From contig JACQEX010000030.1 of assembly GCA_016200345.1 (NCBI GenBank), positions 6,242 to 70,241 on the forward strand: a stretch of DNA of 64,000 nucleotides, read 5' to 3'. A model generated the notes under the pieces. That model made no database searches and had not been told where the DNA came from. It saw only the letters and a program-made list of their open reading frames with translations. The position numbers were made by a program, and so were the translations under genes. This document shows, in pieces, positions 1-64,000 of the stretch; positions within the stretch are counted from its first letter, which is position 1, and each line of letters opens with the position of its first letter. This DNA is from Nitrospinota bacterium. GTDB lineage: Bacteria; Nitrospinota_A; UBA7883; JACRGQ01.

Positions 1-935
1 ACCGGCGGGCGGTGCGGGCGGCGGCGGAACGGGGCCTTTAGCACCATCTCCTTCACGTAGAGGTAAAAATCCCTCACATGGTTGTAAGTTGCGCTGTCGT
101 TCTTCAATATTTTTTTTGCCAATCCCATTATGGTTTTTCTAAGAAGGCCGGGGGTTGCGGCGGGAGCCTCCGCAACCGGAGCGCCAGCGGCGTTGTCCTG
201 ACTCCATTGTCGCAAATAAAAACTTTGGACGGGCACGACGTTCGAGCTAGAGTTCTCCTTTTTTCGCGCCACGAACCAAATGCCGAGGGCGTCCACCCCG
301 TCCCACCCGCCGATGGAGAGGTCGTCAATGCTTCCAGGGGAGTAGTTGTACACGTTCCATGGCCTGAATTTCTTGTGCGGGTCGTACTCAAAAAGGTAGG
401 ACTGCAGAACCTCGTACTTGTTCACCGTATAATAATCGTAGAAAAACGTCGGGCTGAACATATGAAACCCGTGGTCAACGTGATTACTGCTCGGGGAGGC
501 ATGGACGATAATTCCGCCGGGCTTAAGCATAAAGTGCATGTTGCGAAGAAGCTGTGGGACGTTAAAAACGTGCTCCGCGGTTCCGCCGTCGAATACGCAG
601 TCAAACTTTTCCCTTAGTGCCTCCGGCGCCGGTTCGTTTAAATCGAAGACGTGCGTCGGATCATCCGCCTCGACCAAATCAACGCTTGAAACCGAGTCAA
701 ACCCAAGCGACTTAAACAGCATTACGTCGTTCATCGCGGACGCTGGCTGGCTTTTATCGTCGTTTTGAACGGAGTCAATTATGGGAAGACTAAGGCCGAA
801 CTGTTTGGCGATAATCTTTACCTGTCCCCGCGAGACGTCCACGGTCTGCCTCCCAAGCTGACAAATGGTTCCGGTCAGAGGCACCTTTGTCTTCAAATCA
901 AACCATAATTTGACGCCCGATCTTCTAAGAGCCAT
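1..935 (-). CDS. Class I SAM-dependent methyltransferase, partial (3' end lies beyond the window start)
   Basis: Hand translation of the minus strand from ATG at 935..933, preceded by an AAGGGG RBS. The frame stays open to position 1 and is absent from the ORF track because no stop falls inside the window. It contains FDCVFDGGTAEHVFN and MLKPGGIIVHASP methyltransferase motifs. The listed + ORF 78..617 is antisense to it. Confidence 0.45.
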   Translation of the reverse strand, partial: MALRRSGVKLWFDLKTKVPLTGTICQLGRQTVDVSRGQVKIIAKQFGLSLPIIDSVQNDDKSQPASAMNDVMLFKSLGFDSVSSVDLVEADDPTHVFDLNEPAPEALREKFDCVFDGGTAEHVFNVPQLLRNMHFMLKPGGIIVHASPSSNHVDHGFHMFSPTFFYDYYTVNKYEVLQSYLFEYDPHKKFRPWNVYNYSPGSIDDLSIGGWDGVDALGIWFVARKKENSSSNVVPVQSFYLRQWSQDNAAGAPVAEAPAATPGLLRKTIMGLAKKILKNDSATYNHVRDFYLYVKEMVLKAPFRRRPHRPP

Positions 936-981
936 ATTCAGATTCCCCTTACTTGGTGATTGGTTGCCACGCGCGGGCCGG

Positions 982-2514
982 TCATTTTGCCGTAACAATG
1001 GCGATGTCGCCGACGTTCCCCGGTGGAAGGACTTTTTTATCGGTTAAATTGGCATTGGCCGCCTTGCCCGTCGCCTGAAGCGCCCTCTGCAACGTGCTTT
1101 TGCGAATGGAGGCTAGCTCGTCGAGCGTGACGCCCATCATCCGCGCAATCTTGGCCCTTTTCTCCTCGTTGGTGAAATTTAACCTGTCCCACTCAAACGC
1201 CCGAAGAATCGTCAATTGTGCGACAGAGAACTCTTCCGTGGAAATGGCGGCCAGCCCCCATCCGATGTCCGAGAAATCGAAGTCCTTGGACAGATAGCCA
1301 CCCGCTACGGCCATGTTGAAAAGCTCAGTTCCCGGATAGGGGGTGGCAATATTTATCTTCGTGTAGTCGGAGTTCATTTCTTCGGCGACCCTGATTGAAT
1401 GCCGTATTTCCTCCCATGTCTCTCCGGGAGAGCCTATGACCCACAGGCTTGTGGTGTCCATCCCAAGCTCGCGGGCCGTGTCGAGCATTTTCTTTGCGTG
1501 AGTGAGGTTAACCGGTTTCCTAATTATTTCCTTTAGAACCCGCGGCACCCCGGATTCCACGGCTATAGACAGATACACGCAACCAGATTCCTTCATCAAA
1601 GCTAGAAGCTCCTCGCTAAGGAAAAACTCGCTCACGTTGGCCGCGTTCCACGCGACGGGCAGTTTGCGCGCGATCATTTCCTTAAAAATTCCGACCGCAC
1701 GGGAGCGGTTGCCAAGAAAATTGTCGTCCAAAAACTCAATGGCGCGAATTCCGTGCTTGTCAATGAGCCATTCAATCTCGTCAACGACGCGCTTTGCCGA
1801 TTGGAAACGGGTCTTCCCGCCCGAAATCGTCTCGACCTGGCAAAAGGTGCACCCTATTGGACAACCCCGGCTGGTAATCATCTTGGCGTACGGAAGGGCG
1901 CGCGGAGCGTCCACTATGTGCTTGAATGACTCGTTGGCGTAGCGGTCGAAATCAATCAGGTCGTTTGACGGAAAAGGGAGGGCGTCGAGGTCTTTGATGA
2001 AATGAACCTGCCGACGAATGTCCGGTTTGTCTCCGGCCATGCGGGCTACCCCCTCCGCCGGAAACTCGCCGTTGCCCTCGATGAAATCAAGAAGTTTTGG
2101 AAATACGTATTCCCCCTCGCCAAGAACGGCAAAGTCCACGTTGGGATTGCGTATGACGTCGAGCGGCCTTGTGGTCGCGCAGACCCCGCCCATGACGGTG
2201 ACTATGCCCGGATTTACCGATTTAACGGCGCCGACGGCCTTTAGCCCGGTCACCAGATATTCGTTTGCCAGCACTGACACTCCGACCACGTCGGGCGCCC
2301 AGCTTTTCACCAAATCCGAAAACTTTTCCGGGCTGTGGTCCTCCAGATTGCTGTCCACTATGCGAACGTCGTACCGCCCCTTTGGCAACGCGGATGCCAG
2401 CAGGGTCAGCGGGTACGGATGCAGATGCCAGAACGAACCTTCGCTCAGCCACTTTGAGTTTGGAGTAACCAGCATTATTTTCTTTATTTGGCCCATATTA
2501 TTTCCCAATTTCAC
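982..2514 (-). CDS. B12-binding (class B) radical SAM protein
   Basis: 510 aa. N-terminal Rossmann-like B12-binding region (IVDSNLEDH...VVGVSV) followed by a CPIGCTFCQ CxxxCxxC radical SAM motif. Confidence 0.8.
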   Translation of the reverse strand: MKLGNNMGQIKKIMLVTPNSKWLSEGSFWHLHPYPLTLLASALPKGRYDVRIVDSNLEDHSPEKFSDLVKSWAPDVVGVSVLANEYLVTGLKAVGAVKSVNPGIVTVMGGVCATTRPLDVIRNPNVDFAVLGEGEYVFPKLLDFIEGNGEFPAEGVARMAGDKPDIRRQVHFIKDLDALPFPSNDLIDFDRYANESFKHIVDAPRALPYAKMITSRGCPIGCTFCQVETISGGKTRFQSAKRVVDEIEWLIDKHGIRAIEFLDDNFLGNRSRAVGIFKEMIARKLPVAWNAANVSEFFLSEELLALMKESGCVYLSIAVESGVPRVLKEIIRKPVNLTHAKKMLDTARELGMDTTSLWVIGSPGETWEEIRHSIRVAEEMNSDYTKINIATPYPGTELFNMAVAGGYLSKDFDFSDIGWGLAAISTEEFSVAQLTILRAFEWDRLNFTNEEKRAKIARMMGVTLDELASIRKSTLQRALQATGKAANANLTDKKVLPPGNVGDIAIVTAK

Positions 2515-2953
2515 CTAATTCATATTTGACCATCAGTTTGTTTATGGCGTCGGTCATGAATGTCAGCGGTATCAAATCCATGTTCCTTTCAAGTTTTGCG
2601 GAAAATAGACTTTTTGTCAGAATGTCGCGCACGGAAAAAAGTCCCATATCCTGCCCCTCCTTAAGCACCGGTTTGTCCTTCAACTCGCAATAAAAGGCGT
2701 GCGCAAGAGTGTTGCCAACCTCGGGCAGGACGTTTGTGTACAGCCAAGCAAGTCCGACGGCCTCTATCTCGAGTTCCTCGTACAGTTCCCTTCTGGCGGC
2801 CTCCTCCGGGGTCTCGCCGTCCTCGACGGCCCCTCCGAAAAAACCCCATTTGCCCGGAAATATAATCTCTTCCTTGAAATCACGCAGTTGTAGCAGTACG
2901 TTTTGGCCCGACAAGGGGAGAATTACGACGACTTCCTTCGGGACTATTGCCAC
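2498..2953 (-). CDS. NUDIX hydrolase
   Basis: Nudix box GKWGFFGGAVEDGETPEEAARRELYEELEIEA. Start uncertain: the track ORF begins at TTG 3037, overlapping the upstream gene by 94 nt; GTG at 2953 is a more conservative start. Confidence 0.65.
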   Translation of the reverse strand: MAIVPKEVVVILPLSGQNVLLQLRDFKEEIIFPGKWGFFGGAVEDGETPEEAARRELYEELEIEAVGLAWLYTNVLPEVGNTLAHAFYCELKDKPVLKEGQDMGLFSVRDILTKSLFSAKLERNMDLIPLTFMTDAINKLMVKYELGEIGK

Positions 2954-3801
2954 GGCATTTCGGTCTTGCAACTCGCGAACAACATTCCTTCCTTGTAGGT
3001 TACCGGCATTTGGGACAACTCCCGCACTCTTTTCCAATTATTTTTTTGCGAAAAGAGGTTTACGCCTTCTTTGTTTAAATGGTTGAAAACCTCCTCGGCG
3101 TTTTTGGCGTTCTCTATCTCGATGAGCCCGTCCGTCTTTTCCCAATGGGACTTTTTCGTCTGGGTGATAATCGTCGCCTCGTGTCCCTCGACGTCCATTT
3201 TTACCAAGTCCGCCCATGCAAACAGGGGGTTCATCGGTTGCAGATTAACCTCAAAGCGCTCCAACTCGCCGTAGGGGTTGGCCTTTGAACCCGCCAAATG
3301 ACTGCCCGTGGTGTTGCCCAAAACGCGCACAAACTCCATCTTCCCCTCGCTGACCGAAACGGCCATGTTATGGCATTCCACCTTTGAACATTCGTTGGCC
3401 TTTAAATTGCGCTTCAACACCTCAAAGGTTTTAGGATCCGGCTCGAAACACCTCACCTCAAAGCCGCATTTGGAGAAGATAACGGAGTGAAGCCCGATAT
3501 TCGCCCCCACGTCCGCAACCCGCTTATATCGTCCCCTATTAAGGTGGTAGAAACTGAAAAGAATTAGCTCGTCCAGATTGAACAGATCCAATGAGTCAAT
3601 GGCCCCCATTTTGTAATATGGAAACACAATTTCCCCGAACGGCCCGAACTTCTTCGGCGCGTCCCCCTTGTCGGAAAAAGACGCCTCCACCTCTTTGCGG
3701 GCGGAAATTTGCAACACCTCGTACAGCTTGGAGCCGCGCGAATGGTGGGCCGAAACCGTGGGCAGGGCGCTTAAAAGGCTTTCAAAAAAAGAATTTTCCA
3801 T
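2944..3801 (-). CDS. FkbM-family methyltransferase
   Basis: VADVGANIGLHS and KMDVEGHE motifs, typical of the FkbM family. Confidence 0.75.
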   Translation of the reverse strand: MENSFFESLLSALPTVSAHHSRGSKLYEVLQISARKEVEASFSDKGDAPKKFGPFGEIVFPYYKMGAIDSLDLFNLDELILFSFYHLNRGRYKRVADVGANIGLHSVIFSKCGFEVRCFEPDPKTFEVLKRNLKANECSKVECHNMAVSVSEGKMEFVRVLGNTTGSHLAGSKANPYGELERFEVNLQPMNPLFAWADLVKMDVEGHEATIITQTKKSHWEKTDGLIEIENAKNAEEVFNHLNKEGVNLFSQKNNWKRVRELSQMPVTYKEGMLFASCKTEMPWQ

Positions 3802-3816
3802 TTTTCTCCTTTAAGA

Positions 3817-4902
3817 CTAGACGAAATTGACGTGATCCGGCGGATGGGTGAGGGCCCACAAAAACTCGTTGATGGCGTGCGTGCGGCAATTGGTGTAGCA
3901 GTCCTTGTGCACGTCAATTAGTTTGACCTTTTCAACCACCTCCCAATAGCGTTCGCTCTCGAAAATCTCCTTGAACGACTTTTCCACCAAGTCCCCCATG
4001 CGATACTCCTCCTCGTGATTTTCGAAAAAGTCGCCGCACGGATAGAGCCGCCCGTTGCCGCTGGAATAAAGCAAAAACGGAACGCCAAGGCACTGGTCGT
4101 AGGTCCTTACCCCTTTGTTCTGCACCTTGTTCCATTTAACGGTCACCTGGTAGTTGTCCGTGGTCTGCTTTTCCGCGTCGCTAAGGATGCTGGTGAAGCC
4201 CTCGTACTCGTCGAGCCGTTTATAAATGCCCAGGGCGTTGTACACCGTGTCCCCGCATTGTTTTACCACCAGATAATCCACGCCCAGCTCCTTGCCGAGT
4301 TTTGCGAGGCCGACCACCTGGTCCACGTCGTTGGGGGTAAGTACCATTTGCAGGCCGATGGTTACCTTGAGGCCTTTTTTTTGCTTCATCTCCACGCAAA
4401 ACCGAATTTTCTTCACCAGCGTGGCAAATTCCTTGCTCCCGTGTATGCGGCGATACCCAGCGTCGTCGGCGGCGCTTATGTTGAACCTTAGCCAGCTAAG
4501 GCGCTCCAAGGCCTCCTCCCCCTGCTTGCCGGTGTCCCAAAGCACGCCGTTGGTGCCGATGGATATGTCCACCCCAGCGTCCGTGCCGGCCACGACCGCC
4601 TCGTACACCGCAGGGTTCAGCAGAGGCTCGGACTCGCCGATAAACGCCATCGAGCGCACGCCGATGGCGCCGGCGTCCCTTACGTACCGCAACAGCGCGT
4701 CGCGCGGGAACACGACCTCGGACCCCTTTCTGTAAAGGTTGCCCTGAACCGCGCCAAAACAGTAGTCGCATTTGATGTTGCATCCCTTGCTCAGGCCGAC
4801 GTCAATGTGCAAAGGCGCCACCCTTTTACCCTGTTTCCAATCGTTGACTCTCTCAAGATGCCAAATAAGTTTGTGCCCGTCCATTACGTATCTGTCTTTC
4901 AC
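3817..4902 (-). CDS. Radical SAM protein (non-B12, Cys-rich SPASM-like C-terminus)
   Basis: CNIKCDYC CxxxCxxC motif near the N-terminus and a C-terminal Cys cluster. Paralog of the protein at 7994..9061, sharing the C-terminal DHVNF[VI] tail. Confidence 0.8.
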   Translation of the reverse strand: MKDRYVMDGHKLIWHLERVNDWKQGKRVAPLHIDVGLSKGCNIKCDYCFGAVQGNLYRKGSEVVFPRDALLRYVRDAGAIGVRSMAFIGESEPLLNPAVYEAVVAGTDAGVDISIGTNGVLWDTGKQGEEALERLSWLRFNISAADDAGYRRIHGSKEFATLVKKIRFCVEMKQKKGLKVTIGLQMVLTPNDVDQVVGLAKLGKELGVDYLVVKQCGDTVYNALGIYKRLDEYEGFTSILSDAEKQTTDNYQVTVKWNKVQNKGVRTYDQCLGVPFLLYSSGNGRLYPCGDFFENHEEEYRMGDLVEKSFKEIFESERYWEVVEKVKLIDVHKDCYTNCRTHAINEFLWALTHPPDHVNFV

Positions 4903-4907
4903 TTTCG

Positions 4908-5774
4908 TTACCTTTCAATAAAATTTAGGCCGTTGCAATATTCGCCGACCGCGTCGCGCCACGGTCGAAGCAATTTGATTTTTTCCGAGTTGAGCGCCGT
5001 TTTTGTGTTCTTTTTCCCGATCGAGGGAAAGTCGTTGTGCGAGACCTTCTCCACTTTTACGTCCTTGGCGCCTATTCGCGCGACGACCTCAACAATAAGG
5101 TCGTGCAACGAGGCCGTCCCCTCGTTCACCACGTGATACACCCCAAAGTCCGGGCCGGACTCCACTATCCTGCGAACCTCGCGGCCCACGTCCCTGCTGT
5201 AGGTCGGCGAGGCAAAAATATCCCCTGAAATTTTAAGCGCCTTCGCGCCGTCCCTGATTTTTTGAATCATGTTTTCGACAAACTGCCCGGTCTGTTTTGT
5301 GGTTTCCCCGAAAAGTATGGAGACGCGAATTATGTAATACCGTTTAGCCCACGCCTGTATCATGCAGTCGCCGCCGTATTTGGTCATGCCGTAAATGCTC
5401 ACCGGCCTCGCGGCGTCGCTCTCCACGTATCTATCACCCTTGCCGTCGTCAAACACGGCGTCCGAGCTAAAATGGACGAGAAGAAACCCTAATTCGTTCG
5501 ATAGCTCCGCCAAAAGTTTTGGGAACAACACGTTCAGCCTGAAGGCCGCCTCAGGGTTCTTTTCGCTCGGATCAATGCCCAAAAACGCCACGGTGTTGAA
5601 AACAATATCGGGCTTTGCTTCCTCTATCACTTTTCGCGTTTGGGCAAAATCCTCCGCCTTGAACCCTTTGCTGTTGAGTCCCGTCACGGAATATCCGCCC
5701 GTAAAAGCCGAGGTCAGGGCCAGGCCCAACTTGCCGGTATTTCCAAGAATGAGAACCTTAGGGCTTTTTGACAA
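4908..5774 (-). CDS. RmlD-like NAD(P)-dependent sugar nucleotide reductase (extended SDR)
   Basis: VLILGNTGKLG glycine-rich N-terminus and YGMTK (YxxxK) catalytic motif. Length and pattern resemble dTDP-4-dehydrorhamnose reductase. Confidence 0.65.
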   Translation of the reverse strand: MSKSPKVLILGNTGKLGLALTSAFTGGYSVTGLNSKGFKAEDFAQTRKVIEEAKPDIVFNTVAFLGIDPSEKNPEAAFRLNVLFPKLLAELSNELGFLLVHFSSDAVFDDGKGDRYVESDAARPVSIYGMTKYGGDCMIQAWAKRYYIIRVSILFGETTKQTGQFVENMIQKIRDGAKALKISGDIFASPTYSRDVGREVRRIVESGPDFGVYHVVNEGTASLHDLIVEVVARIGAKDVKVEKVSHNDFPSIGKKNTKTALNSEKIKLLRPWRDAVGEYCNGLNFIER

Positions 5775-6678
5775 TTTTAAACTCCGATGTAATCGCCCTG
5801 CGTATCTCCGACGCGGATATCCCGTAGTGCTCCCTCATTCCCAAATTGTTTTTTATTTTGTGAATGTACTCGTTTTTAACGCCGAGCTTTCTCAATTTGA
5901 CGTCCACGCCGTTTTCAATAATCCATTCGGCCATGATTGAACCAAGTCCGCCCTGGACGTAGTGCTCCTCCACGGTTATTACGGTTCTTGTATTTTTAAG
6001 CAGTTTTTTCAACCCGCTAAAATCCCCCTCGGTGAGCATCGGAACGGAGATTAACTGCGGCCTGGCCTTAAGCCCCTCGACGGCCTGCATAACCTCAATC
6101 CCGACGGAGCCGTGGAACAAAACGGTCACGCCGCTTCCCTTTTTCACCACTATGGGGGACTCCACGCTTTTCACTTTCTCAGAGTGTATTTTTGGCTCGC
6201 CGTACTTCGCAAGCCTGATGAACGCCGGTTTTTTGCTTTTTATCGCATATTTGGCGCACAATTCTGCCTCCAGCGGGTCGGCGGGGGAGAGCACCACAAG
6301 CCCCGGCAGTGTCCGGGCAACCCCCACGTCCTCGACGGAATAATGGGTGTGCCCCTGCGGTGCGTAGGTTACGCCGCTACCGATGCCGATAAGTGTGACG
6401 GGTAGCTTTTGGTAGCAGAGGTCGTTTCGCACCTGTTCGTAGCATCTGTAGAGCACAAACGGCGTGATGTTATACACAAAAACGTTGTATCCGGCCATGG
6501 CGAGACCGGCTGAAAAGCTAATCATGTTCTGCTCCGCCACGCCGAGGTTGAGGTAACGCTCCGGGAATTTTTTTTGAAATTCGTCCAAAACCCCGAAACC
6601 GGCGTCGCCGGTGACCACGAAAATGCTTTTTTCCTTCTCGGCGGCCTTGGTTATTGTGTCAATGACCGTGTTTCTCAT
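5758..6678 (-). CDS. Transketolase, C-terminal (pyrimidine-binding) subunit
   Basis: 306 aa, split transketolase B subunit pattern (FVVTGDAGFG, LNLGVAEQNM). Overlaps the N-terminal subunit gene by 4 nt. Confidence 0.8.
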   Translation of the reverse strand: MRNTVIDTITKAAEKEKSIFVVTGDAGFGVLDEFQKKFPERYLNLGVAEQNMISFSAGLAMAGYNVFVYNITPFVLYRCYEQVRNDLCYQKLPVTLIGIGSGVTYAPQGHTHYSVEDVGVARTLPGLVVLSPADPLEAELCAKYAIKSKKPAFIRLAKYGEPKIHSEKVKSVESPIVVKKGSGVTVLFHGSVGIEVMQAVEGLKARPQLISVPMLTEGDFSGLKKLLKNTRTVITVEEHYVQGGLGSIMAEWIIENGVDVKLRKLGVKNEYIHKIKNNLGMREHYGISASEIRRAITSEFKIVKKP

Positions 6679-7493
6679 TCCGCCGCCAGTTCTTCGAGGG
6701 CCTGTTTTTTAAACTCGTCCGTCACGATGAAATAATGCCATTTCATCTCGTTTTCCATGAAGGAAACTCCCTTCCCCTTGATGGTTTTTGCGATGATTAT
6801 TTTTGGTTTGCCGTTGGACGGTGCGTCCAATGCGCCGATTAGCTGGCGGTAATCATGGCCCCCCACTTCGTAAACCTGCCATCCGAACGCCTCCCACTTG
6901 GCCCTGACCGGCTCGTAATGGCAAATTTCCGTCGGGCGGCCGTAACCCTGAAGGTTGTTGTAGTCCAATAGCACCGTGAAGTTGTCAATTCCAAGCTTCG
7001 GGGCGAACAACGCCCCCTCCCATATCGAGCCTTCCTGCGACTCGCCGTCGCCTATGACGCTATAGACGTTTCGATTTTCACCCTTTTGTTTGAACACGTA
7101 CGCCATGCCCAATCCCATGTTGAACCCGTGACCAAGCGAACCGACCGACGCCTCGATTGCCTTGTTCGTAAACCGGTCAAGGTGGGCCGGTAGTTTGCCG
7201 TTGTTCTGAAGATATTGGAAAAGGTCGGGCTTGCTTATAAATCCCCTCAGCGTCAGGTTGGCGTAAAGCGCCATCGCCGAGTGCCCCTTACTGAGAATGA
7301 AAATATCCCGATTCTTCCAATCCTTCGGGTCTATTCGCAACTTATAAAAATAGAGCGTCGTAATCATGTCTACGCACGAAAGGGACGAGCCGATGTGCGC
7401 GCTTTTGGACTTGTTGGCAATTTCTATCATAAGCCGGCGAGCCTCGCGCGCCTTGGTCGAAATCAGTTTTTCCTCGGACTCTAGATTATCCAT
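6675..7493 (-). CDS. Transketolase, N-terminal (TPP-binding) subunit
   Basis: 272 aa, SAHIGSSLSC...GHGF...GDGESQEG transketolase TPP-binding motifs. Confidence 0.8.
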   Translation of the reverse strand: MDNLESEEKLISTKAREARRLMIEIANKSKSAHIGSSLSCVDMITTLYFYKLRIDPKDWKNRDIFILSKGHSAMALYANLTLRGFISKPDLFQYLQNNGKLPAHLDRFTNKAIEASVGSLGHGFNMGLGMAYVFKQKGENRNVYSVIGDGESQEGSIWEGALFAPKLGIDNFTVLLDYNNLQGYGRPTEICHYEPVRAKWEAFGWQVYEVGGHDYRQLIGALDAPSNGKPKIIIAKTIKGKGVSFMENEMKWHYFIVTDEFKKQALEELAAE

Positions 7494-7523
7494 TTTAAAT
7501 ATTTGCCGACTTGCGTTTTCCGA

Positions 7524-7979
7524 TTAATCGGCGCGCCCGGGCCCTTTCACGTATTGGTCCACGTATTCAAGCGTTTTAAGGTCATGTTCAATCATTTTTA
7601 ACCGGCGAGATTCTTCCACGTTAAACCAGCCATACCCCTGTCCTTCCCCCAAAATAATAGGAGTAACCCCGTCGTATCTTTCTACAAAAACGTTCAAATG
7701 ACATTCGACGGATTCTAACACAACGTCTTTGTGCAAAACAAAGCGCGGGAATTTTAGTTGGTATCCCAGTTCTTCCAAGGCCTCCCTTTTCACCGCGTCC
7801 TCGGCGGTTTCGGCCCCCTCGATGCTCCCCCCGAAAAACGCCCAGTATCCCGGAAGCCGTTCCGCGTCCTCGGTTCGATGTTGCAACAAATATTCGTGCT
7901 CGTCGTTGTGCAAAATCACAAGCGCGGCATTTATGGGCCTACGTCCGACCTTGGTTGTTCCCTCGCCATTTTTCGTCAA
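7524..7979 (-). CDS. NUDIX hydrolase
   Basis: Nudix box GGSIEGAETAEDAVKREALEELG. Confidence 0.7.
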   Translation of the reverse strand: MTKNGEGTTKVGRRPINAALVILHNDEHEYLLQHRTEDAERLPGYWAFFGGSIEGAETAEDAVKREALEELGYQLKFPRFVLHKDVVLESVECHLNVFVERYDGVTPIILGEGQGYGWFNVEESRRLKMIEHDLKTLEYVDQYVKGPGRAD

Positions 7980-7993
7980 ATTAAAATTCCTTG

Positions 7994-9061
7994 TTAGATA
8001 AAGTTAACGTGGTCAATCGGGTTTTTCAAATCCCAGATGTAACGGTTCACGGCGTCCATCCGGCAGTTCAGCCTGCATTCGCAGAGGTCAAGCTCCTCGT
8101 GAACCCACTTAAGCGACTTCATGCGCGCCTCCCCCTCCCAAATTTCCTTGAAGGTGTTGTCGTTTATGTTGCCGTATTTGAACCGTTCGTCCAGCAAAAA
8201 TTCCGCGCAACCCCACACAAAACCGCCCGCGTCGATGTAGGACCAAAAAGGGAGGGCGTGGCATTTTTTATAGTTGCGCGACCCCTCGTCCCATTTCTGC
8301 ATCGCGTTCGACCGGAAGATGACGCGAAAGTCCGGCGTGTTGAGTTTTTCAAGCTCCGGGCCGAGATACATATAATCCGTATACTTTACGTTCTCGTACT
8401 GGTGCGTGATGCTGTTCGGCATCTGCGAATACGGTTTTATTACAAGGTAGTCCATCCCCGCGTCACTGGCGACGCGGGCGAGGGTGACGGCCTCGGCATG
8501 ATTTTCGGGGAGTAGAATCATCTGCATGCCAAGCGTGCAACGATAGCCCTTTTCGTCCCTCACCTTTTTGGCGTACACCATGTTCTTAACCGCCTTGTCG
8601 AAGTCGGCGGGCTTCGTCCGGTGCACTTTTGAATATGTGTCCGGCGTTCCGGCGTTGATGCTCACTTTTATCCATTCCACGTGGCCGAGAATCTCGTCGG
8701 CTATTTCTTCCTTAAAAAGAACGGCGTTGGTCGTTATGCCAACGTCTATCCCCGATTTTTTGGTGTGCACGATTATCTGTGCGATGTCCTTGTGCAAAAA
8801 GGGCTCCCCGTCCCCGGCGTACATGATGCTTTTCAGGCCCAGGGCACCCATCTCGGTCAGGCGCTCCATAAATATCTTTGTGTCCAGATAACGCTTTTGG
8901 TACCCCATGAAATCCTTGCCGCAGTAGGTGCATCGGTGGTTGCACGGGCCGGAGGGGCTGATCTCCATATAAATGGGGTAGATATTTTTGCCGTCAAGCC
9001 ACTCCGAGACCCTTTTGGGGTGAAACATCAGCTTGTGGCTGTCTATCCTAAACTTATCCAT
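7994..9061 (-). CDS. Radical SAM protein (non-B12, SPASM-like), paralog of 3817..4902
   Basis: CNHRCTYC motif. Collinear with the 3817..4902 protein, including the C-terminal CECRLNC cluster and DHVNFI tail. Confidence 0.8.
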   Translation of the reverse strand: MDKFRIDSHKLMFHPKRVSEWLDGKNIYPIYMEISPSGPCNHRCTYCGKDFMGYQKRYLDTKIFMERLTEMGALGLKSIMYAGDGEPFLHKDIAQIIVHTKKSGIDVGITTNAVLFKEEIADEILGHVEWIKVSINAGTPDTYSKVHRTKPADFDKAVKNMVYAKKVRDEKGYRCTLGMQMILLPENHAEAVTLARVASDAGMDYLVIKPYSQMPNSITHQYENVKYTDYMYLGPELEKLNTPDFRVIFRSNAMQKWDEGSRNYKKCHALPFWSYIDAGGFVWGCAEFLLDERFKYGNINDNTFKEIWEGEARMKSLKWVHEELDLCECRLNCRMDAVNRYIWDLKNPIDHVNFI

Positions 9062-9632
9062 TTCTCGCCGCTAAAATAACGTCCAGAATGCAGTGGCAGA
9101 TTGCGGTGTGCAGTATCTCTACAGGCCCGTAGGCGCTGTCCGGCACATAAAAATTTACGTCGCCGAGTTTTGAAAGCGGATTGTCTTTTACAAATCCGGA
9201 CAACGTTATCACCTTGCATTTTTTGGCGCGGGCCGCATCCACGCCCCTTATTATGTTCTCCGATTTCCCGGAACTGCTTATCGCCACAAGCACGTCCCCC
9301 TCTTCGGCGAACATCTCGATGGGCTTCTCAAAAAGATGCTTGAAGCCGTAATCGTTTCCGATGCAGGTGAGAACGGACGAGTCGTTAAAGGCCACGGCCC
9401 GCATTCCGCCGTTTTTCCAAAAATCCGTGGACATATGGCTTGAGATGGACGCGCTGGCCCCGTTGCCGATGAACATAAGCTTCTTCCCGGCGTTGGTTTG
9501 GGCGACGACGAGTCCGCACGCCTCCGCAATCCCGTCGTGAAGGGAATCAAGCCGCTCGGCCCCGCGGGAGGCGGACATGGAATCCATGGCCTTCTTAAGG
9601 TTGTTGAAATAGGCTGTCGAAAGTTTTTGCAT
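9054..9632 (-). CDS. gmhA: Sedoheptulose-7-phosphate isomerase (SIS domain, GmhA-like)
   Basis: Collinear with E. coli GmhA across the SIS core (FIGNGASAS...CIGNDYGF...GDVLVAISSSGKS...KVITLSG). Confidence 0.7.
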   Translation of the reverse strand: MQKLSTAYFNNLKKAMDSMSASRGAERLDSLHDGIAEACGLVVAQTNAGKKLMFIGNGASASISSHMSTDFWKNGGMRAVAFNDSSVLTCIGNDYGFKHLFEKPIEMFAEEGDVLVAISSSGKSENIIRGVDAARAKKCKVITLSGFVKDNPLSKLGDVNFYVPDSAYGPVEILHTAICHCILDVILAARNG

Positions 9633-9642
9633 ATTTTCTCCG

Positions 9643-11187
9643 CTACTTCATTATCGTATGAATAAATTCCAACAGTTCATGTTTTTCGACCGATTTTTTG
9701 TTGCCGACTATCTGCACCGCAAGCGCGCCGACCACGTTCCCTATAAATGAGACCAATTCCATCGGCAGGCCGGAGGCGAGGCACGGCGCGGTGTATGCGA
9801 AAAAGGCGTCCCCCGCGCCGACGGTGTCCACGACCTTGGAGGTGAAGATCGGCGTGGAACTCAGCTCCCTCTTTTCGTTTATCCCTATGGATCCCCTTTT
9901 GCTCATCGTAACAATGACGTTGGCGGCGTTGATGACTTTTGACATTTTTTTTATTATGTCGTCCACGCTTCCAAACTTGTCCTGCGAGGCCAGCCGAACC
10001 TCCCCCTCGTCCAGGCAGACGAAAAACGGGTTGCTGTACTTGGTTATAAGGTTGTAGCCGGTGTTGGCCCCGTTGCTTTGGGTGTTGATTCCAAACCGAA
10101 CGCCGGACTCCTTGACCGCCTCGTAAATCTTTTGCGTTATGAAGCCGTGGCCAAAATCGGAGATTAAAACCACATCGTACCCCTTGGCCGTTTCCTTTAT
10201 GTGCGAGACAATTTTAGACTCAAGGTCTCCCTTCACGTATTCGTCGTTAAGATAGTTAACCTCGAACAGCTTTTGGTTGTTTTGTTGCTGTATGTACCTT
10301 TTCTTTATGATGGTCGGGCCGTCGGCGCGCGTGAAGAATTTCGCGTTGACTCCCGGCTTAAGATTTCTGGAGACAAACTCCTCCCTGGAGTCATGGGAAC
10401 CGAGGAGCGAGACAAGATGAACCTCCTTGCAAAAACCTGCGATATGGTTTGCGATTGCAAACGCGCCCCCGGCGAAAATCTCCTGGGATAGATATTTGTT
10501 CACCACCAGGTTCGCCTTGGAGGAACGACCAAGGGGCGTGGTGTAAAAATATTCGTCAATGATGCCGTCACCCACCAGCAAAACCTTCATGTCCTTAAGG
10601 TCGTCTATCGCCTTGGCGATCTGTTCAAAACTGTATTTTCGCTTAAAATCCCCCAAATACCTTTTTGTCTCCGGCGGATAATCGTCCAGAAAACTGTTGA
10701 TGACGTTTGAAGAGCTAAACGAGATGCCCGACGTCTGGCGTATGTCCACCTGCCCGAACAGCAGGGATTTCTCCGCCTCGGAAAGTTTTTCGTCTATGTT
10801 TCTCTGCGACGCCCTGTAGGACTGCCCCTTTGCAAAAATATCTGGCTTGATTGTCTTTAGGCACTCGTAGGTTATTTCGTCGTCCACAAGGCAAACGTAG
10901 TCCACCTGCGAGCAGGTGGCCGCGATTACGGCCCGCATCTCCTCCGGGAAAATGGGCCTTCCGGGGCCGAGCTTCACGTCCTTGTCCTTTACCACCGCGA
11001 CAACAAGCACGTCGCCAAGGGCCTTGGCGTCCTCGAGGTGCATGACTATTCCCGGATGTATGATGTCGTAAACTCCGAGACTGAGCACGACTTTTTTGCC
11101 GCCCGCCTGTAGCTCGCGCACCTTGGCTATAAGGTCGGACACCAACAAAATTTTAGGATGCTTGGGATTCAGTTTATAACCTGCCAT
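9643..11187 (-). CDS. Bifunctional sugar-phosphate nucleotidyltransferase / PfkB-family sugar kinase (HldE-like, domain order inverted)
   Basis: N-terminal cytidylyltransferase-fold (VYDIIHPG, HxGH-like) followed by a ribokinase/PfkB domain with the C-terminal DTVGAGDAF signature. E. coli HldE has kinase first, then adenylyltransferase. Confidence 0.7.
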   Translation of the reverse strand: MAGYKLNPKHPKILLVSDLIAKVRELQAGGKKVVLSLGVYDIIHPGIVMHLEDAKALGDVLVVAVVKDKDVKLGPGRPIFPEEMRAVIAATCSQVDYVCLVDDEITYECLKTIKPDIFAKGQSYRASQRNIDEKLSEAEKSLLFGQVDIRQTSGISFSSSNVINSFLDDYPPETKRYLGDFKRKYSFEQIAKAIDDLKDMKVLLVGDGIIDEYFYTTPLGRSSKANLVVNKYLSQEIFAGGAFAIANHIAGFCKEVHLVSLLGSHDSREEFVSRNLKPGVNAKFFTRADGPTIIKKRYIQQQNNQKLFEVNYLNDEYVKGDLESKIVSHIKETAKGYDVVLISDFGHGFITQKIYEAVKESGVRFGINTQSNGANTGYNLITKYSNPFFVCLDEGEVRLASQDKFGSVDDIIKKMSKVINAANVIVTMSKRGSIGINEKRELSSTPIFTSKVVDTVGAGDAFFAYTAPCLASGLPMELVSFIGNVVGALAVQIVGNKKSVEKHELLEFIHTIMK

Positions 11188-11189
11188 TT

Positions 11190-11660
11190 TTATCTCTTCA
11201 AAAAATGTTCGTTAAGCAATTTTGTGGAGGAGAAAACAATCTCGTGGGTGAATCTCAATTCGGCCCCGATTTCTTGGATGACTTTTGCCTCCCTCTGGAT
11301 TTTGCCGGTCTTGTCCTCCAGTTTCTCAAACTCCTGCCCCTTCACGTAAATATCGGGCCTTAGCAACCTAAGCGTCTCCTCCGCGGTCGGCCATTTGTTG
11401 ACGGCCACGTAGTCAACGCACTCCAACGCCGCAATGGATTCGGCGCGCAAGTCCTGATTGTAAACCGGCCTCCCCGGCCCTTTATCAACATATTTGTCCT
11501 CGGTAAGAGTCACCACCAGCACGTCCCCGAATTTTTTGGCCGCCTGAAAATATTTGATGTGTCCCGGATGCAACAGGTCAAAACAGCCGTGGCAGTGCAC
11601 AATCTTCTTTCCCGACGATTTCAATTCCTTTATCACCGGGGCGAGGGCGTCCAAATCCAT
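11190..11660 (-). CDS. Cytidylyltransferase-fold protein (TagD/RfaE domain II-like)
   Basis: HCHGCFDLLHPGH nucleotidyltransferase motif. Start set at the internal ATG 11660 (MDLDALAPV), which has a GGAGGA RBS 13 nt upstream; the longer track ORF would overlap the upstream gene by 230 nt. Confidence 0.65.
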   Translation of the reverse strand: MDLDALAPVIKELKSSGKKIVHCHGCFDLLHPGHIKYFQAAKKFGDVLVVTLTEDKYVDKGPGRPVYNQDLRAESIAALECVDYVAVNKWPTAEETLRLLRPDIYVKGQEFEKLEDKTGKIQREAKVIQEIGAELRFTHEIVFSSTKLLNEHFLKR

Positions 11661-11665
11661 TATTT

Positions 11666-12676
11666 TCAACGTCTCCTCCCCTTTGCGGTTGTGGCGAGCG
11701 GCCCGCGTTCGAACCGGTTTATTTGCGACCACAACTCCGGAATCGTGTCGCCGTGCCGCCCCTTCACGTAAAAGCTCTCGCCGCCGTCCTGCACCGTCCT
11801 CACCAACATCGTCTTCCACGGCCTGAAATAATACTGTGCGTCGCTCTTTTTCGGCTCCTTCCCGACGTCGCCGGAAAGTTGGTGAAGGTCGCACACCAGC
11901 GTCGAAAATTTTGCTATTCTCCCTCGCTTCTGCCGGGCGATGTTTCGCGCCATGCTCAGCGCCTTCAGGTAAATTTCTGGCGCCATCACGGAACTTCCGA
12001 AATTCATGGCGACCCCGCCCTCAAGGTTTTGAACGACCGAGGCGTACCTTAAAAAATCGTTGTACGACAACGCGCCTGTTGCAGCGCCGTCGCAATTTGG
12101 GTGCTCGTGCAATATGTCGTACCCTATTCCCACGTGGATGGTAACCGGTATGCCGAGCCGGTAGCCCGCGGCAAGCACGCTTATCTCCTTGTGCGGGAAA
12201 TTGCCATTTTCAATCACCCCGCCGATCGCCTCGCCCATCCCGACCTTTTTGTCCTTTTTATGCGCCTTGTTTATGTGGTCGTTTAAAAATCCGGTTTCCT
12301 TCCAAAGGCCGAACTCGCCGCGCCGTATATATTTACTAACGCTTTCCGTCGTGGCGCCAATCAGCGCAAACTCATAATCGTGAATCATCCCGGAGCCGTT
12401 AAACGCGAGGCAGGACACATATCCGCGCTCCATGAGGTCAATTAAATACCGCTGAACGCCGTCCCGCAAAACGTGGCCCCCCGCCATCAGTATCACCGAC
12501 CTTCCGTTGCGGCGCGCCCTTACGATTCGTTTCCCAACCTCCGCCAAAGAGTTGTTGCCGCATGGAACCGGGTTCAAACCCATAATCGCGCCGACGTTTA
12601 GGTCGTTGACCCTTTTGCCAAGGTCTTTGACGAGCAATTTTTTCCTGTCAATCATCTTGTTCATCTTCCGGGTCAA
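11666..12676 (-). CDS. Deoxyhypusine-synthase-like protein (tentative)
   Basis: Segment SVILMAGGHVLRDGVQRYLIDLMERGYVSCLAFNGSGMIHD aligns by eye with the DHS motif [35 protein letters not shown]. The assignment comes from memory only. Confidence 0.35.
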   Translation of the reverse strand: MTRKMNKMIDRKKLLVKDLGKRVNDLNVGAIMGLNPVPCGNNSLAEVGKRIVRARRNGRSVILMAGGHVLRDGVQRYLIDLMERGYVSCLAFNGSGMIHDYEFALIGATTESVSKYIRRGEFGLWKETGFLNDHINKAHKKDKKVGMGEAIGGVIENGNFPHKEISVLAAGYRLGIPVTIHVGIGYDILHEHPNCDGAATGALSYNDFLRYASVVQNLEGGVAMNFGSSVMAPEIYLKALSMARNIARQKRGRIAKFSTLVCDLHQLSGDVGKEPKKSDAQYYFRPWKTMLVRTVQDGGESFYVKGRHGDTIPELWSQINRFERGPLATTAKGRRR

Positions 12677-13818
12677 CCTTGGGCGCCTTGAAACTCTTTT
12701 TTCAAAGGCACCCCCAGTTTTTGCATTAATTTAACGAACCTGGTGTTGCCCGGGTCGTAGTGCATTATTTTTTCCATTGTTTCACGGCTGGATTTCAACC
12801 ACTCTTCCTCCCCGACTCTTTTCAAATATCCAAGAATCCTTACGACCTCTTCTTCCGAGGGAATATTCGACCAGAAAGGCCCCGAATCCCCGATGCGGGC
12901 CGGCCAGCCAAAATCAAACGCATCACCAAACTCGCTTATCAAACGCTTTCGAAACGTAAAGAGCGCGGTCTTTATTCCGCGCGCGGCGGTCTCGTACAAC
13001 AAATTCGACTCCGTGCCAACCACGTACTCGCTGGCGCAGGCCAGCTCGTAACTGCTCCACTTCCGTTTCCTCGGGGAATACGTCCACCCTTCCTTCCCAA
13101 GCAGGGTCTCGTATTTTTCCCTCTCTTCCGGGAATTCCGGGGCGCTCCGTCCGGCGACGAACAACTCAAAATTTGATTCGACGCAGAATTTCTTTAACAG
13201 CGGCAGGACGATGCGCTCTGATACCACAAATTCGTCCCATCCTATTATCCTCTTCGTGCCGGGCAGAACAACCAGGGACTCGTTTGGCTCGTAGACCGAC
13301 ACAAACACGACCCTGTTTTTTTTAATCGGCAAACCTGGAAATAAGTTGTTTCTAAAACATCCGATTATCTCGTAATTCCCGCGCACATATTCCTTATATT
13401 TTTCCCCTATCTCACGCGCGTGAACCAGCATGTAGTCAACCCGCCAGTCCTTGCCCTGTTTTATCTCGTCCATCGCGTCGAACGAGCGCCACCCGTTTTG
13501 TATGAAGACGGTGGTGATTTCCGGAAATGCCTTTTTTAGCGTGTAAAATCTGGGATTGTTGTCAATAAAGGTCAGGCAGACCCTCGGCGACACAAATCCG
13601 ACGTACAACTCGAAATAGTTTTTGCGGAGCAGGACGCTCAGTATTAGGACATAAAGGTTGAACGACTCCCCCCTTGTGTCCAAAATATGAACCCCCGCCG
13701 GATCCAAATACTCAAAAATTTCCTCGGATCCGACCCGGTCGAAAATGAGAATTTCCGCCTTTTGTGGTCTGCGAAAACCAAAACTACGGCTTTTTAAAAC
13801 CAGCCTGACCTTGCTCAC
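12673..13818 (-). CDS. Hypothetical polysaccharide biosynthesis protein (possible TagF-like/GT-B fold)
   Basis: 381 aa. C-terminal VVGTESNLLYETAARGIKTALF resembles the TagF/GT-B donor-binding segment. Weak. Confidence 0.3.
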   Translation of the reverse strand: MSKVRLVLKSRSFGFRRPQKAEILIFDRVGSEEIFEYLDPAGVHILDTRGESFNLYVLILSVLLRKNYFELYVGFVSPRVCLTFIDNNPRFYTLKKAFPEITTVFIQNGWRSFDAMDEIKQGKDWRVDYMLVHAREIGEKYKEYVRGNYEIIGCFRNNLFPGLPIKKNRVVFVSVYEPNESLVVLPGTKRIIGWDEFVVSERIVLPLLKKFCVESNFELFVAGRSAPEFPEEREKYETLLGKEGWTYSPRKRKWSSYELACASEYVVGTESNLLYETAARGIKTALFTFRKRLISEFGDAFDFGWPARIGDSGPFWSNIPSEEEVVRILGYLKRVGEEEWLKSSRETMEKIMHYDPGNTRFVKLMQKLGVPLKKEFQGAQG

Positions 13819-13895
13819 AAACGCGATTAACTTATCCTTAATGAAAAGCCCCCTTTTGGTTAAACTCAGTTATTTTTAGCGGCGAAAAAATCGCT

Positions 13896-15284
13896 TCAGG
13901 TTTGTCTAAATCCCCTGAACGTCGCGTCCCTGCTGGAATAAAGATGCTTGACCTGGTTGAGCACGTTTGCCGACATTTTATCGTAGTAGTTCTTCGTGAG
14001 GGCCATGTTCGCCTCCGTCATTGCGGCGTAAAACTCGTCGTCCGTCATGTTCGTAAAGTTAACCGCCAGCAAGTCGGAGTTTGTGTGCTTGTTCTCGTAA
14101 AAATCCTCCACGTCCTTCAGCAACCCCTCCTTTATGGCGTGGTAGTAAAGGGGCGAGCCGGGATAAGGCGTAACGGGGCGAATGGTCCGCATCTGCGCGC
14201 CGTCGTCGTACTTTAAAAGGAAATCCACCCCTTTTTGGAGCGTCTCCCTCCCCTCGCCGATGTTGCCGAAAATAATGTTGTAGCCGGGGCTTATGCCCGC
14301 GGCGAGCGTGGCCTCAATTCCGCTTATCACCTGTTTTACGGTGAGACCCTTTTTCATGTTCTTGAGTATTTGGTCGTCCATCGCCTCGATGCCGTAGTTG
14401 ATGAAAACGCACCCTGATTTTTTCATGAGTTTCAACAATTCCGGCCGGGCGTAGTTGAGGCGTCCGTTGCAGTTCCATTTCACGTTTAAGCCGGCCTTAA
14501 TAAACCCCTCGGCAATCTCCTCCGTTCGCTCCACCGAGGACATCAGCAGTTCGTCGTAAAACGCAAAGTATGTGATTCCATAGTCCTTTTTCAAAAGCCG
14601 CATTTCTTCCACGATGTACTCGACCTTACGCGGCCTGAAGCCCTTGTCCATTCGGTAGCAAAAATTGCAGGTGAAGGTGCAACCCCTTCCCGACAAAATT
14701 GGAAGCGCGAACTCCGACTTCAGGATGTGCGGCATTCGCGTCATCCTATAATGCTCGATTGGGAACTTGTGGTAGGCGGGAAAAGGAATCGTGTCTATGT
14801 CCTTTATTAGGGCGCGCCTTGTGTTTGTAACCACCTTGTCCCCGTCGCGGTGGGCGATTCCGGCTATTCCCGCAAGTCCGCTTTTGTCCGAAAGGGCCTT
14901 GAAAAGTTCGACCGTCGTGTCCTCCCCCTCCCCGATGACAATAATGTCGGCCTGGGTCTTTTTCAAAAAGAAGTCCGGCTCCGGCGACGGCCCGTGTCCG
15001 CCGATTATGAAAATCGGGCGGTTTTTCGACCGATTTATGGCGTCGGAGAGTTTGAGAAGTTTGCGATACTGATAATATCCGGCTATGACGCTGACGCCGA
15101 CCACGTCGTATTTGGTCTCGTCAAGAACGCGGGTCAGTTCCTCGTCCTTGTAGTGGTGGATGTCCTGGTTATAGATGTCCACCTCGTGCCCTTCCCTCAT
15201 CAGTATGGCGGAAATATACGCCAGCGATATCGGGAACTCCGAAACATACGAGTCATTGTCATAAACCACCAATAATATTTTCAC
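13896..15284 (-). CDS. B12-binding (class B) radical SAM protein
   Basis: N-terminal B12-binding domain (KILLVVYDND...DVVGVSV) followed by CTFTCNFC. Confidence 0.8.
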   Translation of the reverse strand: MKILLVVYDNDSYVSEFPISLAYISAILMREGHEVDIYNQDIHHYKDEELTRVLDETKYDVVGVSVIAGYYQYRKLLKLSDAINRSKNRPIFIIGGHGPSPEPDFFLKKTQADIIVIGEGEDTTVELFKALSDKSGLAGIAGIAHRDGDKVVTNTRRALIKDIDTIPFPAYHKFPIEHYRMTRMPHILKSEFALPILSGRGCTFTCNFCYRMDKGFRPRKVEYIVEEMRLLKKDYGITYFAFYDELLMSSVERTEEIAEGFIKAGLNVKWNCNGRLNYARPELLKLMKKSGCVFINYGIEAMDDQILKNMKKGLTVKQVISGIEATLAAGISPGYNIIFGNIGEGRETLQKGVDFLLKYDDGAQMRTIRPVTPYPGSPLYYHAIKEGLLKDVEDFYENKHTNSDLLAVNFTNMTDDEFYAAMTEANMALTKNYYDKMSANVLNQVKHLYSSRDATFRGFRQT

Positions 15285-15323
15285 CGTTTCTGCCTCATTA
15301 AAATAGATTTTGCGTTCGAGTCG

Positions 15324-16628
15324 TCAGGTATTTACGACGGGACCGTTTTCCCGCCAATTCAACAAAGTTTTCGCCAGTATCTCGTGCGTAGTAAGCTCGC
15401 CGTCCGCGCCCGCCGACCTTAGATAACGCCATTCATACTCGGAGTATTTTTCAAGGTTGCACTCGCGTAGAAGCAAGGACGGCGTCAGCTCGTCCTTGGC
15501 GAGGTCCACCGGCTTGCTCCCGACGGCCCCTCCCATTACCTCCGCAAGTAAATTAGCGTGATAACTGTCCGGCATTCCCGGCACTTTCACCGGAACCACA
15601 GGTTTTTTGAAAAGCACCGCAAAACCAATCGACTGGCTTGAATGCATCAGCACCAGCTTGCTTCTCGCCACCAACTCGGCTGTTTTGTCCTTTACTATCT
15701 CCCTGCCCTCAAAAACGTCCGGCAACAAATCGTAGTTCATTCTCGGATGGGAGGCGATGACGATTTTAAGGCCCAGTTTTTTTTCAATGAAGTCAAAAAG
15801 ACGGTTCATCGGCGGATAATACCGCCCGGCGTCCGCCGGCTCCACGCCGGCCAGATAAAAATCGGGGTGCTCGGCGGCCCCTTCGTCCAAAAATACGCAG
15901 ATGTCCTCGCTCTTTGGCAACTTGTTTCCAAAACCGCGCAAGACCATTAGCGCCGCGTCGTAGTCGTGCGAATTTTTTGGCACTATTATGCCTTTGTCAA
16001 CGGCGCGCTCGTCCACAAACCGTTGGAGGGCCTCGGATTCCCCGCCAAAAATCAGGTTCGGCAACGGATAGACCATTCTATGCCTCGTTAGGAACACGAT
16101 AAGCCTCGACGCGAGGTAGTTAATGAAGTTGTACGGGCTGGACAGGGTTTTTGCTATCCGAGCCCGAAAATGGATTTTCTTCTGCCCCGTGTTCACGTTC
16201 GAGGAAGACGAAAAATCTATGACGCCTGACGCATAAATCGCATACCGGGCGTTTTGCCTTTTAAAAATTCTAAACATATGTTCTTCTCTAAGCGTCACGG
16301 CGGAATACCCCGTCACAAAGTCTATAAACATGGAGTCGCCCCGGTATTTTTTCACCAGGGCCTCATATTCCGCAAACGAGGCGACGCGATGCGTCGGCTC
16401 CCAGTTGAGCGGCTCCTTGACCATCTCAATCACCTTTGGGGCGCGGCGCCCGTTCAAAAGTAGGGTCAGGTCTATGAGAACCACCGCGAACCCCTTGCTC
16501 TTGAGATATTCCAAGCCCCATTTCTCCCCCTCGAACACGGCCACTGGCCTTTGAACGAGGAAAACTATGCGGTCTATTTTCCAATGCTCCGATCGCTTGG
16601 AATCGGGCGAGGTAATCAGGTTGCTCAT
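15324..16628 (-). CDS. Hypothetical protein, possible CDP-glycerol glycerophosphotransferase (TagF)-like
   Basis: 434 aa. C-terminal LVLMHSSQSIGFAVLFKKPVV resembles the TagF motif LITDYSSVxFDFxLLDKPII. Weak. Confidence 0.3.
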   Translation of the reverse strand: MSNLITSPDSKRSEHWKIDRIVFLVQRPVAVFEGEKWGLEYLKSKGFAVVLIDLTLLLNGRRAPKVIEMVKEPLNWEPTHRVASFAEYEALVKKYRGDSMFIDFVTGYSAVTLREEHMFRIFKRQNARYAIYASGVIDFSSSSNVNTGQKKIHFRARIAKTLSSPYNFINYLASRLIVFLTRHRMVYPLPNLIFGGESEALQRFVDERAVDKGIIVPKNSHDYDAALMVLRGFGNKLPKSEDICVFLDEGAAEHPDFYLAGVEPADAGRYYPPMNRLFDFIEKKLGLKIVIASHPRMNYDLLPDVFEGREIVKDKTAELVARSKLVLMHSSQSIGFAVLFKKPVVPVKVPGMPDSYHANLLAEVMGGAVGSKPVDLAKDELTPSLLLRECNLEKYSEYEWRYLRSAGADGELTTHEILAKTLLNWRENGPVVNT

Positions 16629-16646
16629 TCGCGGACTATTGGGAGC

Positions 16647-18671
16647 CTACAAAACCCTTATGTCGTAGTACAGGTCGGTTATCCTCATGTGTTCGCTCAT
16701 CTTCCTCATGGTGACGTTTCTGTTCGGGTGCTTGTACTGCGCCAGAAGCGTGTTCAACGCCTCCTTCTTTTCGTCCGAAAAATACAACTCGCAACGGACG
16801 TCCTTTTTGACGAGGGGCTTTTTGAATTTTTCGTCCCGCCACCCGAAGATGTCGTACTCGAACCCGACCTTGCGGACGGAGTCAAAATCAAGCTCCGCCT
16901 CGAAGTCCGATATGGTTTGCGAGGCAAAAAGCACCAGGTTTTCTATCTCCTTTTTACGTTCGGGCATCATACCGACGGCGACCTCCCTCACGAAGACGTC
17001 AAATTCCTTCTTGCACTCAAGCAGAACCCGCCACGTGTATTTTCCGTTTAATTTGCCTATCTCGCCGCGCTTAAGCATGTCGAAGTTCTCCGGCTTGCTG
17101 AAATGCGCACGAAGCTCCTCGGGGGTGGAAAACCACTCGCTTTTGGCCTCAGCCCTGAAGTCCTCGAAAATGCCTCCGACCCGGCCTTTGGCCTCGTTGG
17201 ATTTTTCCAGCATCTTGACAATGAAGTCAACGGGGTTTACGCCGTTCGAACCGAGGAATTTCAAAAGTTCAAAATAACAGCGGTAGTTCCAGAAAAACTG
17301 TATAAGCCAGTGCACGGGCCTGAAAAACAGCACCTCCTCCTCCGACATCGTGGAGGTAGAACGCACCCCCTCCTCAACCTCGAAGGACAGGAGCCCGTCA
17401 TAATTGCCGAAGGCGGTGTCCACCAACCGGAACATGGTCTTGATGGCGAACCTTTCCCTTTCCTGGGCCACGGTTAGTTCGCTACCGGCGATAAGAAGGC
17501 AGTTGTAACAAATCATGTAGCCGACGTCCCAGTCGAAAAGCCTCCTGATGGTGTTGATGTGGCTTTCCTTGGTCTCGCCCGGAAGCGCGAGTATTATCTC
17601 GGTTCCGGAAATTCCGCCCGTCTCGTTGGCCTGCTCGATTATCTCCTTGAAATGCGAGTAGTCTATGTTGCTTCTTTTGATGCTTTTAAGAACCACCGGA
17701 TCCAAGGACTGGAGGGAGGATATCAGCAGAGTGGCCTGCCCCATGATTTTTGCTATATCAATGCTCTTTTTCGTCTTTATCCAGTTGATGACGCATCTGC
17801 GCGGATAGTTTTTGGCCGCCTGAAGGTCGCGTATATGCTCCGCTATCTTCTCGTCCCTGGCCATTATGCCGAAGTTGGCGTCCGAAAAGGCGAAGAGATT
17901 CGTCTTCTCCACGCGCTCACCGATGTAGTCCAGCTCCTTGTGCACCCTCTCCAAATCAAACATCTTAATTTTGTTCTGCGATACCAGCCCCTGCGTGCAA
18001 AAGGTGCACGAGTAGGGGCAACCCCTGTTGGTCTCAACAATCGGAATGAGCGGTTCCTCAAAAAATTTATCCACCAGCCCCGTAAGGTACGGCGACGGGA
18101 TATCGTCAAGTTTTTGCAACCTTGGCAGGAATTTCCCGACGACCGGCTTTCCGTCCGCGAAGCAAACACAGCCGTCAACCGGCTCCCCCTTGGTTTTCGC
18201 CACGTCGCACCCGTTGGCCATGTAGCGCTCCAACAAATTCGCAAAGCCAACTTCCCCCTCGTTCACCACGCAGAAATCAACGGCGGGGTGCCTGCCCATG
18301 AATTCTTTGTATCCTACCTCCGAGTTATCCACGTTGGGGCCGCCCCACACTATCATCGTCTCGGGGTTCAGGGACCTCGCCAGCTTTGATATTTCGTTGT
18401 TGAGGTTTGAGTTCCAAACGTAATGGCTCATGCCGAGCACGTCGGGCGTTTTTTCCTTTAACCGCCTTATTAACCTATCCGGGTACTTGAACAGCTCCAC
18501 CTCGATTCTGTCGCCAAAGACCTTTTTGGCGTAGGCGGCTATAAACCCTATGTTCAGCGGGAACATGTGCGAGCCGTGGCCGAGGTAGTTGTGAACGAGA
18601 TCCGAAAGGTAAATTGTGGCTTTTTTATCTTTATTCATGATGCGAACTCCATTTGTATTCTGACATTCCAT
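16647..18671 (-). CDS. B12-binding (class B) radical SAM protein, large
   Basis: 674 aa (approx. 663 aa from M12). B12-binding N-terminus, CPYSCTFC motif and a long C-terminal extension. The real start is probably the internal MNKDKK at about 18638. Confidence 0.75.
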   Translation of the reverse strand: MECQNTNGVRIMNKDKKATIYLSDLVHNYLGHGSHMFPLNIGFIAAYAKKVFGDRIEVELFKYPDRLIRRLKEKTPDVLGMSHYVWNSNLNNEISKLARSLNPETMIVWGGPNVDNSEVGYKEFMGRHPAVDFCVVNEGEVGFANLLERYMANGCDVAKTKGEPVDGCVCFADGKPVVGKFLPRLQKLDDIPSPYLTGLVDKFFEEPLIPIVETNRGCPYSCTFCTQGLVSQNKIKMFDLERVHKELDYIGERVEKTNLFAFSDANFGIMARDEKIAEHIRDLQAAKNYPRRCVINWIKTKKSIDIAKIMGQATLLISSLQSLDPVVLKSIKRSNIDYSHFKEIIEQANETGGISGTEIILALPGETKESHINTIRRLFDWDVGYMICYNCLLIAGSELTVAQERERFAIKTMFRLVDTAFGNYDGLLSFEVEEGVRSTSTMSEEEVLFFRPVHWLIQFFWNYRCYFELLKFLGSNGVNPVDFIVKMLEKSNEAKGRVGGIFEDFRAEAKSEWFSTPEELRAHFSKPENFDMLKRGEIGKLNGKYTWRVLLECKKEFDVFVREVAVGMMPERKKEIENLVLFASQTISDFEAELDFDSVRKVGFEYDIFGWRDEKFKKPLVKKDVRCELYFSDEKKEALNTLLAQYKHPNRNVTMRKMSEHMRITDLYYDIRVL

Positions 18672-18674
18672 CTC

Positions 18675-19460
18675 TTAAAAAAAAGTTTTATATAGCGACG
18701 GGTTGCGATCCTGCGTCGTTGAAAATGTTTTTTTAAATTCCGAGACGCGACCCGCGTCCACGTCAAAAACGTCAAGCTCCCCGTCCGTCATTATGGGCGA
18801 AAGTTTTTCACCGTTTGGATTGATTATTTGCGTGCTTTTAACATACTCCAGACCGTTGCCGTCCGTTCCGACGCGGTTTACGCCGGCCACGAAAATCTGG
18901 TTTTCAATGGCCCTGGCCTTTAGCAGGGCGTTCCAATGGTCAATCCGCTTTGCCGGCCAGTTGGCGATGTTGATTATCAGTTCGCAGTTTTTGGCGAGCG
19001 CTCCGTAAATTTCCGGGAACCGTAGGTCGTAGCAAACCGTCAGCCCCACCGTCATGTCTCCAATCCGGGAAAAACATATTTTCTCCCCGCCGCTGAAGAC
19101 CTTGTCCTCGCCGGCAAAGGAAAACGGGTGTATCTTGGCGTATGTCCCGACGACCGCCCCGTTTGGGTCCAACATCACGCAATTATTAGTCGCCTTTTGT
19201 CCGTCCCGAAAAACAACGCCGAAAACAACGGCAATTTTAAATTCCGCCGAGAGTTTTTGAAAAAACTCCACGGTCTCTGACTCCCGCCCGTCCTCCGCCG
19301 TAGATTTAACGTTCATCGAAAAGGATGTCAGCGTCATTTCCGGGAAAACGACAAGCCCGGCGGATTGTTCCTTCGCCGTTTTAACGAAGGCGCGACACGC
19401 GTTCTTGTTGGCTTCCTTGTCTTCCCAGGCCTGGTTAAGCGAGACGAGCGCAACGCGCAT
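18675..19460 (-). CDS. Carbon-nitrogen hydrolase family protein (nitrilase/amidase superfamily)
   Basis: Glu (VVFPE), Lys (YAKIHPF) and Cys (VCYDLRFPE) catalytic triad pattern. Confidence 0.75.
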   Translation of the reverse strand: MRVALVSLNQAWEDKEANKNACRAFVKTAKEQSAGLVVFPEMTLTSFSMNVKSTAEDGRESETVEFFQKLSAEFKIAVVFGVVFRDGQKATNNCVMLDPNGAVVGTYAKIHPFSFAGEDKVFSGGEKICFSRIGDMTVGLTVCYDLRFPEIYGALAKNCELIINIANWPAKRIDHWNALLKARAIENQIFVAGVNRVGTDGNGLEYVKSTQIINPNGEKLSPIMTDGELDVFDVDAGRVSEFKKTFSTTQDRNPSLYKTFF

Positions 19461-20767
19461 TAATTAGTCTTCCTGAAAACCGGCTTTATGACCGGCCCCT
19501 TGAGGTATTTCTCGAACCCGTCCTTAAGCGCGCGCTTGTAAACCTTAAGGGACTTGTCTACGGCCCGTTCCGTTGCGGCCAGCTCTTTTTCCGTGTGTCT
19601 ATATGAGAGGGCGATCCACGACATCAAAACGCCGTTGCGAATCATCTCCTGCGCAAACAGCGTGCGAAGACCGAGCGAATTAGCCCCGGCGTTGTCCAGC
19701 GTGGTGTAGAACGGGGAACATGGAACCCCCTCGACCTTAAAGCTATGCGCTATTCCGTGGCTTTCGGCCAGTCGGTTCATCATGTCCACGAGCTTTTTGC
19801 CGTATTCCCAAAGATGGTCAACCGCCTTGTGTTTTTTGAGGTAGCCGATTGAGGCGACAAATGCGCCAAGGCCGGACATCTCCGCGCCGTGGGTGGTGGA
19901 AAGCAGAAACACCCTCTCCCGCCCCTCGAACTCTATGGATCCCAACTCCATAATCTCGCGCTTGCCGGCAATGCAGGAGACCGAGAACCCGTTTGCCATC
20001 GCCTTTCCAAAAGTGCACAAATCCGGCTTCACCCCGTAATAATGCTGGGCGCCCTTCAGGTGCCAGCGAAATCCGGTTATCATCTCGTCAAGCAGGAAAA
20101 CGATTCCGTTTGCACGACAAATTTCCTGCACCTTTTGCAAAAAGCCGTCCTTTGGCTCCTCGGTGGCGGCCGGCTCCAGCACCACGCAGGCAAATTTCCC
20201 GGGATTGGCCGAAATCAGCGCCTCCAGGGAGGCGACGTCGTTGTACTTAAAAATCTTGGTCTTTTCGATCGTGTCTTTTGGGATGCCACGCGTAACGGGC
20301 GTGGAGCCGATAAACCAGTCGTCATACGAAAAAAACGGATGCTCGGCGCACCTTGCCACCAACTCCCGCCCGGTGAAGGCGCGCGCCAATTTTACGCCGG
20401 CGGATACGGAGGTGGAGCCGTTTTTTGTGAATTTCACCATGTCCACGGAGTCAATCAGATCCACCAGCAACTCGGCGGCCTGCAACTCAATCATGGAGGG
20501 CCTCGTTAGGTTGTTGCCGTATTCAATCTGCTTTATGGCGGCCGCGTTGATTTCCTTCTCGGCGTAACCGATGGTCACCGCCCGCAGGGCCATTCCGTAA
20601 TCAAGAAACTTTTTGCCGGCCGGGTCGAAAATATACGCCCCCTTGCCCCTTGCCAAAATTTGGGGGGCGTTGGTCGGGTACTGGTCGTATCCGCGGGAGT
20701 ATGTGTGCGCCCCGCCCGGTATCGCCTTAAGAAGCCTGTCCTGATAGCTGGTCTTTTTTCCCCTCAT
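19460..20767 (-). CDS. Class III PLP aminotransferase, glutamate-1-semialdehyde aminomutase-like
   Basis: FLLDEMITGFR and TFGKAMANGF (PLP-lysine) motifs. Confidence 0.75.
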   Translation of the reverse strand: MRGKKTSYQDRLLKAIPGGAHTYSRGYDQYPTNAPQILARGKGAYIFDPAGKKFLDYGMALRAVTIGYAEKEINAAAIKQIEYGNNLTRPSMIELQAAELLVDLIDSVDMVKFTKNGSTSVSAGVKLARAFTGRELVARCAEHPFFSYDDWFIGSTPVTRGIPKDTIEKTKIFKYNDVASLEALISANPGKFACVVLEPAATEEPKDGFLQKVQEICRANGIVFLLDEMITGFRWHLKGAQHYYGVKPDLCTFGKAMANGFSVSCIAGKREIMELGSIEFEGRERVFLLSTTHGAEMSGLGAFVASIGYLKKHKAVDHLWEYGKKLVDMMNRLAESHGIAHSFKVEGVPCSPFYTTLDNAGANSLGLRTLFAQEMIRNGVLMSWIALSYRHTEKELAATERAVDKSLKVYKRALKDGFEKYLKGPVIKPVFRKTN

Positions 20768-20812
20768 TGGTTTAAAACCCTTTCCTGATTATTATTCGTT
20801 CTTGCCGGATTT

Positions 20813-21547
20813 TCACTTCGGCATTCCTATATTTTTTACGCCATTGTGCCTCATAATCGCCTCGGCCGTCACCATGTCATACTCGTCGTCAACCTCCAGC
20901 GACTTCCACTTTGGCACCTCATAGCCGATTGTGCCGCCGTGATAAAACGTCTTTTTGTCGAGATACACGTCCGTTTGACAGATGTAAATGCTTCCCTCCA
21001 GAAAGAAAACGTCCTGTATGTCCTGTCTTCGCAAAACCCTCATGTCCTCGTTTTCATAGCCGACCAAAAAGTCATCGCTCTTTTTCTTCACCAAAAACGC
21101 GGGATTTTGTCCCTCGGTTTTGCAAATCCCGACTATCGCGGAAGCCTTTGGATGCTCCGACAACTGCTCGATGGAATTATAAACGTCCCGTTTGTCCCTC
21201 AATGGGGAGGTCGGCTCCAGCAGGACTATATAGTCGAACTTTTTGCCCAGCTCGTTTTTATAAAACTCCACGGCGTGCTCGATTACGGAGAACGAGGTCG
21301 AAACGTCCGTGGCAAGCTCCTTCGGCCTTAGAAACGGAACCTTGGCCCCGAATCGCTCCGCCACGTCGGCAATCTCCCGGCTGTCTGTGGTCACCATCAG
21401 TTCGTCAATGTATTCGCACCCCAAACCGGCGTTTATGCTCCAGGCTATCAACGGCTCGCCGCACAGATCCTTGATGTTTTTGCCGGGCAGTCCCTTGGAG
21501 CCGCCGCGCGCCGGAACAATGCCGAGATAACTTTTTCCTTTGAACAT
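20813..21547 (-). CDS. neuA: Acylneuraminate (nonulosonate) cytidylyltransferase, CMP-NulO synthetase
   Basis: GIVPARGGSKGLPGKN N-terminal motif. Start at the internal ATG 21547..21545, overlapping the upstream stop by 1 nt (TAATG). The 51-codon 5' extension in the track ORF was rejected. Confidence 0.8.
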   Translation of the reverse strand: MFKGKSYLGIVPARGGSKGLPGKNIKDLCGEPLIAWSINAGLGCEYIDELMVTTDSREIADVAERFGAKVPFLRPKELATDVSTSFSVIEHAVEFYKNELGKKFDYIVLLEPTSPLRDKRDVYNSIEQLSEHPKASAIVGICKTEGQNPAFLVKKKSDDFLVGYENEDMRVLRRQDIQDVFFLEGSIYICQTDVYLDKKTFYHGGTIGYEVPKWKSLEVDDEYDMVTAEAIMRHNGVKNIGMPK

Positions 21548-22617
21548 TAATTTTTCCCGGAGTTCCTCTTGCCGACCTCGATGATGGCCGACTGCAAATC
21601 GTCCCTTCTGCCGACGTCCAGCCATGGCTCGTGCATCGGATAGGCGACGATACTTTTCCCGGCGGCCTGCAAACGCCCGAACAAAACCGGCATGTCGCAA
21701 TGGGCGTCCTTGCTTAGGGCGCCCAGAACATCCGGCTCGAGAACGTAGACCCCCGCGTTTATGTGGCTACGGGCGATGGGCTTCTCCTCGAAACCGACTA
21801 TGTCCACGCCTTTTGTCTGCACCACCCCGAACGGATGTTGCCATTCGTAAACGCGCACGGCCATCGTCGCCTTGGCCTTGTGGAAGATGTGAAAATCCAA
21901 AAGTTCCCCGTAGCGAATGTCCGTGATAACGTCCCCGTTGGTCACGACAAACGGTGCGCTTGGAACGGGGTTGAGCAGGCTCAACGCGCCCGCGGTGCCC
22001 AGCGCCTCCTTTTCCCGGAGGTAGTCTATCTTCACCTTCAACCGCTCCCCGTCGCCAAAATAATCCTCTATCATCTGCCCGAGGTAATGAACGGCGAGCA
22101 CGAAACGGTTGAAACCTTCCAGTTTTGCCCGTTCGATTATGTGCTCCAGCATCGGTTTTCCGGCGATTGGCAAAAGCGGTTTCGGGCAGGACTCCGTGTG
22201 TGGCCGAAGTCTGGTTCCCTTCCCACCCGCCATTATCACCATAAGGTTGTCCCGCCCCGCCGGTTTTGCGATTTCGTCCCAAAGATGCAGGCCGACGACG
22301 TGGTGGTTCTCGTCCACCACCGGTATCTGTTGCAGTTTATTCGCCAGCATCATCTGCCTGATGGTGTCGCGCCCAACTCCGGGCGGCACCAACATGGCGT
22401 CGCGCTGGATTACGCTGTCTATTGAACTGCTGAGGTCCAGCCCGCGCAGAAGTCCGCGGCGAATGTCTCCGTCCGAAATCGTCCCCTCCAACGCGCCGCT
22501 ATCGTTGACGACCATGACGATTTTAATGGCCACTTTGTCAAGGTTGCTAATCGCCTGTTGTATTGTGGAATGAATTGGCAGGATGGCCTGCCGCCAGCGC
22601 TCTTCAGCCAAAGTCAT
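21547..22617 (-). CDS. CBS-domain-pair sugar-phosphate nucleotidyltransferase (PtmE-like)
   Basis: Two CBS domains (N-terminal 120 aa) followed by IMAGGKGTRLRP and the NTP-transferase fold. In Campylobacter the PtmE protein has this architecture and makes GDP-GlcN in the legionaminic acid pathway. Confidence 0.7.
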   Translation of the reverse strand: MTLAEERWRQAILPIHSTIQQAISNLDKVAIKIVMVVNDSGALEGTISDGDIRRGLLRGLDLSSSIDSVIQRDAMLVPPGVGRDTIRQMMLANKLQQIPVVDENHHVVGLHLWDEIAKPAGRDNLMVIMAGGKGTRLRPHTESCPKPLLPIAGKPMLEHIIERAKLEGFNRFVLAVHYLGQMIEDYFGDGERLKVKIDYLREKEALGTAGALSLLNPVPSAPFVVTNGDVITDIRYGELLDFHIFHKAKATMAVRVYEWQHPFGVVQTKGVDIVGFEEKPIARSHINAGVYVLEPDVLGALSKDAHCDMPVLFGRLQAAGKSIVAYPMHEPWLDVGRRDDLQSAIIEVGKRNSGKN

Positions 22618-22664
22618 TCGCGCCTCCCTATTCTTGTGCCGTTCATAAAATCAAACCACCCTTG

Positions 22665-23816
22665 TTAAATGTCAAAAAATTTCTTCTTCAAGACGTCGCG
22701 CAACGGGAACGAGGCCAGGACTTTAACTATTTTTTTGCTCGCCCCCGGCCCGCCGTACGGGTTGACGACCTTCCTCAAAACTTTTGAGAACCCCGGCGAA
22801 TATAATTTTTCAAACGCCGCTGTGATTGACGCCTCGGACGGGTCGCAGTCAATCACGCTGTCGGCCCTCACCCTCCCCTTTTGCCTGTCGCCTATGTTGA
22901 TGGCGCCGATTTTAACGGAAGGCGCCTCGGTGAGGCCGCTCGAGCTGTTGCCCACGACGGCATCCACGTATCTTAGGGCGCTTAGGTATCGCAACTGGCC
23001 TAGAGAGTCGTGGGCGCACGCCTTGTCGCCGTTGCGCGCCACATAATCGTCAATCATCCGGTTGATAACCCTGCCTTCCATGTCGGCGTTGGCCTTGGTG
23101 AATATAATTTTTGTCTCTTTTAACCGGTCAATAACGTTCAATAGGGATTGAAACTGCGCCTTCGCGGACTGTTTTTCCAACGTCACGGGATGGAACGTAA
23201 CCAAAATATTTTTGGGCCCCAGCCTAAGGCCGACGGCGCGCTCAAATTTTTCCTTGGACAAAATTGGAAGTTTTTGGATGTTGTCGAGGCCCGGCGTCCC
23301 CGTTTTAAACACTCTTCGAGGATCCTCGCCAAGCTGAACAACGCGGTTTTTGTACTCCTCCGTCGCGACAAAATGCAAATGGCTCATCTTTGTTACGGAG
23401 TGCCGAATCGCCTCGTCAAACGCCCCCTCCGTGGATTCCCCGCCGTGGATGTGGGCGATCGGAATTCTTGCGACCATCGCAGCGCTTGCGGCGCTGAAAA
23501 TTTCGAATCGGTCGCCCAACACGACCACGATGTCCGGCCTTAGCTCCTCGAAGGCCTCCGCGAAGGATATTTGCGCGAGTCCCATCGCCTTTGAAATTCC
23601 AATCTGGGAGTCCGACGACAAAAGCATCTCAATTTTTTTATCAATGTCGAAATCTTTCTCGACCTCCCTATAAGTCAGCCCAAACTCCGGCGAGAGGTGC
23701 ATCCCCGTCGCAATAATCTGAAGTTTCAGCCCGCGAGTTTTTTCAATTTCTTTCATCACCCAAAAAAGATGCCCGTACTCGGCCCGGGTTCCGGTGACAA
23801 CGCAAATCTTTCTCAA
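22665..23816 (-). CDS. neuC: UDP/GDP-N-acetylglucosamine 2-epimerase (hydrolysing), NeuC/LegG family
   Basis: KICVVTGTRAEYG...HIHGGE...HPVT motifs of hydrolysing 2-epimerases. Confidence 0.85.
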   Translation of the reverse strand: MRKICVVTGTRAEYGHLFWVMKEIEKTRGLKLQIIATGMHLSPEFGLTYREVEKDFDIDKKIEMLLSSDSQIGISKAMGLAQISFAEAFEELRPDIVVVLGDRFEIFSAASAAMVARIPIAHIHGGESTEGAFDEAIRHSVTKMSHLHFVATEEYKNRVVQLGEDPRRVFKTGTPGLDNIQKLPILSKEKFERAVGLRLGPKNILVTFHPVTLEKQSAKAQFQSLLNVIDRLKETKIIFTKANADMEGRVINRMIDDYVARNGDKACAHDSLGQLRYLSALRYVDAVVGNSSSGLTEAPSVKIGAINIGDRQKGRVRADSVIDCDPSEASITAAFEKLYSPGFSKVLRKVVNPYGGPGASKKIVKVLASFPLRDVLKKKFFDI

Positions 23817-24808
23817 ATTAGCTCGTCCGTATTATAGTCTTTTTTGGCGACCTGTCCCAAAATCTCGTTCCACCTCATGGGGTTTATCCCCCCGCCGGGA
23901 CGCTTCACGGTTATATTTTCCGTCGTAAACGTTTCGCCGGCCTTTACGCCCCTTGCCGCGACTATGCTTTTGCGCGCAATGGAAATATTTTTAATCTCGC
24001 TCGGGGCGGGCTTTTTTATTCCGTCTCCCACGGCCTTTTCCACGTTTCTAATCGCCCTCACCATTTCCTTTAGTTCGTCCGGCTCCAAACTTGCCTTGTG
24101 GTCCGGCCCTTCCATTTTCCTGTCGAGCGTGAAGTGTTTTTCAATCACGCTTGCTCCCATAGCAACGGCGGCTATGGCCGCGTCTATGCCCAGCGTGTGG
24201 TCCGAGTAACCAACCCTCACGCCGAAGGCGTCTTTAATGGTCTGCATGGCGCGGAGATTGACGTCCTCCATCGGGCATGGATATTCGGTGGTGGCGTGCA
24301 AAACGGTTATTTTTTCCAGCGGAGTGCCCGCCTTTGTGAGCACCTCCAAAGCGTCCTTGATTTCCCCGAGATCCGCCATTCCGGTCGAAATTATCACCTC
24401 TTTGCGCAACGCGCCGATTTTCCGCAGATACGGAAGATTGGTAATTTCGCCGCTTGGTATCTTAAAAATATTCAGTCCCATTCCGCTCAACAAATCCACG
24501 CTGTCCAGATCGAACGGCGTCGAGAGAAACATAATCCCTTTCTTGGAACAGACGTCCATCAGCGTTCGGTGGGCCGCCTCGTTAAGCTCTAGTCTTTTTA
24601 TCATTTCGTACTGCGATTCGGCCGAGTCGGTGGTCTTTTTTTGGTACTCCGCCTTCTGCGCCCCCTTGCCGACGACCTTGTCCGCCTTGAAAGTCTGGAA
24701 CTTCACCGCGTCGGCCCCGGCTGAGACGGCAACGTCAACCAGCTTTTCGGCCAGCGCGATATCCCCGTTATGGTTTACGCCGGCCTCCGCGATTATAAAA
24801 ACACCCAC
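23813..24808 (-). CDS. neuB: N-acetylneuraminate (nonulosonate) synthase, NeuB family
   Basis: IIAEAGVNHNGD...KFQTF...GYSDHT motifs plus a C-terminal SAF domain. Overlaps neuC by 4 nt. Confidence 0.85.
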   Translation of the reverse strand: MGVFIIAEAGVNHNGDIALAEKLVDVAVSAGADAVKFQTFKADKVVGKGAQKAEYQKKTTDSAESQYEMIKRLELNEAAHRTLMDVCSKKGIMFLSTPFDLDSVDLLSGMGLNIFKIPSGEITNLPYLRKIGALRKEVIISTGMADLGEIKDALEVLTKAGTPLEKITVLHATTEYPCPMEDVNLRAMQTIKDAFGVRVGYSDHTLGIDAAIAAVAMGASVIEKHFTLDRKMEGPDHKASLEPDELKEMVRAIRNVEKAVGDGIKKPAPSEIKNISIARKSIVAARGVKAGETFTTENITVKRPGGGINPMRWNEILGQVAKKDYNTDELI

Positions 24809-24816
24809 GATGAAAC

Positions 24817-25572
24817 CTATTTCCTCTTAAAGCAAACGAGCCTTTGCGGCCCGATTCCGGAGCCCTGCAACACGTCGTCCGATTCCGCGAGGAGCCGCAT
24901 TTTCTCGTCGAAATCAAAGGCGTTTTCGCCCATCACAAACGGGGCTACGCATCGCGTTAAATAGAAGTAGGTCGAGAAATCCCTGGTCTCGACCACGGAA
25001 AAATCCCCGCTCATCAGCCCGAGCACCTTGTCGAAGTCCATATACGTGTTGTGATACGGCTCCACAAGCGGCGGCAGGCCGGCCTTGACCCTGTGCGAGT
25101 TCACATTTTCCAGCCCGCTCCGGTAGCATTCCAAGAGGCAAAAAATACCGCCCGGCTCGATCGCCCCGGCGATTTTTTTCAGGCACTTCGACTGAATCGC
25201 CCAGTCGCCCAGGTTGATGACAAATCTTTTGGTCACCACCGCGTCATAAGTCCCGAAAACGTCGCCCGAAATCAAATCAAGTTTCTGGAATTTTAATGTG
25301 TCGCCTTGAAGTTTGGACGCCCTAGACAACATTTCGCTCGAATAATCAAACCCTACGGTTTTTTTTGCTAACTTTGAGTATTGTTGCGTGTCGAATCCGT
25401 CGCCGCACCCAAAATCGGCCAGGCTGGACCACTCCCGTCCGGCGGCGTGTTTTTTAAGGGCGGAGGTTATCGAATTAATCTCGATGCTTCGAAGGTTTGC
25501 GTCCTTTAAGGAGACAACCTGCGGATTCTCCCAATGCTCCTTAGTGACCTCTAATTTTTTTGAAGTGTCCAT
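24817..25572 (-). CDS. Class I SAM-dependent methyltransferase
   Basis: LADFGCGDG motif I. Start taken at the internal ATG (MDTSKK), which gives minimal overlap with the upstream DegT gene. Confidence 0.7.
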   Translation of the reverse strand: MDTSKKLEVTKEHWENPQVVSLKDANLRSIEINSITSALKKHAAGREWSSLADFGCGDGFDTQQYSKLAKKTVGFDYSSEMLSRASKLQGDTLKFQKLDLISGDVFGTYDAVVTKRFVINLGDWAIQSKCLKKIAGAIEPGGIFCLLECYRSGLENVNSHRVKAGLPPLVEPYHNTYMDFDKVLGLMSGDFSVVETRDFSTYFYLTRCVAPFVMGENAFDFDEKMRLLAESDDVLQGSGIGPQRLVCFKRK

Positions 25573-25594
25573 TTCCCCTCTATAATTTGACGTG

Positions 25595-26752
25595 TTACCA
25601 GGAAACAATCGCGCTACTTGGAATGTTTACGACCCTATCCTCAAGCCATTTTGCGTCCGACAAATCGGTCGTCTGGCAATCTTTAAACATCGCAAGCTCG
25701 TTCATCAGCCGCCACGCCGGGCGCGTCATTACGCCCGCGTTGTTTGTCTCCCTCAAAAACTGGTCCCGCGCCCCCCTGTCCTTTAAGACGACGGCGTTCA
25801 GCCAAAAATTCGAGGCGGAGTTCGGCGGTTCCTTGACGAAGGCCATGGATGACCCGGCGAAAAACTCCTCGTATTTGCGGGCGATTTTTCTTTTGCTCTC
25901 CAAAAAGCGCGGAAGATTTTCCAACTGCGCGCATCCAAGCGCGGCGTTTATGTTTGGCAGGCGATAGTTATATCCAATTTCATCGTGGACAAACTCGTAC
26001 TGGTGCGGAACCTTCGCCGTCGTCGTTATGTGCTTGGCCCGTTTAGACAGCGCCTCGTCGTCGGTTAACACCATCCCCCCGCCGCCGGTCGTGATAGTTT
26101 TGTTTCCGTTAAAGCTCAGGACGCCCATTCTGCCAAACGTCCCGGTGTGTCTTCCCTTAAAAAAACTTCCAAGGCTTTCCGCGGCATCCTCCACCAGCGG
26201 GACGCCGAACTCGTCGCAGATTTTTGCTATTTCGTCAATCCTACACGGATGGCCGAAGGTGTGCATCGGAACCGCCGCGCCGATTTTTCGCCCCGTCGCC
26301 TTGTTAAAACAACCGCCATTTTTTCTCGAAGTCTCCTTGGATAAAAAATCTTTCAGACTTTTCGGGCTCATCCCGAGGGTGTCTCTTTCAACGTCAACGA
26401 AGACCGGCCTCGCGCCGCAATAACTTATTGCGTTGCAGGTCGCCACGAACGACAGCGGCTGGGTCAGCACCTCGTCGTCGTTTTTAACGCCGGCCAGCCT
26501 AAGCGCGACGTGCAGGGCCGCCGTGCCGTTTACGGTGGCCACGGCGTATTTGGCCCCGGTGTACTCCGACATCATCTTCTCAAAACGATCCACGTACTTG
26601 CCAACGCTTGAAACAAACGTGGTGTCTATGCAGTCCGCGACATACGCCTTCTCGTTGCCCACGAATTTTGGCTCGTGCAACGAAATAAACTCCGTCGTGC
26701 CGTAAACGGCTCGGACGAAGTCCACCGCGTCCTTGTACGATTTTTCAATCAC
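25595..26752 (-). CDS. DegT/DnrJ/EryC1/StrS-family sugar aminotransferase (LegC/PseC-like)
   Basis: GTAALHVAL...DEV...SFNGNK (PLP-lysine)...GGGG pattern of the family. Confidence 0.85.
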   Translation of the reverse strand: MIEKSYKDAVDFVRAVYGTTEFISLHEPKFVGNEKAYVADCIDTTFVSSVGKYVDRFEKMMSEYTGAKYAVATVNGTAALHVALRLAGVKNDDEVLTQPLSFVATCNAISYCGARPVFVDVERDTLGMSPKSLKDFLSKETSRKNGGCFNKATGRKIGAAVPMHTFGHPCRIDEIAKICDEFGVPLVEDAAESLGSFFKGRHTGTFGRMGVLSFNGNKTITTGGGGMVLTDDEALSKRAKHITTTAKVPHQYEFVHDEIGYNYRLPNINAALGCAQLENLPRFLESKRKIARKYEEFFAGSSMAFVKEPPNSASNFWLNAVVLKDRGARDQFLRETNNAGVMTRPAWRLMNELAMFKDCQTTDLSDAKWLEDRVVNIPSSAIVSW

Positions 26753-26865
26753 CGTGTTTTTCCATATTCATTTTTTTTGAAGGGCGGGTACCGCCAGCGC
26801 CAGCCGCGTCCGCGCGACCACCGGTAAAATCACCGGTGGTTCCGCGACGGAGGGGCGCGAAAGTC

Positions 26866-27567
26866 TTAAGGTTTTCTGATGAAGGCCGGAACGTGACAGG
26901 ATGTCTTCTCAATCCTTAATTTTTTCCCCTTAACAAAGTCATCAATCGCCTGGGTGCCGCCCGCTATGTAGTTGTAGTCGTCCAATACTATGACGCCGTT
27001 TGGAACCACCCTGTCGTACAGCATCTCAAGCGCGAAGGCGGTAGGCTCCTTCACGTCCATGTCCAGATGAAGATAGGCTATTTTAGTCTCCGGATTTTTT
27101 GCCAAGTACGAGGGAAGGGTCTCGAACACGTTCCCCTTGACCAGAAAAATATTCTTGAAATCTTTCTTGGCGAGGATTGACTTCAGTTCGTCCAGCGAGA
27201 GCCCGTCTCCGCTGTCTTTTGCGAAGTAATCAATAAAATCCAGGTCTTTTTTCAATTTTATGTTTTTATCGGGAAATTTGCCGAAGGTGTCGAAACCGAC
27301 AATCTTGCGCGAATAGTCGTTCTCCAAATAATTTCTAAAACCCGCGAGGCGAAGCAACGACGTGCCCTTAAAAACCCCCAGCTCCAAAACATGCCCCGGA
27401 AGCCCGACTATGCTTTTATACAGCTCGTAGTGGGCGAGCATCTTGTTTAGCCTTGTTTGGTGCGCAAACCAGGAAAACCCGTTTTCAAAATCCCAAAATT
27501 TGTTGCTTGAGAGCCCCCGGACGGTCAAATTTTTTCCCAATAACGTGCTAGAGCTAACCTTTTTCAT
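26866..27567 (-). CDS. TylF/MycF-family SAM-dependent O-methyltransferase
   Basis: GVFKGTS...KGNVFETLP...LHLDMD motifs typical of the macrocin O-methyltransferase family. Confidence 0.7.
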   Translation of the reverse strand: MKKVSSSTLLGKNLTVRGLSSNKFWDFENGFSWFAHQTRLNKMLAHYELYKSIVGLPGHVLELGVFKGTSLLRLAGFRNYLENDYSRKIVGFDTFGKFPDKNIKLKKDLDFIDYFAKDSGDGLSLDELKSILAKKDFKNIFLVKGNVFETLPSYLAKNPETKIAYLHLDMDVKEPTAFALEMLYDRVVPNGVIVLDDYNYIAGGTQAIDDFVKGKKLRIEKTSCHVPAFIRKP

Positions 27568-27635
27568 TCTAATCCCTTATTTTTTTGAGCCAAAAACGAG
27601 TATCTTCCCCACCGCCGGTTTTAGCAACCTGACTT

Positions 27636-28445
27636 TTACCATGCGGACAATCCGCCGTCAACCATCAACACCTGCCCGGTGATGTAAGACGCCGCGTCTG
27701 TGCAAAGAAACAGTATCGGCGCCGCAATTTGGTCCGGGCTGGCCATTTTGTTTAACGGAACCAGCTTATTATACTTTTCCACAAACACAGGGTTTTGGTT
27801 GTCGAACACTCCGCCCGGACACACCGCGTTTACCCTGATGTTATGTTTGGCGTAATAGGTTGCGAGGTACCTTGAAAAATTAACTATCCCCCCCTTTATA
27901 AGCGAATAGGGGGCGGTCATGGTCATTGCGGTGCCCTCGTAAACCGAGAAATTAGGCCCCAAAACGCCGTAATGCGAGCCGATGTTAATCAGCACCCCGC
28001 TTTGCCTTTTTTTCATCTCCTCCAATGCCTTCTGGCAACATAAGAAATAACCGTTCATATGCATGTCCACGTTTTTTCTCATGTAGTCCATGTCTATGTC
28101 CTCGAACTTTTTGCCCCAGTCCTTCGTCCTTGGGTAGGCGTTGTTTATCCAGACGTCTATTTTCCCGAATTTTTTGACGATTTCAGCGACTGCGTTTGAA
28201 ACCGATTCGTCCGAGGTGATGTCTATTTCCGCAAGCTCCGCCTTGAATCCGGCCCCGGTTATTTTGTCCTTCAGCGCCGTTCCCCTGGCCTTGTCGTTTT
28301 CCGCGATGACCACGGTCGCGCCAGCCTCCGAAAGTGCGCGGCAAATCTCCGATCCGATGAGCCCCGCCCCGCCCGTTACGACGGCGACTTTGTCATGGAG
28401 GCTAAATTTTTCCGGAAAAATCATGTTTCTGTTCTCCTTATTCAT
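27636..28445 (-). CDS. SDR-family oxidoreductase
   Basis: VAVVTGGAGLIG cofactor motif, NNA, YSLIK (YxxxK). The start may be the internal M8 (MIFPEKF). Confidence 0.75.
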   Translation of the reverse strand: MNKENRNMIFPEKFSLHDKVAVVTGGAGLIGSEICRALSEAGATVVIAENDKARGTALKDKITGAGFKAELAEIDITSDESVSNAVAEIVKKFGKIDVWINNAYPRTKDWGKKFEDIDMDYMRKNVDMHMNGYFLCCQKALEEMKKRQSGVLINIGSHYGVLGPNFSVYEGTAMTMTAPYSLIKGGIVNFSRYLATYYAKHNIRVNAVCPGGVFDNQNPVFVEKYNKLVPLNKMASPDQIAAPILFLCTDAASYITGQVLMVDGGLSAW

Positions 28446-28477
28446 GCCGAGAATCCACCCGGTCGGTTGCCGTTAGA

Positions 28478-29572
28478 TTAAATAAGAGCGTCGTCCGGGC
28501 AGTCGCCAAGCTGAACCTGTCCGGACAAATACATTCCTGCCTGCCTGTTGTATTCGATGCACCGGCAGTTAGCGCAGACCCCGGCGGCGTAATTGCCGTT
28601 CAAGGCGAGGATGACTTCCCTATGGCGCGGCGAGTTCCAAACGTCCTTAAAGCGCGCGTTGTTAAGGTTTCCTATGCAATACCTTTCGTTTCCGATGTGC
28701 GGCTGGCAAAGGTACACCCCGCCGTCGTAATTTATCCAGGCCGTGGCCCTTGTCATTATGGAGGCGCATGAGTCCGGCGGCGGCTCGATTCCGATTCTAT
28801 AATCCTTGGCCGCGTAATGGTGCAGGCCACGGTTCAAAATGGAGCGCACGTTTGTGGTTTTTGGGTCGAAAATATCAATGTTCCCCTCCAAGTCGGCGCG
28901 AATTTGCGCCGCCTCGGCCTCGGAAAACTCCAGCCCCTTTTTCTCGTAGTCTATGGCAGGGATAAAAATCACGTAGTCAAAACCGGAAGCCATGGCGTTT
29001 TTGTAGACGTCCGCCACCTCGCGGTGGTTCACGCGGTTTATGACGCACCGCGCGCCGACGACGACGTTTGAGCCGTTCCCCTTGACCATGTTTGGAAGCT
29101 GAAACTGTTTTTTGAACTGGTCGCTTCCGGTTATGGCCTTGTAATGCTCCTCGTTTGTCGAGTAAATGGAAACGGCTATGTAGTTAAAGCGCCTCAACAA
29201 CGGGACGTCGGCGTCTTTTATGGCGATTCCGTTGGTGACAAGGGCGACCTCGACCCCGTTGTCCAGCAGTTTACCGGCGTATTTATCCCAGTTTTTCACC
29301 ATCGTCGGCTCTCCCCCGCCGGCCAAATAGGCGCTTTTTACGCCAAGCGACAACAGGTCGTCAATGGTTGATTCAATCTGCTCGTCGGAGACCCGGAGGT
29401 ATTTCTTTCTTCGATTGCCGTAGGAACAATGGACGCAGTCGTAATTACATGCGGAGGTCCAGTGGAACTCGACCGACACCGGCCCGAGAGAGAGCGGATC
29501 CGCCCCCTTGCGCCGTTCAAAGTGGGGCACGAATTTTTTTGCCGAAAGCAACGTCTCCAGGTTGTATTTCAT
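28478..29572 (-). CDS. Radical SAM protein (non-B12, Cys-rich C-terminus)
   Basis: CNYDCVHC motif and a C-terminal CANCRC cluster. Start set at the internal ATG (MKYNLE) to avoid overlapping the upstream gene. Confidence 0.7.
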   Translation of the reverse strand: MKYNLETLLSAKKFVPHFERRKGADPLSLGPVSVEFHWTSACNYDCVHCSYGNRRKKYLRVSDEQIESTIDDLLSLGVKSAYLAGGGEPTMVKNWDKYAGKLLDNGVEVALVTNGIAIKDADVPLLRRFNYIAVSIYSTNEEHYKAITGSDQFKKQFQLPNMVKGNGSNVVVGARCVINRVNHREVADVYKNAMASGFDYVIFIPAIDYEKKGLEFSEAEAAQIRADLEGNIDIFDPKTTNVRSILNRGLHHYAAKDYRIGIEPPPDSCASIMTRATAWINYDGGVYLCQPHIGNERYCIGNLNNARFKDVWNSPRHREVILALNGNYAAGVCANCRCIEYNRQAGMYLSGQVQLGDCPDDALI

Positions 29573-29597
29573 TTTGTCAGATATTTCCGAAAGCCGC

Positions 29598-30266
29598 CTA
29601 AAACGACATCTCCATGACGCGGCCCACGACGTCCAGCTGTTTTTCATGGTCAAAAGAATTGTTCTCCGCCGTCCATTCGACAAACGCCGGTTCGCACACC
29701 AAAACCTTGTCGAACTCCAGATTTTTTATGTCGGGATATTTGAACACGGCCGTCCCGCCGGGGGAAACCGTGCTTTCGCCGTCGCCTACGAGCCTCCCGA
29801 CAAGGACAAGCCCCTCGGAGCTGGTGATGTTGAGCGCGGCGATGTCCGCCAGCTCGTTGCTCCCGGCCACCGCAAGTTTTTGCCACCCCCTGCTTTTGCA
29901 AAGCTCCAGCTGGCTCTCCACCACTTTTTGGGCGACCTTATAAGTTCGCAGGGTGTTGCCCAAATATCTTGCGGTGAGCCTGCCTTTCTCGGCGAACCCC
30001 TCCGGCGTCATGTAATAAAGCCACCTCTTTGCGCTAACCTGTCGCGCCTTAATCCACCCCTTAGCCATAACCTTTCGCATGAACGAGTGGGCAAGGCCCG
30101 CCGCTATTCCCGTAAACGCCGTTATTTTTTTTTCGGAGATGTGCGGAAACTTTTCCACCAGGCTGAAAATGTGCATTACCACGGCGTCGTCCGCAGACGC
30201 CTTGACCGACGAATATGGGGAAACCGGCGAGAGATCCGGACTTTCCAAGGTTTGTTTGTTTTTCAT
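29598..30266 (-). CDS. Hypothetical protein with N-terminal winged-helix-like domain (putative regulator)
   Basis: MHIFSLVEKFPHISEKKITAFTGIAAGLAHSFMRKVMAKGWIKAR resembles a wHTH. Unassigned C-terminal domain. Confidence 0.35.
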   Translation of the reverse strand: MKNKQTLESPDLSPVSPYSSVKASADDAVVMHIFSLVEKFPHISEKKITAFTGIAAGLAHSFMRKVMAKGWIKARQVSAKRWLYYMTPEGFAEKGRLTARYLGNTLRTYKVAQKVVESQLELCKSRGWQKLAVAGSNELADIAALNITSSEGLVLVGRLVGDGESTVSPGGTAVFKYPDIKNLEFDKVLVCEPAFVEWTAENNSFDHEKQLDVVGRVMEMSF

Positions 30267-30350
30267 AAGAATTTGGGCGCGCCTACGGCCTCACTGGTTG
30301 TCAAGCTCTTCACGCAATCCATAAAATTAAAAAGGCAAAACTAAAAAGGG

Positions 30351-30890
30351 TTAGTACGGCTCCAATAAATCCGATTCAAGCTCCGTGACCAAAGCCCTTT
30401 TAAATAAATCCAATGAGACGATAAACCGCCCCGTCTTGGGGCTTATGCGAACAAATTGCCCGTACGCACCGGCCAGCGGCCCCGCCACAACGTGCACGCG
30501 CTCCCCCGCGACCATCGGGGTGTACGGCAGTTCGTAAACGGGCGCCGGGGAACAGGCCATCTTTTCCAGGCGCAACACCTGGTCGTTTGGGATGACGGCA
30601 GGACTGCCGTCTTGACGGACAAACCCCAAAACGCCTTTGTGAGAAAACAGCATCTTGGTTTCTACGGCCTCGATGTCGGCTTCAACAAACACGTAGTTGC
30701 TCAACAGCGGTTTTATTACGGCAACCTTCTGTCCGTTCCTTCTTTTCCACACGTCCCTTGCCGGAACGCTGACTTTTAAGCCGAAATGATTTTTGAAAAA
30801 TTCCGAGACGCTAAATTCATTTTGATGCCTAACCCTGAGCGCAAACCACCCGCAATCAACGGTGTAGGGCGAAACCAGCGCATTGCTCAT
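30351..30890 (-). CDS. NusG-family paralog (RfaH/UpxY/LoaP-like operon-specific antiterminator)
   Basis: 179 aa. NGN domain (WFALRVRHQNE...) and a C-terminal KOW (GERVHVVAGPLAGAYGQF). Shorter than housekeeping NusG and sits at the 5' end of the polysaccharide operon. Confidence 0.75.
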   Translation of the reverse strand: MSNALVSPYTVDCGWFALRVRHQNEFSVSEFFKNHFGLKVSVPARDVWKRRNGQKVAVIKPLLSNYVFVEADIEAVETKMLFSHKGVLGFVRQDGSPAVIPNDQVLRLEKMACSPAPVYELPYTPMVAGERVHVVAGPLAGAYGQFVRISPKTGRFIVSLDLFKRALVTELESDLLEPY

Positions 30891-31000
30891 AATGTGAGCA
30901 TTGTACCCCTAAAGCGGTGGAATTGGCAAATTTTATTTTGTTGTGCGACTGAAAAATGACCTTTTCAGCTATATTCATATTTATGCGGAATTAGCAATAA

Positions 31001-31981
31001 TTATGTAATGGGACAGGCGTCGTATCGGGCGGAACCATAACGATTAAAATGTTCCGTCAAAGAGTCGAGAAACGGCTCGTGTAACATCCTAGCCTCTCTT
31101 AGCGTCGGCAGGTCGCACCTGCCGTCCAGCAATATCCCCTCCACAACCGAACTCGTCGTTTCGCTTTGCAAATAGTCGAACCTTGCGTTGTGACGAACCC
31201 AAACCCATTTGCCTACGCGCGTGGCGATTTCATAGGTGTTGTCGGCCTCGCGGATTTTTAGGGCCACTTCCGCCGACGTTATCGTTATCTCCACCGGCGA
31301 GATAACTTCCCCGCAATAAAATGAAAAACCGTTCGCCCCCAAACTCCCGGAAAGCTCGCCGGAAACCTCCTTGAATCCGGGTCTTTTTGACTCAAGAATT
31401 TTCTTGTCAAGACCGCCGTTTGAAACAACCAAACCCTCGCAATCGGTCAGGTAGGCAAGCAGGTCGAGAAAATGAAGTCCGTTGCACGCCATACCCCAGC
31501 TACCGCCCGCGACTTTCAACTCAATCGGCCCCGTCCCTTTTAGCGCAGTTTTGATTTTTTTGTAGACTGGATAAAGCCTTCTTGGATGATTGACCCAGGC
31601 TCGAATATTTTTGCGCTCCAGCAGTTTGCCGACGTCCTCAAAATCGGATTTTTTTTGAAATACCACTTTTTCCAAAATAAGATTTTTAACGCCCTTCTTC
31701 TCCGCCAATTCCCTCACCAAATTAGAACGAACGTCGGCGTTGGTGGCGACTATAGCGAGGTCCAACTCGTCAGACAGACCCGAGACTCCGTCTCGGACCA
31801 CCAATTCCATGGCCTCGCTTCCGACAATCTCTTTAAACCTGGACAGGGCCGTATTTATAGCCCCTTCAGAGCGCCCCACCACCTCTATGCTTGCACCAAT
31901 CCCAAGTCCGGCCAACCCCTGCAAGTATCTGCTTCCGATTTGGCCGGGGCCGATTAACGCGATTTTGAACGTCTTGGTCAT
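31001..31981 (-). CDS. Gfo/Idh/MocA-family oxidoreductase
   Basis: KIALIGPGQIGSRY Rossmann N-terminus and an EKV motif. First gene downstream of the palindrome array. Confidence 0.75.
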   Translation of the reverse strand: MTKTFKIALIGPGQIGSRYLQGLAGLGIGASIEVVGRSEGAINTALSRFKEIVGSEAMELVVRDGVSGLSDELDLAIVATNADVRSNLVRELAEKKGVKNLILEKVVFQKKSDFEDVGKLLERKNIRAWVNHPRRLYPVYKKIKTALKGTGPIELKVAGGSWGMACNGLHFLDLLAYLTDCEGLVVSNGGLDKKILESKRPGFKEVSGELSGSLGANGFSFYCGEVISPVEITITSAEVALKIREADNTYEIATRVGKWVWVRHNARFDYLQSETTSSVVEGILLDGRCDLPTLREARMLHEPFLDSLTEHFNRYGSARYDACPIT

Positions 31982-32008
31982 ATTTTAGGTATTGGTAGTG
32001 GCTTAGCA

Positions 32009-32096
32009 TTACTCACAATATGAGCAACTTTTTACTCATATTGTGAGTAACTATTTGCTCATCATATGAGCAATGTTTTACTCATGCAATGAGCAA
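32009..32096. promoter_or_regulatory. Array of four 19-bp palindromic operator-like sites (TTRCTCA-N5-TGAGYAA) at exact 23-bp spacing
   Basis: Sites start at 32009, 32032, 32055 and 32078. Copies 2 and 3 are perfect palindromes. The array ends 28 bp upstream of the 31981 start codon in the operon leader. Confidence 0.5.
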
Positions 32097-32141
32097 CAAG
32101 CCGCAACGATGCAATTTGTCCTTTATAATCAAATAGATTAA

Positions 32142-34886
32142 TCAGGGCGCGACTAATTCCACAAAGGCAATTCTGCCTGGGGAATTTTTTAAAATCTTGA
32201 TTTTCCCCACGAAGGCCATATGCTCTATCCAACTGCTAAACCGCATCAATTTTTTATGCAACGACCCGTTGGGATCCTTCTCGAGAGTCCCCGTATTCAC
32301 GTCAATGATGATGTATCGAAAACCGGCGGACTTTAAAATACGGTATATCTCCTCGTCGCTTTCCCCGGCGCTCATGCAACTAAAATTGTCCAGCATCTGG
32401 TCGTCATAGAGACGTCTGTCGTTTTTGACGATAAAATAGCTTATAAAGGTGCCGATTCTATACACGTAGTTTTTCTCGGTCAGGGTTTCCGGGTGGTCGT
32501 TGACCTCCTTTGCTATGGACGAATAATCAGGCGCGAGGTTTTCGATGGTTTTGGCCTCGTCAAAGAGGCCGAATGCAAAGCCCGTCATGGACTTGTTGCC
32601 AAAGGTCTGGTTGCGAAAGGCCACAAAGGTTGTTAGCGACACAAAAATCAACACCCAGCTCACGAAGCGCACCGGGGCGGGGCTGTTTGCAATCAAGTAA
32701 TCCATAATCAGGGCAAACAGCAAAAAGCCGCCGATTCCGTACCATATTATGCCGTCCGAAACCAGCATCCAAAAAACCCACGACGCGGAGCCTAAAAAGA
32801 CGGCCAGGGACAAGAGGGGGTTGCGAATTTTAACCGAGGCGTACCAATAGACGGCAAGCAACATCGCGACCATCACCCCAATTTCCGCGGCAAACCCGGG
32901 GGAAAGGCTTATGGAGTTCAAATTGCCAAAAGGGTTTAACTTTATTCGCAAGGCCCAGAATATCCAAAATGAAAACCATACGAACACCGTCGCCCCAGCG
33001 GCGATGGTCTCGCCGCGAAACCAGATTGCCATCGCCTCTTTTTGCCGTTCGATCCACACCACCGGCCCAGCGGCGATGGTCCCGCCGCGAAACCAGATTG
33101 CCAGCCCTATCAACGCCGGCAGAATGGCAAGAAAAGTGTAGCCAATGTCTACCCAAAAACCGTGGGTGGTCGTGTTCATCGTGTCTTTCCAAGGCAAAGC
33201 GATTAATTTGTCCAGCCCCGAATCGTATCCCGCATACCTACCCGCCTCCTCCTTCAAGCCGGTCGGACTGACGCATTCCTCCGCCGTTTTGCCCGATGTG
33301 TGCAAATCCGGGCTTAAAGAATTGGCGTTTGCCCCCTTCAACATGGCACTCAAATGAAAGTTTTTTGCCTGAAACCCATTGGAAACGGCCCAAGGCGCAA
33401 AGGTCAGGGCGGACAGGCCGACAAAAATCCCAAAACGCAGGCCAAATTCCAAAACCCTGGACTTGGCGCGCGCCATGGCAACAGCCCCGATGACGACGGC
33501 TAACAGGGCGCAGTAGCGGGAAAGCGTCGCGATTTGCGCATCGTCCAAAATGCCGTCCAGCCGAAGGGTGCCGCTTTTCAAGGTGACAAAAATGAACGCC
33601 AGAAAAAACGCCGCGGCTCCGGTGCGTCCAAGGTAAATTCCGGCAATGGCGACAGCCATGGGAAAAATTAAAAACGTGGCGGAAAATTTTATTCCAAAGG
33701 AGAAACCGGCAAACAGAGAGGCCAAAACGAGCCATTCAAGCTCGATCTTTTTCGCCCTGGTCGCCTCAACGTCGGGGGTCGCCCCGACCAAAGGCGCTTC
33801 TTTTGAAACCCTTTCGCGCCATTCAAAAAAGCAATAGACTGAAAGGGCCAGAAAAAAGAGCAACGTCGGGTCGGTCTTCATGTCGGTGGCCGACTGCCAC
33901 ATAAGCATCGGGGTCAGGTAGAGCACCGTGGCCGCGGTAATTCCCACCTTGTCAGAGAAAAAGCGACGGCCGATCGCCACGATGGCCAAAACGGCGCATA
34001 CGCCGCCGAAGTACGAGAGATACAGCGCGATGGTCGCGTTGTCGAAAAGCAGAAAACCAAGCGAAATGATGGGGAAATAGTTAAAGCTCCTTCCCCCGCT
34101 CAGAAGAAAATGGTATTGCGAAATAAGCTTGGGAATATTTATGTACACACCCATGTCGTCCCATCCCAGCGGTATCGGGCGAATCAGGTCGAAGAAATTC
34201 AGCGCAAAGACGAAAGTAAGGAACAAGAACAGGTATTTGCGCGGGGAAAACACCCTACTTCTAATTTGAATTTTATGGGAGACAAGCCGGCCCCACCAGG
34301 CGAAGGCCGTTCTCCACCGCCAGACCAAGACCGCGATGACGGCGAACCACACCACCGGGGTGTAAAGCAGTTGCGCGTGGCCGACCACGAACATCCCGGC
34401 TACGGTCGTCATCATCCCGGTTCCAATCGAAAACAGCGAGTCTTCCAACATGGCGTCGAAAGCGAGCTTTCCAAGCACGGCCTTTCCCTGCACGTAGAAG
34501 AAGGTTGCGAAAAACAGCAGGCCGAGGGTCATGGCGGTAAACCAAAACATCACGTTTAATTCCGCGGTAAAGACGTCCACCTTGTCCGCGAGGCCGCTTT
34601 TAGCGAGATAATACGAGGAAATCCACACCACGAGCGCCCCGAAAAAAACCAACACCCAAAGCGGCGTGACGTTAAACTTCCACTCGTCCTTGTCGCGATA
34701 GAAATACTGAACCAAATCAAGGGCAAAAAACAGCCCGACGCACATCGCCAGCATGCTCGTCGTCGGCTTAAACTCCTTCAGATTTGCCATGTGCTCCGGA
34801 TGGGAGATGAAATACTGCTGTATGACGTAGCCGGCCCAACTAAGGGCCAACAGGGAAAAAATTACCGAGAAAATCTTTCTTTGCAT
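32142..34886 (-). CDS. Large polytopic membrane protein, GT-C-like glycosyltransferase fold (tentative)
   Basis: 914 aa, more than 20 predicted TM segments, large loop regions. Contains an internal 24-aa tandem duplication. Confidence 0.55.
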   Translation of the reverse strand: MQRKIFSVIFSLLALSWAGYVIQQYFISHPEHMANLKEFKPTTSMLAMCVGLFFALDLVQYFYRDKDEWKFNVTPLWVLVFFGALVVWISSYYLAKSGLADKVDVFTAELNVMFWFTAMTLGLLFFATFFYVQGKAVLGKLAFDAMLEDSLFSIGTGMMTTVAGMFVVGHAQLLYTPVVWFAVIAVLVWRWRTAFAWWGRLVSHKIQIRSRVFSPRKYLFLFLTFVFALNFFDLIRPIPLGWDDMGVYINIPKLISQYHFLLSGGRSFNYFPIISLGFLLFDNATIALYLSYFGGVCAVLAIVAIGRRFFSDKVGITAATVLYLTPMLMWQSATDMKTDPTLLFFLALSVYCFFEWRERVSKEAPLVGATPDVEATRAKKIELEWLVLASLFAGFSFGIKFSATFLIFPMAVAIAGIYLGRTGAAAFFLAFIFVTLKSGTLRLDGILDDAQIATLSRYCALLAVVIGAVAMARAKSRVLEFGLRFGIFVGLSALTFAPWAVSNGFQAKNFHLSAMLKGANANSLSPDLHTSGKTAEECVSPTGLKEEAGRYAGYDSGLDKLIALPWKDTMNTTTHGFWVDIGYTFLAILPALIGLAIWFRGGTIAAGPVVWIERQKEAMAIWFRGETIAAGATVFVWFSFWIFWALRIKLNPFGNLNSISLSPGFAAEIGVMVAMLLAVYWYASVKIRNPLLSLAVFLGSASWVFWMLVSDGIIWYGIGGFLLFALIMDYLIANSPAPVRFVSWVLIFVSLTTFVAFRNQTFGNKSMTGFAFGLFDEAKTIENLAPDYSSIAKEVNDHPETLTEKNYVYRIGTFISYFIVKNDRRLYDDQMLDNFSCMSAGESDEEIYRILKSAGFRYIIIDVNTGTLEKDPNGSLHKKLMRFSSWIEHMAFVGKIKILKNSPGRIAFVELVAP

Positions 34887-34977
34887 CGCGTAAGCTTACC
34901 GCACTTTACGCGAAGAAAAAAGGGAGCGAGAAAAAAAAATCGGCGTTGACTTGGGGCCGCGAACATGGCATCATGAT

Positions 34978-34996
34978 GATAATGATTATCATTATC
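34978..34996. promoter_or_regulatory. Fur box (GATAATGATTATCATTATC)
   Basis: 18/19 match to the classical Fur consensus GATAATGATAATCATTATC and perfectly palindromic. Lies in the divergent region between the 32142..34886 (-) gene and the fur-family gene, with a TTGACT -35-like hexamer at 34946. Confidence 0.65.
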
Positions 34997-35024
34997 CAGA
35001 GAAGACGTGACCGATAGCCAGCCG

Positions 35025-35438
35025 ATGGCGGCTTTTAGGCTCCACATCGCCAAAAAGGGGCTTCGCCACACCAAGCAGAGAGAGGAAATCCTTTCAGCCC
35101 TTTTCTCGTCCAAAAAACACGTCACGGCGGAGGAGCTTTTCGATATCCTCAGGTCAAAGGTGGCCGGCATCGGCTATGCCACGGTGCAAAGAAACCTGAA
35201 CCTTTTGCGGGAGTGCGGACTGGCCGAGGAGGTAAAAATTGGCAACCAAAAGGCCCGCTACGAGCCGAAACGCGGTAAGGAACACCACGACCACCTCATA
35301 TGCCTTAAGTGCGGAAGGTTCATAGAGGTAAACGACCCGAGGCTGGAAAAACTACAGGACGGGCTGGCGAAGGCAAACGGCTTTGCGCCGCTAAGACACA
35401 AACTGGAAATATACGGAACCTGCGCCAAGTGCGCATAA
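35025..35438 (+). CDS. Fur-family transcriptional regulator (Fur/Zur/PerR)
   Basis: HTKQREEIL...HHDHLICLKCGRFIEV...CAKC: DNA-binding helix, metal-site HHxH and two CxxC pairs. Alternative GTG start at 35007. Confidence 0.8.
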   Translation: MAAFRLHIAKKGLRHTKQREEILSALFSSKKHVTAEELFDILRSKVAGIGYATVQRNLNLLRECGLAEEVKIGNQKARYEPKRGKEHHDHLICLKCGRFIEVNDPRLEKLQDGLAKANGFAPLRHKLEIYGTCAKCA

Positions 35439-35445
35439 AAGAGGG

Positions 35446-36537
35446 GTGGGAATGAGTTATTCGAATCTGCTGTTACTGGGCGCAATCGCCGGCTTTACAA
35501 TTTTCCTCGGCCTTCCCGTGGCGATGCTGACGACACGCCCGAAATTCCGCGCGTTCATGACCGCCCTTTCCGCAGGCGTTCTCATTTTCCTGCTGGTCGA
35601 GATATCCAACAAGTCGTTCGAGATTGTCGAGGAGGCGGTGAAAAGTTATTTTGTCGGCCAGTCCGGCCCGGCGCCAACCGCGCTTTGCCTTATTTTCTTC
35701 CTTGGGTTCACCGCCGGAATGTTCGGTCTGACCTTCTTTGAGGAAAAATTTGTCGGAACCGCCAAGGACTCCCCGGAAAAAAACAGCTCCAAATCCCTGT
35801 CAATGATGATAGCCATCGGCATAGGCCTGCACAATTTCGGCGAAGGACTTGCCATCGGCCAGGAATACGTCAGCGGCGCGATATCCCTCGCATACCTCCT
35901 TATAGCTGGCTTTGCGCTCCATAACGCGACCGAGGGATTCGGCATCGCGGCGCCGCTAAGGATGGAAAAGGTGGATTGGAAATTTTTGGGCCTTGCCGGC
36001 CTTGTTGGCGGCGGCCCGACGTTCGTTGGCGTTCTGGTCGGCTCCGTTTACTACTCGCGCCAGTTGGAACTGCTGGCTCTTTCCCTCGCCGCCGGTAGCA
36101 TCCTTTACGTGGTCGGGGAGCTGTTGCACCTCGGAAAAGTGCACGGACACCATAGAACGGTCATGGTCGGACTCCTGACCGGATTTTTCATCTCGTTTGC
36201 CTCCGACGCGTTCATAGAGGTCGGCACGGCGGTCACCGCCAATAAAAAGGTTCCGTCAAAGATTTATCAAGTCGAGGCCTCTGAATTCAAATTCACCCCT
36301 TCGCATTTTGAGGCGGTCCAGGGGGAGACTCTGCGGTTTGAGATTACTAACAAGGGGACGGAGAACCACGAGTTTGAAATGCCGGATTTAAAAACGGAGG
36401 TCGTGCTCACTCCGGGCGCCAACGCCGTCGTTACCGTGCCCGACCTGAAAGTTGGCGAGTACCTTATTAGGTGCGACCTGCCCGGACACCTTGAGCACGG
36501 GATGAAGGGCGAGTTGGTGGTCAAACCTAAAATTTAA
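35446..36537 (+). CDS. ZIP-family metal permease fused to a C-terminal cupredoxin-like domain
   Basis: ZIP signature helices (GLHNFGEGLAIG, HNATEGF) over residues 1-250. The C-terminal ~100 aa (TPSHFEAV...YLIRCDLPGHLEHGM) show a cupredoxin Cys-His...His-Met-like pattern. Confidence 0.65.
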   Translation: MGMSYSNLLLLGAIAGFTIFLGLPVAMLTTRPKFRAFMTALSAGVLIFLLVEISNKSFEIVEEAVKSYFVGQSGPAPTALCLIFFLGFTAGMFGLTFFEEKFVGTAKDSPEKNSSKSLSMMIAIGIGLHNFGEGLAIGQEYVSGAISLAYLLIAGFALHNATEGFGIAAPLRMEKVDWKFLGLAGLVGGGPTFVGVLVGSVYYSRQLELLALSLAAGSILYVVGELLHLGKVHGHHRTVMVGLLTGFFISFASDAFIEVGTAVTANKKVPSKIYQVEASEFKFTPSHFEAVQGETLRFEITNKGTENHEFEMPDLKTEVVLTPGANAVVTVPDLKVGEYLIRCDLPGHLEHGMKGELVVKPKI

Positions 36538-36549
36538 AGGTGTGCTAAT

Positions 36550-37047
36550 ATGGGAACCATGAGGCAACTAGTGTTTTTACTTCTTCTTTTGTCGGCCGCC
36601 CCGGCTTTTGCCGTGGAGGAGATACCGGCCACCAAGGCGGTAAAGGACGCGCTGTACCAGAATCTGACGTCCAACCTTGCCTGCCGTTGCGGGTGCGGAA
36701 CAACCCTGAAAACCTGCCCGCACGAGACCTGCTCCTTCGCAATCCCGGCAAGAAAAGAGATACGCGGTTTTATTGACCAGGGACTCGGACGCGAGGAGAT
36801 AAAGGCTAAAATGGTCTCCCTCCACGGCGAGGCGATACTAGCCCAGCCGACGTTCGCGGGATTCAACGTGCTGGGATGGGTGACCCCGTTTGTAGGCATT
36901 TTGATTTTCGGATATTTGGTGGCGTTAACCGTCAGGCGATGGACCTCCCAAAGGGTGACGGCGACCGGCAAAACGGAGACGACACAAAGGTCAGCCGACC
37001 CGTATTTGGAAAAAATGCGCGAAGAGCTTAAAAAATTCGAGGAATGA
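36550..37047 (+). CDS. CcmH/NrfF-family thiol-disulfide protein (signal peptide, Cys-rich motif, C-terminal TM)
   Basis: Signal peptide, LACRCGCGTTLKTCPHETC motif, the conserved EI...MV..HGE.IL..P block of CcmH, then a TM helix. Confidence 0.55.
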   Translation: MGTMRQLVFLLLLLSAAPAFAVEEIPATKAVKDALYQNLTSNLACRCGCGTTLKTCPHETCSFAIPARKEIRGFIDQGLGREEIKAKMVSLHGEAILAQPTFAGFNVLGWVTPFVGILIFGYLVALTVRRWTSQRVTATGKTETTQRSADPYLEKMREELKKFEE

Positions 37048-37048
37048 G

Positions 37049-37411
37049 ATGATTGGCGTCGAGATTTTATTGGTTCTGGTCGTAATGACGGCTATAGGCT
37101 ACCCTCTTTTTGTCCAGCCAAAGGCGGTCGAGGTGACCGAGGACGGCGACGAATACCACAGGCTTGTATCCGCCAAGGAGTCGGCCTTTGTAGCGCTTAG
37201 GGACTTGGAATTTGACTTTAAAACCGGAAAGTTGGACGAGGAGGACTACGACCAGCTTAAGAGCCGGTACGAAAGCGAGGCGGTGGCCGTCCTAAAGGAA
37301 ATTGACGCGAATCAAAAACCGACCGACGCCATTTTTTGCACGTCCTGCGGCGCCAAGGCGGAAGCAAAGGACAAGTTTTGCCGAAGTTGCGGCTCGCACA
37401 TCCCAAAATAA
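37049..37411 (+). CDS. Small membrane protein with C-terminal zinc-ribbon (CxxC...CxxC)
   Basis: N-terminal TM helix plus CTSCG...CRSCG. Start is 2 nt after the upstream stop. Confidence 0.45.
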   Translation: MIGVEILLVLVVMTAIGYPLFVQPKAVEVTEDGDEYHRLVSAKESAFVALRDLEFDFKTGKLDEEDYDQLKSRYESEAVAVLKEIDANQKPTDAIFCTSCGAKAEAKDKFCRSCGSHIPK

Positions 37412-37429
37412 CAGGCTAATCCCAAACTT

Positions 37430-38815
37430 ATGAGAGTTTGTTTAATCAATCCGCCGTGGAATCTTAAGAAAGGGAGCATTTGGACTCAAATAAGGAGTTC
37501 CATGCCCGCGCTGGGTCTTTTGTACCTTGCCGGATACCTTGAAAGAGAAAATATTTCCTCCGACATCGTGGATTTTCAGGCCACCCTTGTCCCGTGGGAT
37601 AAAATTGACGATAAAATCAAAACTCTTGAATACGATTTCTTCGGAATAACGGCCACGACCCCTTTGGTCGTAAACGCTTATAAAATTGCCGACATTATTA
37701 AAAAACACCATCCACTGGCAAAGGTGGTTTTGGGCGGCGTTCATCCCACGGCCCTGCCCGACGAGGCTCTTTCGTACCCGAGCGTTGATTATGTCGTTAG
37801 GGGGGATGGCGAGGAGCCGTTTCTTAATTTGGTAAAGGGAACTCCGCCGGACCAAATTTCGGGCATATCCTATAGAGACTCCGGCCAGGTTAAACACATC
37901 GGGGAGCCGGGTTACGTAAAGAACCTTGATTCGCTACCGACTCCGGCGTTTCATAAAATTGATTTCTCCCTCTATCATCCGGCGGTCGGGGCCTATAAGA
38001 GGTTGCCGGCGATAAACATGACCGCCACAAGGGGTTGCCCCGGAAAATGCACGTTTTGTAATTCCGCATCCACGAAATTACGGCACCGATCGGCGGAACA
38101 TATTTTTGCCGAGATGGAAATCCTATCAAAAAAATACGGGATGCGCGAAATATGTTTTTATGACGACACCTTCACGGTTTACCCGGAAAACATCAAACGG
38201 CTCTGCGAGCTTATAATCGCCAACAAGCTGGACATAACATGGTCGTGTTTTGCGCGCACAGACTGCGTTACCGCCGAAATGCTGGGGATGATGAAGAAGG
38301 CCGGTTGCCACCAGGTGATGTACGGAATCGAGGCCTACAACGAAAAAATTTTAAAAAATATCAAGAAGACCATTTCATATGAGAAAAACGCCAACGCCAT
38401 CAAGATGGCCCAAAAGGTCGGCATAACCGTGCGTTGCACGTTCATGTTTGGAAACCCGGGGGAGACGATTGAAACAATGGACGAAACGATTCAATACGCG
38501 ATTAAACTAAACCCGGACATCGCCCTCTTCAACATCACCATCCCGTTCCCCGGCACAGAAATGTACGAATGGGCGAAGTCAAAAGGATACCTGACGACGT
38601 ATGACTGGATGGAGTACGACCTGAGCGAGCCGGTGATGATTCTACCGGGACTCACGAGGGACTCCATGAAGAAAAAGTATAAGGAGGCGTTCTTCAAATA
38701 TTACCTGCGCCCCCTGTACATTTTGAGACAGATGAGACGGTTCGCCTCGCCAAGCGAGCTACCGCTCCTAATCGGTGCGCTAAAAAGCATGTTTCGATTC
38801 TTCAGGTCGGCCTGA
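37430..38815 (+). CDS. B12-binding (class B) radical SAM protein
   Basis: B12-binding N-terminus (RVCLINPPW...VVLGGVHPT) followed by CPGKCTFC. Confidence 0.8.
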   Translation: MRVCLINPPWNLKKGSIWTQIRSSMPALGLLYLAGYLERENISSDIVDFQATLVPWDKIDDKIKTLEYDFFGITATTPLVVNAYKIADIIKKHHPLAKVVLGGVHPTALPDEALSYPSVDYVVRGDGEEPFLNLVKGTPPDQISGISYRDSGQVKHIGEPGYVKNLDSLPTPAFHKIDFSLYHPAVGAYKRLPAINMTATRGCPGKCTFCNSASTKLRHRSAEHIFAEMEILSKKYGMREICFYDDTFTVYPENIKRLCELIIANKLDITWSCFARTDCVTAEMLGMMKKAGCHQVMYGIEAYNEKILKNIKKTISYEKNANAIKMAQKVGITVRCTFMFGNPGETIETMDETIQYAIKLNPDIALFNITIPFPGTEMYEWAKSKGYLTTYDWMEYDLSEPVMILPGLTRDSMKKKYKEAFFKYYLRPLYILRQMRRFASPSELPLLIGALKSMFRFFRSA

Positions 38816-38958
38816 CCGCCTTCGCGCAAACCGTGGCGTTCTTAAATGTTTCGTGTTAGTATCTAGAAAATTTTTGGGCGGATTGTTTTTGACATACAAC
38901 GGCCCCGGACACGACTAAAAAACGCGAATTATAATCAATTATAGGACGGCGATTGCTT

Positions 38959-39651
38959 ATGAAACTTTCGGTGATTGTTCCCTGTTACAACGAAAACAAC
39001 ACCATAGAATCCATAATAGCGGCTATCAAATCGTCCCCCTACCCAAACAAGGAAATTATTATCGTTGACGATTGCTCCAAAGACGGGACAAGGGACAAAC
39101 TTAGGAACGGCATCGAAAAAACCGTGGACAAGGTGATCTACCATGAAATTAACATGGGCAAAGGGGCGGCCTTAAGAACGGGCATTATGGCCGCGACGGG
39201 GGACATCGTGATAATACAGGACGCGGATCTTGAGTACGACCCCAACGAGTATGAACGGGTTGTCGAGCCGATAGTAAAAGGGAAGGCCGACGTGGTTTAC
39301 GGCTCCCGCTTTTTGGGCGGCGACGCCCACCGGGTGGTTTATTTCTGGCACAGGATTGGAAACGGCCTGCTGACCCTTCTTTCAAACATGTTTACAAACC
39401 TGACGCTGACCGACATGGAAACTTGCTACAAGGCCTTCAGACGCGAGGTGATACAGTCAATAAAGATTGAGGAAAATCGCTTCGGTTTCGAGCCTGAAAT
39501 AACGGCAAAAATAGCCAGAAAAAATCTGAGAATTTACGAAGTGGGCATTTCCTATTATGGCCGAACCTACGAAGAGGGAAAGAAAATCGGGTGGAAGGAC
39601 GGCGTCTCGGCCCTGCGATGCATTATCGTCTACAACCTCTGGAGGAGGTAA
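38959..39651 (+). CDS. Family-2 glycosyltransferase (polyprenol-phosphate glycosyltransferase-like)
   Basis: [20 protein letters not shown] motifs of GT2/DPM1-like enzymes. Confidence 0.8.
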
Positions 39652-39667
39652 AATCAAGACCGACGCG

Positions 39668-39910
39668 GTTGTTAGTGTGGCGTCCCAGTATCGGGTTTGC
39701 AATTTGGTGGTAGCGGCGGGCTTTTTTCGGCAACCTCCATCGGGTAGCGGTGATGCACGCTCTGACTTGGGTGGCGGAAGTATTATGGTCGCATACTGCG
39801 GCCTGCCTTGCGCCCTGCGGGCGCAACAACAGGATGAATCCCGTTGCTACCAATTCGTGTTGGTGCAAGCACCGCTTGTGAAGGAGGTACTGGGACACTA
39901 CATTAGCAAC
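39668..39910 (+). repeat. Structured repeat element copy A (~243 bp; terminal inverted repeats; MITE-like or ncRNA)
   Basis: Shares a ~110-nt identical core with copy B at 42882..43117. Termini GTTGTTAGTGTGGCGTCCCAGTA / TACTGGGACACTACATTAGCAAC form an imperfect inverted repeat with G-U-compatible substitutions. Confidence 0.6.
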
Positions 39911-39914
39911 CTTT

Positions 39915-40493
39915 TTGAAAAAGCGTGCCTTCGTGGATGAACCAGTTTTAGAGCCCATTTTGCGCGGTATGCGCCTAAGAAAGGTGTTGCCCACCATTCG
40001 ACTTTACAATGAATGCACCCTGTTGGACATAGGGTGCGGATGGGAGTGCCGCCTGCTCAAGGCGGTGGAGCCGCACATTAAATCCGGCGTCGGGATTGAC
40101 TTCAAGGTGCCCCCCTCGGAAACGGACAAAATCAAAACCCATAATTTAAGGCTCGATTCCAATCTACCGTTCCCGGACGAATCGTTTGACGTCGTCACAA
40201 TGGTCGCCGTCCTCGAACATCTTGCCAAGCCGGCGCAAATGATTGGCGAGATCGAGAGGGTTCTTAAAAAAGGCGGGAGGCTTGTCATCACCGTGCCCAG
40301 CAAGGCGGCAAAACCGGTGCTGGAATTTCTGGCGTACCGTCTTAAAATCATCAACGCCGACGAGATTCGGGACTACAAGCAATATTACGGAAAAAAGGAA
40401 TTGGCCGACCTTTTTAAAAACACAAAACTTGTCGTGGAGCGCCACAGATATTTCCAATTTGGTTTCAATAATTTGTTGGTGGCAAAAAAATGA
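39915..40493 (+). CDS. Class I SAM-dependent methyltransferase
   Basis: LDIGCGWE motif I and Methyltransf_11-like spacing (VVTMVAVLEHL...LKKGGRLVIT). Confidence 0.65.
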   Translation: MKKRAFVDEPVLEPILRGMRLRKVLPTIRLYNECTLLDIGCGWECRLLKAVEPHIKSGVGIDFKVPPSETDKIKTHNLRLDSNLPFPDESFDVVTMVAVLEHLAKPAQMIGEIERVLKKGGRLVITVPSKAAKPVLEFLAYRLKIINADEIRDYKQYYGKKELADLFKNTKLVVERHRYFQFGFNNLLVAKK

Positions 40494-40526
40494 ACCCCGA
40501 TAATTTCCGATTGTAGCGGCAAAATA

Positions 40527-42407
40527 ATGCTGTTGCAGACTTTTGTGATCCACCCGGCCTTGTCGGGCCCGACTGCGCTCCTGCTGATTTTAGGAATAAT
40601 ATTTGTCGCTGGCGCCGTTTTAAGACGAACAGGCGGGGAGACGCCCGGAAACCTAGAGCTTTTTTGCGCCTCTGCGATACTTATTGGTTTGATTTCGGCG
40701 CCGGTATACATCATGTCCAATCTGAACATCTCCGTCGTTGTTTATGCGCGAGTGATTGGATGGCTCATGGTCGGCGCGGGGATTTTTTCGGTTGTCCGAC
40801 GTCTGTCGGCCAAAGACGGCTTGCAAACCTCTCAACAACAATGCCGGGGGCTAGTGGAACGGGCGACTTCCGGCGCGGACGCCTTCCTTATATTCTTCGT
40901 TTTGCTCATGCTATTCGCCTGCTCCCTCGGCCCCCCCACAGACGCGGATTCGCTTGACTATCACATAGGCGGCCCCGCGCGCCTCCTTTCGGGCGAGTTG
41001 TCGTTTCCCAGAAGCGATTGGATGTTTTCACGCATATTGTTTCTTGGCGAAAGTTTCAACACCATCGGGCTCGCCGTGGGCGCGGACAATCTAAACGCCG
41101 TTTTACAGTTCTCGGCGCTCGCGTGGATGTGTTACCTGATGTATTCGCTTGTCTCGCCAAACGGGGCGGACAGGCCTATTTTGGCTTTGAAGCTTGCCGT
41201 GATGCCCTGCGCTCTTTTGGCGATTATCCCAAACCAGAAGCCGCAGTTTTCCGGGGCGGTGGCCGTAGTAAGCGCGGTAATTTTGGTCTGCACATCCAAA
41301 TCCAAAAGCACACGCACCTACTTTTTGGCGGTGGGCGCCATTTTTTACGCCCTCTCGATAAAATACACCTTTTACGTCACAGCCCTTGTTCCATGGTGCT
41401 ACATAGCCTATGACGCATATAAAGAAAAAAAAGTGGGGGTCTTCATTTTATCAAACGCATTTTTTTACATGGCGTTCCTTTTTCCTATTCATCTTATCAA
41501 CACGCTTGGTTACGGGAACCCGCTCACACCGCTGTTGGGGCGACTTTTCCATGAACCGGGAGGCAACGACTACCTTCACGATTGGAATCTTATCGCCTCG
41601 CATTTTTCAGAGGGGTTTGGCTTCCCGTTGGGATTGCTTCTCCCCTCCTCTCCAGGCCGCATAAGCACCGTTATCGGAATAGGCGTTTTTACATTTTGGT
41701 TTGTGGATTGGAAAAACGCCACAGCCAAAACCTTGCTGTCGGTGGCCATAGTAACGTTCGTTTTTACGGCGGCCCTTAGCCCGACCATAAGCAGGTCGTT
41801 TATGAATAGCTACTATCTAATGGTCGCGGCCGTCGCCATAGCGCCCAAGGAGAGAAAAGGATTCCGGCTTTTCAATATGGCCGGCACGGGCCAGCTTGCA
41901 TTATTGGCTCTTTCGGCGGGCATAGGCGGGTACATTCTTTTTCCGGGGGCGCTTTCTTGGGACTTGCGCGACAAGGTTCTAAGCCGCACCGCATACGGAT
42001 ACAACGAGGCCAAATATTTGGGGGGGCATTTGCCGGCGGACGCAGTGGTGATACAAACCTCGCGCGTCAACGCCTTCCTACAGCGCCCCTATTTTGGAAT
42101 GGACCATCTCTTTTTGATGAAATACCATCCGGACGAGTTTGACAAACGGATGGGGCAATTTTCGGGAAAGCGGTTTTTTTATGTGTCATCGTCCGAAATT
42201 ACCGCTAAAAATTTCCTTTATCCGACACTTAAGGAAAACGCCCCGTTCCTAGAGCCGCCGGAGTTGCCGGTAGGAACCCGAAACCCGTTCAATCGCGCAA
42301 CATACCGTCTGTACATTTATGAGTTGGATTATGACAGGCTCATGCGCCTCGACCTGGCAAACACCTACAAGGGGAGCCTCGGTTACTCTCAATCCGACTC
42401 CTTGTGA
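40527..42407 (+). CDS. Polytopic membrane protein, GT-C-like / O-antigen-polymerase-like (tentative)
   Basis: 626 aa, about 12 or more TM segments, DADSLDYH loop motif, large C-terminal soluble domain. Confidence 0.5.
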   Translation: MLLQTFVIHPALSGPTALLLILGIIFVAGAVLRRTGGETPGNLELFCASAILIGLISAPVYIMSNLNISVVVYARVIGWLMVGAGIFSVVRRLSAKDGLQTSQQQCRGLVERATSGADAFLIFFVLLMLFACSLGPPTDADSLDYHIGGPARLLSGELSFPRSDWMFSRILFLGESFNTIGLAVGADNLNAVLQFSALAWMCYLMYSLVSPNGADRPILALKLAVMPCALLAIIPNQKPQFSGAVAVVSAVILVCTSKSKSTRTYFLAVGAIFYALSIKYTFYVTALVPWCYIAYDAYKEKKVGVFILSNAFFYMAFLFPIHLINTLGYGNPLTPLLGRLFHEPGGNDYLHDWNLIASHFSEGFGFPLGLLLPSSPGRISTVIGIGVFTFWFVDWKNATAKTLLSVAIVTFVFTAALSPTISRSFMNSYYLMVAAVAIAPKERKGFRLFNMAGTGQLALLALSAGIGGYILFPGALSWDLRDKVLSRTAYGYNEAKYLGGHLPADAVVIQTSRVNAFLQRPYFGMDHLFLMKYHPDEFDKRMGQFSGKRFFYVSSSEITAKNFLYPTLKENAPFLEPPELPVGTRNPFNRATYRLYIYELDYDRLMRLDLANTYKGSLGYSQSDSL

Positions 42408-42410
42408 CGC

Positions 42411-42830
42411 ATGACCGACGTCTTCTCCCCCCAAAAAAGGTCGAGGGTGATGCAGGCCATCCGCTCCGCCGGCAACAAATCCACCGAATTGCGACTGATA
42501 AGAATATTCAAGGAACACTCCGTAAAAGGATGGCGAAGAAACATTAAAATTACCGGTAGCCCGGATTTTGTCTTCAAAAAATACAAAATCGCGGTTTTTT
42601 CCGACGGCTGTTTCTGGCACGGCCACAAATGCCGAAAACTATGGCCCCAAACAAACGCCGAATTCTGGCGCAATAAAATATCGCGAAACAAAAAAAGGGA
42701 CAAACTGGTAAACAAGGAGCTTAAGGCCAAAGGGTGGCGCGTCGTCCGTTTTTGGGAGTGTGAACTGGGCGCAAAATCCGTCCGCCCCCAAATAAGGCTT
42801 TTGCAAAACATGCTGTCCTGCGCCAAATAA
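42411..42830 (+). CDS. vsr: Very-short-patch-repair (Vsr)-like endonuclease
   Basis: DFVF...VFSDGCFWHGH...FWR Vsr signature. No adjacent Dcm-type methyltransferase. Confidence 0.75.
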   Translation: MTDVFSPQKRSRVMQAIRSAGNKSTELRLIRIFKEHSVKGWRRNIKITGSPDFVFKKYKIAVFSDGCFWHGHKCRKLWPQTNAEFWRNKISRNKKRDKLVNKELKAKGWRVVRFWECELGAKSVRPQIRLLQNMLSCAK

Positions 42831-42881
42831 CGAAACTTCATATTTCATCAACTTTCGTCCTCATAAATTTCCACCCTGTTT

Positions 42882-43117
42882 CTAGTGTAGTGTCCCAATA
42901 ACGGCTTTACAATTCGTTGGTAGCGGCGGGCTTTTTTCGGCAACCTCCATCGGGTAGCGGTGATGCACGCTCTGACTTGGGTGGCGGAAGTATTATGGTC
43001 GCATACTGCGGCCTGCCTTGCGCCCTTTAGGGCGCAACAACAGGATGAATCCCGTTGCCACCAATTTGTGTCGCCGCATATTCCGTCTGTAAAGGGGATA
43101 CCGGGACACTACACTAG
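42882..43117 (+). repeat. Structured repeat element copy B (~236 bp; perfect 15-bp terminal inverted repeats CTAGTGTAGTGTCCC)
   Basis: Same orientation as copy A. The internal hairpin loop differs (TTTA vs TGC) while the stem GCGCCC/GGGCGC is preserved. Confidence 0.6.
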
Positions 43118-43131
43118 GTGGTGATTAGAGT

Positions 43132-43159
43132 TTGACATTGTAAAAAGCTATTGTATAAT
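43132..43159 (+). promoter_or_regulatory. Near-consensus sigma70 promoter (TTGACA-N16-TATAAT) upstream of the TetR gene
   Basis: TTGACA at 43132..43137 and TATAAT at 43154..43159, followed by an AT-rich imperfect palindrome ATTACTTAG..ATGAGTGTAAT before the RBS GGAGG. Confidence 0.45.
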
Positions 43160-43224
43160 AACTATACATTAAATCGTTATTACTTAGTTTTAATGAGTGT
43201 AATATAACCATTGGAGGCGATAAA

Positions 43225-43965
43225 ATGAAAATATCCAAGGCACAAAAGGACAAAAATAGGCAAAAGCTTATTTCAGCCGCCGTGGACGTAATCACGGAAA
43301 AAGGGTTCCAGTCCGCCACCATGCGCGAAATCGCCAAAAAAGCCGGGCTTGCGGAGGCGACAATATATAAATATTTCCCGACCAAGGAAAAACTCGTTTA
43401 CGCCTATTACGAGCAAACCCAAACCGTGGCCGTCGAGAGAGCCGCAAAAGTTAAGGGGGTTGAAAAATTCACCCTTCGCGAACGATTCCAACTCTTGATT
43501 GACACGGGACTTGAGGCGTTCCTAAACGACCGCGAGTTTGTGCGCAAGACGTTCGGGGTGGCCTTCATATCCCCGGCCGGATATTTTGGCGGAACCTCCG
43601 AGGTAAAGAGATTGTTCGCCAACGCGGTTGCAGATTTGGTTGAATCCGCCGAAATACGGCGCGAAATACCGGAACAACCGTTCAAAGCGTTCGTTCCCGC
43701 CCTATCTTGGGATTACTATCTTGGCGTGGTCACATTTTGGTTAAAGGACGAATCCGAAAACTTTTCCGACACCACCTTGCTAGTCGAAAAAAGTCTGGCT
43801 GTCGTTGAGGCCGTGTTAAAAAGCGGAGTGCTCTCCACCGGGGCGGAATTCTTAAGCTTCCTATACAGGTCGCACGTGTCGCGCTGGCTGGACGTGGCTG
43901 GTAAAGCGTTTTGCCAGCCGGGAAAGAATGAAAAGAAAACGGGGCGCCGTCATGCAAAAAAATGA
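43225..43965 (+). CDS. TetR-family transcriptional regulator
   Basis: N-terminal HTH (ISAAVDVITEKGFQSATMREIAKKAGLAEATIYKYFPTKE). Confidence 0.8.
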   Translation: MKISKAQKDKNRQKLISAAVDVITEKGFQSATMREIAKKAGLAEATIYKYFPTKEKLVYAYYEQTQTVAVERAAKVKGVEKFTLRERFQLLIDTGLEAFLNDREFVRKTFGVAFISPAGYFGGTSEVKRLFANAVADLVESAEIRREIPEQPFKAFVPALSWDYYLGVVTFWLKDESENFSDTTLLVEKSLAVVEAVLKSGVLSTGAEFLSFLYRSHVSRWLDVAGKAFCQPGKNEKKTGRRHAKK

Positions 43966-45277
43966 AGCCCCCGTCCCGTCCGGAAAACTTGCGCGCGGGA
44001 AAACCGTCGGCATTGCCGTGGCCCGTGTCGGGGCGAAAAAACTCGCCCACGCCACCAAACGCGTTTTACTAGGCAAGGCGTCGCAAGAAAAAGCCGACGC
44101 ACGGTTTAACGAGGATTCCGCCAGGCTGATTTTCGAGGCGTTGGTTACGCTTCGCGGATCCGCGCTAAAGGTCGCCCAGCTTCTAAGCCTCGAAATGGAC
44201 CTTCTGCCCGAGCCGTATCAAAAGGAGCTGTCAAAATCGTGCTATCGCGTCCCGCCTCTCAACCGCGCGCTGGCCCGTAAAATGTTCATAGCCGGCCTTG
44301 GCAAATCGCCGGAGGATGTTTTCGCGGAGTTTGATTACGACGCATTCGCCGCCGCGTCCTTAGGCCAGGTTCATAAGGCTGTCCTGCGCGATGGCAGGCC
44401 CATTGCCGTAAAACTACAGTACCCCGGCATCCGCCAATCCTTAAGGAGCGATTTGGCAATCTTGCGGGGACTCGTCGCCGCCGTTCCACAAACACAAAAA
44501 GGCAAATTTGGCGCCGCGCTTGAGGAGATTGAAACCCGCCTTCTGGAAGAGGCCGATTATTTTATAGAGGCGGAAAATACGAAAATTTTTCACAAATTTC
44601 TAGCCTCTGCGTCCCCAAACATCACGACTCCAGAAACGCACCCGGATTTCTGCTCCGGCACCATTTTAACAACATCTCTCTTGCCCGGCGCGCATATGGA
44701 CGAATGGCTTGCGACAAAACCCGCACAAAAAGAACGCGACAAGGCGGCACAGGAGATTTTTGAAGCGAACATTGGATTATTTTACGAACTCAACACCATT
44801 CACGCCGATCCGAATCCCGGCAACTACCTTTTTGGCGACGGCGATAAGGTGGGCCTATTGGATTTTGGGTGCGTTAAGAAACTAACTCCCGGATTCGTCG
44901 GCCAATACAAACGCTTCTTGAGGGCCATTACTGGCGGAAGCAAAAAAGAGATCATTGAGTGTTGCCGCAACTTTGAACTGATTTCAAATAACAACGCTGG
45001 CGACGTGGAGACTCTTTACGAAAACCTTTTAAGGCCTTTTAACGAGTGGGTGGCATTGCCTTACAAAACCGACTTCTTCGATTTCAATAAAAACCCCGAT
45101 TACTGCTCGAAGGGGCGTGAATTTTACTCGGCGATAGCAAACCATAAAAGTAAAACCACCGAACTGAACCCAAATTTCATTTTTGTTGACAGGACTCGGT
45201 ACGGCCTTTATCGCATCTTCGAGAAACTTGGCGCAAGAGTCGCCTTTAAAAACAAGTGGGAATTCGAAAGGTTGTAG
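43952..45277 (+). CDS. ABC1/UbiB-family atypical protein kinase
   Basis: AAASLGQVHKA...IAVKLQYPG...HADPNPGN motifs. Start taken at the internal MQKNEAP. Confidence 0.75.
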   Translation: MQKNEAPVPSGKLARGKTVGIAVARVGAKKLAHATKRVLLGKASQEKADARFNEDSARLIFEALVTLRGSALKVAQLLSLEMDLLPEPYQKELSKSCYRVPPLNRALARKMFIAGLGKSPEDVFAEFDYDAFAAASLGQVHKAVLRDGRPIAVKLQYPGIRQSLRSDLAILRGLVAAVPQTQKGKFGAALEEIETRLLEEADYFIEAENTKIFHKFLASASPNITTPETHPDFCSGTILTTSLLPGAHMDEWLATKPAQKERDKAAQEIFEANIGLFYELNTIHADPNPGNYLFGDGDKVGLLDFGCVKKLTPGFVGQYKRFLRAITGGSKKEIIECCRNFELISNNNAGDVETLYENLLRPFNEWVALPYKTDFFDFNKNPDYCSKGREFYSAIANHKSKTTELNPNFIFVDRTRYGLYRIFEKLGARVAFKNKWEFERL

Positions 45278-46326
45278 CCAAGAAAGCCGCAGTAGGATTT
45301 TGCCCCTTAAAATGGTTTAATTCAGCCGTGCAAAACTTGGAGACAACATTTAAGGAAAAGCTCACGGGGAATTTTTCCGTCCAAAGACTCGCGGGTGACG
45401 CCTCGACGAGGGAATACTCGCGCCTTAGGTTCGAATCCACGTCGGAAACCGCCGTAATGGTAAACGTCCACGCTCCCTTCGACCCGCAAACCGACGACTG
45501 GCTGAACATCCACGAATTCCTAAAAAATTTGGGAGTGGCCGTCCCCGAGGTCTATTTCACCGAGCCGTCAAATGGGCTTTTTTATCTGGAAGACTGCGGC
45601 GACGAGCTTTTGGAAAGCCACGCCAAGAACGCATCGCCCCCTCAAATCTTGGAGCTTTACAAAAAGGCCTTGGACGTACTTGTGCTAATGCAAACGGAGG
45701 GAACGCGCCGACTGACAGCCGGGAACCCGGCCGGCAAAAGAAAATTCGACCATGAAAAACTCATGTGGGAGCTTAACCACGCCGCCAAATGGTACATAAG
45801 GGGCTACTTGAAAAAGAGACTTTCGGAAGAGGACGACCGGCGGCTGACAGCCTTCTTTGAGCGCCTAATCGCCCCGTTGCTTGAAATTCCGACGGTGTTC
45901 ACCCACCGCGACTACCACTCCAGAAACATCATGCCGCACGAGGAAAATTTCTACATAATAGATTTTCAGGACGCACGCCTCGGCCCGCCGCACTACGACG
46001 TGGCCTCGCTTTTGTTCGACTCCTACGTGAGGCTGGACGAGGAAACGAGGAACGAACTGACGGAGCACTACAAAAAAATCGCCGCCGGGAAAATATTGGA
46101 CGCTAAACGTCTGGCCTCGTTTGAAAAGGATTTGGCGAGAACCGCCCTGCAACGAAACATCAAGGCGCTCGGCACCTTCGGCTTTCAGGCGGTGGAAAGA
46201 CAAAACTCCCTCTACGCCCGCTTCATGCCCGGCACGGCTGAGTATGTCACGCGCAACCTTGGATTATTTCAGGATTTGCAACAAGACGCCGAATGGGCGG
46301 CCTCCCTGCTGACGCCGCCAATTTAA
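45256..46326 (+). CDS. Aminoglycoside-phosphotransferase-fold kinase (AmgK-like anomeric sugar kinase, tentative)
   Basis: LAGDASTREYSRL, HRDYHSRNIM, IIDFQD motifs. The exact start is uncertain because of a 22-nt overlap with the upstream gene. Confidence 0.6.
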   Translation: MGIRKVVAKKAAVGFCPLKWFNSAVQNLETTFKEKLTGNFSVQRLAGDASTREYSRLRFESTSETAVMVNVHAPFDPQTDDWLNIHEFLKNLGVAVPEVYFTEPSNGLFYLEDCGDELLESHAKNASPPQILELYKKALDVLVLMQTEGTRRLTAGNPAGKRKFDHEKLMWELNHAAKWYIRGYLKKRLSEEDDRRLTAFFERLIAPLLEIPTVFTHRDYHSRNIMPHEENFYIIDFQDARLGPPHYDVASLLFDSYVRLDEETRNELTEHYKKIAAGKILDAKRLASFEKDLARTALQRNIKALGTFGFQAVERQNSLYARFMPGTAEYVTRNLGLFQDLQQDAEWAASLLTPPI

Positions 46327-46360
46327 GTTTTTCGGCGCTGTTCGGGTATAATGCCAACAT

Positions 46361-47257
46361 ATGTCCGACTTAAAAATTTCGAGCATTGGCACGATGGTAA
46401 AACCGCAAAGCCCCTATGCGAAAAGGGCGTTGATGATGGTGAAAACCTGGGGCAAAAAGAACCGCGTCAAGGTTTTCCCCGACGCGTCGAGCGCGAAGGT
46501 GTTAAATAATTCGACCAAGGGATTTAAAGGTGACGCTTTGTTCAAAGCCATTGACGCGCTCGTGGTGCTGGGCGGGGACGGAACATTTCTAACCGGCGCC
46601 CGCGAGGCGATGCACCATTCGATACCATTGCTTGGCATCAACCTCGGTAGCCTAGGCTTCATGACGGAGGTCGCGCTTGACGAATTGGACGTGGCGCTCG
46701 ACCAGCTTGCAATGGGCAATTTTGTGGTGGAAGAGCGGATTTTGCTCGATTTGGAAACCGGACAAGGCAAAAAAAAGCGCAACGAAGTGGCGTTAAACGA
46801 AGTGGTGTTCAGCAGGCAGTCGGTGGCGAAAATGGTGGAGCTTTCCGTCTCCATCAACAACCAGTACGTCACACATTTCAGGGCCGACGGCCTGATTATC
46901 TCCACGCCGACAGGCTCCACCGCATACGCGCTCAGCTCGGGCGGCCCCATTTTGTACCCGACGATGGACGCGATAGTCGTCTGCCCAATATCCCCGCACA
47001 CCCTCTCAAACAGGCCTGTTGTCATTCCGGGGGATGGTGTGATAAAAATCACCATTATGAAGGGGCAAAAGGACGTCAGCGCGACACTGGACGGACACAT
47101 CCGCGTGGGCCTGTCGCCTAAGGACTCCATAACCCTGCGCCGCTCCGGCAAATCCGTAAGCATAATAAGAACGCCCGGAAGGACGCATTTCGACACGCTT
47201 AGGAACAAACTCGGATGGGGCGGCTCCGCCACCACCAGAAGGGAAAGAAATGGTTGA
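46361..47257 (+). CDS. nadK: NAD kinase
   Basis: GGDGT, NEVV, DGLIISTPTGSTAYALSSGGP motifs. Confidence 0.85.
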   Translation: MSDLKISSIGTMVKPQSPYAKRALMMVKTWGKKNRVKVFPDASSAKVLNNSTKGFKGDALFKAIDALVVLGGDGTFLTGAREAMHHSIPLLGINLGSLGFMTEVALDELDVALDQLAMGNFVVEERILLDLETGQGKKKRNEVALNEVVFSRQSVAKMVELSVSINNQYVTHFRADGLIISTPTGSTAYALSSGGPILYPTMDAIVVCPISPHTLSNRPVVIPGDGVIKITIMKGQKDVSATLDGHIRVGLSPKDSITLRRSGKSVSIIRTPGRTHFDTLRNKLGWGGSATTRRERNG

Positions 47258-48317
47258 TAACGTCACAACCCGGGCGATAGTCCGGCAGGTCATTCCGTTT
47301 CTTGTCAAGAAATCCATCCCCCTTACGCCGGAAAACTACCGCGTTTGGTTCGAGTATTTCAGCGGGAGAAAAGAGGAGATAAAAAAACGCCTCGACGAAC
47401 TTTTGGAGTCGGACACCGCGTTCTCGGACGAATTAAACGAAAAACTCTACGAGCAGTTTTTCGTCAGAAGCCTCGAAAAGGAGTCCGCCGAAAAAGTCCA
47501 AAGGGAAATCGACGCCGCCGAGCTTTTAGGCTCGAAAATCAACATGATGGTCGTAAACCTCATGAGGGACATTCTCGCCGGGGCTAACTCCACGACGGGG
47601 TTCGGCGAAAAACTAAAGAAATACCAGACCACAATGCAAAAAATGGAGGGAATTGACGACGTCCGCTCCCTGCTTACGAGCATTCTAAAAGACACCAACG
47701 AGGCCGCGGCGGAAACGACAAAAGTTCATAAAAAATTGGAAAAGACGTCGGACGAGTTGGAGACTCTCCAAATAAAGCTGACGGAGGCGAGAAACGACGC
47801 AAGAACGGACAACCTTACGAAACTTTGGAACAGGCGGTTTTTCGACGAAACCCTGGCCGCCACCGTCACAGACGCCAAGGCCGGAAAAAACGTAAGCCTA
47901 ATCTTTCTGGACGTGGATTTTTTTAAAAAGTTCAACGACAACTACGGGCACCTTATAGGCGACAAACTTCTTGTGCACCTCGCCAAGGAAATAAAAAAGA
48001 AATTGGAGCAACACTCCCACGTATGCAGATACGGCGGCGAGGAATTTGCCGTAATCCTCCCCAATACGGCCCTTAAACGGGCCACCGAACTGGCCGACGT
48101 CATAAGGGTGGAGGTCGAGGGGATGAGCTTCACGGTAAGAGGAACCGACGTGGACGTGTCCATCAGCGCGGGCGTAGCCCAAATAAGGCCGGACGACACG
48201 CCAAAAAGCGTCGTCGAAAGGGCGGACACGGCCATGTACGCCGCCAAAACCGCCGGCAGAAACAACGTAAAAACTGAAAATGACGTCAAAGCCGGCGCTC
48301 AAGTCGCTAAGAATTAA
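47250..48317 (+). CDS. Diguanylate cyclase (GGDEF domain) with N-terminal coiled-coil sensor region
   Basis: RYGGEEF active-site motif and upstream RxxD-region features. Confidence 0.8.
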   Translation: MVDNVTTRAIVRQVIPFLVKKSIPLTPENYRVWFEYFSGRKEEIKKRLDELLESDTAFSDELNEKLYEQFFVRSLEKESAEKVQREIDAAELLGSKINMMVVNLMRDILAGANSTTGFGEKLKKYQTTMQKMEGIDDVRSLLTSILKDTNEAAAETTKVHKKLEKTSDELETLQIKLTEARNDARTDNLTKLWNRRFFDETLAATVTDAKAGKNVSLIFLDVDFFKKFNDNYGHLIGDKLLVHLAKEIKKKLEQHSHVCRYGGEEFAVILPNTALKRATELADVIRVEVEGMSFTVRGTDVDVSISAGVAQIRPDDTPKSVVERADTAMYAAKTAGRNNVKTENDVKAGAQVAKN

Positions 48318-49989
48318 AAACATCGGGGTCATATCCGAGTTGGATGCGACGTTCGGTCCGGGGCTTAACATCCTGTCCGGGGAAACCGGCGCCGGAAAAT
48401 CCATGGTGCTGTCCGCCCTCAATCTTGTGCTTGGCGGACGCGCAGAGCCGGACATGATAAGGCAGGGCTCGGACAACGCGGTGGCCGAGGCGGTTTTCAG
48501 CGCGGATTTCATCCCCTCCGCCGTTTCGATATTCACGGGGCTTGGAATTCAGCCGGAGGAAGGCGAAATAATTCTGCGCAGAACCATTCAAAACGAGGGT
48601 AAAAGCCGGGCCTTTGTAAACGGCTCCCCCTTGAACGTTTCGGCTTTAAAATCCGCCGGCGAATCGATGGTGGACATACACGGCCAGCACGACCACCAGT
48701 CCCTCTTCAACAAGGACACGCACCTGCAATGGCTCGACTCATATCTTTCCCTCTCGACCGAAAGGGATGAGGTGGAGGGACTGCACCGGAATATGCGCCG
48801 AATCGAGGCGGAGTTGGAGGCGGCGAAAAAAAGGCAGAACGAGGCGACCTCGCACAGGGAATATCTGGCATTCAAGGTTGACGAGCTTGAAAAGGCGGCC
48901 CTGAAAGAGGACGAAGAGACCGTTTTGGAGGCCGAGCACAGACTTTTGGCCTCGTCTGAAAAAATAAGGGAGACCGGCTCAAGAATTTTTTCGGAAATGT
49001 ACGAGGCGGACGACTCCGTGCTGTCAAAGGTGGAAAACGCCGCAAAGGAGCTGGAAAGACTGAAAACCACGGACCAGTTTTTCGGCCAGATGGCGGACGC
49101 ATTCAAGGAGGCGGCGGAAAAGATATCCTCGTCCTCGATGGGAATTAACTCCTTTTGCTCCGGCGTGGAGGACAACCCGGCCAGGATGGCCGAGGTGGAG
49201 ACGCGCCTCGCAACGCTGGAAAAACTCAAAAGAAAATATAAAACCGACCTCAAGGGGCTTTTGTCCGCGCTGGCCGAGGCAAGGCGCGAGTTGGACTCGA
49301 TAGAGTCCTCCTCGGCGGACAAGGAGAGGCTTGAGAGGGAACTGGCCGACGCGAGGACGACACTGCGCGACAAGGCGGGCGCGCTTCATAAAAAGCGGAT
49401 GAAGGGGGCGGCGGCCTTTAAGAAAGAGGTACAAAAAGACCTCAAGGAACTGAACATGGCCGGAGCCGTGTTCGAGGTGGAGGTTGCGCTTGCGGACGAC
49501 GAGCAGGGCCTTGAGCTTGACGGGGCAAAACGCAAAATAACTCCGCACGGGTTCGGCGAGTTTCAATTCCTCATATCTGCAAACGAGGGGCACCAGCCGA
49601 GGCCGCTCGCCAAAATCGCCTCCGGCGGCGAGATATCCCGCATCATGCTTGCGCTAAAGACCTCCGTTGGGAAAATTCAGCCGGTGCCGGTTCTGGTGTT
49701 CGACGAAATTGACTCAGGCATCGGCGGAAAAACGGCGGACATGGTCGGCGAAAAATTAAAAAAACTCTCTAAAAACTGCCAAATTATCTGCATCACCCAC
49801 CTAGCCCAAATTGCAAGGCAGGCCGACTTTCATTTCGTGGTCGAGAAAAAATCGCTGAACAAGGTCGCCACGGTCGGCGTGACCCTGCTGGACGAAAAGG
49901 GGCGCGTGGAGGAGCTTGCGAGAATGGGGGCGGGAAAAGTGGTCACCGACGCGGCGCGGGAACACGCCAAAGAGATGATGGGGATTTAA
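48280..49989 (+). CDS. recN: DNA repair protein RecN
   Basis: Walker A GETGAGKS at the N-terminus, long coiled-coil, C-terminal signature (LSGGE-like SGGEISRIMLAL, DEIDSGIGG). The ATG overlaps the GGDEF gene by 38 nt. Confidence 0.85.
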   Translation: MTSKPALKSLRIKNIGVISELDATFGPGLNILSGETGAGKSMVLSALNLVLGGRAEPDMIRQGSDNAVAEAVFSADFIPSAVSIFTGLGIQPEEGEIILRRTIQNEGKSRAFVNGSPLNVSALKSAGESMVDIHGQHDHQSLFNKDTHLQWLDSYLSLSTERDEVEGLHRNMRRIEAELEAAKKRQNEATSHREYLAFKVDELEKAALKEDEETVLEAEHRLLASSEKIRETGSRIFSEMYEADDSVLSKVENAAKELERLKTTDQFFGQMADAFKEAAEKISSSSMGINSFCSGVEDNPARMAEVETRLATLEKLKRKYKTDLKGLLSALAEARRELDSIESSSADKERLERELADARTTLRDKAGALHKKRMKGAAAFKKEVQKDLKELNMAGAVFEVEVALADDEQGLELDGAKRKITPHGFGEFQFLISANEGHQPRPLAKIASGGEISRIMLALKTSVGKIQPVPVLVFDEIDSGIGGKTADMVGEKLKKLSKNCQIICITHLAQIARQADFHFVVEKKSLNKVATVGVTLLDEKGRVEELARMGAGKVVTDAAREHAKEMMGI

Positions 49990-50051
49990 CGCATTTATTG
50001 GTAGAATGGCGGGGCTGGCTTGTTTTTTTAACTTATCTGATTGAGGGAAAA

Positions 50052-50555
50052 ATGTCCGATAATGAGGCGTCCGCGATTATTGAAACGACAAAGGGAACTA
50101 TAAAGCTGAATTTTTTCTCGGACGACGCGCCGGGACACGTGGAAAATTTTGGAAAACTCGCCCTCAAGGGGTTTTACGACGGCACGCTGTTCCACCGCGT
50201 CATACCGGGCTTTATGATACAAGGCGGTTGCCCAAAGTCCAAAGATGACGACCGCTCGGAACACGGCACGGGCGGCCCCGGCTACACAATCAAGGCGGAA
50301 TTTAACAAACGTAAACATAAACGCGGGATAGTGTCCATGGCCCGCTCGGCCAACCCGAACTCGTCCGGCTCGCAGTTCTTCATCTGCGTTAAGGACTCGC
50401 TTTTTCTTGACGGTCAGTACACCGTTTTCGGCGAGGTCGTCGAGGGAATGGAAGTGGCGGACGAAATAGTCGCCTCGCCAAGGGACGGCAGGGACAACCC
50501 GTTGGAAAAAGTAGTGATGACCAAGGTCACCTTCAACGCGGGAAAAACAGAGTAG
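50052..50555 (+). CDS. ppiB: Peptidyl-prolyl cis-trans isomerase, cyclophilin type
   Basis: FHRVIPGFMIQGGCP, and GTGGPGYTIKAEF, SMARSANPNSSGSQFFI blocks. Start taken at the internal MSDNEAS. Confidence 0.85.
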   Translation: MSDNEASAIIETTKGTIKLNFFSDDAPGHVENFGKLALKGFYDGTLFHRVIPGFMIQGGCPKSKDDDRSEHGTGGPGYTIKAEFNKRKHKRGIVSMARSANPNSSGSQFFICVKDSLFLDGQYTVFGEVVEGMEVADEIVASPRDGRDNPLEKVVMTKVTFNAGKTE

Positions 50556-50557
50556 AA

Positions 50558-51337
50558 ATGCCGATAAAATCCGCCGTTGGCCCGAATGCGTCGCTACGCT
50601 TATTCTTAGCCATTGCGGCCCTTTTAACCGCCGGGGCCTGCTCCAGCACCGGGGCCGACTCAAAAGTCGAGGCATTCCTCAATTTTAACGACGCGAACAA
50701 ATACTTTGCGCAGGGGAAATATGACGCCGCGCAACGATACTACCAAAAAATTATAGACGAGGCGCCGGACAGCCCTTATAGAATTCACGCATTACTCGGC
50801 CAGGCGGACTCATATTATATGGAGGAAGAATATATTTCCGCGGCCCCGCTGTACGCGCGATACGTGGAGCTTTATCCGCTGGACGACCAGACTCCCCACG
50901 CCGTTTTTTACCAGGCCGCCAGTTATTTTCGGGACATCGTGCCGGTGTTGAAGGACCAGTCAAGCGCGCAAAAGGCGCGCGACCTATTCGTAAAATTTGT
51001 AGAAAAATTCCCGGATCATCCGGCGGTCCCTTTCTCAAAGGAAAAAATTGTCTTTCTAAACGACAGACTGGCGGAAAAGGCCTTTGAAACAGCAAGGTTT
51101 TATTGCTACGTAAACGCCTCCATCTCCTGTATTGGCAGGGTGGACGACCTCTTGGAACAATTCCCCGACTCCCGGTATAAGAGCGAGGCCATGGTTATGA
51201 AGGGAAAAGCCTACCTATTTGAAGAGGCCTACGACAAAGCACTCCTGACTTTCAAAGAGGTCGTTTTTTACTTCCCCGGAACTCCGGCGGCCAAGGACGC
51301 CTCCTCCGAGTTAAAAAGTCTTCAATCCAAAAAATAA
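50558..51337 (+). CDS. bamD: Outer-membrane assembly lipoprotein BamD (TPR lipoprotein)
   Basis: Lipobox LTAGAC and TPR-like repeats (YFAQGKYDAAQRYYQKII...). BamD/YfiO-like length. Confidence 0.7.
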   Translation: MPIKSAVGPNASLRLFLAIAALLTAGACSSTGADSKVEAFLNFNDANKYFAQGKYDAAQRYYQKIIDEAPDSPYRIHALLGQADSYYMEEEYISAAPLYARYVELYPLDDQTPHAVFYQAASYFRDIVPVLKDQSSAQKARDLFVKFVEKFPDHPAVPFSKEKIVFLNDRLAEKAFETARFYCYVNASISCIGRVDDLLEQFPDSRYKSEAMVMKGKAYLFEEAYDKALLTFKEVVFYFPGTPAAKDASSELKSLQSKK

Positions 51338-51381
51338 CTTCACGCCGCTTCAATACCAATAACGTCTCATCTTCAAAACCG

Positions 51382-52442
51382 TCAGAGCTTTCGCCTTGTC
51401 TGCAAGCGGAAAAGATGCTCGGAAACGGACGGTTCACGAATCATGTAAAACTCGCCGCCGTCCAGCAACACCTCCGCCGGCAACGGGTGGCTTAGAAAAA
51501 AATGCATCCCGGTTGCGTATCCGTACGCACCGGAGTTGCCAACGGCGATTAAGCTCCCCTCCTTAAGCTCGGGAAGGGACAACGGAAGGTCGGATTGATC
51601 CAGAGTGGTGCAAAGCGGCCCGCCGAGCACGTATCTCCGCGGGCGCCCCGCTTTTCCGTCGACCCTAAAGGCCGGGAACTCCCTGCTCACCCTAAATGGA
51701 AAAAGAGCGTGATGGATGCCGCCGTCGGTGAGGGCGAAATCCGTCCCCCTGATGTTTTTCACCGCGACTACCCTCGTGACGTATACCCCGGCGGATCCGA
51801 TTAAATAACGCCCCGGCTCCATATAAAGTTTTGCGCCGGAAAGTTCGTCAACGCCGGAAATAAATCGCTCTAGTTTCTTTACGCCCTTTTCAAGCGCGTC
51901 CAACGATAATTCTCGTTCTCCAGTCCGGTACGGGATGCCCAGTCCGCCGCCAAAATTTAGGTATCTCGCCGTAAACCCCGCCTCCTGGCAAATTTTGGCC
52001 ACGCAACGGGCGTAGCTCTCCGCCCCTTTTAACCAGGTTTTTGGGGAAAGCATCTGGGTGCCCAAATAAAAATGGAACCCGACGAAATTTAGATTTTTAT
52101 ATTTTCCGCGTCCCAAAAGAATTTTACTGGCGTCGTCGGCCGTAAAGCCGAATTTGTCCATCCCCCCGGTCATAACCCTGCCCCCTTTTTCCACGGGGAC
52201 GGCGCGGTCGACGTTAATCCTCAACGCGACGTCGAATTTTTCGCCAATTCGATTCAGCGTTTGGAGCTCCGTCAAAGTCTCGGAGTGAATGACCGACGGT
52301 CTTTTCTTTTCTATTAGTTTTGTTTCTTGCGCCGCGCGGAACGAAGCGACCTGTACCGCCGCCTAATTACGTCCGCGTCGTAAAAATAAAACGGCGTGCC
52401 AATTTTCGACGCCGCTTTTAAAACATCCCTTTTCTTTATCAT
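51382..52442 (-). pseudogene. lysA: Diaminopimelate decarboxylase (lysA) remnant: N-terminal segment frameshifted and ~75 aa including the PLP-lysine region deleted
   Basis: The body ORF 51382..52275 starts at TTG and covers LysA from about residue 125 (GGGLGIPY, EPGR, GGPLCTTLD, GAYG). Another frame at 52442..52317 encodes MIKKRDVLKAASKIGTPFYFYDADVIRRRYRSL, which matches the LysA N-terminus and ends in a stop. A stop also occurs in the body frame at 52365. Confidence 0.5.
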
Positions 52443-52482
52443 CTAGGGGATTATTCGCCATATTTGGCCCGCGTGCAACCGT

Positions 52483-53118
52483 CTATTCGCCCGTCCTTTT
52501 TTTTGCGACCTCGTGACGTAAACGCAGGTTCACCAAGGCGAGCGAGGTGAGGTGCGCCAACCTTCTAAGATAGTCGGTGGCAACCCCTTCGGCGTACCTA
52601 TCCGGGTCGTTGCTCCCCAAGTTTATGCTACCAATACGCTCGTTGTTGTAAAAGAGCGGGGTCAGAGCCTCGGAATGTATCCGCCTAAGCTCACGCAGAC
52701 AGAAAAAATCCACCGAGCCGTGGTCCAGCTTTCCCCTTAAAATCGGGCCCTGGCTTCTCGCAAAAATCTGCGCCAGTTTTTCCGGATCCAAAAAAAACAG
52801 CTTGTCGGCGGACATGGATTTTATGTGAAGCGGCTCGGTCTGCGGCATGAGGTCGCGAAAATCAGTGGAGAGAGCGTAGGTGACGGTCGTCAAGCCGAAG
52901 TACTCCTTGATCGCGGAGGTGGTTTTCGCCACGAGCGTCTCAAGGTCGGGACATTGCAGGACGATGTCCCCCAATTCGTCCATCCTCTGCTGAATTTCCA
53001 CGTTTCGTTTGGAAATCTGTATCAACTGCCGCAGATTGTTTCTCATCGCCGAAAGATCCTGGCGCAGGCCGTCGTTAACCGCCCTGCCGGCCAGGACCAT
53101 GTTTTGTCTGTTCATCAT
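52483..53118 (-). CDS. DUF484-family (GAF-like) protein
   Basis: 211 aa. Pattern resembles the YigA/DUF484 proteins that often neighbour dapF and lysA. Assigned from memory only. Confidence 0.4.
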   Translation of the reverse strand: MMNRQNMVLAGRAVNDGLRQDLSAMRNNLRQLIQISKRNVEIQQRMDELGDIVLQCPDLETLVAKTTSAIKEYFGLTTVTYALSTDFRDLMPQTEPLHIKSMSADKLFFLDPEKLAQIFARSQGPILRGKLDHGSVDFFCLRELRRIHSEALTPLFYNNERIGSINLGSNDPDRYAEGVATDYLRRLAHLTSLALVNLRLRHEVAKKRTGE

Positions 53119-53133
53119 CCTCCCCCTTTACGG

Positions 53134-54354
53134 CTAGTCCGCCTGCCTGTGGCGTATAAAGGCCGGGATGTCCAACTCGTCCGCGAACTCGTTCAGCTCA
53201 AGCGAGGCAAACGTCTTCTTGACGTCCGTTTTGGTGGTGAACGGAATTTGCGAGATTGTCGCCCTTTGCGGCGCGGTGGCGGACGAAGACGCGGAGGCGT
53301 TCATCACGCGCGCATCCGACTGCGGCTGTGAAATCTGGATTATGGGCGCCTTCTCGGCCTCCAGATGGTTGAAGCCTGTGGCTATGACGGTGACGGAAAT
53401 TTCGTCGTCCATGCGCGGGTCTATCACCGCGCCGAAGATGACCTGCGCCGACTCGTGGGCGCCTTTTTGAATTTCCATCGCGGCGTCGTTTACGTCGAAC
53501 AGCGTAAGGTTCTCACCGCCGGTTATGTTGATTAAAATTCCCCTCGCACCCTCGACCGAGGTGTCCTCCAACAGCGGCGAGTGTATTGCCTTTTGGGCCG
53601 CCTCGCGCGCCCTGTTCTCTCCCTTGCCGGTTCCGCTACCCATCAGCGCCTGCCCCATCTCGGACATTATCGCCGTCACGTCCGCGAAATCCACGTTCAC
53701 GAGGCCCGGCACCGTGATGATGTCCGATATTCCCTTCACCGCGTTGCACAGAACCATGTCGGCCATTTTGAAGGCCGCCATGAGCGACGTCTTTTTGTCA
53801 ACGACGTTCAACAGCCTTTGGTTGGGGATGGTGATGAGCGTGTCCACCGATTTGCCCAGCTCGGCAAGGCCGCTGTCCGCCTGTTTGCCCCTTCTCTGCC
53901 CCTCGAACATAAACGGCCTTGTTACGACGCCAACGGTGAGCACGTTCATGCTTTTTGCTATTTGCGCGATGACCGGGGCCGCGCCCGTTCCGGTGCCGCC
54001 GCCCATTCCGGCGGTTATGAAAATCATGTCCGCCCCCTCCAGCATCGCCCTTATCGCGTCCGCGTCCTCCATCGCCGCCTTTTGCCCGATGTTCGGATTC
54101 GCGCCGGCGCCAAGGCCGCGGGTGAGGCCGTTGCCAATCTGCATCTTAATCGGCACGGAGGATTTTGACAGCGCCTGCGAGTCGGTGTTGCAGACGATGA
54201 ACTCCACGCCCGTGATGTTCTGGCTCATCATGGCCGCCACGGCGTTGCACCCGCCGCCGCCGACGCCGATGACCTTTATCTTGGCGCTCGAGAACTGCTC
54301 GCTCGAGAAATCAAATGCCGGTTGAATAATTTCGCCCACTTTTTCGTTTTCCAT
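53134..54354 (-). CDS. ftsZ: Cell division GTPase FtsZ
   Basis: [10 protein letters not shown] tubulin signature, T7 loop NVDFAD, variable C-terminal tail. Confidence 0.9.
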
Positions 54355-54465
54355 CAGTCAGTACCCCCAAAAAAAAGTTTTAAATAATTAATCTTAAAAA
54401 CTTGTCATCCCATTACCCCGAACACGTAACATAAAATGCAAAGTCGCCGTCCCGCGGCTTTGCCG

Positions 54466-55704
54466 TTAAAAAAAGTCCTCCATCCAGCTTTTCATCTTGT
54501 CGGAGATGTTGTTAAACATATTCCGCCCCTTTATCGGCTTTCGGTTTCCCGTTTTCCTCATCCTGTCGCCGAACAACAACAGCCCCACCGCCGTCGCGTA
54601 CTGCGGCGAGTTGACCACGTCCACAAGGCCGCCCACGCCCTTTGGGTTGCCCCGTCGCACCGGCAGGCCGAAAACGCGCTCCGCCACCTCCGGCATCCCC
54701 TCCAGAATCGAGGTGCCGCCGGTTATGACAAGCCCCGAAGGAATCACGCCGAGGTACCCGGAGCTTTCCAAATCCCTGTGTATCATCTGGAACATCTCCT
54801 CCACGCGCGGCTCTATAATCTCGCACAGCACGTTCCGGCTTATTAACCTGGGCTCGCGCCCGCCCATGCTCGGAATCTCCACCTGCTCGCCGCTTTTCAC
54901 CATAGTGCTGAGCGCGCACCCGTATTTTCTTTTTATTTTCTCCGCCTCGGCCTGCGGGGTCCTAAGCCCTATCGCCAAATCGCTCGTTATGTGGTTTCCG
55001 CCGATGGCTATGACCGACGTGTACCTTACGGAGTCCTCCGCGAACAACGCCAGGTCGGCCGTGCCGCCGCCGATGTCCACCAGGGCGACACCCAAATCCT
55101 TCTCGTCCGAATCCAGCACCGCCTCCGCCGAGGCCAACTGCTCGACGATGATGTCCTCCACGTCCAGCCCGGCGCGGTTCACGGAGCGCACGATGTTTTG
55201 CGCCGACGTCACGGCGCCGGTTATGACGTGTATCCGCGCCTCCAAGCGCACGCCGGACATTCCGCGCGGCTCCTTAATGCCGGTCTGACCGTCCAAAATA
55301 AACTGCTGGGGAATTACGTGGATGACCTCGCGGTCCAGGGGTATCGCGACCGCCTTGGCCGCCTCTATCACGCGCTCCTTGTCCATCTCGGTGACTTCTT
55401 TGTTCTTCACGGCGATTATCCCGTGGCTGTTAAATCCCTTTATGTGGCCTCCGGCTATGCCGACGAACGCGGACTCCACCTCAACCCCGGCCATAAGCTC
55501 GGCCTCCTCGACGGCCGACTTGATGGACTCCACGGTGCTTTCGATGTTCACCACCACGCCCTTGTTCAGCCCCTTGGACGGATGGGTGCCGATGCCAATA
55601 ATATCAAGCCCGCCGCCGGCTCCGATTTCGGCGATGACGCAACATATTTTGGTGGTACCCAAATCCAGACCTACTATTACCTCTTTTTCCTTCTTCGCCA
55701 TCAC
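54466..55704 (-). CDS. ftsA: Cell division protein FtsA
   Basis: Actin-fold ATPase (VGLDLGTTKICCV, DIGGGTAD). Confidence 0.9.
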   Translation of the reverse strand: MMAKKEKEVIVGLDLGTTKICCVIAEIGAGGGLDIIGIGTHPSKGLNKGVVVNIESTVESIKSAVEEAELMAGVEVESAFVGIAGGHIKGFNSHGIIAVKNKEVTEMDKERVIEAAKAVAIPLDREVIHVIPQQFILDGQTGIKEPRGMSGVRLEARIHVITGAVTSAQNIVRSVNRAGLDVEDIIVEQLASAEAVLDSDEKDLGVALVDIGGGTADLALFAEDSVRYTSVIAIGGNHITSDLAIGLRTPQAEAEKIKRKYGCALSTMVKSGEQVEIPSMGGREPRLISRNVLCEIIEPRVEEMFQMIHRDLESSGYLGVIPSGLVITGGTSILEGMPEVAERVFGLPVRRGNPKGVGGLVDVVNSPQYATAVGLLLFGDRMRKTGNRKPIKGRNMFNNISDKMKSWMEDFF

Positions 55705-56564
55705 GACACCCCTTGGATTTTTTTGGTTGAATTATTTGTTTGTTCCGCCTCGCCGGCAACGCCCACCACCTGTCCCTCAAACGAGAGGTCGTACCCGGCG
55801 AATGTCGTTCCGATGTCGGCGGAAATTCTTCTTGCGCTCATATACTCGTAAAACTTTTCCCTCCAGGCCCGCTGGTCCCTCCCAAGCCGGACAAACACGC
55901 CGGAAGACGAGGTGACGACAATCCTGTCCGTGTCGCCAATGTCTATGACCGCCCCTTTTTCGTGCCAGTAATGGTCAAGCTCGAAAAGTTTGGAGGCCGA
56001 AAACGCGTCGTCCAGCCTCGGGTCGGAGAGCCTCTGCCCCGGCCTGGCGTTGCTTTTTATCCCCTTTATCACAGGGCCGCCTGACCAATTTTGCGGAGCC
56101 TCCTCTATCAAAAACCTACCCGCGTCCATCAGATACGTTTTTCCGTCCAGATAAACGGCGGATGAGGGTTTGCGCTCCACGATGGAGACTTCGGCCACGT
56201 CCGGCAAACTTAGGCGTATCGAGGCGCTTTCCACAACCGGGTTGCTTTCCAATATGGAGGTCACCCTGTCGATGTTCCTCGTGAATATGTTGCCCGAAAG
56301 CCCCACCTGCAACAGGCCGCGTATCCTCCGCTCGTCCAATTTTTTTGCGCCGGAGACGATGATGTTTTTTACGGTGAAATAATTGTTTTGCGCGGCGGCC
56401 CTTCTAACGGAGGCGTACGCCTGCACGACCAGAAAGAGCGACAGCAACGCCAAAAGCGCAATCCCCGCCACTTTGGCCCTCATCTTGTTCCTGGCCTTGT
56501 TTGCGGAGGTGGCGCGAACCTTTGTAGTCCTAAACATTCGCCCCGCGTCCCTTGCCAGTCTCAT
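55701..56564 (-). CDS. ftsQ: Cell division protein FtsQ/DivIB
   Basis: N-terminal TM helix plus POTRA-like region. Position between murB and ftsA. Confidence 0.7.
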   Translation of the reverse strand: MRLARDAGRMFRTTKVRATSANKARNKMRAKVAGIALLALLSLFLVVQAYASVRRAAAQNNYFTVKNIIVSGAKKLDERRIRGLLQVGLSGNIFTRNIDRVTSILESNPVVESASIRLSLPDVAEVSIVERKPSSAVYLDGKTYLMDAGRFLIEEAPQNWSGGPVIKGIKSNARPGQRLSDPRLDDAFSASKLFELDHYWHEKGAVIDIGDTDRIVVTSSSGVFVRLGRDQRAWREKFYEYMSARRISADIGTTFAGYDLSFEGQVVGVAGEAEQTNNSTKKIQGVS

Positions 56565-57424
56565 GCGAAACTCCCGGCAAGTTTTATCTCGCGCTCAAGT
56601 TTTATTCCCGTTTTCAAAACCGCTTCCTCCACTTTTTCCATTAGATCCGCCACATGGCGGGCCGTGGCGCCGCCCATGTTGACGATAAAATTTGCGTGTT
56701 TTTCGCTCACCTGCGCGTTGCCAACCCTCGCCCCCTTAAGCCCAAGCTCCTCGATGATTTTTCCCGCAAAAAGCCCCGGCGGGTTTTTAAACACCGACCC
56801 GGCCGAGGGGACGTCGAGCGGTTGCGACAATTTTCGTTTCCCCAACATTTCGTTCATTCGCGCCAAAATTTCCTTTGCGTCGCCGCGTTTAAGCCTGAAC
56901 ACGGCGGAGGTCAACACGGCCCCTTTCGGAAGGTTGCTCGAACGGTAGGAAAGACCAAGCTCCCCGACGGTGGCCGTTACAAGCCTTCCACCGGCGCACA
57001 TTCGCACGCTCTCAAGGCAGTCCTTCACCTCGCCGCCAAACGCGCCGGCGTTCATCAAAACCGCGCCGCCGACAGTGCCCGGTATTCCAAAGGCGAATTC
57101 CAAACCGGCCAGCCCGTTTCTCTGCGCAAACCGCGATAGCGCGGTGAAACTCCCGCCAGCAGAGGCGGTTATGACCGGCGCGCCGTCCTCGGCCTCGCCC
57201 AGCGAAACTCCGCCCAAACCGGCTGTAGAAATCACCTCGTCCAGTCCCGCGTCCGACACCAGCAGGTTCGAGCCGCCGCCCAGCGTCAACGCCGACGGAT
57301 GCTCCGCGGCGCACCGGGCCAGTTCCTCCTCCGTCGTCGGCAAATAGAACAGCCTCGCCGACCCGCCAATCTTAAAGGTGGTGTGTTTGCTCATCGGCTC
57401 GTCCCTTCTAAACTCGGTCTTCAT
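56561..57424 (-). CDS. murB: UDP-N-acetylenolpyruvoylglucosamine reductase MurB
   Basis: HTTFKIGGSARLFY FAD-binding N-terminus and GNAQVSEKHANFIVN. The start is ambiguous: M23 at 57424 or M33 at 57394. Confidence 0.8.
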   Translation of the reverse strand: MKTEFRRDEPMSKHTTFKIGGSARLFYLPTTEEELARCAAEHPSALTLGGGSNLLVSDAGLDEVISTAGLGGVSLGEAEDGAPVITASAGGSFTALSRFAQRNGLAGLEFAFGIPGTVGGAVLMNAGAFGGEVKDCLESVRMCAGGRLVTATVGELGLSYRSSNLPKGAVLTSAVFRLKRGDAKEILARMNEMLGKRKLSQPLDVPSAGSVFKNPPGLFAGKIIEELGLKGARVGNAQVSEKHANFIVNMGGATARHVADLMEKVEEAVLKTGIKLEREIKLAGSFA

Positions 57425-58790
57425 TTTTGAGGAACTTCTCCCCTTGTTTATAAACGTCGCCCGCGCCCATCGTGAGGAGGATGTCCCCATCGCGAAGGTT
57501 GTTATTAAGCCATTTCTGAGCGTCCGCCATGTCGTCCAACAAAAACACGAAGTCGCGCGCCGGGGCCGAAACTCCGTCGTAAATCAGCTTTGCGCTTATC
57601 CCCTCTATCGGTTTTTCCCCCGCCGGATAAATCGGCGCCAGCAACAGCACGTCGGCGTTGGCAAACGCCGTGTGGAATTCCGCAAGGCAGTCCCTCGTGC
57701 GCGTGTATCGGTGCGGCTGGAAGAACGTGACGATTCTCCGCCCTTTGTTCGACTCCCTTATGCCGGATATCGTGGCCCGTATTTCCGTTGGATGGTGGCC
57801 GTAATCGTCTATGACCGTTACGCCGTTCCTCGTCCCCTTGAACTCCGAGCGTCTTCCGATGCCGGAAAAAACCCTCAACGCCCCGGCCGCCGTGGCGAAA
57901 TCCACGCCTAGAAACAACGCCGTCTGAATCGCGGCGAGCGCGTTGAGCACGTTGTGCCTGCCCGGGATGTGAAGCTCCACCCTGCCTAGCTCACCGTCCT
58001 TGTTCGAGACGGTGAACGCGGAACCGACCCCCTCGATGACCGAGAGGTCGTGCGCCATCAGGTCGCACGCCTTGGAAAAACCGTATGTGATGAATTTTTT
58101 GTTCATCTTCGGCGCGAAGGAGCGAAGCACCGGGTCGTCCCCGCAGGCGATGGTCGCGCCGAAAAACGGAACCTTGTTGCAAAACGTAAAGAACGCCTCC
58201 TCGATTTTTTCCTTCGTGCCGTAGTAGTCCAGATGCTCGGCGTCTATGTTTGTGACGACGGCAACCGTCGGGTTCAGCTTTAGGAACGAGCCGTCGCTTT
58301 CGTCCGCCTCCGCCACCAAGTACAGCCCCTTGCCGAGTTTTGCGCCGGAGTCGAACATCTTCACCCGCCCGCCGATAATCGCCGTCGGATCCAGACCGGC
58401 CCCGCTTAGCACAGTCGCTATCATGGTTGAGGTGGTGGTTTTTCCATGCGCCCCCGCCACGCAAATTCCCTCTTTCATTCGCAGGAGCTCGCCGAGCATC
58501 TCCCCCCTTGGCACGACCGGCACCTTCAAAACACGCGCGGAGACCACCTCGGGGTTTTCCCTGCTGACGGCGGACGACACCACCACGGCCTCCGCCTCGC
58601 CGATGTTCTCCGCCGCATGGCCTATGAACACCTTGGCGCCGAGCGTTTCCAGCCTCGTCACCGCGTCCGACCGCGCCATGTCCGAGCCGCTTACCTCGTG
58701 CCCCATGTTCACGAGAATCTCCGCTATTCCGCTCATGCCGGAACCGCCTATGCCGACAAAATGTATCTTTCTTTTTTTTCTAAATACCAT
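57408..58790 (-). CDS. murC: UDP-N-acetylmuramate--L-alanine ligase MurC
   Basis: IHFVGIGGSGMSGIAE N-terminus and Mur ligase central/C-terminal domains (GTNGKTTT-like AGAHGKTTTS). Confidence 0.85.
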   Translation of the reverse strand: MVFRKKRKIHFVGIGGSGMSGIAEILVNMGHEVSGSDMARSDAVTRLETLGAKVFIGHAAENIGEAEAVVVSSAVSRENPEVVSARVLKVPVVPRGEMLGELLRMKEGICVAGAHGKTTTSTMIATVLSGAGLDPTAIIGGRVKMFDSGAKLGKGLYLVAEADESDGSFLKLNPTVAVVTNIDAEHLDYYGTKEKIEEAFFTFCNKVPFFGATIACGDDPVLRSFAPKMNKKFITYGFSKACDLMAHDLSVIEGVGSAFTVSNKDGELGRVELHIPGRHNVLNALAAIQTALFLGVDFATAAGALRVFSGIGRRSEFKGTRNGVTVIDDYGHHPTEIRATISGIRESNKGRRIVTFFQPHRYTRTRDCLAEFHTAFANADVLLLAPIYPAGEKPIEGISAKLIYDGVSAPARDFVFLLDDMADAQKWLNNNLRDGDILLTMGAGDVYKQGEKFLKNEDRV

Positions 58791-59911
58791 CAGTTTCTCA
58801 ACGCCTTCATGATGTCGTCGCTTATCGCCCGCGCGGCGCCGGGCCGGGAGTTTTTAACGCAGGAGTACGACATTTTTTCCAAAATGGCTGGCTTTCGCAC
58901 AAGGCCGGATATTTTTTCCGCCAAAATCTCGCCCGTTAAATCAACGTCGTCTATCTCGACCGACGCGCCGCAGTTTTCCATGGCAAGCGCGTTGTATTTT
59001 TGGTGGCCCCCCGCGCCGGGATACGGCACGAGCACCGACGGGAGTCCGGTCAGCAAAAGCTCGGCGCAGGACGACGCACCCGCGCGCGCCACGGCAAGGT
59101 GGGCCGATTTCATTTTGTCCGCCATGTCCTCGAAAAAAGGCTCCGCCGTCATCGTCGGGGCCGAGAACGCAAAGGAGCCGTTGGAGGAGCGGCCCGCGAA
59201 GGCGGTCACGCGTTTTGCATATGCGGCGCGAACGTCCCCCGCGTCACTTTCACCGGTCTGGTGGATTATTCTCAAGTTTAGCTTTGACAACGCCGGGAGA
59301 GCCTGCATGACCGCCTTATTAATAGACCTTGCCCCCTGGCTACCGCCGATGACCAGCAGTGTTTTTTCAAACGACTGGAAATCCCTCTTCGGCGGCGGGA
59401 CAAACTCGCGCCGGGTGGGGTTTCCGAACACCGCCATGTTTCCTCTCTCCAGGTAATTTCTCGTCTCGGGAAAGGAGGCGTAAATCTTGGCGGCGCGATG
59501 GGCCAGCCTGCGAGTGACAAGCCCCGGATACACGTTTTGCTCAAGTAGAAAAAACGGCTTTTCTTTTATCGCCGCCGCGATGCACGAAGGGCCGGACGCA
59601 TATCCGCCGCACCCCACCACTGCGTCGGCGGAAAATGACGAAAGGGTTTCCATCGCTTCCCGCACCGCCCAAGGAAGCAGTGCCAGAGACTTGATGGTTT
59701 TCAGCAGGCTACTCCTGTCAAACCCGGCCACTTTCAACCCAACAAATTGGAAGCCGTCCGATTTTGCGCGCGCCGACTCCGGCCCTCCCGCACTCCCAAC
59801 GAACAACACGGCGTTTCCCAGCCGCCTCATTTCCTCCGCCACGGCAAGCGCGGGGAAAATATGCCCGCCGGTTCCGCCGGCGGTGACGATTATCCTTTTC
59901 GCGCCGTTCAT
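58790..59911 (-). CDS. murG: Undecaprenyl-PP-MurNAc-pentapeptide GlcNAc transferase MurG
   Basis: IIVTAGGTGGHIFPALAVA N-terminus of GT28. Confidence 0.85.
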   Translation of the reverse strand: MNGAKRIIVTAGGTGGHIFPALAVAEEMRRLGNAVLFVGSAGGPESARAKSDGFQFVGLKVAGFDRSSLLKTIKSLALLPWAVREAMETLSSFSADAVVGCGGYASGPSCIAAAIKEKPFFLLEQNVYPGLVTRRLAHRAAKIYASFPETRNYLERGNMAVFGNPTRREFVPPPKRDFQSFEKTLLVIGGSQGARSINKAVMQALPALSKLNLRIIHQTGESDAGDVRAAYAKRVTAFAGRSSNGSFAFSAPTMTAEPFFEDMADKMKSAHLAVARAGASSCAELLLTGLPSVLVPYPGAGGHQKYNALAMENCGASVEIDDVDLTGEILAEKISGLVRKPAILEKMSYSCVKNSRPGAARAISDDIMKALRN

Positions 59912-61008
59912 GTTTTGTGCCTCGAAATATTAAGCAATATCCCCACGCCCATCAGGCTCATGACCAAGGCCGAGCCGCCGAGCGATATAAACGGAAGCGG
60001 CAGACCCTTGGTCGGCCCAAGCCCGGTGGCGACGCCAAAATTCATAAACGCCTGCAAGCCCACGCTCGCCGTGATGCCGGCGGCAAGATACATCCCGAAG
60101 GGATCCGGGGCCTTCATCGCGACGCGGATTCCGAGGTAAACAAAAATTGCGAACAGGAGGACAATCAGGGCGCACCCGGCGAAGCCGAACTCCTCCCCGA
60201 TTATCGAAAAAATAAAGTCGGTGTGCGCGTCCGGAAGGAAAAAGTTTTTCTGCCTTCCTCCGCCCAGCCCGAGACCGAAGAGGTGGCCGTTTCCAAACGC
60301 GATGTACGACTGGATGATTTGGAACCCGGTGTCGGAGGGGTCCGCCCACGGGTCGAGAAACGAGAGTATCCTGCGCCTTCTGTACGCCACGTTTAAAATC
60401 GCCACGTAGAAGAAGGGCAACAACAAGAGGAACGTCCCCACGATGAAACTAAGCCTTATGCCGGAGACAAAAAACAGAAAAAAGACCACCAGCGCCGCGG
60501 TTACGGAGGTTCCCATGTCCGGTTGCAACAGCACCAGCACAAAACATATGCCCAGCAACATCCCGTTTGGAACATATCCCGTGAGAAAATCCTTCAACCT
60601 TCCGGCGTTCTCTTTTTTCACGAGAAAATGCGAAAAGGCGATGATGAGCGAAAGTTTTGCGAACTCCGACGGCTGGAATGTGATACCGCCAATTGAGAGC
60701 CACCTGCGAGCGCCGCCCACCTCCTTGCCAATCCACGGTATGAGGACGAGAAACAGAAGAAAAACCGACAACAGATAAAGGTACGGCGCGAGCTTTGCCA
60801 GTTTTCGGTAGTCGAACCTCATCATGAAATACATCCCGGCGAACCCGATGGAGGCCCACATAAGCTGGCGTTTTAGGAAATATCCGGTGTCGCCGTACTT
60901 CTCGCCCGCGACGGTTCCGCTGGCGGAAAAAACCATCACCATCCCCACGAGCACCAATGCGACCGTGCATATCAATATCCTGTAATCCGGGTCGCGCTTG
61001 GTCATCAA
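59908..61008 (-). CDS. ftsW: Peptidoglycan glycosyltransferase FtsW (SEDS family)
   Basis: 10-TM SEDS protein in the dcw position between murD and murG. Confidence 0.85.
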   Translation of the reverse strand: MMTKRDPDYRILICTVALVLVGMVMVFSASGTVAGEKYGDTGYFLKRQLMWASIGFAGMYFMMRFDYRKLAKLAPYLYLLSVFLLFLVLIPWIGKEVGGARRWLSIGGITFQPSEFAKLSLIIAFSHFLVKKENAGRLKDFLTGYVPNGMLLGICFVLVLLQPDMGTSVTAALVVFFLFFVSGIRLSFIVGTFLLLLPFFYVAILNVAYRRRRILSFLDPWADPSDTGFQIIQSYIAFGNGHLFGLGLGGGRQKNFFLPDAHTDFIFSIIGEEFGFAGCALIVLLFAIFVYLGIRVAMKAPDPFGMYLAAGITASVGLQAFMNFGVATGLGPTKGLPLPFISLGGSALVMSLMGVGILLNISRHKT

Positions 61009-62372
61009 GCCCCCTTCCCGGCCATCGCCGATTTTTGGGTTTTCAACACGGACTCCCTAAACTTCTCGCCCCTGTCGCGATAGTCGCGAAACATGTCGAA
61101 GCTGGCGCAGGCCGGCGAAAGAAGCACGGTGCCCCCCGCTCCGGCAAGCTCCGCCCCCTTCGCGACGGCGTCGTCCATTCCGTTCGCCCTCGCCACCGGC
61201 TCGTACCCGCCAAACAGCCGTCCCAGTTTTTCGGACGATTCCCCGATTAGAACCACGGCGACGCCGGAGCGTTTAATCATCTCCGCGAGCGGCGTGAAAT
61301 CCTGGTCTTTGTCCCGCCCGCCAAGAATTAATGCGACGCGCCCCTCAAGGCCGTCTAGCGCCTTTAGCGTGCTACCGACGTTCGTCCCCTTGGAGTCGTT
61401 TATAAACCTTACGCCGGCGATAGTCGCAACCGGCTCCACCCTGTGCTCCAAAGCCTCGAACTTGAACAACGCGCGTGATATCGCGCCAGTGTCCGCGCCG
61501 CCGGAGAATGCGATTGCGCAGGCGGCGAGGGCGTTTTCCAGATTCGCCCTCCCTTTAAGCCTCATGTCTTTCGCCTCGCCCATTTTCCAAATTTCCGAGG
61601 CGTGCGAGATTAGAATCACGCCGTCGTTTACGAAAACCCCCTCGCGCAGTTTTTCCGACGTGGAAAAAGGGAAGAGCCTGCACTTGACCCTTCCGGCCAG
61701 CTTGGAGGCGCCCTCGTCGTCCATGTTCAACACGCACACGTCGTCGCCGCGCTGAAGCTCGAAAATCCTGCATTTAAGGCGGGTGTACTCCTCCATCGTC
61801 TTGTGCCTGTCCAGATGGTCCGGGGTTATGTTTAAAATTGCGGAGACGCGCGGTTTGAAGGTCGTAACCCCCTCGAGTTGGAACGAGCTAATCTCGGCCA
61901 CGACCTTAACGGGTCGCTCGAAAATTGCGTCCTCCCCCACGGCGGCGTTGCCGATGTTTCCGCAGACCACGGAGTCAACACCCGATTCGGCCATCATCGC
62001 CCCGACTAGCGCGGTGGTGGTGCTCTTTCCGTTGGTGCCTGTGATGGCAAGCCACGGCCTCTCGACCAGCCTGAAGGCCAGCTCTATTTCGCTTATAACC
62101 TCGGAGCCGGCATTTCGCTTTGCGACAAGCAGTGGGCTTTCCCACGGCACGCCGGGCGAGACAACGACGAGGTCGAATTTTTCCGCCATGGCCCTGTCGT
62201 GCGATCCTGTTTCGATAGCCACGCCCGGGGCCAGTTTTTTCGCGGCCTCCCCCGGATTATTATTGTTGTCCGTTACCAACACGGACGCGCCGAGCGAGGC
62301 CAGCCTGTTTGCGGAGGGCGCGCCCGTCCTGCCAAGGCCGACCACCAACGCTTTCTTTCCCCTTAATTCCAT
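61005..62372 (-). CDS. murD: UDP-N-acetylmuramoylalanine--D-glutamate ligase MurD
   Basis: Start set at the internal ATG 62372 (MELRGKKALVVGLGRTG), 2 nt after the mraY stop. Also contains a GTNGKSTT P-loop. The 272-codon 5' extension of the track ORF overlaps mraY and was rejected. Confidence 0.8.
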   Translation of the reverse strand: MELRGKKALVVGLGRTGAPSANRLASLGASVLVTDNNNNPGEAAKKLAPGVAIETGSHDRAMAEKFDLVVVSPGVPWESPLLVAKRNAGSEVISEIELAFRLVERPWLAITGTNGKSTTTALVGAMMAESGVDSVVCGNIGNAAVGEDAIFERPVKVVAEISSFQLEGVTTFKPRVSAILNITPDHLDRHKTMEEYTRLKCRIFELQRGDDVCVLNMDDEGASKLAGRVKCRLFPFSTSEKLREGVFVNDGVILISHASEIWKMGEAKDMRLKGRANLENALAACAIAFSGGADTGAISRALFKFEALEHRVEPVATIAGVRFINDSKGTNVGSTLKALDGLEGRVALILGGRDKDQDFTPLAEMIKRSGVAVVLIGESSEKLGRLFGGYEPVARANGMDDAVAKGAELAGAGGTVLLSPACASFDMFRDYRDRGEKFRESVLKTQKSAMAGKGA

Positions 62373-62374
62373 GT

Positions 62375-63454
62375 TCACCGCAACTTCAACGTGCTGAGGC
62401 TTAGGAGCGCCAGCAGAATGGAGATAATCCAAAACCGGGTGGTAACCTTCGTCTCCGGCCAGCCGAGCTTTTCGAAATGATGGTGTATCGGCGCCATCAG
62501 AAAAACCCTTTTGTGAGTCATCTTGAAATAACCGACCTGCATTATGACGGAGAGCGCCTCGACGACAAAAATGCCCCCCACCAGCATCAGCAAAAGCTCG
62601 TGCTTCGTCAAAATGGAGGTTACGCCCAAAAGAGCGCCGAGCGGCACCGAGCCGGTGTTCCCCATGAACACCTGCGCGGGGTAGGCGTTGAACCACAAAA
62701 ATCCGAGCGAGGCCCCGACCACCGCGCCGCATAGTACCGTAACCTCGCCAACCCCCTTTATGAAGGGTATCTGCAGGTAGCCGGAAAAAAGGGCGTGGCC
62801 GGCGACGTAGCTGATGAACGTGTATGCCGTGAAAGAGATAATAATCGGCCCGATGGCGAGGCCGTCCAGTCCGTCCGTAAGGTTCACGGCGTTGGAGGCG
62901 CCGATAATCACCAGAGCGGCGAAAATATAGTACAGATATCCCAAGTCGGGTTTTAGGTGCTTGAAGAATGGAATATAGACGTGCGTAAGCGTCCCCCTTA
63001 GCGCCTCGTCCTGCGATACGAGGAACAAAATCGGAACGCAGGCCAGAGCCTGCAGGAGCAATTTGCGCCTGCCGCTTATGCCGCGCCCGTCGTGAAGCTT
63101 CGTGGCGTCGTCGTAAACCCCGATAAGCCCGAACAGCACCGCCGTAAGGATTGCGGCCATCACCGAATGGCTTGCGACGTCGGCCCACAACAGGGCGGGA
63201 AGAACAAACGAGGCGAGGATTAAAAGGCCGCCCATCGTGGGGGTTCCCCCCTTCGCCCTGTGGTTTTCCGGCACGTCCGACCTTATTCGCTCGCCGAAAT
63301 TTTTTCTCGCCAGATACTGGATGAACGGCGGCCCGAGCAAAAACGAGAGAACCAGCGAGGTTATAACAGCGTAGGTGGTTCGGAATGTTATGTATTTAAA
63401 TACGTTTAGAAAATGGAACGTGTCGTGCCATGGGTAGAGAAAATGATAAATCAT
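62375..63454 (-). CDS. mraY: Phospho-N-acetylmuramoyl-pentapeptide transferase MraY
   Basis: 359 aa polytopic. KxGTPTMGG and DDxxKxxxG-like (YDDATKLHDGRGI) motifs. Confidence 0.9.
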   Translation of the reverse strand: MIYHFLYPWHDTFHFLNVFKYITFRTTYAVITSLVLSFLLGPPFIQYLARKNFGERIRSDVPENHRAKGGTPTMGGLLILASFVLPALLWADVASHSVMAAILTAVLFGLIGVYDDATKLHDGRGISGRRKLLLQALACVPILFLVSQDEALRGTLTHVYIPFFKHLKPDLGYLYYIFAALVIIGASNAVNLTDGLDGLAIGPIIISFTAYTFISYVAGHALFSGYLQIPFIKGVGEVTVLCGAVVGASLGFLWFNAYPAQVFMGNTGSVPLGALLGVTSILTKHELLLMLVGGIFVVEALSVIMQVGYFKMTHKRVFLMAPIHHHFEKLGWPETKVTTRFWIISILLALLSLSTLKLR

Positions 63455-64000
63455 CCCAGCCTTCTCCTAACGGCCTTGGCGGCAATCTTTCTGTCGTCGA
63501 ACGGAAATTTTTCGCGCCCTATTATTTGGTAATCCTCGTGCCCCTTCCCGGCCAATAGAATCGTGTCGCCTTCGCGCGCCATTTCCACCGCCGCGTTTAT
63601 GGCCGCCTCACGCCCCTCCACAACAACGACGTTTTTGGATTTCTCGCACGGAACCCCGTTCAAAATCTCCGCGATTATCGCCGACGGGGATTCCGTGCGG
63701 GGGTTGTCGGACGTAACAACAACCACGTCGGCAAGCTCCGCCGAGATTTTTCCCATGAGCGGCCTTTTGCCGTGGTCGCGGTCGCCGCCGCAACCGAACA
63801 GGCAGATGAGCCTGTTTTTTGTGATGTTCCTTGCGGTTTTAAGAACCTTCGCAAGAGCGTCGTCCGTGTGCGCGTAATCCACAATCACGCCGAAATTCTG
63901 TCCCTCGTCCACCCGCTCGAAACGGCCCGGGACGGATTTAAGCGACTCCAACGCGCCGACGATTGTCGGAACGGCGATTCCCTCCGCAATCCCGACGGCA
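63451..64000 (-). CDS. murF: UDP-MurNAc-tripeptide--D-Ala-D-Ala ligase MurF, partial (5' end beyond the window)
   Basis: C-terminal Mur ligase domain. The frame stays open to the window edge (…IAVPTIVGALESLKSVPGRFERV…), so the apparent M at 63951 is an internal TTG. Confidence 0.8.
   Translation of the reverse strand, partial: AVGIAEGIAVPTIVGALESLKSVPGRFERVDEGQNFGVIVDYAHTDDALAKVLKTARNITKNRLICLFGCGGDRDHGKRPLMGKISAELADVVVVTSDNPRTESPSAIIAEILNGVPCEKSKNVVVVEGREAAINAAVEMAREGDTILLAGKGHEDYQIIGREKFPFDDRKIAAKAVRRRLG

Follow-up and report, generated by a model that had tools for sequence, protein, structure and literature searches.

Organisation of the locus

Six open reading frames lie on the minus strand between positions 20813 and 26752 of the window (the whole stretch of 64,000 nucleotides that was analysed), where adjacent frames either overlap by 1-4 nt or leave 8-47 nt between them. 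The original prediction had named them as NeuA, a CBS-pair nucleotidyltransferase, NeuC, NeuB, a class I methyltransferase and a DegT aminotransferase. Pfam and NCBIfam assignments confirmed that all six are real and correctly typed, and the TylF-like methyltransferase and short-chain dehydrogenase (SDR) described as their neighbours were both found. The NeuA-like gene was corrected to 20813-21547 (244 aa): its start is not 21700 but the ATG at 21547, where it overlaps the stop codon of the gene upstream in the sequence TAATG. The class I methyltransferase starts at Met13, giving 24817-25572 (251 aa) in agreement with NCBI protein MBI3793724.1. The genes of the region are as follows.

18675-19460, minus strand: carbon-nitrogen (CN) hydrolase family protein (CN_hydrolase, 143 bits)
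19460-20767, minus strand: class III aminotransferase, "GSA aminomutase-like" (PRK06209, 680 bits)
20813-21547, minus strand: LegF-like CMP-nonulosonate synthetase, 244 aa (Pfam CTP_transf_3)
21547-22617, minus strand: PtmE/LegX-like CBS-pair nucleotidyltransferase, 356 aa (CBS and NTP_transferase)
22665-23816, minus strand: LegG-like NDP-sugar hydrolysing 2-epimerase, 383 aa (NeuC_NnaA, TIGR03568)
23813-24808, minus strand: LegI-like nonulosonate synthase, 331 aa (NeuB_NnaB, TIGR03569)
24817-25572, minus strand: rare class I SAM methyltransferase in the LegH slot, 251 aa (Methyltransf_11/25/31)
25595-26752, minus strand: LegC-family 4-aminotransferase, 385 aa (TIGR04181)
26866-27567, minus strand: TylF-like (Methyltransf_24) methyltransferase (Pfam TylF, 65 bits)
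27636-28445, minus strand: PtmA-like short-chain dehydrogenase, 269 aa (NCBIfam PRK09186)
28478-29683, minus strand: radical SAM/SPASM enzyme (Radical_SAM and SPASM domains)
30351-30929, minus strand: UpxY/NusG-like antiterminator gene (NF033644, Pfam NusG)
31001-31981, minus strand: GFO/IDH/MocA-family oxidoreductase, homologue of a Leg-cluster gene in the PtmF position (GFO_IDH_MocA N-terminal domain)

The antiterminator scored 90 bits with NF033644, below the cutoff of 100, and 54 bits with Pfam NusG. On the minus strand, the highest-scoring sigma-70-like site (30929-30900) is promoter-like and lies at the head of the operon, all ORFs of which are intact and close-packed behind this single promoter-like site. 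The module sits within a surface-glycan operon of about 37 kb in the MAG of an uncultured Nitrospinota bacterium.

Core enzymes

Five of the enzymes are affiliated with the pathway of legionaminic acid (Leg), a surface sugar of bacteria that resembles sialic acid, and not with those of Neu5Ac or pseudaminic acid (Pse), as had been predicted. The NeuB homologue scored 529 bits with TIGR03569 (cutoff 400) and only 297 bits with the PseI model (cutoff 340). It showed 59.8% identity to LegI of Campylobacter jejuni, with which it formed a clade of 100% bootstrap support outside the true sialic acid enzymes, and only 36% to NeuB of Neisseria meningitidis and 35% to C. jejuni PseI; its top PDB match was SpsE of Bacillus subtilis (193 bits, 40% identity). 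The NeuC homologue (TIGR03568, 477 bits, cutoff 236) was 46.7% identical to C. jejuni LegG. In the PDB search its best match was 5xvs/5zlr, a [quoted passage not shown], with 326 bits; N. meningitidis SiaA reached 57 bits. The DegT homologue passed the LegC model TIGR04181 (568 bits, cutoff 420) and fell below the cutoff of the PseC model (232 bits, cutoff 423); it was 48.9% identical to C. jejuni LegC. The LegF-like protein was also below cutoff with the PseF model (151 bits, cutoff 205) and showed 28% identity to C. jejuni PseF. It shared 70% with the gene in the LegF position of L102, an environmental proteobacterial cluster (Logan ERR9118888), and 35% with its counterparts in the Sulfuritalea and Methylotenera clusters; its PDB matches, CMP-sialic acid synthetases, are non-discriminating.

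The CBS-nucleotidyltransferase, originally described as PtmE-like, proved to be a full-length PtmE/LegX homologue. With this result, and with the NeuB and NeuC homologues standing apart from true sialic acid enzymes, the refutation that the original prediction had set for itself did not come about. The alignment with PtmE of C. jejuni 414 covered 332 aa, the CBS region among them, at 33.4% identity (E ~5e-65); each protein was the sole match of the other in either search direction. Positional counterparts in canonical Leg clusters shared 76-77% identity with the enzyme, and MBI3793721.1, a protein of a Nitrospinota MAG, shared 100%. PtmE/LegX is needed for Leg synthesis according to genetics in Brevundimonas and has been proposed in the literature as a Leg marker, and C. 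jejuni PtmE is GTP-specific. The enzyme is predicted to be a GlcN-1-P guanylyltransferase.

Steps absent from the locus

Although the module had been called complete, two steps are missing. Searches with tblastn (E <= 1e-3 to 1, with working positive controls) of the window and locus record L001, which together reach 6.4 kb beyond the window (about 70 kb in all), detected neither LegB nor any other 4,6-dehydratase (LegB or PglF/SpsM, Polysacc_synt_2 type), and no N-acetyltransferase of the LegH/NeuD/PglD type. The sole LegB-like match, a 314-aa SDR at L001:18979-19923, shares 25-27% identity with LegB; among solved structures it is closest to UDP-GlcA 4-epimerases and reductases. Dehydratase and acetyltransferase genes flank LegC in the clusters of closest synteny, places that are occupied in the window by the TylF-like and the class I methyltransferase, respectively.

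Other parts of the genome probably provide the missing steps. This is an assumption, because the search covered about 70 kb only, but it has precedents: spsM of B. subtilis is encoded at a locus apart (PMC7439481), the Leg genes of Brevundimonas are scattered over three loci, and the leg locus of C. jejuni (L010) gave no LegH match.

Neighbouring genes

The TylF-like methyltransferase stands where relatives carry the 4,6-dehydratase, and a 54% identical homologue lies beside DegT, dehydratase, CMP-synthetase and PseI genes of a SAR11 single-cell genome. The SDR at 27636-28445 had been taken as a sign of tailoring but is PtmA-like, a usual member of Leg clusters. It scored 256.9 with PRK09186 (cutoff 255) and 183 with the PtmA model, below the cutoff of 350. 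Identity was 41% to the SDR that follows LegF, in the PtmA position, in a Campylobacter MAG, 31-37% to SDRs of the Sulfuritalea, Methylotenera, L087, L089 and L102 Leg clusters, and 26% over a truncated ORF in L098. PtmA is needed for flagellin glycosylation with Leg in Plesiomonas.

Downstream of LegF, the class III aminotransferase was 78-79% identical to the gene after LegF in L102, L089 and L098, and the CN-hydrolase shared 64% identity with its positional counterparts in L102 and L098; both are conserved downstream partners of this cluster type. The GFO oxidoreductase (31001-31981; GFO_IDH_MocA, 27 bits, cutoff 24) showed 49% identity over 322 aa to the gene directly after LegF in the Gallionella cluster L103 (GCA_030682375.1) and a marginal match to C. 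jejuni PtmF (24% over 144 aa, E = 0.003). Whether the radical SAM/SPASM enzyme is part of the Leg module is uncertain: no orthologue occurred in the other Leg clusters fetched, the sole match being a radical SAM gene of L087 with 23% identity.

Proposed pathway

The explanation we favour, with moderate confidence, is that the locus encodes the core of a pathway to a Leg-type sugar (a 5,7-diamino-3,5,7,9-tetradeoxy-nonulosonic acid) and that the missing steps come from elsewhere in the genome. The PtmE/LegX-like enzyme would activate GlcN-1-P with GTP, and a housekeeping acetyltransferase would give GDP-GlcNAc; the PtmA-like SDR and the GFO oxidoreductase may belong to this precursor segment. 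A 4,6-dehydratase encoded outside the locus would then form NDP-4-keto-6-deoxy-GlcNAc, LegC would transaminate C4, and a second enzyme encoded outside the locus would acylate the resulting 4-amine. LegG would remove the nucleotide and epimerise C2, LegI would condense the product with PEP, and LegF would yield the CMP-sugar. Methylation of the sugar or of an intermediate may fall to the rare class I and the TylF-like methyltransferases, and remodelling of an N-acyl group probably to the class III aminotransferase and CN-hydrolase. Use of GDP is likely but unproven, the presence of PtmE being the only pointer to it. We judge the pathway to be of a known kind but an unusual variant.

The rare methyltransferase

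The original prediction had seen in the interleaved methyltransferase a hint of a methylated or further tailored Leg or Pse derivative. The enzyme is indeed present, but it bears no relation to PtmH, the methyltransferase known for Leg; as a candidate PtmH it scored 28 bits, with similarity confined to SAM motif I. A set of 5.8e9 proteins contained only 27 homologues, and in one of 1.84e9 only 2 representatives exceeded 350 bits. The family shows an invariant SAM motif DFGCGDG and Asp76, and its fold is that of a generic class I methyltransferase. In nearly every other locus that carries it, the gene lies exactly in the LegH position, which fits replacement of LegH as well as tailoring.

The first alternative, which we consider unlikely, is such a replacement. 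The methyltransferase would N-methylate the LegC product, NDP-4-amino-4,6-dideoxy-GlcNAc, as NDP-aminosugar N-methyltransferases do. LegG and LegI would then produce a Leg with a 7-(methyl)amino in place of the 7-acetamido group, a cationic or zwitterionic nonulosonic acid that is so far undescribed. Among distinct loci with a visible flank, the gene directly follows LegC in 10 of 11 and directly precedes LegI in 9 of 10, the canonical place of LegH, and neither LegH nor any hexapeptide acetyltransferase was present in these loci or the window. The arrangement recurs in 12 other distinct loci and in both backgrounds, that of LegB type (L087, L089 and L098) and the LegC lineage of the window. 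A swap of cassettes is suggested by L098, where the genes to either side share 83-91% identity with their counterparts in LegH-type clusters. The SAM-binding residues are invariant, and the weak sequence and fold matches include the sugar or amine N-methyltransferases DesVI, CalS10 and NodS, but these fold and PDB matches are generic and extend to O- and C-methyltransferases. Moreover, the columns separating methyltransferase-type from LegH-type clusters numbered 0 in LegI, 3 in LegG (p = 0.17) and 1 in LegC (p = 0.41), none beyond chance, which fits an unchanged substrate. In C. jejuni and Legionella, PtmH and ORF8 are encoded beside a NeuB-family gene yet act late, on CMP-Leg5Am7Ac, and LegH lies outside the C. 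jejuni leg locus. Literature searches turned up no naturally occurring nonulosonic acid that bears an N7-methylamino group.

Other explanations

It is also possible, if rather doubtful, that a Leg-type sugar is made through UDP-linked intermediates, the route of B. subtilis and Legionella, with a PglF/SpsM-like dehydratase encoded elsewhere and another or redundant role for the PtmE-like enzyme. LegC of the window shared 72-77% identity with LegCs neighbouring a Polysacc_synt_2 dehydratase, against 55-57% with LegB-paired LegCs. Characterised dehydratases of this PglF/SpsM-like type use UDP-GlcNAc; SpsM itself does so for Leg synthesis in B. subtilis, where it is encoded at a separate locus. 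However, clusters with the Polysacc_synt_2 type retain a PtmE homologue between LegG and LegF, that of L102 being 76% identical to the window's, and the genetic requirement for PtmE/LegX and the GTP specificity of the C. jejuni enzyme speak against this reading.

That the locus is a decaying remnant, which has lost dehydratase and acetyltransferase and no longer makes a nonulosonic acid, is very improbable. Two essential genes that flank LegC in its closest relatives are absent, but all genes from the radical SAM/SPASM enzyme to the CN-hydrolase are full-length, form one tightly spaced operon with zero frameshifts and are 59-78% identical to orthologues over their whole length, and the methyltransferase-for-LegH arrangement recurs as noted above. 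A true sialic acid (Neu5Ac) or Pse cluster is scarcely credible: NCBIfam gives the NeuB and NeuC homologues Neu5Ac-pathway names because those models also take in LegI and LegG, but a LegC aminotransferase is encoded, the affinities of the NeuB- and NeuC-like proteins lie with LegI and the diacetylbacillosamine epimerase, the PseI, PseC and PseF models all stayed under cutoff, PseG is absent, and the 2-epimerase that is present has no place in the Pse pathway.

Comparison with known systems

The CMP-Leg pathway of C. jejuni comprises PtmE, LegB, LegC, LegH, LegG, LegI and LegF together with PtmA and PtmF (Schoenhofen et al. 2009, via PMC5378307 and PMC4481668). The predicted match to it holds for PtmE (33%), LegC (49%), LegG (47%), LegI (60%) and LegF, to which PtmA can be added, but not for LegB and LegH, which are absent from the roughly 70 kb; PtmG is also lacking and the methyltransferase is not homologous to PtmH. 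The order MT-LegI-LegG-PtmE-LegF parallels ptmH-legI-legG-ptmE of C. jejuni 414 (L010, a record that stops short of legF, which lies outside it), and a Campylobacter sp. MAG (L072) showed LegI-LegG-PtmE-...-LegF-PtmA. Unlike the flagellin glycosylation island of C. jejuni, the window carries a polysaccharide-type operon with an UpxY/NusG-like antiterminator and a PglK-like ABC transporter.

PtmH (Cj1325/6) and Legionella ORF8 are N-methyltransferases of the 5-acetimidoyl group of Leg, and like them the rare methyltransferase is encoded directly beside a NeuB-family gene. No amidino-forming enzyme of the PtmG or PseA type was found in the window, which therefore offers no evident acetimidoyl substrate. 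The sps system of B. subtilis (PMC7439481) has its 4,6-dehydratase gene, spsM, away from the other Leg genes, but uses a UDP-linked route, and a PtmE-type enzyme is not among the sps pathway enzymes named in the available text.

Canonical clusters are ordered LegB-LegC-LegH-LegI-LegG-PtmE-GFO-LegF-SDR. Those of Sulfuritalea and Methylotenera MAGs (L003-L006), comparable to the Leg gene region of Plesiomonas and the E. coli Elg homologues in Table 5 of the Plesiomonas paper, share the core order and a PtmA-like SDR with the window (PtmE 76-77%, LegI 63-66%, LegG 58-60%, LegC 55-57%), but are self-contained with LegB, LegH and a PtmF-type GFO, whereas the window lacks LegB and LegH. The best synteny was with L102 and L103. 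In both, LegC is preceded by a gene for a 395-aa Polysacc_synt_2 dehydratase and followed by one for a NeuD/PglB-family acetyltransferase, where the window has the TylF-like methyltransferase, SDR and radical SAM enzyme upstream and the rare methyltransferase downstream. Common to all three is LegC-[slot]-LegI-LegG-PtmE-LegF-class III aminotransferase-...-CN hydrolase-SDR with 59-78% identity; towards L102 the values were 74% for LegC, 71% for LegI, 59% for LegG, 76% for PtmE, 70% for LegF, 78% for the class III aminotransferase and 64% for the CN-hydrolase.

A legionaminic acid-type core

From about position 980 to position 30890 every large ORF lies on the minus strand, and the genes are tightly packed. 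Six adjacent nonulosonic acid (NulO) genes had been proposed at 20813-26752, and all six ORFs were found there and could be typed with Pfam and NCBIfam models.

Genes of the NulO core
20813-21547, minus strand: CTP_transf_3 CMP-nonulosonate synthetase (PseF model, 151 bits; cutoff 205-206)
21547-22617, minus strand: CBS plus NTP_transferase protein, PtmE-like (Pfam domains)
22665-23816, minus strand: NeuC_NnaA protein, LegG-like (TIGR03568, 477 bits; cutoff 236)
23813-24808, minus strand: NeuB_NnaB protein, LegI-like (529 bits; cutoff 400)
24817-25572, minus strand: class I SAM methyltransferase (Pfam/NCBIfam)
25595-26752, minus strand: LegC-family aminotransferase (TIGR04181, 568 bits; cutoff 420)

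Two start codons were corrected. The synthetase begins with the ATG at 21547, inside a TAATG overlap, and the methyltransferase begins at Met13, in agreement with the 251-aa protein at NCBI. GenBank entries of the Nitrospinota MAG, from a 75 kb contig, are 100% identical to the cluster proteins, and the DegT protein is already named 'LegC family aminotransferase' at NCBI. On the right the window ends in an ordinary dcw cell-division cluster; the DNA is therefore chromosomal.

Scores against solved structures left the NeuB homolog untyped (SpsE 193 bits, PseI 193 bits, NeuB of Neisseria meningitidis 183 bits), and for this reason reference genes from Campylobacter jejuni were fetched and a tree was built. 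The sequence of C. jejuni PseI, rebuilt from the 8h2c alignment, served as the anchor for fetching Campylobacter loci. The locus of C. jejuni 414 shows the order pseI, maf, legB, legC, ptmG, a frameshifted ptmH, legI, legG, ptmE and ptmF. In this assembly a poly-G tract frameshift splits ptmH (L010:16200-16940 of that locus), in keeping with the known phase variation of Cj1325/6. The window proteins were 49% (LegC), 60% (LegI; 59.8%) and 47% (LegG) identical to the C. jejuni 414 orthologs, and LegC, LegI, LegG and PtmE each gave a single match in either direction. In a neighbour-joining tree of the NeuB family (200 bootstraps), which included one true NeuB reference, the LegI of the window formed a 100% clade with that of C. 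jejuni and other LegIs. The closest solved relative of the NeuC homolog was 5xvs, a 'GDP/UDP-N,N'-diacetylbacillosamine 2-epimerase (hydrolyzing)', with 326 bits. The CTP_transf_3 protein occupies the position of LegF and is 35-70% identical to genes placed as LegF by position only.

A pseudaminic acid (Pse) pathway was rejected, as the PseI, PseC and PseF models all remained below their cutoffs (297 against 340, 232 against 423 and 151 against 205-206 bits), the LegI-like protein was 35% identical to C. jejuni PseI, and a hydrolysing 2-epimerase stands in place of PseG. A Neu5Ac (NeuABC) pathway fares no better: meningococcal SiaA matched the NeuC homolog with 57 bits, the NeuB homolog was 36% identical to N. 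meningitidis NeuB and lay outside its branch, and a LegC aminotransferase is present. Judged by their sequences, the core enzymes are of the legionaminic acid (Leg) type, a pathway of known kind. To this extent the original prediction was correct, since the NeuB and NeuC homologs stand apart from the Neu5Ac enzymes and the CBS-nucleotidyltransferase is a homolog of PtmE.

PtmE and the nucleotide carrier

The CBS-nucleotidyltransferase is 33% identical to PtmE of C. jejuni 414 over 332 aa, CBS region included, and 76-77% identical to the gene in the same position of canonical clusters. Its family is very large and highly conserved, with at least 8000 matches, every one at E <= 1e-20; the best 120 of these were 73-79% identical, and the named ones among them include betaproteobacterial MAGs (Sulfuritalea, Methylotenera). 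In the C. jejuni pathway (PMC5378307, PMC4481668) PtmE is GTP-specific with GlcN-1-P, and GDP-GlcNAc is the sole substrate accepted by LegB of C. jejuni and Tannerella. In Brevundimonas, Leg synthesis depends genetically on LegX, a PtmE ortholog that combines two CBS domains with a nucleotidyltransferase, and LegX has been put forward as a marker by which Leg pathways can be recognised bioinformatically (bioRxiv 10.1101/2022.03.25.485807). The presence and conservation of PtmE favour GDP-linked intermediates. The use of GDP is made less certain by the LegC lineage of the window, which elsewhere pairs with Polysacc_synt_2-type dehydratases; the characterised members PglF, PseB and SpsM use UDP-GlcNAc. 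According to its annotation the solved LegG homolog accepts both nucleotides. From these comparisons a GDP route appears likely.

Missing dehydratase and acetyltransferase

The module had been described as complete, which proved incorrect, because LegB and LegH are absent from both the window and L001, a Logan contig that is 100% identical to window positions 1-1000 and adds 6.4 kb of the operon leftward. In canonical clusters LegC has LegB directly upstream and LegH directly downstream. LegB queries from C. jejuni, Sulfuritalea and Methylotenera gave no tblastn match in the window. LegH from two organisms and two further hexapeptide transferases were searched against the window and L001, and no LegH, NeuD-family or hexapeptide acetyltransferase was found at E <= 1 save for a spurious 49-aa match in murD. 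Neither gene occurs in the 6.4 kb gained beyond the window. Positive controls reached 535 and 465 bits for LegB (TIGR04180, cutoff 475) and 164-191 bits on TIGR03570 for the acetyltransferases. As a Leg core containing PtmE can occur without dehydratase and acetyltransferase, to call a module complete from NeuA, NeuB, NeuC and DegT is unsafe.

Two genes were considered as LegB and rejected. The first, an SDR of 314 aa at the operon's far end (L001:18979-19923), was 25-27% identical to LegB and scored 105 bits on TIGR04180, where the cutoff is 475, while real LegBs share at least 51% identity with one another. Where LegB reads STSEVYG this SDR has GTCEEYG, and the solved structures closest to it are UDP-GlcA 4-epimerases and the GDP-4-keto-6-deoxymannose reductase Rmd. 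The RmlD-like gene at 4908-5774 is about 21% identical to LegB.

A rare methyltransferase between LegC and LegI

The interleaved class I methyltransferase is present as predicted, but it is not the known Leg methyltransferase PtmH (Cj1325/6), with which BLASTP aligned SAM motif I alone (28 bits). Among 5.8 billion clustered proteins we found 27 homologs with 44-70% identity, and the JGI metagenome collection held 11 loci. When 1.84 billion representatives were searched exhaustively with a profile, only two scored above 350 bits, and about seven others lay at 185-240 bits. With identical copies merged, there are 12 distinct other loci. LegC directly precedes the methyltransferase in 10 of the 11 loci in which that flank is visible, and LegI directly follows it in 9 of 10. 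LegB precedes LegC in all six loci that reach so far. No hexapeptide acetyltransferase was present in any of the 12. In one of these loci, L098, the flanking LegB, LegC, LegI, LegG and PtmE are 83-91% identical to genes of LegH-type clusters, and in the tree LegIs of methyltransferase-type clusters are intermixed with those of the LegH type. The pattern resembles a cassette swap in which the methyltransferase took the place of LegH, in clusters of more than one background.

The AlphaFold model of the methyltransferase (pLDDT 93) gave Foldseek matches to generic class I methyltransferases only. Matches in a PDB sequence search were weak, and neither this search nor AlphaFold or Foldseek assigned N-, O- or C-methylation. 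In another metagenomic locus of this type, IS elements with rve and HTH_Tnp_1 transposase genes (L088:5809-7295 and 16608-17770) flank the cluster and truncate LegC, from which it follows that such clusters are under active rearrangement.

It is conceivable that the methyltransferase has repeatedly displaced LegH and N-methylates the 4-amino sugar nucleotide, giving an undescribed, positively charged 7-(methyl)amino Leg. Its position in the LegH slot favours replacement, yet we regard it as unlikely. Between methyltransferase-type and LegH-type clusters we counted no separating columns in LegI, 3 in LegG (p = 0.17) and 1 in LegC (p = 0.41), which is the chance level by random partitions; there is therefore no sign of an altered substrate pocket. 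In C. jejuni and Legionella a late-acting methyltransferase likewise adjoins the NeuB-family gene. Nor need the missing genes be nearby. LegH of C. jejuni is unlinked to the leg genes, and the C. jejuni 414 locus likewise lacks it; the Leg genes of Brevundimonas are divided among three loci; and the Leg dehydratase SpsM of Bacillus subtilis is encoded at a separate locus (PMC7439481). These points favour the alternative, in which the methyltransferase would be a tailoring enzyme and acetylation would be supplied from elsewhere. A natural N7-methylamino nonulosonic acid did not turn up in the literature searches. Replacement of N-acetylation, if true, would mean a new charge-altered NulO and a new family of sugar N-methyltransferases; if false, the locus simply adds to the environmental Leg clusters that have methyl tailoring.

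Neighbouring SDR and TylF-like methyltransferase

The adjacent SDR and TylF-like methyltransferase had been taken as signs of further tailoring. For the SDR this reading was not confirmed, as the protein is PtmA-like and probably a normal pathway component. It narrowly passed PRK09186 (256.9, cutoff 255) and remained below NF050062 PtmA (183, cutoff 350). It was 41% identical to the SDR after LegF, the PtmA position, in a Campylobacter MAG, 31-37% to the other SDRs fetched from Leg clusters and 26% over a truncated ORF in L098. In the pathway, PtmA falls within the segment for the precursor GDP-GlcNAc, and Leg glycosylation in Plesiomonas requires it.

A homolog of the TylF-like methyltransferase with 54% identity adjoins NulO genes in a SAR11 single-cell genome. 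By analogy, these two cases weakly suggest that the enzyme may act on the NulO or a precursor. The same SAR11 locus encodes a 461-aa fusion of a CBS domain with an NAD-dependent epimerase/dehydratase (L085:3283-4668), next to a DegT aminotransferase, the TylF-like methyltransferase, a CMP-NulO synthetase, a sulfotransferase and a PseI-like synthase. It is unusual for the partner of a CBS domain to be a dehydratase and not a nucleotidyltransferase.

The surrounding glycan operon

The core is part of an operon of about 37 kb on a single strand (982-30890 plus L001:12867-20234). Its head carries a promoter-like site, an UpxY/NusG-like antiterminator and a MarR-EPS-like regulator, and the operon as a whole is unusually rich in radical SAM enzymes.

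Radical SAM genes of the operon
982-2496: B12-binding radical SAM
13896-15284: B12-binding radical SAM
16647-18671: B12-binding radical SAM
L001:17503-18975: B12-binding radical SAM
3817-4902: radical SAM/SPASM
7994-9061: radical SAM/SPASM
28478-29683: radical SAM/SPASM

The operon also holds heptose-pathway genes, a split transketolase, two Nudix hydrolases, further methyltransferases, among them an FkbM methyltransferase, LA_1612-family and GSU2086-family proteins, a TIGR04372 glycosyltransferase and a PglK/MsbA-like ABC exporter. Its product is probably a higher sugar that is heavily C-methylated or rearranged. Because flagellin and maf genes are absent from the operon, the sugar is most likely carried on a polysaccharide or lipo-oligosaccharide.

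Several genes deserve separate mention. An HldE-like protein (9643-11187) has its domains reversed, with the adenylyltransferase N-terminal and the PfkB kinase C-terminal; a stand-alone extra rfaE domain-II nucleotidyltransferase follows (11190-11894) and GmhA adjoins (9054-9632). Just upstream of a methyltransferase-type Leg cluster on an unrelated metagenomic contig, a gene set (L087:1-7759) resembles window positions 2944-9061: both halves of a transketolase are there (N half 39% and C half 30% identical), together with a radical SAM enzyme, an RmlD-like epimerase, a methyltransferase and a Nudix hydrolase. These tailoring genes may have a functional link to the methyltransferase-type Leg variant. 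Upstream of the operon and on the same strand, a 914-aa ORF (32142-34886) weakly matches PMT_2 (ArnT/PMT-like glycosyltransferase) and is possibly a glycan or lipid-carrier transferase. The ORF at 35446-36537 joins a ZupT-like zinc transporter region to a CopI-like cupredoxin segment.

Comparison with known Leg clusters

On bacterial surfaces, legionaminic acids mimic sialic acids, and recognising cluster types underlies the prediction of which NulO a genome makes. The canonical order, seen in Sulfuritalea and Methylotenera MAGs, is LegB-LegC-LegH-LegI-LegG-PtmE-(GFO)-LegF-...-SDR. LegC of the window is 72-77% identical to a second LegC group (Gallionella, Devosia and others). Clusters from a Logan contig (L102) and a Gallionella MAG (L103) run from a 395-aa Polysacc_synt_2 dehydratase through LegC, LegH (NeuD/PglB family), LegI, LegG, PtmE and LegF to a class III aminotransferase, a methyltransferase, a CN-hydrolase and an SDR. 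Identities between the window and L102 are 74% for LegC, 71% for LegI, 59% for LegG, 76% for PtmE, 70% for the gene in the LegF position, 78% for the class III aminotransferase and 64% for the CN-hydrolase. Since they are syntenic in L102, the 'GSA-aminomutase-like' aminotransferase (19460-20767) and the CN-hydrolase (18675-19460) are conserved members of the cluster. The ORF at 31001-31981 shares 49% identity with the GFO-family gene after LegF in the Gallionella cluster and matches C. jejuni PtmF only marginally.

Both L102 and L103 possess a dehydratase and LegH of their own, whereas the window has neither. The TylF-like methyltransferase stands in the place of the dehydratase, and ahead of it lie the SDR and a radical SAM/SPASM gene; under the unlikely replacement reading, this would hint at a further rewiring of the early pathway. 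The place of LegH is taken by the class I methyltransferase. The locus thus represents a small, previously unremarked variant of the Leg cluster with a rare methyltransferase in the LegH position, and the substitution, together with the dehydratase missing here, makes it a modestly interesting departure from the known types.

Follow-up and report, generated by a model that had tools for sequence, protein, structure and literature searches.

Specialised NusG paralogs turn on long and costly operons, among them those for capsules, O-antigens, antibiotics and conjugation, and NusG assists Rho. The locus described here raises the question whether a NusG-like gene close to a large glycan cluster of Nitrospinota, a deep-branching, uncultured phylum of marine and sediment bacteria, encodes such a specialised factor and, if so, where this factor would join the transcribing polymerase. 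The window, that is, the whole stretch of 64 kb that was analysed, contains the gene in question as follows.

30351..30890, minus strand: specialised NusG paralog (NusG_SP) with NGN and KOW domains, 179 aa, assigned by ORF, Pfam, profiles, AF2 and Foldseek

The first-pass annotation had described a 179-aa protein with NGN and KOW domains at this position, and the description holds. An ORF scan returns an ATG-to-stop frame of 179 aa that coincides exactly with 30351..30890 on the minus strand. The NusG NGN domain (Pfam PF02357) is matched at residues 15-108 with 54.2 bits (cut-off 22.2). The AF2 model (mean pLDDT 81) consists of the NGN alpha/beta domain and a five-stranded beta-barrel at residues 131-178 that corresponds to KOW; it is one prediction from a 15-sequence alignment, and a second fold may still exist. 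The Pfam KOW model gave no reported match in the paralog at E<=0.01, and three glycines of the KOW region (G137, G141, G144) are invariant across the clade described below. A Foldseek search with the model returns elongation-complex structures of NusG and RfaH as the best PDB matches. The database entry 'hypothetical protein HY280_03250 [Nitrospinae bacterium]' has the identical sequence.

Membership in the NusG family leaves several named subfamilies to consider, whose full-length profiles (UpxY, LoaP, RfaH and NusG) can all be aligned to approximately residues 15-173 of the paralog. The best of these matches is to the UpxY profile (NF033644, 89.8 bits, below the cut-off of 100) and the second-best to the LoaP profile (NF033641, 65 bits, cut-off 125), followed by the RfaH equivalog (TIGR01955, 53.9 bits, cut-off 144.5), a further RfaH profile (NF006534, 46.1 bits, cut-off 124) and the housekeeping NusG equivalog (TIGR00922, 45.6 bits, cut-off 135.7). 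The order is UpxY > LoaP > RfaH > NusG, and the cut-off of no named subfamily is attained. The same ranking is found in nine of 10 other clade members, which reach between 68 and 96 bits against the UpxY profile (all below 100); against the NusG equivalog, the range within the clade is 45-59 bits. Outside the clade, the UpxY cut-off is passed by six of the 10 nearest proteins, with 110-136 bits. Judged by these profiles, UpxY antiterminators are the nearest named relatives of the Nitrospinota paralog. The parallel to RfaH, UpxY and LoaP that had been drawn at first pass is borne out by the ranking, with UpxY as the best match, and by the linkage to a glycan operon, but it does not extend to subfamily membership, as the protein stays below every cut-off.

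Placement of the paralog combined the curated profile scores with a neighbour-joining tree in which NusG and RfaH of E. coli served as named references. A phylogenetic placement had also been proposed in the first-pass annotation, and the tree agrees with the distinctness claimed there: the paralog clade is monophyletic and lies apart from E. coli NusG and RfaH. The clade is compact (22 sequences), and all members with source names are Nitrospinota/Nitrospinae. Among 1.84 billion representatives, 10 clusters (50% identity) exceed 147 bits, and the next one follows at 104 bits. In E. coli, which served as the comparison layout, the corresponding neighbourhood is secE-nusG-rplK-rplA. Here, no secE, rplK or rplA is found near the paralog; its neighbours are an oxidoreductase, a winged-helix (wHTH) regulator and sugar genes. 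Read from one MAG contig, the gene is a real specialised, operon-linked NusG paralog that is distinct from housekeeping NusG.

A scan of representative genomes of 185,579 species returned one paralog locus, and a metagenome scan returned four. Due to these low numbers, the comparative set stayed at 12 distinct loci, the window included; the flank on the side of the partner gene is present in 11 of them. Across the 12 loci the pair of paralog and partner heads variable sugar clusters (NeuB, GDP-mannose or dTDP-sugar). In the window, this cluster and the promoter-like site ahead of the paralog are located as follows.

982..29573, minus strand: putative operon body of about 28 same-strand sugar-biosynthesis genes, from Pfam scans and the ORF map

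30900..30929, minus strand: sigma70-like promoter TTGCCA-18-TACAAT, 10/12 matches in a consensus scan

The operon body includes genes for NeuB, UDP-GlcNAc 2-epimerase, cytidylyltransferases, DegT and class-III aminotransferases, GmhA-like and HldE-like proteins, a split transketolase, RmlD, methyltransferases and eight radical-SAM enzymes. From 30890 down to 982, roughly 30 kb, about 30 genes follow each other on the same strand with gaps of at most 113 bp, and the gaps of the operon body contain no convincing minus-strand intrinsic terminators. This densely packed run of approximately 30 kb fits a single long transcript, short of proof.

Gene order and promoter geometry can be read directly from the loci. 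The -10 hexamer of the paralog (30900-30905) ends 9 nt upstream of the ATG, and the arrangement recurs in 12 of 12 loci: a -35 hexamer, a spacer of 15-18 nt, a -10 hexamer, exactly 9 nt, and ATG AGY. Because the -10 is only 9 nt from the ATG, this geometry suggests that the paralog mRNA is probably leaderless or nearly so. The first-pass annotation had counted the paralog as the second gene of a super-operon. Counted along the same-strand run in the window it comes third, and it has a promoter-like site of its own; since this conserved promoter lies 9 nt 5' of the ATG, the transcript probably begins with the paralog as its promoter-proximal first cistron. The window has two further genes upstream on this strand, so that read-through from an earlier promoter may still occur. 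UpxY-type proteins are characterised by being the first gene of a polysaccharide biosynthesis operon, and the paralog corresponds to this position in its putative operon, with the promoter in 12 of 12 loci and same-strand sugar genes downstream.

The gene directly after the paralog encodes the partner protein.

29598..30266, minus strand: partner, a putative regulator of 222 aa with a winged-helix DNA-binding domain, a long helix and a Rossmann-like alpha/beta domain

Homologues of the partner, with 40-69% identity, directly follow the paralog in all 11 loci that include this flank. No Pfam match was obtained for the partner at E<=0.01, UpxZ included. The NCBIfam model MarR_EPS (TIGR04176) scores 50.4 bits (cut-off 88) and covers residues 27-117 only, the C-terminal Rossmann-like domain lying outside the model. 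An AF2 model of the partner (pLDDT 75), built with 11 database sequences, resembles MarR-family and Rex-family repressors in Foldseek (E about 2e-4).

The region around and upstream of the paralog start contains palindromic sequences and one further gene.

30883..30901, unstranded: operator-like palindrome ATGCTCA-CATTA-TGAGCAA, spanning the predicted transcription start and the start codon

31001..31981, minus strand: GFO/IDH/MocA-type oxidoreductase, 326 aa, from ORF and Pfam PF01408 (27.1 bits, cut-off 24, residues 5-132)

32009..32096, unstranded: four tandem palindromes TTRCTCA-N5-TGAGYAA with a 23-bp period, within the 160-bp spacer ahead of the oxidoreductase gene

The first-pass annotation had treated 30891..32008 as a leader that might harbour ops-like or hairpin recruitment elements. 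Most of this interval is taken up by the oxidoreductase ORF, which has truly intergenic DNA on its two sides (110 bp and 160 bp) and no similarity to the GFO-like gene in locus L002. The start codon of the paralog (ATG at 30890..30888) lies inside the palindrome at 30883..30901. A palindrome of the form GCTCA-N5-TGAGY that overlaps the start site is common to all 12 loci; a relaxed pattern is matched at the equivalent position in nine related loci, and in L009 and L015 the left arm is degenerate further. The palindrome pattern occurs at five sites in the window vs 0.01 expected; beyond the start-site copy and the array at 32009..32096, neither the 64-kb window nor the flanking sequence of the related loci contains another one. 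In the related loci the copy at the paralog start stands alone, and a tandem array was not seen there. If transcribed, the 160-bp spacer that holds the array would fold with -59 kcal/mol (z = -7). The palindromes are most likely bound by the partner, the putative regulator.

A second conserved DNA element is located on the other side of the paralog.

30278..30306, minus strand: non-coding element GC-TTGACA-ACCAGTGAG-GCCGTAGGC-GCG between paralog and partner, candidate ops-like pause/loading site

The ops-like element that had been sought upstream at first pass thus has its best candidate downstream of the paralog. The element comprises a GCC-NNN-GGC mini-hairpin followed by Y-G. TTGACA-N9-GCCGNAGGC has one exact match in the 64-kb window and occurs exactly once in 10 of the 11 other loci, always at the same position and strand (L002 has TTGATA). 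The 12-mer GCCGNAGGCNYG is found once per locus in 12 of 12, on the sense strand between paralog and partner, and TTGACA-N9-GCCGNAGGCNYG is the sole conserved block in the alignment of this intergenic region. Its 3' end is separated from the ATG of the partner by 5-34 nt. TTGACA-N9-GCCGNAGGCNYG is not repeated elsewhere in the 64 kb, nor in the flanking sequence of the related loci. Position and strand are hence conserved for the element as well as for the start-site palindrome. The ops 12-mer of RfaH, GGCGGTAGCGTG (GGCGGTAGnnTG), forms a mini-hairpin and pauses polymerase at a pyrimidine-G step (PMC5995543). The corresponding segment of the window, GCCGTAGGCGCG (30278..30289), agrees with it in 8/12 positions, can form a mini-hairpin and has a pyrimidine-G at positions 11-12; binding and pausing at this site are predictions from this likeness.

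Several other readings of the element were considered and rejected. RNAalifold finds a single invariant 3-bp stem and no covariation in the element, and its single-sequence fold is no better than that of shuffles (z = +0.5), which rejects both a LoaP-type RNA hairpin and a riboswitch. An E-value scan of 29400..35500 against Rfam returned two chance-level matches only. As judged from the alignment, the element is conserved at the level of sequence and not as an RNA structure. It does not qualify as a sigma70 promoter, since the hexamer 16-19 nt past TTGACA is CGCGCC-like in all loci and the element thus has no -10. Inspection by eye likewise dismisses a sigma54 site (conservation of the GG at -24 breaks down in L003, L005 and L014) and a sigma28 site (wrong spacing). 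GGAGG within the element is not a Shine-Dalgarno sequence of the partner gene, with a spacing of 10-34 nt and GTAGG in the window.

Taken together, we consider it likely that the protein is a lineage-specific (Nitrospinota) paralog that is encoded by the first cistron of a glycan operon, is loaded in cis and acts as an antiterminator. The NGN domain would dock on RNA polymerase where NusG normally binds, and loading would take place in cis once the polymerase reaches TTGACA-N9-GCCGNAGGCNYG, just past the paralog's own gene. If ops and opsX are a guide, the upstream part of the element would be recognised in duplex form, and GCC-NNN-GGC as a short hairpin that the non-template strand forms where it is exposed, once the complex has paused at the Y-G step. 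So modified, the polymerase could then pass pause and termination signals across roughly 30 kb downstream. The partner would most likely control initiation by means of the start-site palindrome and, in this genome, the four tandem upstream copies. The product of the operon would be a surface glycan with nonulosonic-acid and heptose-type sugars. A bolder version, which we put forward only tentatively, combines a leaderless nusG_SP, its own ops-like site downstream and a Rex-like sensor that gates the promoter via the palindromes into one cassette. Since the loading site would follow nusG_SP, the factor would first be made from the transcript that it later modifies, amounting to a built-in delay or feed-forward.

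We note that the element contains a perfect TTGACA after a T-rich tract, which speaks against loading in cis at this site, as the element could also belong to an unconventional promoter or serve the partner gene as an operator. The AF2 model likewise has a KOW domain in its beta-barrel form, so that nothing suggests an RfaH-type autoinhibition that would enforce site-specific loading. Further points against the preferred reading are the scores below every subfamily cut-off, a gate loop that departs from RfaH, and the position of the site after the paralog's own gene, unlike the leader sites of the studied systems. The paralog might be specialised and yet be recruited elsewhere or via an RNA signal that escaped detection, with the element acting as an internal promoter or operator for the partner and the biosynthesis genes, where an alternative sigma factor might recognise it or the winged-helix partner might bind. 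Such a role agrees with the -35-like TTGACA, which 11 of 12 loci have and which follows T-rich sequence in several of them, and with the short distance to the ATG of the partner, with no evident Shine-Dalgarno sequence in between. Nevertheless, we regard this as unlikely: by inspection, no locus has a -10-like hexamer 16-19 nt after TTGACA, no fit to the sigma54 or sigma28 consensus is seen by eye, and the element is not palindromic, unlike the usual targets of winged-helix dimers, for which a separate palindrome is available.

The paralog could also resemble RfaH in acting chiefly in trans, on targets that are not linked to it, or it could promote pausing or termination instead of suppressing it; its position in the locus would then reflect co-regulation only. 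Pausing is indeed enhanced by some UpxY proteins at their sites (PMC11685472), NusG itself helps Rho, and a single copy of the element in 64 kb leaves room for targets elsewhere in the genome. Against this, the linkage to the head of glycan clusters is strict in 12 of 12 loci in spite of varying downstream genes, and a conserved cis element travels with the paralog gene, so that we judge a mainly trans-acting or pause-promoting role improbable. Hardly conceivable, finally, is that the protein is the housekeeping NusG of the organism in an odd place. It shares the NGN and KOW architecture, and one relative (P0015) is called NusG by its source, but the equivalog score is far below its cut-off (45.6 vs 135.7 bits), secE, rplK and rplA are absent nearby, and the tree distance to E. 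coli NusG (0.88) is greater than that to UpxY-type proteins. The clade is moreover very rare (a single locus in representative genomes that cover 185,579 species), the opposite of what is expected for a universal factor. Loading in cis at the intergenic element thus remains the preferred reading.

In comparison with described systems, the locus belongs to a type of system that is already known, found here in a new lineage and arranged somewhat differently. As in the UpxY/UpxZ arrangement of Bacteroides capsule operons, a NusG paralog comes first, a regulatory gene second, and variable sugar genes follow. UpxY sites of approximately 40 bp combine a non-template hairpin with upstream duplex DNA (PMC11685472), and the element described here resembles the bipartite logic of opsX, with about 30-35 nt, a small GC hairpin and an upstream part. 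The differences from UpxY are that the second gene encodes a winged-helix/Rossmann-like protein and not UpxZ (no Pfam match), that the paralog has no 5' leader (9 nt from -10 to ATG) and its candidate site follows the paralog gene, that no conserved pause-hairpin RNA is found, and that the phylum is Nitrospinota and not Bacteroidota. With RfaH the paralog shares the NGN fold, the RNAP-binding PL(L/F)xNYxFVE motif, which is kept in the alignment, and a predicted role in suppressing polarity along extended glycan operons; GCCG(T/G/A)AGGC(G/A/T)(C/T)G, the candidate element, shares 8/12 positions and the pyrimidine-G end with ops and can likewise form a mini-hairpin. Unlike RfaH, the paralog is encoded within its target operon and not as a lone gene, its C-terminal domain in the AF2 model is a beta-barrel and not an alpha-hairpin, and the paralog of the window reads ETKM at the place of the HTTT gate-loop motif (by manual mapping on the alignment). 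The conserved element is also longer than ops (about 33 nt vs 12 nt) and includes the upstream TTGACA (TTGATA in L002).

LoaP of Bacillus velezensis and Thermoanaerobacter is likewise a specialised paralog beside a long biosynthetic operon, but its target is a polyketide and not a glycan locus. Recruitment of LoaP has been reported to proceed via a leader RNA hairpin (PMC12691694), whereas the Nitrospinota loci have no conserved RNA structure or covariation. In IncX conjugative plasmids, PrfaH/ActX has an ops-like site between the promoter and its own gene (PMC11880322). The Nitrospinota paralog would resemble PrfaH in being co-transcribed with its target genes, with the difference that its own promoter and gene leave no room for such a site between them. 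RfaH-like clusters (CL2-CL8) that adjoin cell-envelope genes were described by Wang et al. 2020, CL4 being located beside an HTH regulator (PMC7593976).

The position of the candidate site gives the locus its wider interest. To our knowledge, the ops-type site lies in the 5' leader, ahead of the first gene, in every studied case (RfaH, UpxY, PrfaH), and how a paralog finds its operon has been worked out for RfaH, some UpxY proteins, PrfaH and, in part, LoaP only. If the proposed reading is true, TTGACA-N9-GCCGNAGGCNYG would be the first recruitment signal of a NusG paralog beyond Proteobacteria, Bacteroidota and Firmicutes, and ops-type loading would be older and more widespread than thought and possible inside an operon, not in leaders only. 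The tentative cassette, if true, would be of a type with no description for any NusG paralog. A short, position-fixed DNA element together with a fixed promoter geometry in 12 loci provides a testable recruitment hypothesis for Nitrospinota. In public annotation, the paralog proteins are filed as 'hypothetical' or plain NusG, and the start codons of several copies of paralog and partner are miscalled in public records.

The paralog, a specialised NusG copy, is encoded by an open reading frame of 179 codons from ATG to stop (30351..30890, minus strand), and its product is identical to the database record 'hypothetical protein HY280_03250' of a Nitrospinae MAG. Residues 15-108 match the Pfam NGN domain (54.2 bits, gathering score 22.2), and the AlphaFold2 model (15 homologues as input, mean pLDDT 81) combines the NGN alpha/beta domain with a five-stranded barrel at residues 131-178, corresponding to the KOW domain. 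Top PDB structural matches of the model (Foldseek) are elongation-complex-bound NusG and RfaH; in a sequence comparison with solved structures, RfaH ranks first (E = 1e-9), ahead of the 'NusG-RNA complex' 8f5g and then E. coli NusG. The NCBIfam profiles of UpxY (89.8 bits, cut-off 100), LoaP (65.0 bits, cut-off 125), RfaH (53.9 bits, cut-off 144.5) and NusG (45.6 bits, cut-off 135.7) all align end to end, covering residues of about 15-173. The NGN match, the barrel and the low NusG score bear out the first-pass annotation, which had described an NGN plus KOW protein distinct from housekeeping NusG. The segment PLLSNYVFVE aligns with PLFPNYLFVE of RfaH, a motif that we take to bind the polymerase, as in RfaH. 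Unlike RfaH, the paralog lacks the HTTT motif, and its model has no sign of an alpha-helical C-terminal domain; given these two differences, the details of anti-pausing and any autoinhibition may differ from those of RfaH.

A profile search for relatives among 1.84 billion representative proteins yields only 10 clusters above 147 bits; scores then fall to 104 bits, where thousands of general matches to the NusG superfamily begin. A neighbour-joining tree of 155 proteins from this search, with E. coli NusG and RfaH added, places the 22 close sequences in one monophyletic group apart from all other branches, at distances of 0.82 to E. coli RfaH and 0.88 to E. coli NusG. For 10 further clade members the best profile is UpxY (LoaP in one), at 68-96 bits and in no case reaching the cut-off; the UpxY cut-off is passed by six of the 10 nearest proteins outside the clade (110-136 bits). 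Because the tree is distance-based and holds no authenticated UpxY, LoaP or TaA references, the placement rests on profiles and distances, and by these the paralog is a divergent, lineage-restricted relative of UpxY-type specialised paralogs that belongs to none of the curated subfamilies.

In the window, every ORF from 34886 down to 982 lies on the minus strand. The genes flanking the paralog are:

32142..34886, minus strand: 914-aa membrane protein with a weak PMT_2 match (Pfam)
31001..31981, minus strand: GFO/IDH/MocA oxidoreductase, 326 aa (Pfam, 27.1 bits, cut-off 24)
29598..30266, minus strand: partner, 222 aa, with a MarR_EPS-like winged helix (50.4 bits, cut-off 88)

Downstream of the partner follow about 28 sugar-biosynthesis genes, among them NeuB, UDP-GlcNAc 2-epimerase, two cytidylyltransferases, RmlD, several methyltransferases, DegT-type and class-III aminotransferases, GmhA-like and HldE-like proteins, a split transketolase and eight radical-SAM enzymes. 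Gaps within this run do not exceed 113 bp, and a scan for intrinsic terminators gives no more matches than in shuffled sequence, none of them convincingly placed in a gap. The arrangement of the approximately 30-kb run fits one long transcript and does not prove it.

Metagenomes and MAGs yielded relatives of the paralog at 11 more distinct loci, every named one from Nitrospinota/Nitrospinae, with protein identities to the window of 45% to 74%. Wherever the contig reaches far enough downstream, a partner homologue (40-69% identity) follows the paralog, and is itself followed by same-strand sugar genes whose sets vary by locus (NeuB-type, GDP-mannose-derived, dTDP-sugar, ABC-transporter). Upstream neighbours vary: some loci have Wzz/Wzy-type genes there, others divergent or unrelated ones. 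Such a pattern would be expected if a regulator travels together with the head region of a hypervariable glycan operon, and the constant order next to changing sugar genes is the strongest support for the earlier proposal of an operon-specific paralog heading a glycan locus, within a small comparative set of 12 loci, some of them close kin (e.g. L010 and L012; L004, L005 and L015). A distant relative, protein P0016 (29% identity; L006/L007, 10001..10546), lies inside a Wza/Wzi/Wzz-type capsule export and synthesis cluster; its locus lacks the winged-helix partner, the start-site palindrome and the TTGACA-N9-GCCGNAGGC element. These three features are therefore particular to the Nitrospinota clade and not shared by glycan-linked NusG paralogs in general.

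A sigma70-type promoter directly precedes the paralog gene in all 12 loci, with -35 hexamers TTGACA (7 loci), TTGACT (3 loci), TTGCCA (the window) and TTGAAA (L018), spacers of 15-18 nt and a -10 hexamer of the form NANNNT. The distance from the -10 hexamer to ATG AGY is exactly 9 nt in every locus; from the usual distance between -10 and start point, transcription is predicted to begin 0-3 nt before the ATG, yielding a leaderless mRNA. The paralog was previously described as the second gene of a super-operon; with this promoter it most likely comes first in its transcript. Likewise, the stretch 30891..32008, formerly regarded as a leader, is mostly coding (the oxidoreductase gene), and its true intergenic parts are only 110 bp (30891..31000) and 160 bp (31982..32141). 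The paralog gene thus seems to lack a 5' leader that could hold an ops-type site. The start Met-Ser-Asn/Asp is conserved, and several public gene calls (L001 4879, L002 10001 and proteins P0012-P0015) are mis-started, beginning either downstream of it (175 and 167 aa) or upstream of it (186-207 aa).

One palindrome recurs at two places in this region:

30883..30901: ATGCTCA-CATTA-TGAGCAA, abutting the -10 hexamer and containing the start codon
32009..32096: four tandem copies of TTRCTCA-N5-TGAGYAA with a 23-bp period, in the spacer 31982..32141 just upstream of the oxidoreductase gene

These five sites are the only ones in the 64-kb window (0.01 expected). With a relaxed pattern, nine related loci have an equivalent of the start-site copy, and L009 and L015 retain only a degenerate left arm; the right arm is also under coding constraint. 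The partner model (pLDDT 75) starts with a winged helix, after which come a long helix and then a Rossmann-like domain. Its N-terminal part matches MarR-family repressors, and Rex-family repressors match the full length weakly (Foldseek, E about 2e-4, TM about 0.3). As a putative dimeric repressor, assigned to the site by proximity, the partner is the obvious candidate to bind the start-site palindrome. The tandem array is absent from the related loci, and no sigma70-like promoter was found in its spacer. In a transcript of the spacer, adjacent copies would pair with each other and give two long hairpins (-59 kcal/mol, z = -7); the array may be an operator array, a roadblock, an insulator or an RNA element.

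Between paralog and partner, the spacers of the different loci share a single alignable block, which in the window reads:

30306..30278, minus strand: GC-TTGACA-ACCAGTGAG-GCCGTAGGC-GCG

The window has exactly one match to the pattern TTGACA-N9-GCCGNAGGC, as have 10 of the 11 other loci, the exception being L002 with TTGATA in place of TTGACA; the 12-mer GCCGNAGGCNYG is present in exactly one copy in all 12. The element always lies on the sense strand, with 5-34 nt between its end and the partner ATG. (Partner calls at L001 5569 and L002 10549 carry an N-terminal extension that reads through it.) An RNA structure was considered and rejected, as the block offers an invariant 3-bp stem only, no covariation and a fold z-score of +0.5; no Rfam family matches it.

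The 12-mer and the ops element of RfaH, GGCGGTAGCGTG, agree at 8 positions. The non-template strand of ops forms a small hairpin closed by C3:G8, with T6 flipped out, and the polymerase pauses at U11 before G12 (PMC5995543); in the 12-mer, GCC and GGC can pair into a stem with a 3-nt loop, and positions 11-12 are again pyrimidine-G. Bacteroides UpxY sites span about 40 bp and combine a non-template hairpin with upstream duplex DNA (PMC11685472), which by analogy offers a possible role for the invariant TTGACA 9 bp upstream of the 12-mer. We tentatively regard the element as the best candidate for a loading site, at somewhat less than even odds. The search for an ops-like signal thus did produce a candidate, located downstream of the gene and not in the supposed leader. 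In the main rival reading, the element serves the partner and biosynthesis genes as an unconventional promoter or operator; by inspection, no -10 hexamer lies at promoter distance from the TTGACA. A 2-mismatch match to the pattern, TTTAAACGAACCGGCGCCGGAGGC (619..642, minus strand), lies shortly past the final gene of the cluster, where it shares sequence with a weak terminator-like hairpin (617..629, plus strand); it is probably a coincidence, since 6.6 matches are expected by chance at such stringency.

The protein family, the glycan-operon linkage, the promoter geometry and the two position-fixed DNA elements are established, and a mechanism can be proposed around them. The NGN domain would take the position of NusG at the clamp-helix site of RNA polymerase, the paralog would load onto a complex paused at the conserved element and then suppress pausing and termination across the next 30 kb, and the winged-helix partner would gate initiation. 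Specialised NusG paralogs heading polysaccharide operons, such as UpxY, are well known, and this kind of system is not new; RfaH-like clusters adjoin envelope genes, and one is paired with an HTH regulator (PMC7593976). The clade differs in falling below every curated subfamily threshold and in its partner, a predicted DNA-binding regulator instead of the UpxZ of UpxY systems. Whereas studied cases have a 5' leader, which in RfaH, UpxY and PrfaH systems carries the ops-like signal, the paralog message seems leaderless, and the sole conserved ops-like signal follows the paralog's own gene.

Radical-SAM enzymes are unusually numerous in the glycan locus (982..29683, minus strand, and 37430..42407, plus strand):

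982..2514, 13896..15284, 16647..18671 and, on the opposite strand, 37430..38815: four B12-binding radical-SAM enzymes
3817..4902, 7994..9061, 28478..29683, plus related ones in other loci: SPASM-type, counted as four

Their genes adjoin those for NeuB/NeuC/CMP-transferase, GmhA-like and HldE-like proteins and the split transketolase. The sugar made by the locus may be of the nonulosonic or heptose type, with heavy C-methylation or other modification. Only one classical glycosyltransferase was seen (GT2, 38953..39651). The 914-aa membrane protein scores just below threshold against PMT_2 (25.6 bits, cut-off 26.1), and one of its segments is nearly repeated within the protein (…AIWFRGGTIAAGPVVW…AIWFRGETIAAGATVF…); it could be the enzyme that transfers the glycan.

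The spacer between the divergent genes for this membrane protein and a Fur-family protein contains a near-perfect Fur-box-like sequence, GATAATGATAATCATTATC, at about 34978..34996. On the far side lie:

35007..35438, plus strand: Fur-family gene, 143 aa (HHDH and CxxC motifs, by eye)
35446..36537, plus strand: ZIP-transporter/cupredoxin fusion

A CcmH-like gene also follows. Together these genes probably form a metal-uptake unit under Zur/Fur control that has nothing to do with the glycan locus.

Follow-up and report, generated by a model that had tools for sequence, protein, structure and literature searches.

MexR, a member of the MarR family, has two operator sites of the form GTTGA-N5-TCAAC. 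Rex-family proteins are redox repressors in which a winged helix (wHTH) is joined to a Rossmann NADH domain, and their palindromic operator, ROP, has the consensus TTGTGAA-N4-6-TTCACAA. The lambda cI operators OR1, OR2 and OR3 lie 23–24 bp apart from centre to centre and are bound cooperatively by adjacent dimers. Nitrospinae are the main marine nitrite oxidisers; our searches found no published work on the regulation of their glycan loci, and nothing relevant on a NusG paralog with a MarR partner, on EPS-associated MarR regulators or on Nitrospina NusG. A further point of comparison is UpxY of Bacteroides, where opsX sites form hairpins in the non-template strand (PMC11685472).

Here we describe a glycan locus that resembles each of these systems in part. 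It lies in a 64,000-nucleotide stretch of Nitrospinota DNA (the window, meaning the whole stretch analysed), in which a sequence-only reading had pointed out a tandem array of palindromes in the leader of the operon. The features of the locus are collected in Table 1.

Table 1. Features of the locus, with their positions in the window.
Feature	Position	Strand	Description
Winged-helix (wHTH) protein, 222 aa	29598..30266	minus	MarR_EPS-like N-domain, long helix, Rossmann-like C-domain; proposed binder of the palindromes
Conserved non-coding element	30278..30305	minus	CTTGACAACCAGTGAGGCCGTAGGCGCG; just upstream of the wHTH gene, separate from the palindromes
Specialised NusG paralog, 179 aa	30351-30890	minus	clear NGN domain (PF02357)
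Fifth, conserved operator copy	30883..30901	minus (sense)	ATGCTCA-catta-TGAGCAA; left half abuts the -10, right half includes ATG 30890
NusG-paralog/wHTH promoter	30900..30929	minus	TTGCCA, 18 bp, TACAAT; fifth site directly after
GFO_IDH_MocA-type oxidoreductase, 326 aa	31001..31981	minus	directly downstream of the array
Operator copy A	32009..32027	minus (sense)	TTGCTCA-tattg-TGAGTAA; 27 nt upstream of ATG 31981
Operator copy B	32032..32050	minus (sense)	TTACTCA-caata-TGAGTAA; spacer is the reverse complement of the copy A spacer
Operator copy C	32055..32073	minus (sense)	TTGCTCA-tatga-TGAGCAA; spacer plus T gives TATGAT, candidate -10
Candidate sigma-70-type promoter	32061..32089	minus	TTGCAT (32089-32084), 17 bp, TATGAT (32066-32061)
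Operator copy D	32078..32096	minus (sense)	TTGCTCA-ttgca-TGAGTAA; spacer plus next T gives TTGCAT, candidate -35
PMT_2-like membrane protein, 914 aa	32142-34886	minus	upstream of the array; ATG at 34886

Four palindromes lie in tandem ahead of a glycan operon

The palindromes TTACTCAcaataTGAGCAA, TTACTCAtattgTGAGTAA, TTGCTCAtcataTGAGCAA and TTACTCAtgcaaTGAGCAA begin at 32009, 32032, 32055 and 32078 of the window, confirming the positions, sequences and exact 23-bp period that had been reported for them. All four are perfect 19-bp matches to TTRCTCA-N5-TGAGYAA. Tandem Repeats Finder calls them as a single array at 32009-32097 with a period of 23, 3.9 copies and 72% matches between units, and its score of 94 makes this the top-scoring repeat of the window. 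When up to two mismatches are allowed, the motif is matched five times in 64 kb against 0.38 matches expected, a count that was reached in none of 100 dinucleotide-preserving shuffles. The array is not an assembly artefact, since the same four sites recur, identical base for base, in a second and independent assembly, which Logan made from another run (SRR12113410, locus L132).

Upstream of the array lies the stop of the 914-aa PMT_2-like gene (32142), and 27 nt beyond the array end is the ATG of the GFO_IDH_MocA-type gene; the gap that separates the two genes measures 160 bp. Copy B is an inverted duplicate of copy A, and because their spacers are reverse complements, they make up a larger, near-perfect palindrome of 42 nt (32009-32050); in the predicted minimum-energy fold of the RNA, B pairs with A, in place of two small hairpins. 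The idea that the 23-bp register puts all the sites on one face of the helix is wrong: at 10.5 bp per turn, 23 bp correspond to 2.19 helical turns, so that neighbouring sites are rotated by about 69 degrees and the outermost two lie on nearly opposite faces.

On the minus strand, the array is followed by the genes for the oxidoreductase, the NusG paralog and the 222-aa protein, and then by radical-SAM/SPASM, SDR and TylF-type methyltransferase genes. The operon further includes genes with DegT, NeuB, UDP-GlcNAc 2-epimerase and cytidylyltransferase domains, whose presence points to a glycan of the nonulosonic-acid type. On the far side of the 914-aa gene, an exact 19-bp Fur box, GATAATGATAATCATTATC, lies at 34978-34996, between the ATG of that gene (34886, minus strand) and a fur gene on the plus strand (35007-35438), which is followed by a ZIP-cupredoxin gene. 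Given its position just downstream of a plus-strand TTGACT-17-CATCAT, a promoter-like site ahead of the divergent fur, this box may chiefly autoregulate fur.

A fifth copy marks a conserved NusG-paralog promoter

A fifth copy of the motif, missed in the sequence-only reading, is present at 30883-30901 (ATGCTCAcattaTGAGCAA on the sense strand), at the promoter of the NusG-paralog gene. The curated NCBIfam models closest to this paralog are UpxY, LoaP and RfaH, and its scores lie below the cut-offs of all three (89.8 against 100 bits, 65 against 125 and 53.9 against 144.5, respectively). With this copy, the motif is found at just two adjacent promoter regions in 64 kb, and the neighbouring genes scanned are of glycan-biosynthesis types, which led us to reject a reading of the sites as iterons or REP elements. 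The earlier suggestion of an iteron-like array is unsupported on the same ground, the motif not being dispersed in the window; moreover, no replication gene was noticed nearby, and the four-site array is found in no other locus.

We compared the window with seven other Nitrospinae loci (L001-L005, L008 and L009), whose NusG paralogs are 47–74% identical. One layout is shared by all eight loci: a TTGACA-like -35, a spacer, a -10, GCTCA or a close variant of it, 4 nt, and ATGAG. The spacer between -35 and -10 measures 17–18 bp in seven of the eight (in L009 it was counted as 15), and the distance from the -10 to the ATG is exactly 9 nt in every locus, including the window. None of the eight has a Shine-Dalgarno sequence before this ATG; elsewhere the genome of the window does have such sequences, for example GGAGG before the TetR gene. 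From the 9-nt distance in every locus and the missing Shine-Dalgarno sequence, we infer that the NusG-paralog mRNA is leaderless or nearly so. In L001 and L002, the gene callers had picked other in-frame starts of the NusG paralog, further downstream.

A divergently oriented gene lies upstream in three of the loci (L002, L003 and L009), which leaves the NusG-paralog promoter as the only one there; the left half-site thus lies upstream of the expected start and is not expected to be transcribed. Throughout about 80 kb of orthologous loci, matches with at most one mismatch occur only at the position of this promoter, and the motif is absent at the locus of a distant NusG paralog (29% identity) that has no wHTH neighbour. 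Conservation of the site at this promoter is partly confounded on both sides, in the right half-site by the coding sequence (Met-Ser-Asn) and in the left by nearness to the -10 box.

The four-site array has a narrower distribution. It is absent from all seven other Nitrospinae loci, and a metagenome scan for two sites at 23-bp pitch returned only one unrelated low-complexity contig. Conservation at orthologous loci, which the sequence-only reading had put forward as a check, is therefore borne out for the single palindrome (eight of eight loci) and not for the four-copy array, which is confined to the lineage of the window. None of the other loci fetched has a GFO_IDH_MocA-type gene upstream of the NusG paralog. 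As a possible origin of the gene in the window we considered relocation of a copy as found in L002, and neither of the GFO_IDH_MocA-type genes of L002 fits, the best match having 24% identity over 157 residues. With no array in the other loci and an oxidoreductase gene that is not orthologous to those of L002, the four-copy array seems to have brought an added gene into the regulon in this lineage alone.

The stretch just before the wHTH ATG contains another conserved element, GCTTGACAAnCAGTGAGGCCG(G/T)AGGCGCGCC, some 30 nt long and distinct from the palindromes, in each of the seven loci compared (the window, L001, L002, L003, L005, L008 and L009). The window has no second copy of it. With its invariant GCC-GnA-GGC mini-hairpin, the element recalls the ops site of RfaH and the non-template hairpins of Bacteroides opsX (PMC11685472). 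At 30278-30305, it is a candidate site for pausing or for loading of the NusG paralog, and for loading a better one than the palindromes.

A winged-helix protein is encoded beside the conserved site

The gene after the NusG paralog is readable in the window and in six of the other loci, and in each of them it encodes a wHTH homologue of 222–240 aa; the sequence of L004 stops soon after the NusG paralog. Residues 27-117 of the 222-aa protein match TIGR04176, "MarR family EPS-associated transcriptional regulator", with E = 1.9e-13 and 50 bits, below the cut-off of 88. A Pfam scan of the protein gave no match, including none to the MarR, Rex or CoA-binding families, and a search of solved structures by sequence gave nothing below E = 0.2. 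In the AlphaFold model (pLDDT 75), a winged helix (residues 19-86) is followed by a long helix (88-125) and an alpha/beta Rossmann-like domain. Foldseek against the PDB placed MarR-family proteins at the top and matched Rex-family repressors over the full length, with low TM-scores of about 0.3.

The recognition-helix region of the protein is nearly invariant among homologues. A profile search returned 825 cluster representatives at E <= 1e-10, mostly of 200–220 aa, and all eight family members sampled have the same sub-threshold MarR_EPS match; judged by these profile matches, the family is sizeable, unnamed and uncharacterised, sister to MarR_EPS and set apart by an extra C-domain. Locus L010, which begins at a contig end, encodes the wHTH homologue furthest removed from that of the window (48% identity), and the 240 nt available upstream of this gene contain no TTRCTCA site. 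A palindrome of another kind, ACTAC-N8-GTAGT, is present there at 150-175.

Two nearby proteins had been named as possible binders of the array, this wHTH protein and a TetR encoded at 43225..43965. Our analysis favours the former, on the strength of its synteny with the site, its MarR_EPS-like N-domain and its MarR/Rex-like fold matches, and speaks against the latter. The TetR gene is 11 kb away and heads unrelated genes (kinases and a diguanylate cyclase), the sole motif match near it has three mismatches and falls inside coding sequence, and the gene calls in the stretches fetched around the orthologous loci include no member of the TetR family. The palindrome of its own promoter is N7-spaced, with different half-sites. 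That promoter, TTGACA-17-TATAAT (about 43133-43161), is followed at 43179-43203 by ATTACTTAGTTTTAATGAGTGTAAT, an ATTAC-N15-GTAAT palindrome that does not share the N5 spacing and is probably TetR's own operator.

The array may contain its own promoter

The spacers of the array suggest a further function. In copies D and C, the spacer and the T that follows it supply, in the same register, a candidate -35 and a candidate -10, and the two hexamers fall in adjacent spacers because 23 = 6 + 17. Scored with a sigma-70 position weight matrix that is a rough approximation, this candidate reaches 10.7 bits, which puts it in the top 0.026% of window positions and makes it the best in the intergenic region; the NusG-paralog promoter scores 12.6 bits with the same matrix. 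A consensus promoter scan did not list the candidate because its -35, TTGCAT, matches the consensus at only three of six positions. The four-operator array may therefore contain a promoter of its own, enclosed by the sites and with a predicted start near 32054. We also considered a promoter downstream of the array and rejected it, as the sole -10-like hexamer there (TAAAAT) abuts the ATG.

Similar palindromes accompany other genes in many phyla

No cognate motif had been known to the sequence-only reading, yet near-identical TACTCA-N5-TGAGTA sites are common, in tandem, at the promoters of small Xre and DUF4143 ATPase genes of many phyla. At least 68 loci of Clostridia/Oscillospiraceae (such as L019, L032 and L049) contain aTACTCA-N5-TGAGTA-TTGACA-nn-TACTCA-N5-TGAGTA-TAAT next to an HTH_3 (Xre) gene of about 70 aa, an arrangement in which two operators at 25-bp pitch are interleaved with a sigma-70 promoter (TTGACA, TATAAT). 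Double or triple copies of TTTACTCA-N5-TGAGTAA at 21-bp pitch lie directly upstream of AAA_14 + DUF4143 ATPase genes of about 395 aa in Verrucomicrobiota, NC10, Planctomycetota, Kuenenia, Myxococcota, Binatia, Elusimicrobia and others (for example L064, L080, L102, L105, L122, L123 and L130; TTGCTCA variants in L097, L039 and L048). Among the matches listed in a genome-wide flexible-gap scan, these 25-bp and 21-bp pitch classes, both unrelated, dominate.

Since nearly the same palindrome occurs beside Xre and AAA_14/DUF4143 genes, the half-site alone does not identify the family of the protein that goes with it. These loci show that TACTCA-N5-TGAGTA recurs as an operator type in several phyla.

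Probable operators of a wHTH regulator and alternative explanations

We consider it probable that the palindromes are duplex-DNA operators of the MarR_EPS-like wHTH regulator encoded in the operon, and that the array was built from a conserved autoregulatory operator. The four sites are read as extra copies of the wHTH operator on the ground that the conserved promoter of the operon has one copy in each of the eight loci. An alignment of 12 sites has a nearly invariant CTCA/TGAG core around variable spacers, with an inverted repeat in the range of about 16–20 bp used to recognise operators, and an operator over a promoter is found at the NusG-paralog promoter in eight of eight loci; for the four-site array, the promoter beneath is a candidate only. 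In these sequence terms the proposal of an operator array for a dimeric protein fits, with conserved half-sites, variable spacers, no compensatory changes and a palindrome on each of the eight promoters. It also agrees with the tandem, promoter-overlapping use of nearly this palindrome beside Xre genes in other bacteria.

The same alignment bears on whether the element is read as DNA or as RNA. The palindromes might fold in the leader, as RNA hairpins or within the non-template strand, and in that form recruit or assist the NusG paralog, in the manner of the leader hairpins of LoaP or of the UpxY pause hairpins and ops sites. There is some reason to think of this: the operon encodes such a paralog, the leader folds strongly (z = -7), imperfect sites yield G-U wobbles on the sense strand and no A-C mismatches, and nascent RNA hairpins aid the recruitment of UpxY (PMC11685472). 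We nevertheless hold it to be unlikely. In the 12 aligned sites 88% of cells pair, but there are zero compensatory changes, and the stems are conserved in sequence while the 5-nt centres vary, which is the reverse of a typical RNA element; the absence of A-C mismatches is not significant, as about 0.7 would be expected. The left half of the conserved site abuts the -10 and is not expected to be transcribed where this is the sole promoter. A hairpin of 19 nt is also too big for a transcription bubble of 11–12 nt, in which a bubble hairpin would span -11 to +1, and the seven orthologous loci that have no array still need to recruit their NusG paralogs. Downstream of the NusG-paralog gene there is also the separate, conserved ops-like element, and a search of 29000-36000 against Rfam at E <= 1 returned only two chance-level eukaryotic matches. 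A symmetric dimer that recognises duplex DNA is therefore favoured over an RNA hairpin: the half-sites are conserved, compensatory changes are absent, and the left half precedes the inferred start.

Operators in duplex DNA could still belong to another factor: the TetR at 43225-43965, a regulator encoded elsewhere, or the NusG paralog if it acts together with the duplex upstream. This seems rather unlikely to us: the wHTH gene is the only one of DNA-binding type that accompanies the site in every locus with readable neighbours, and the TetR, whose family is missing from the gene calls in the stretches fetched around these loci, has a different palindrome of its own. The near-identical palindromes that go with unrelated Xre and AAA_14/DUF4143 proteins in other phyla count in its favour, as does a genome coverage of 64 kb; neither an Xre nor a DUF4143 gene, however, is among the window proteins scanned. 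The array might also be a neutral tandem repeat that arose recently when the ancestral operator was copied locally, with no regulatory role of its own. Although it is restricted to this lineage, and A and B form an inverted duplicate pair, we find this highly improbable, given that none of the eight half-sites has decayed, whereas spacers and linkers differ from unit to unit (72% matches between units), a pattern that indicates selection on the half-sites, and that the spacers of D and C give promoter-like hexamers in register. A more elaborate scheme, in which the wHTH protein and the NusG paralog together form a promoter-proximal loading or specificity device at the start-site palindrome, with a loose resemblance to phage Q, and the array, a promoter set into operator spacers, is an ultrasensitive, ligand-gated switch for the 30-kb operon, strikes us as quite improbable; if true, it would be a new two-tier cassette controlling both initiation and elongation, typical of Nitrospinae.

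With the palindromes taken as operators of the wHTH regulator, the locus could work as follows. The 222-aa protein, whose gene lies two genes further down the operon, would bind the palindromes as a dimer. In the ancestral layout, conserved across Nitrospinae, one 19-bp operator starts inside the -10 box of a sigma-70-type promoter, spans the predicted start and includes the ATG of the apparently leaderless NusG-paralog mRNA, and the bound regulator would occlude RNA polymerase, resulting in autoregulation of the NusG-paralog/wHTH/glycan operon. In the lineage of the window, an extra oxidoreductase gene upstream of this ancestral unit would have gained four more operators at 23-bp pitch. Occupancy of D and C by the regulator would mask the in-array promoter, and occupancy of B and A would cover the start of the transcript (the first ~45 nt) and also block read-through from the upstream gene. 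Cooperative binding of neighbouring dimers is conceivable, given the example of lambda repressor and its operators 23–24 bp apart, and release of the protein from its sites may come about through a ligand of nucleotide type, bound by the Rossmann-like C-domain.

The outcome is a concrete regulon model with five parts, namely the 19-bp operator, the candidate wHTH regulator, the apparently leaderless NusG paralog, the candidate ops-like site and the four-operator array. Most likely this is ordinary gene regulation and not a new kind of mechanism, with a regulator and a motif that have not been described before.

Comparison with known systems

The arrangement has much in common with that of MarR-family repressors: the wHTH protein is encoded in the unit that it seems to control, and the sites are inverted repeats with 5-bp spacers, several of them adjacent and overlapping a -10 box and start. 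It departs from that family in the size of the predicted binder (222 aa, with a Rossmann-like C-domain), in its sub-cut-off match to TIGR04176 and lack of a Pfam MarR match, and in a different half-site. In domain order and size the protein is similar to Rex, to which its full-length Foldseek matches and an 18–20 bp palindromic operator also relate it. Here, too, there are differences, as no Rex or CoA-binding Pfam family is matched, the first beta-alpha turn reads VAGSNEL without GxGxxG, the TM-score is about 0.3, and the half-site is TTGCTCA (TTRCTCA/TGAGYAA) and not TTGTGAA; protein and sites therefore do not qualify as Rex and ROP.

The array itself is reminiscent of the lambda cI operators, which are likewise tandem, comparably spaced, placed over promoter elements and open to cooperative binding, but it involves an unrelated protein family, has four sites and not three, and has no divergent promoter pair. 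With the Xre and DUF4143 sites it shares near-identical half-sites, the 5-bp spacer, the tandem arrangement and the interleaving with -35 and -10 elements, and it differs from them in its period (23 bp against 25 and 21 bp), its neighbouring proteins and its phylum. Compared with UpxY/UpxZ (PMC11685472), the partner here is a protein of the wHTH DNA-binding type in place of UpxZ, the NusG-paralog mRNA is seemingly leaderless, and the palindromes do not look ops-like. What the locus shares with UpxY/UpxZ and with RfaH/ops is a long glycan operon with a locus-specific NusG paralog at its head and a small partner gene after it, and a candidate ops-like element with a mini-hairpin conserved within the operon.
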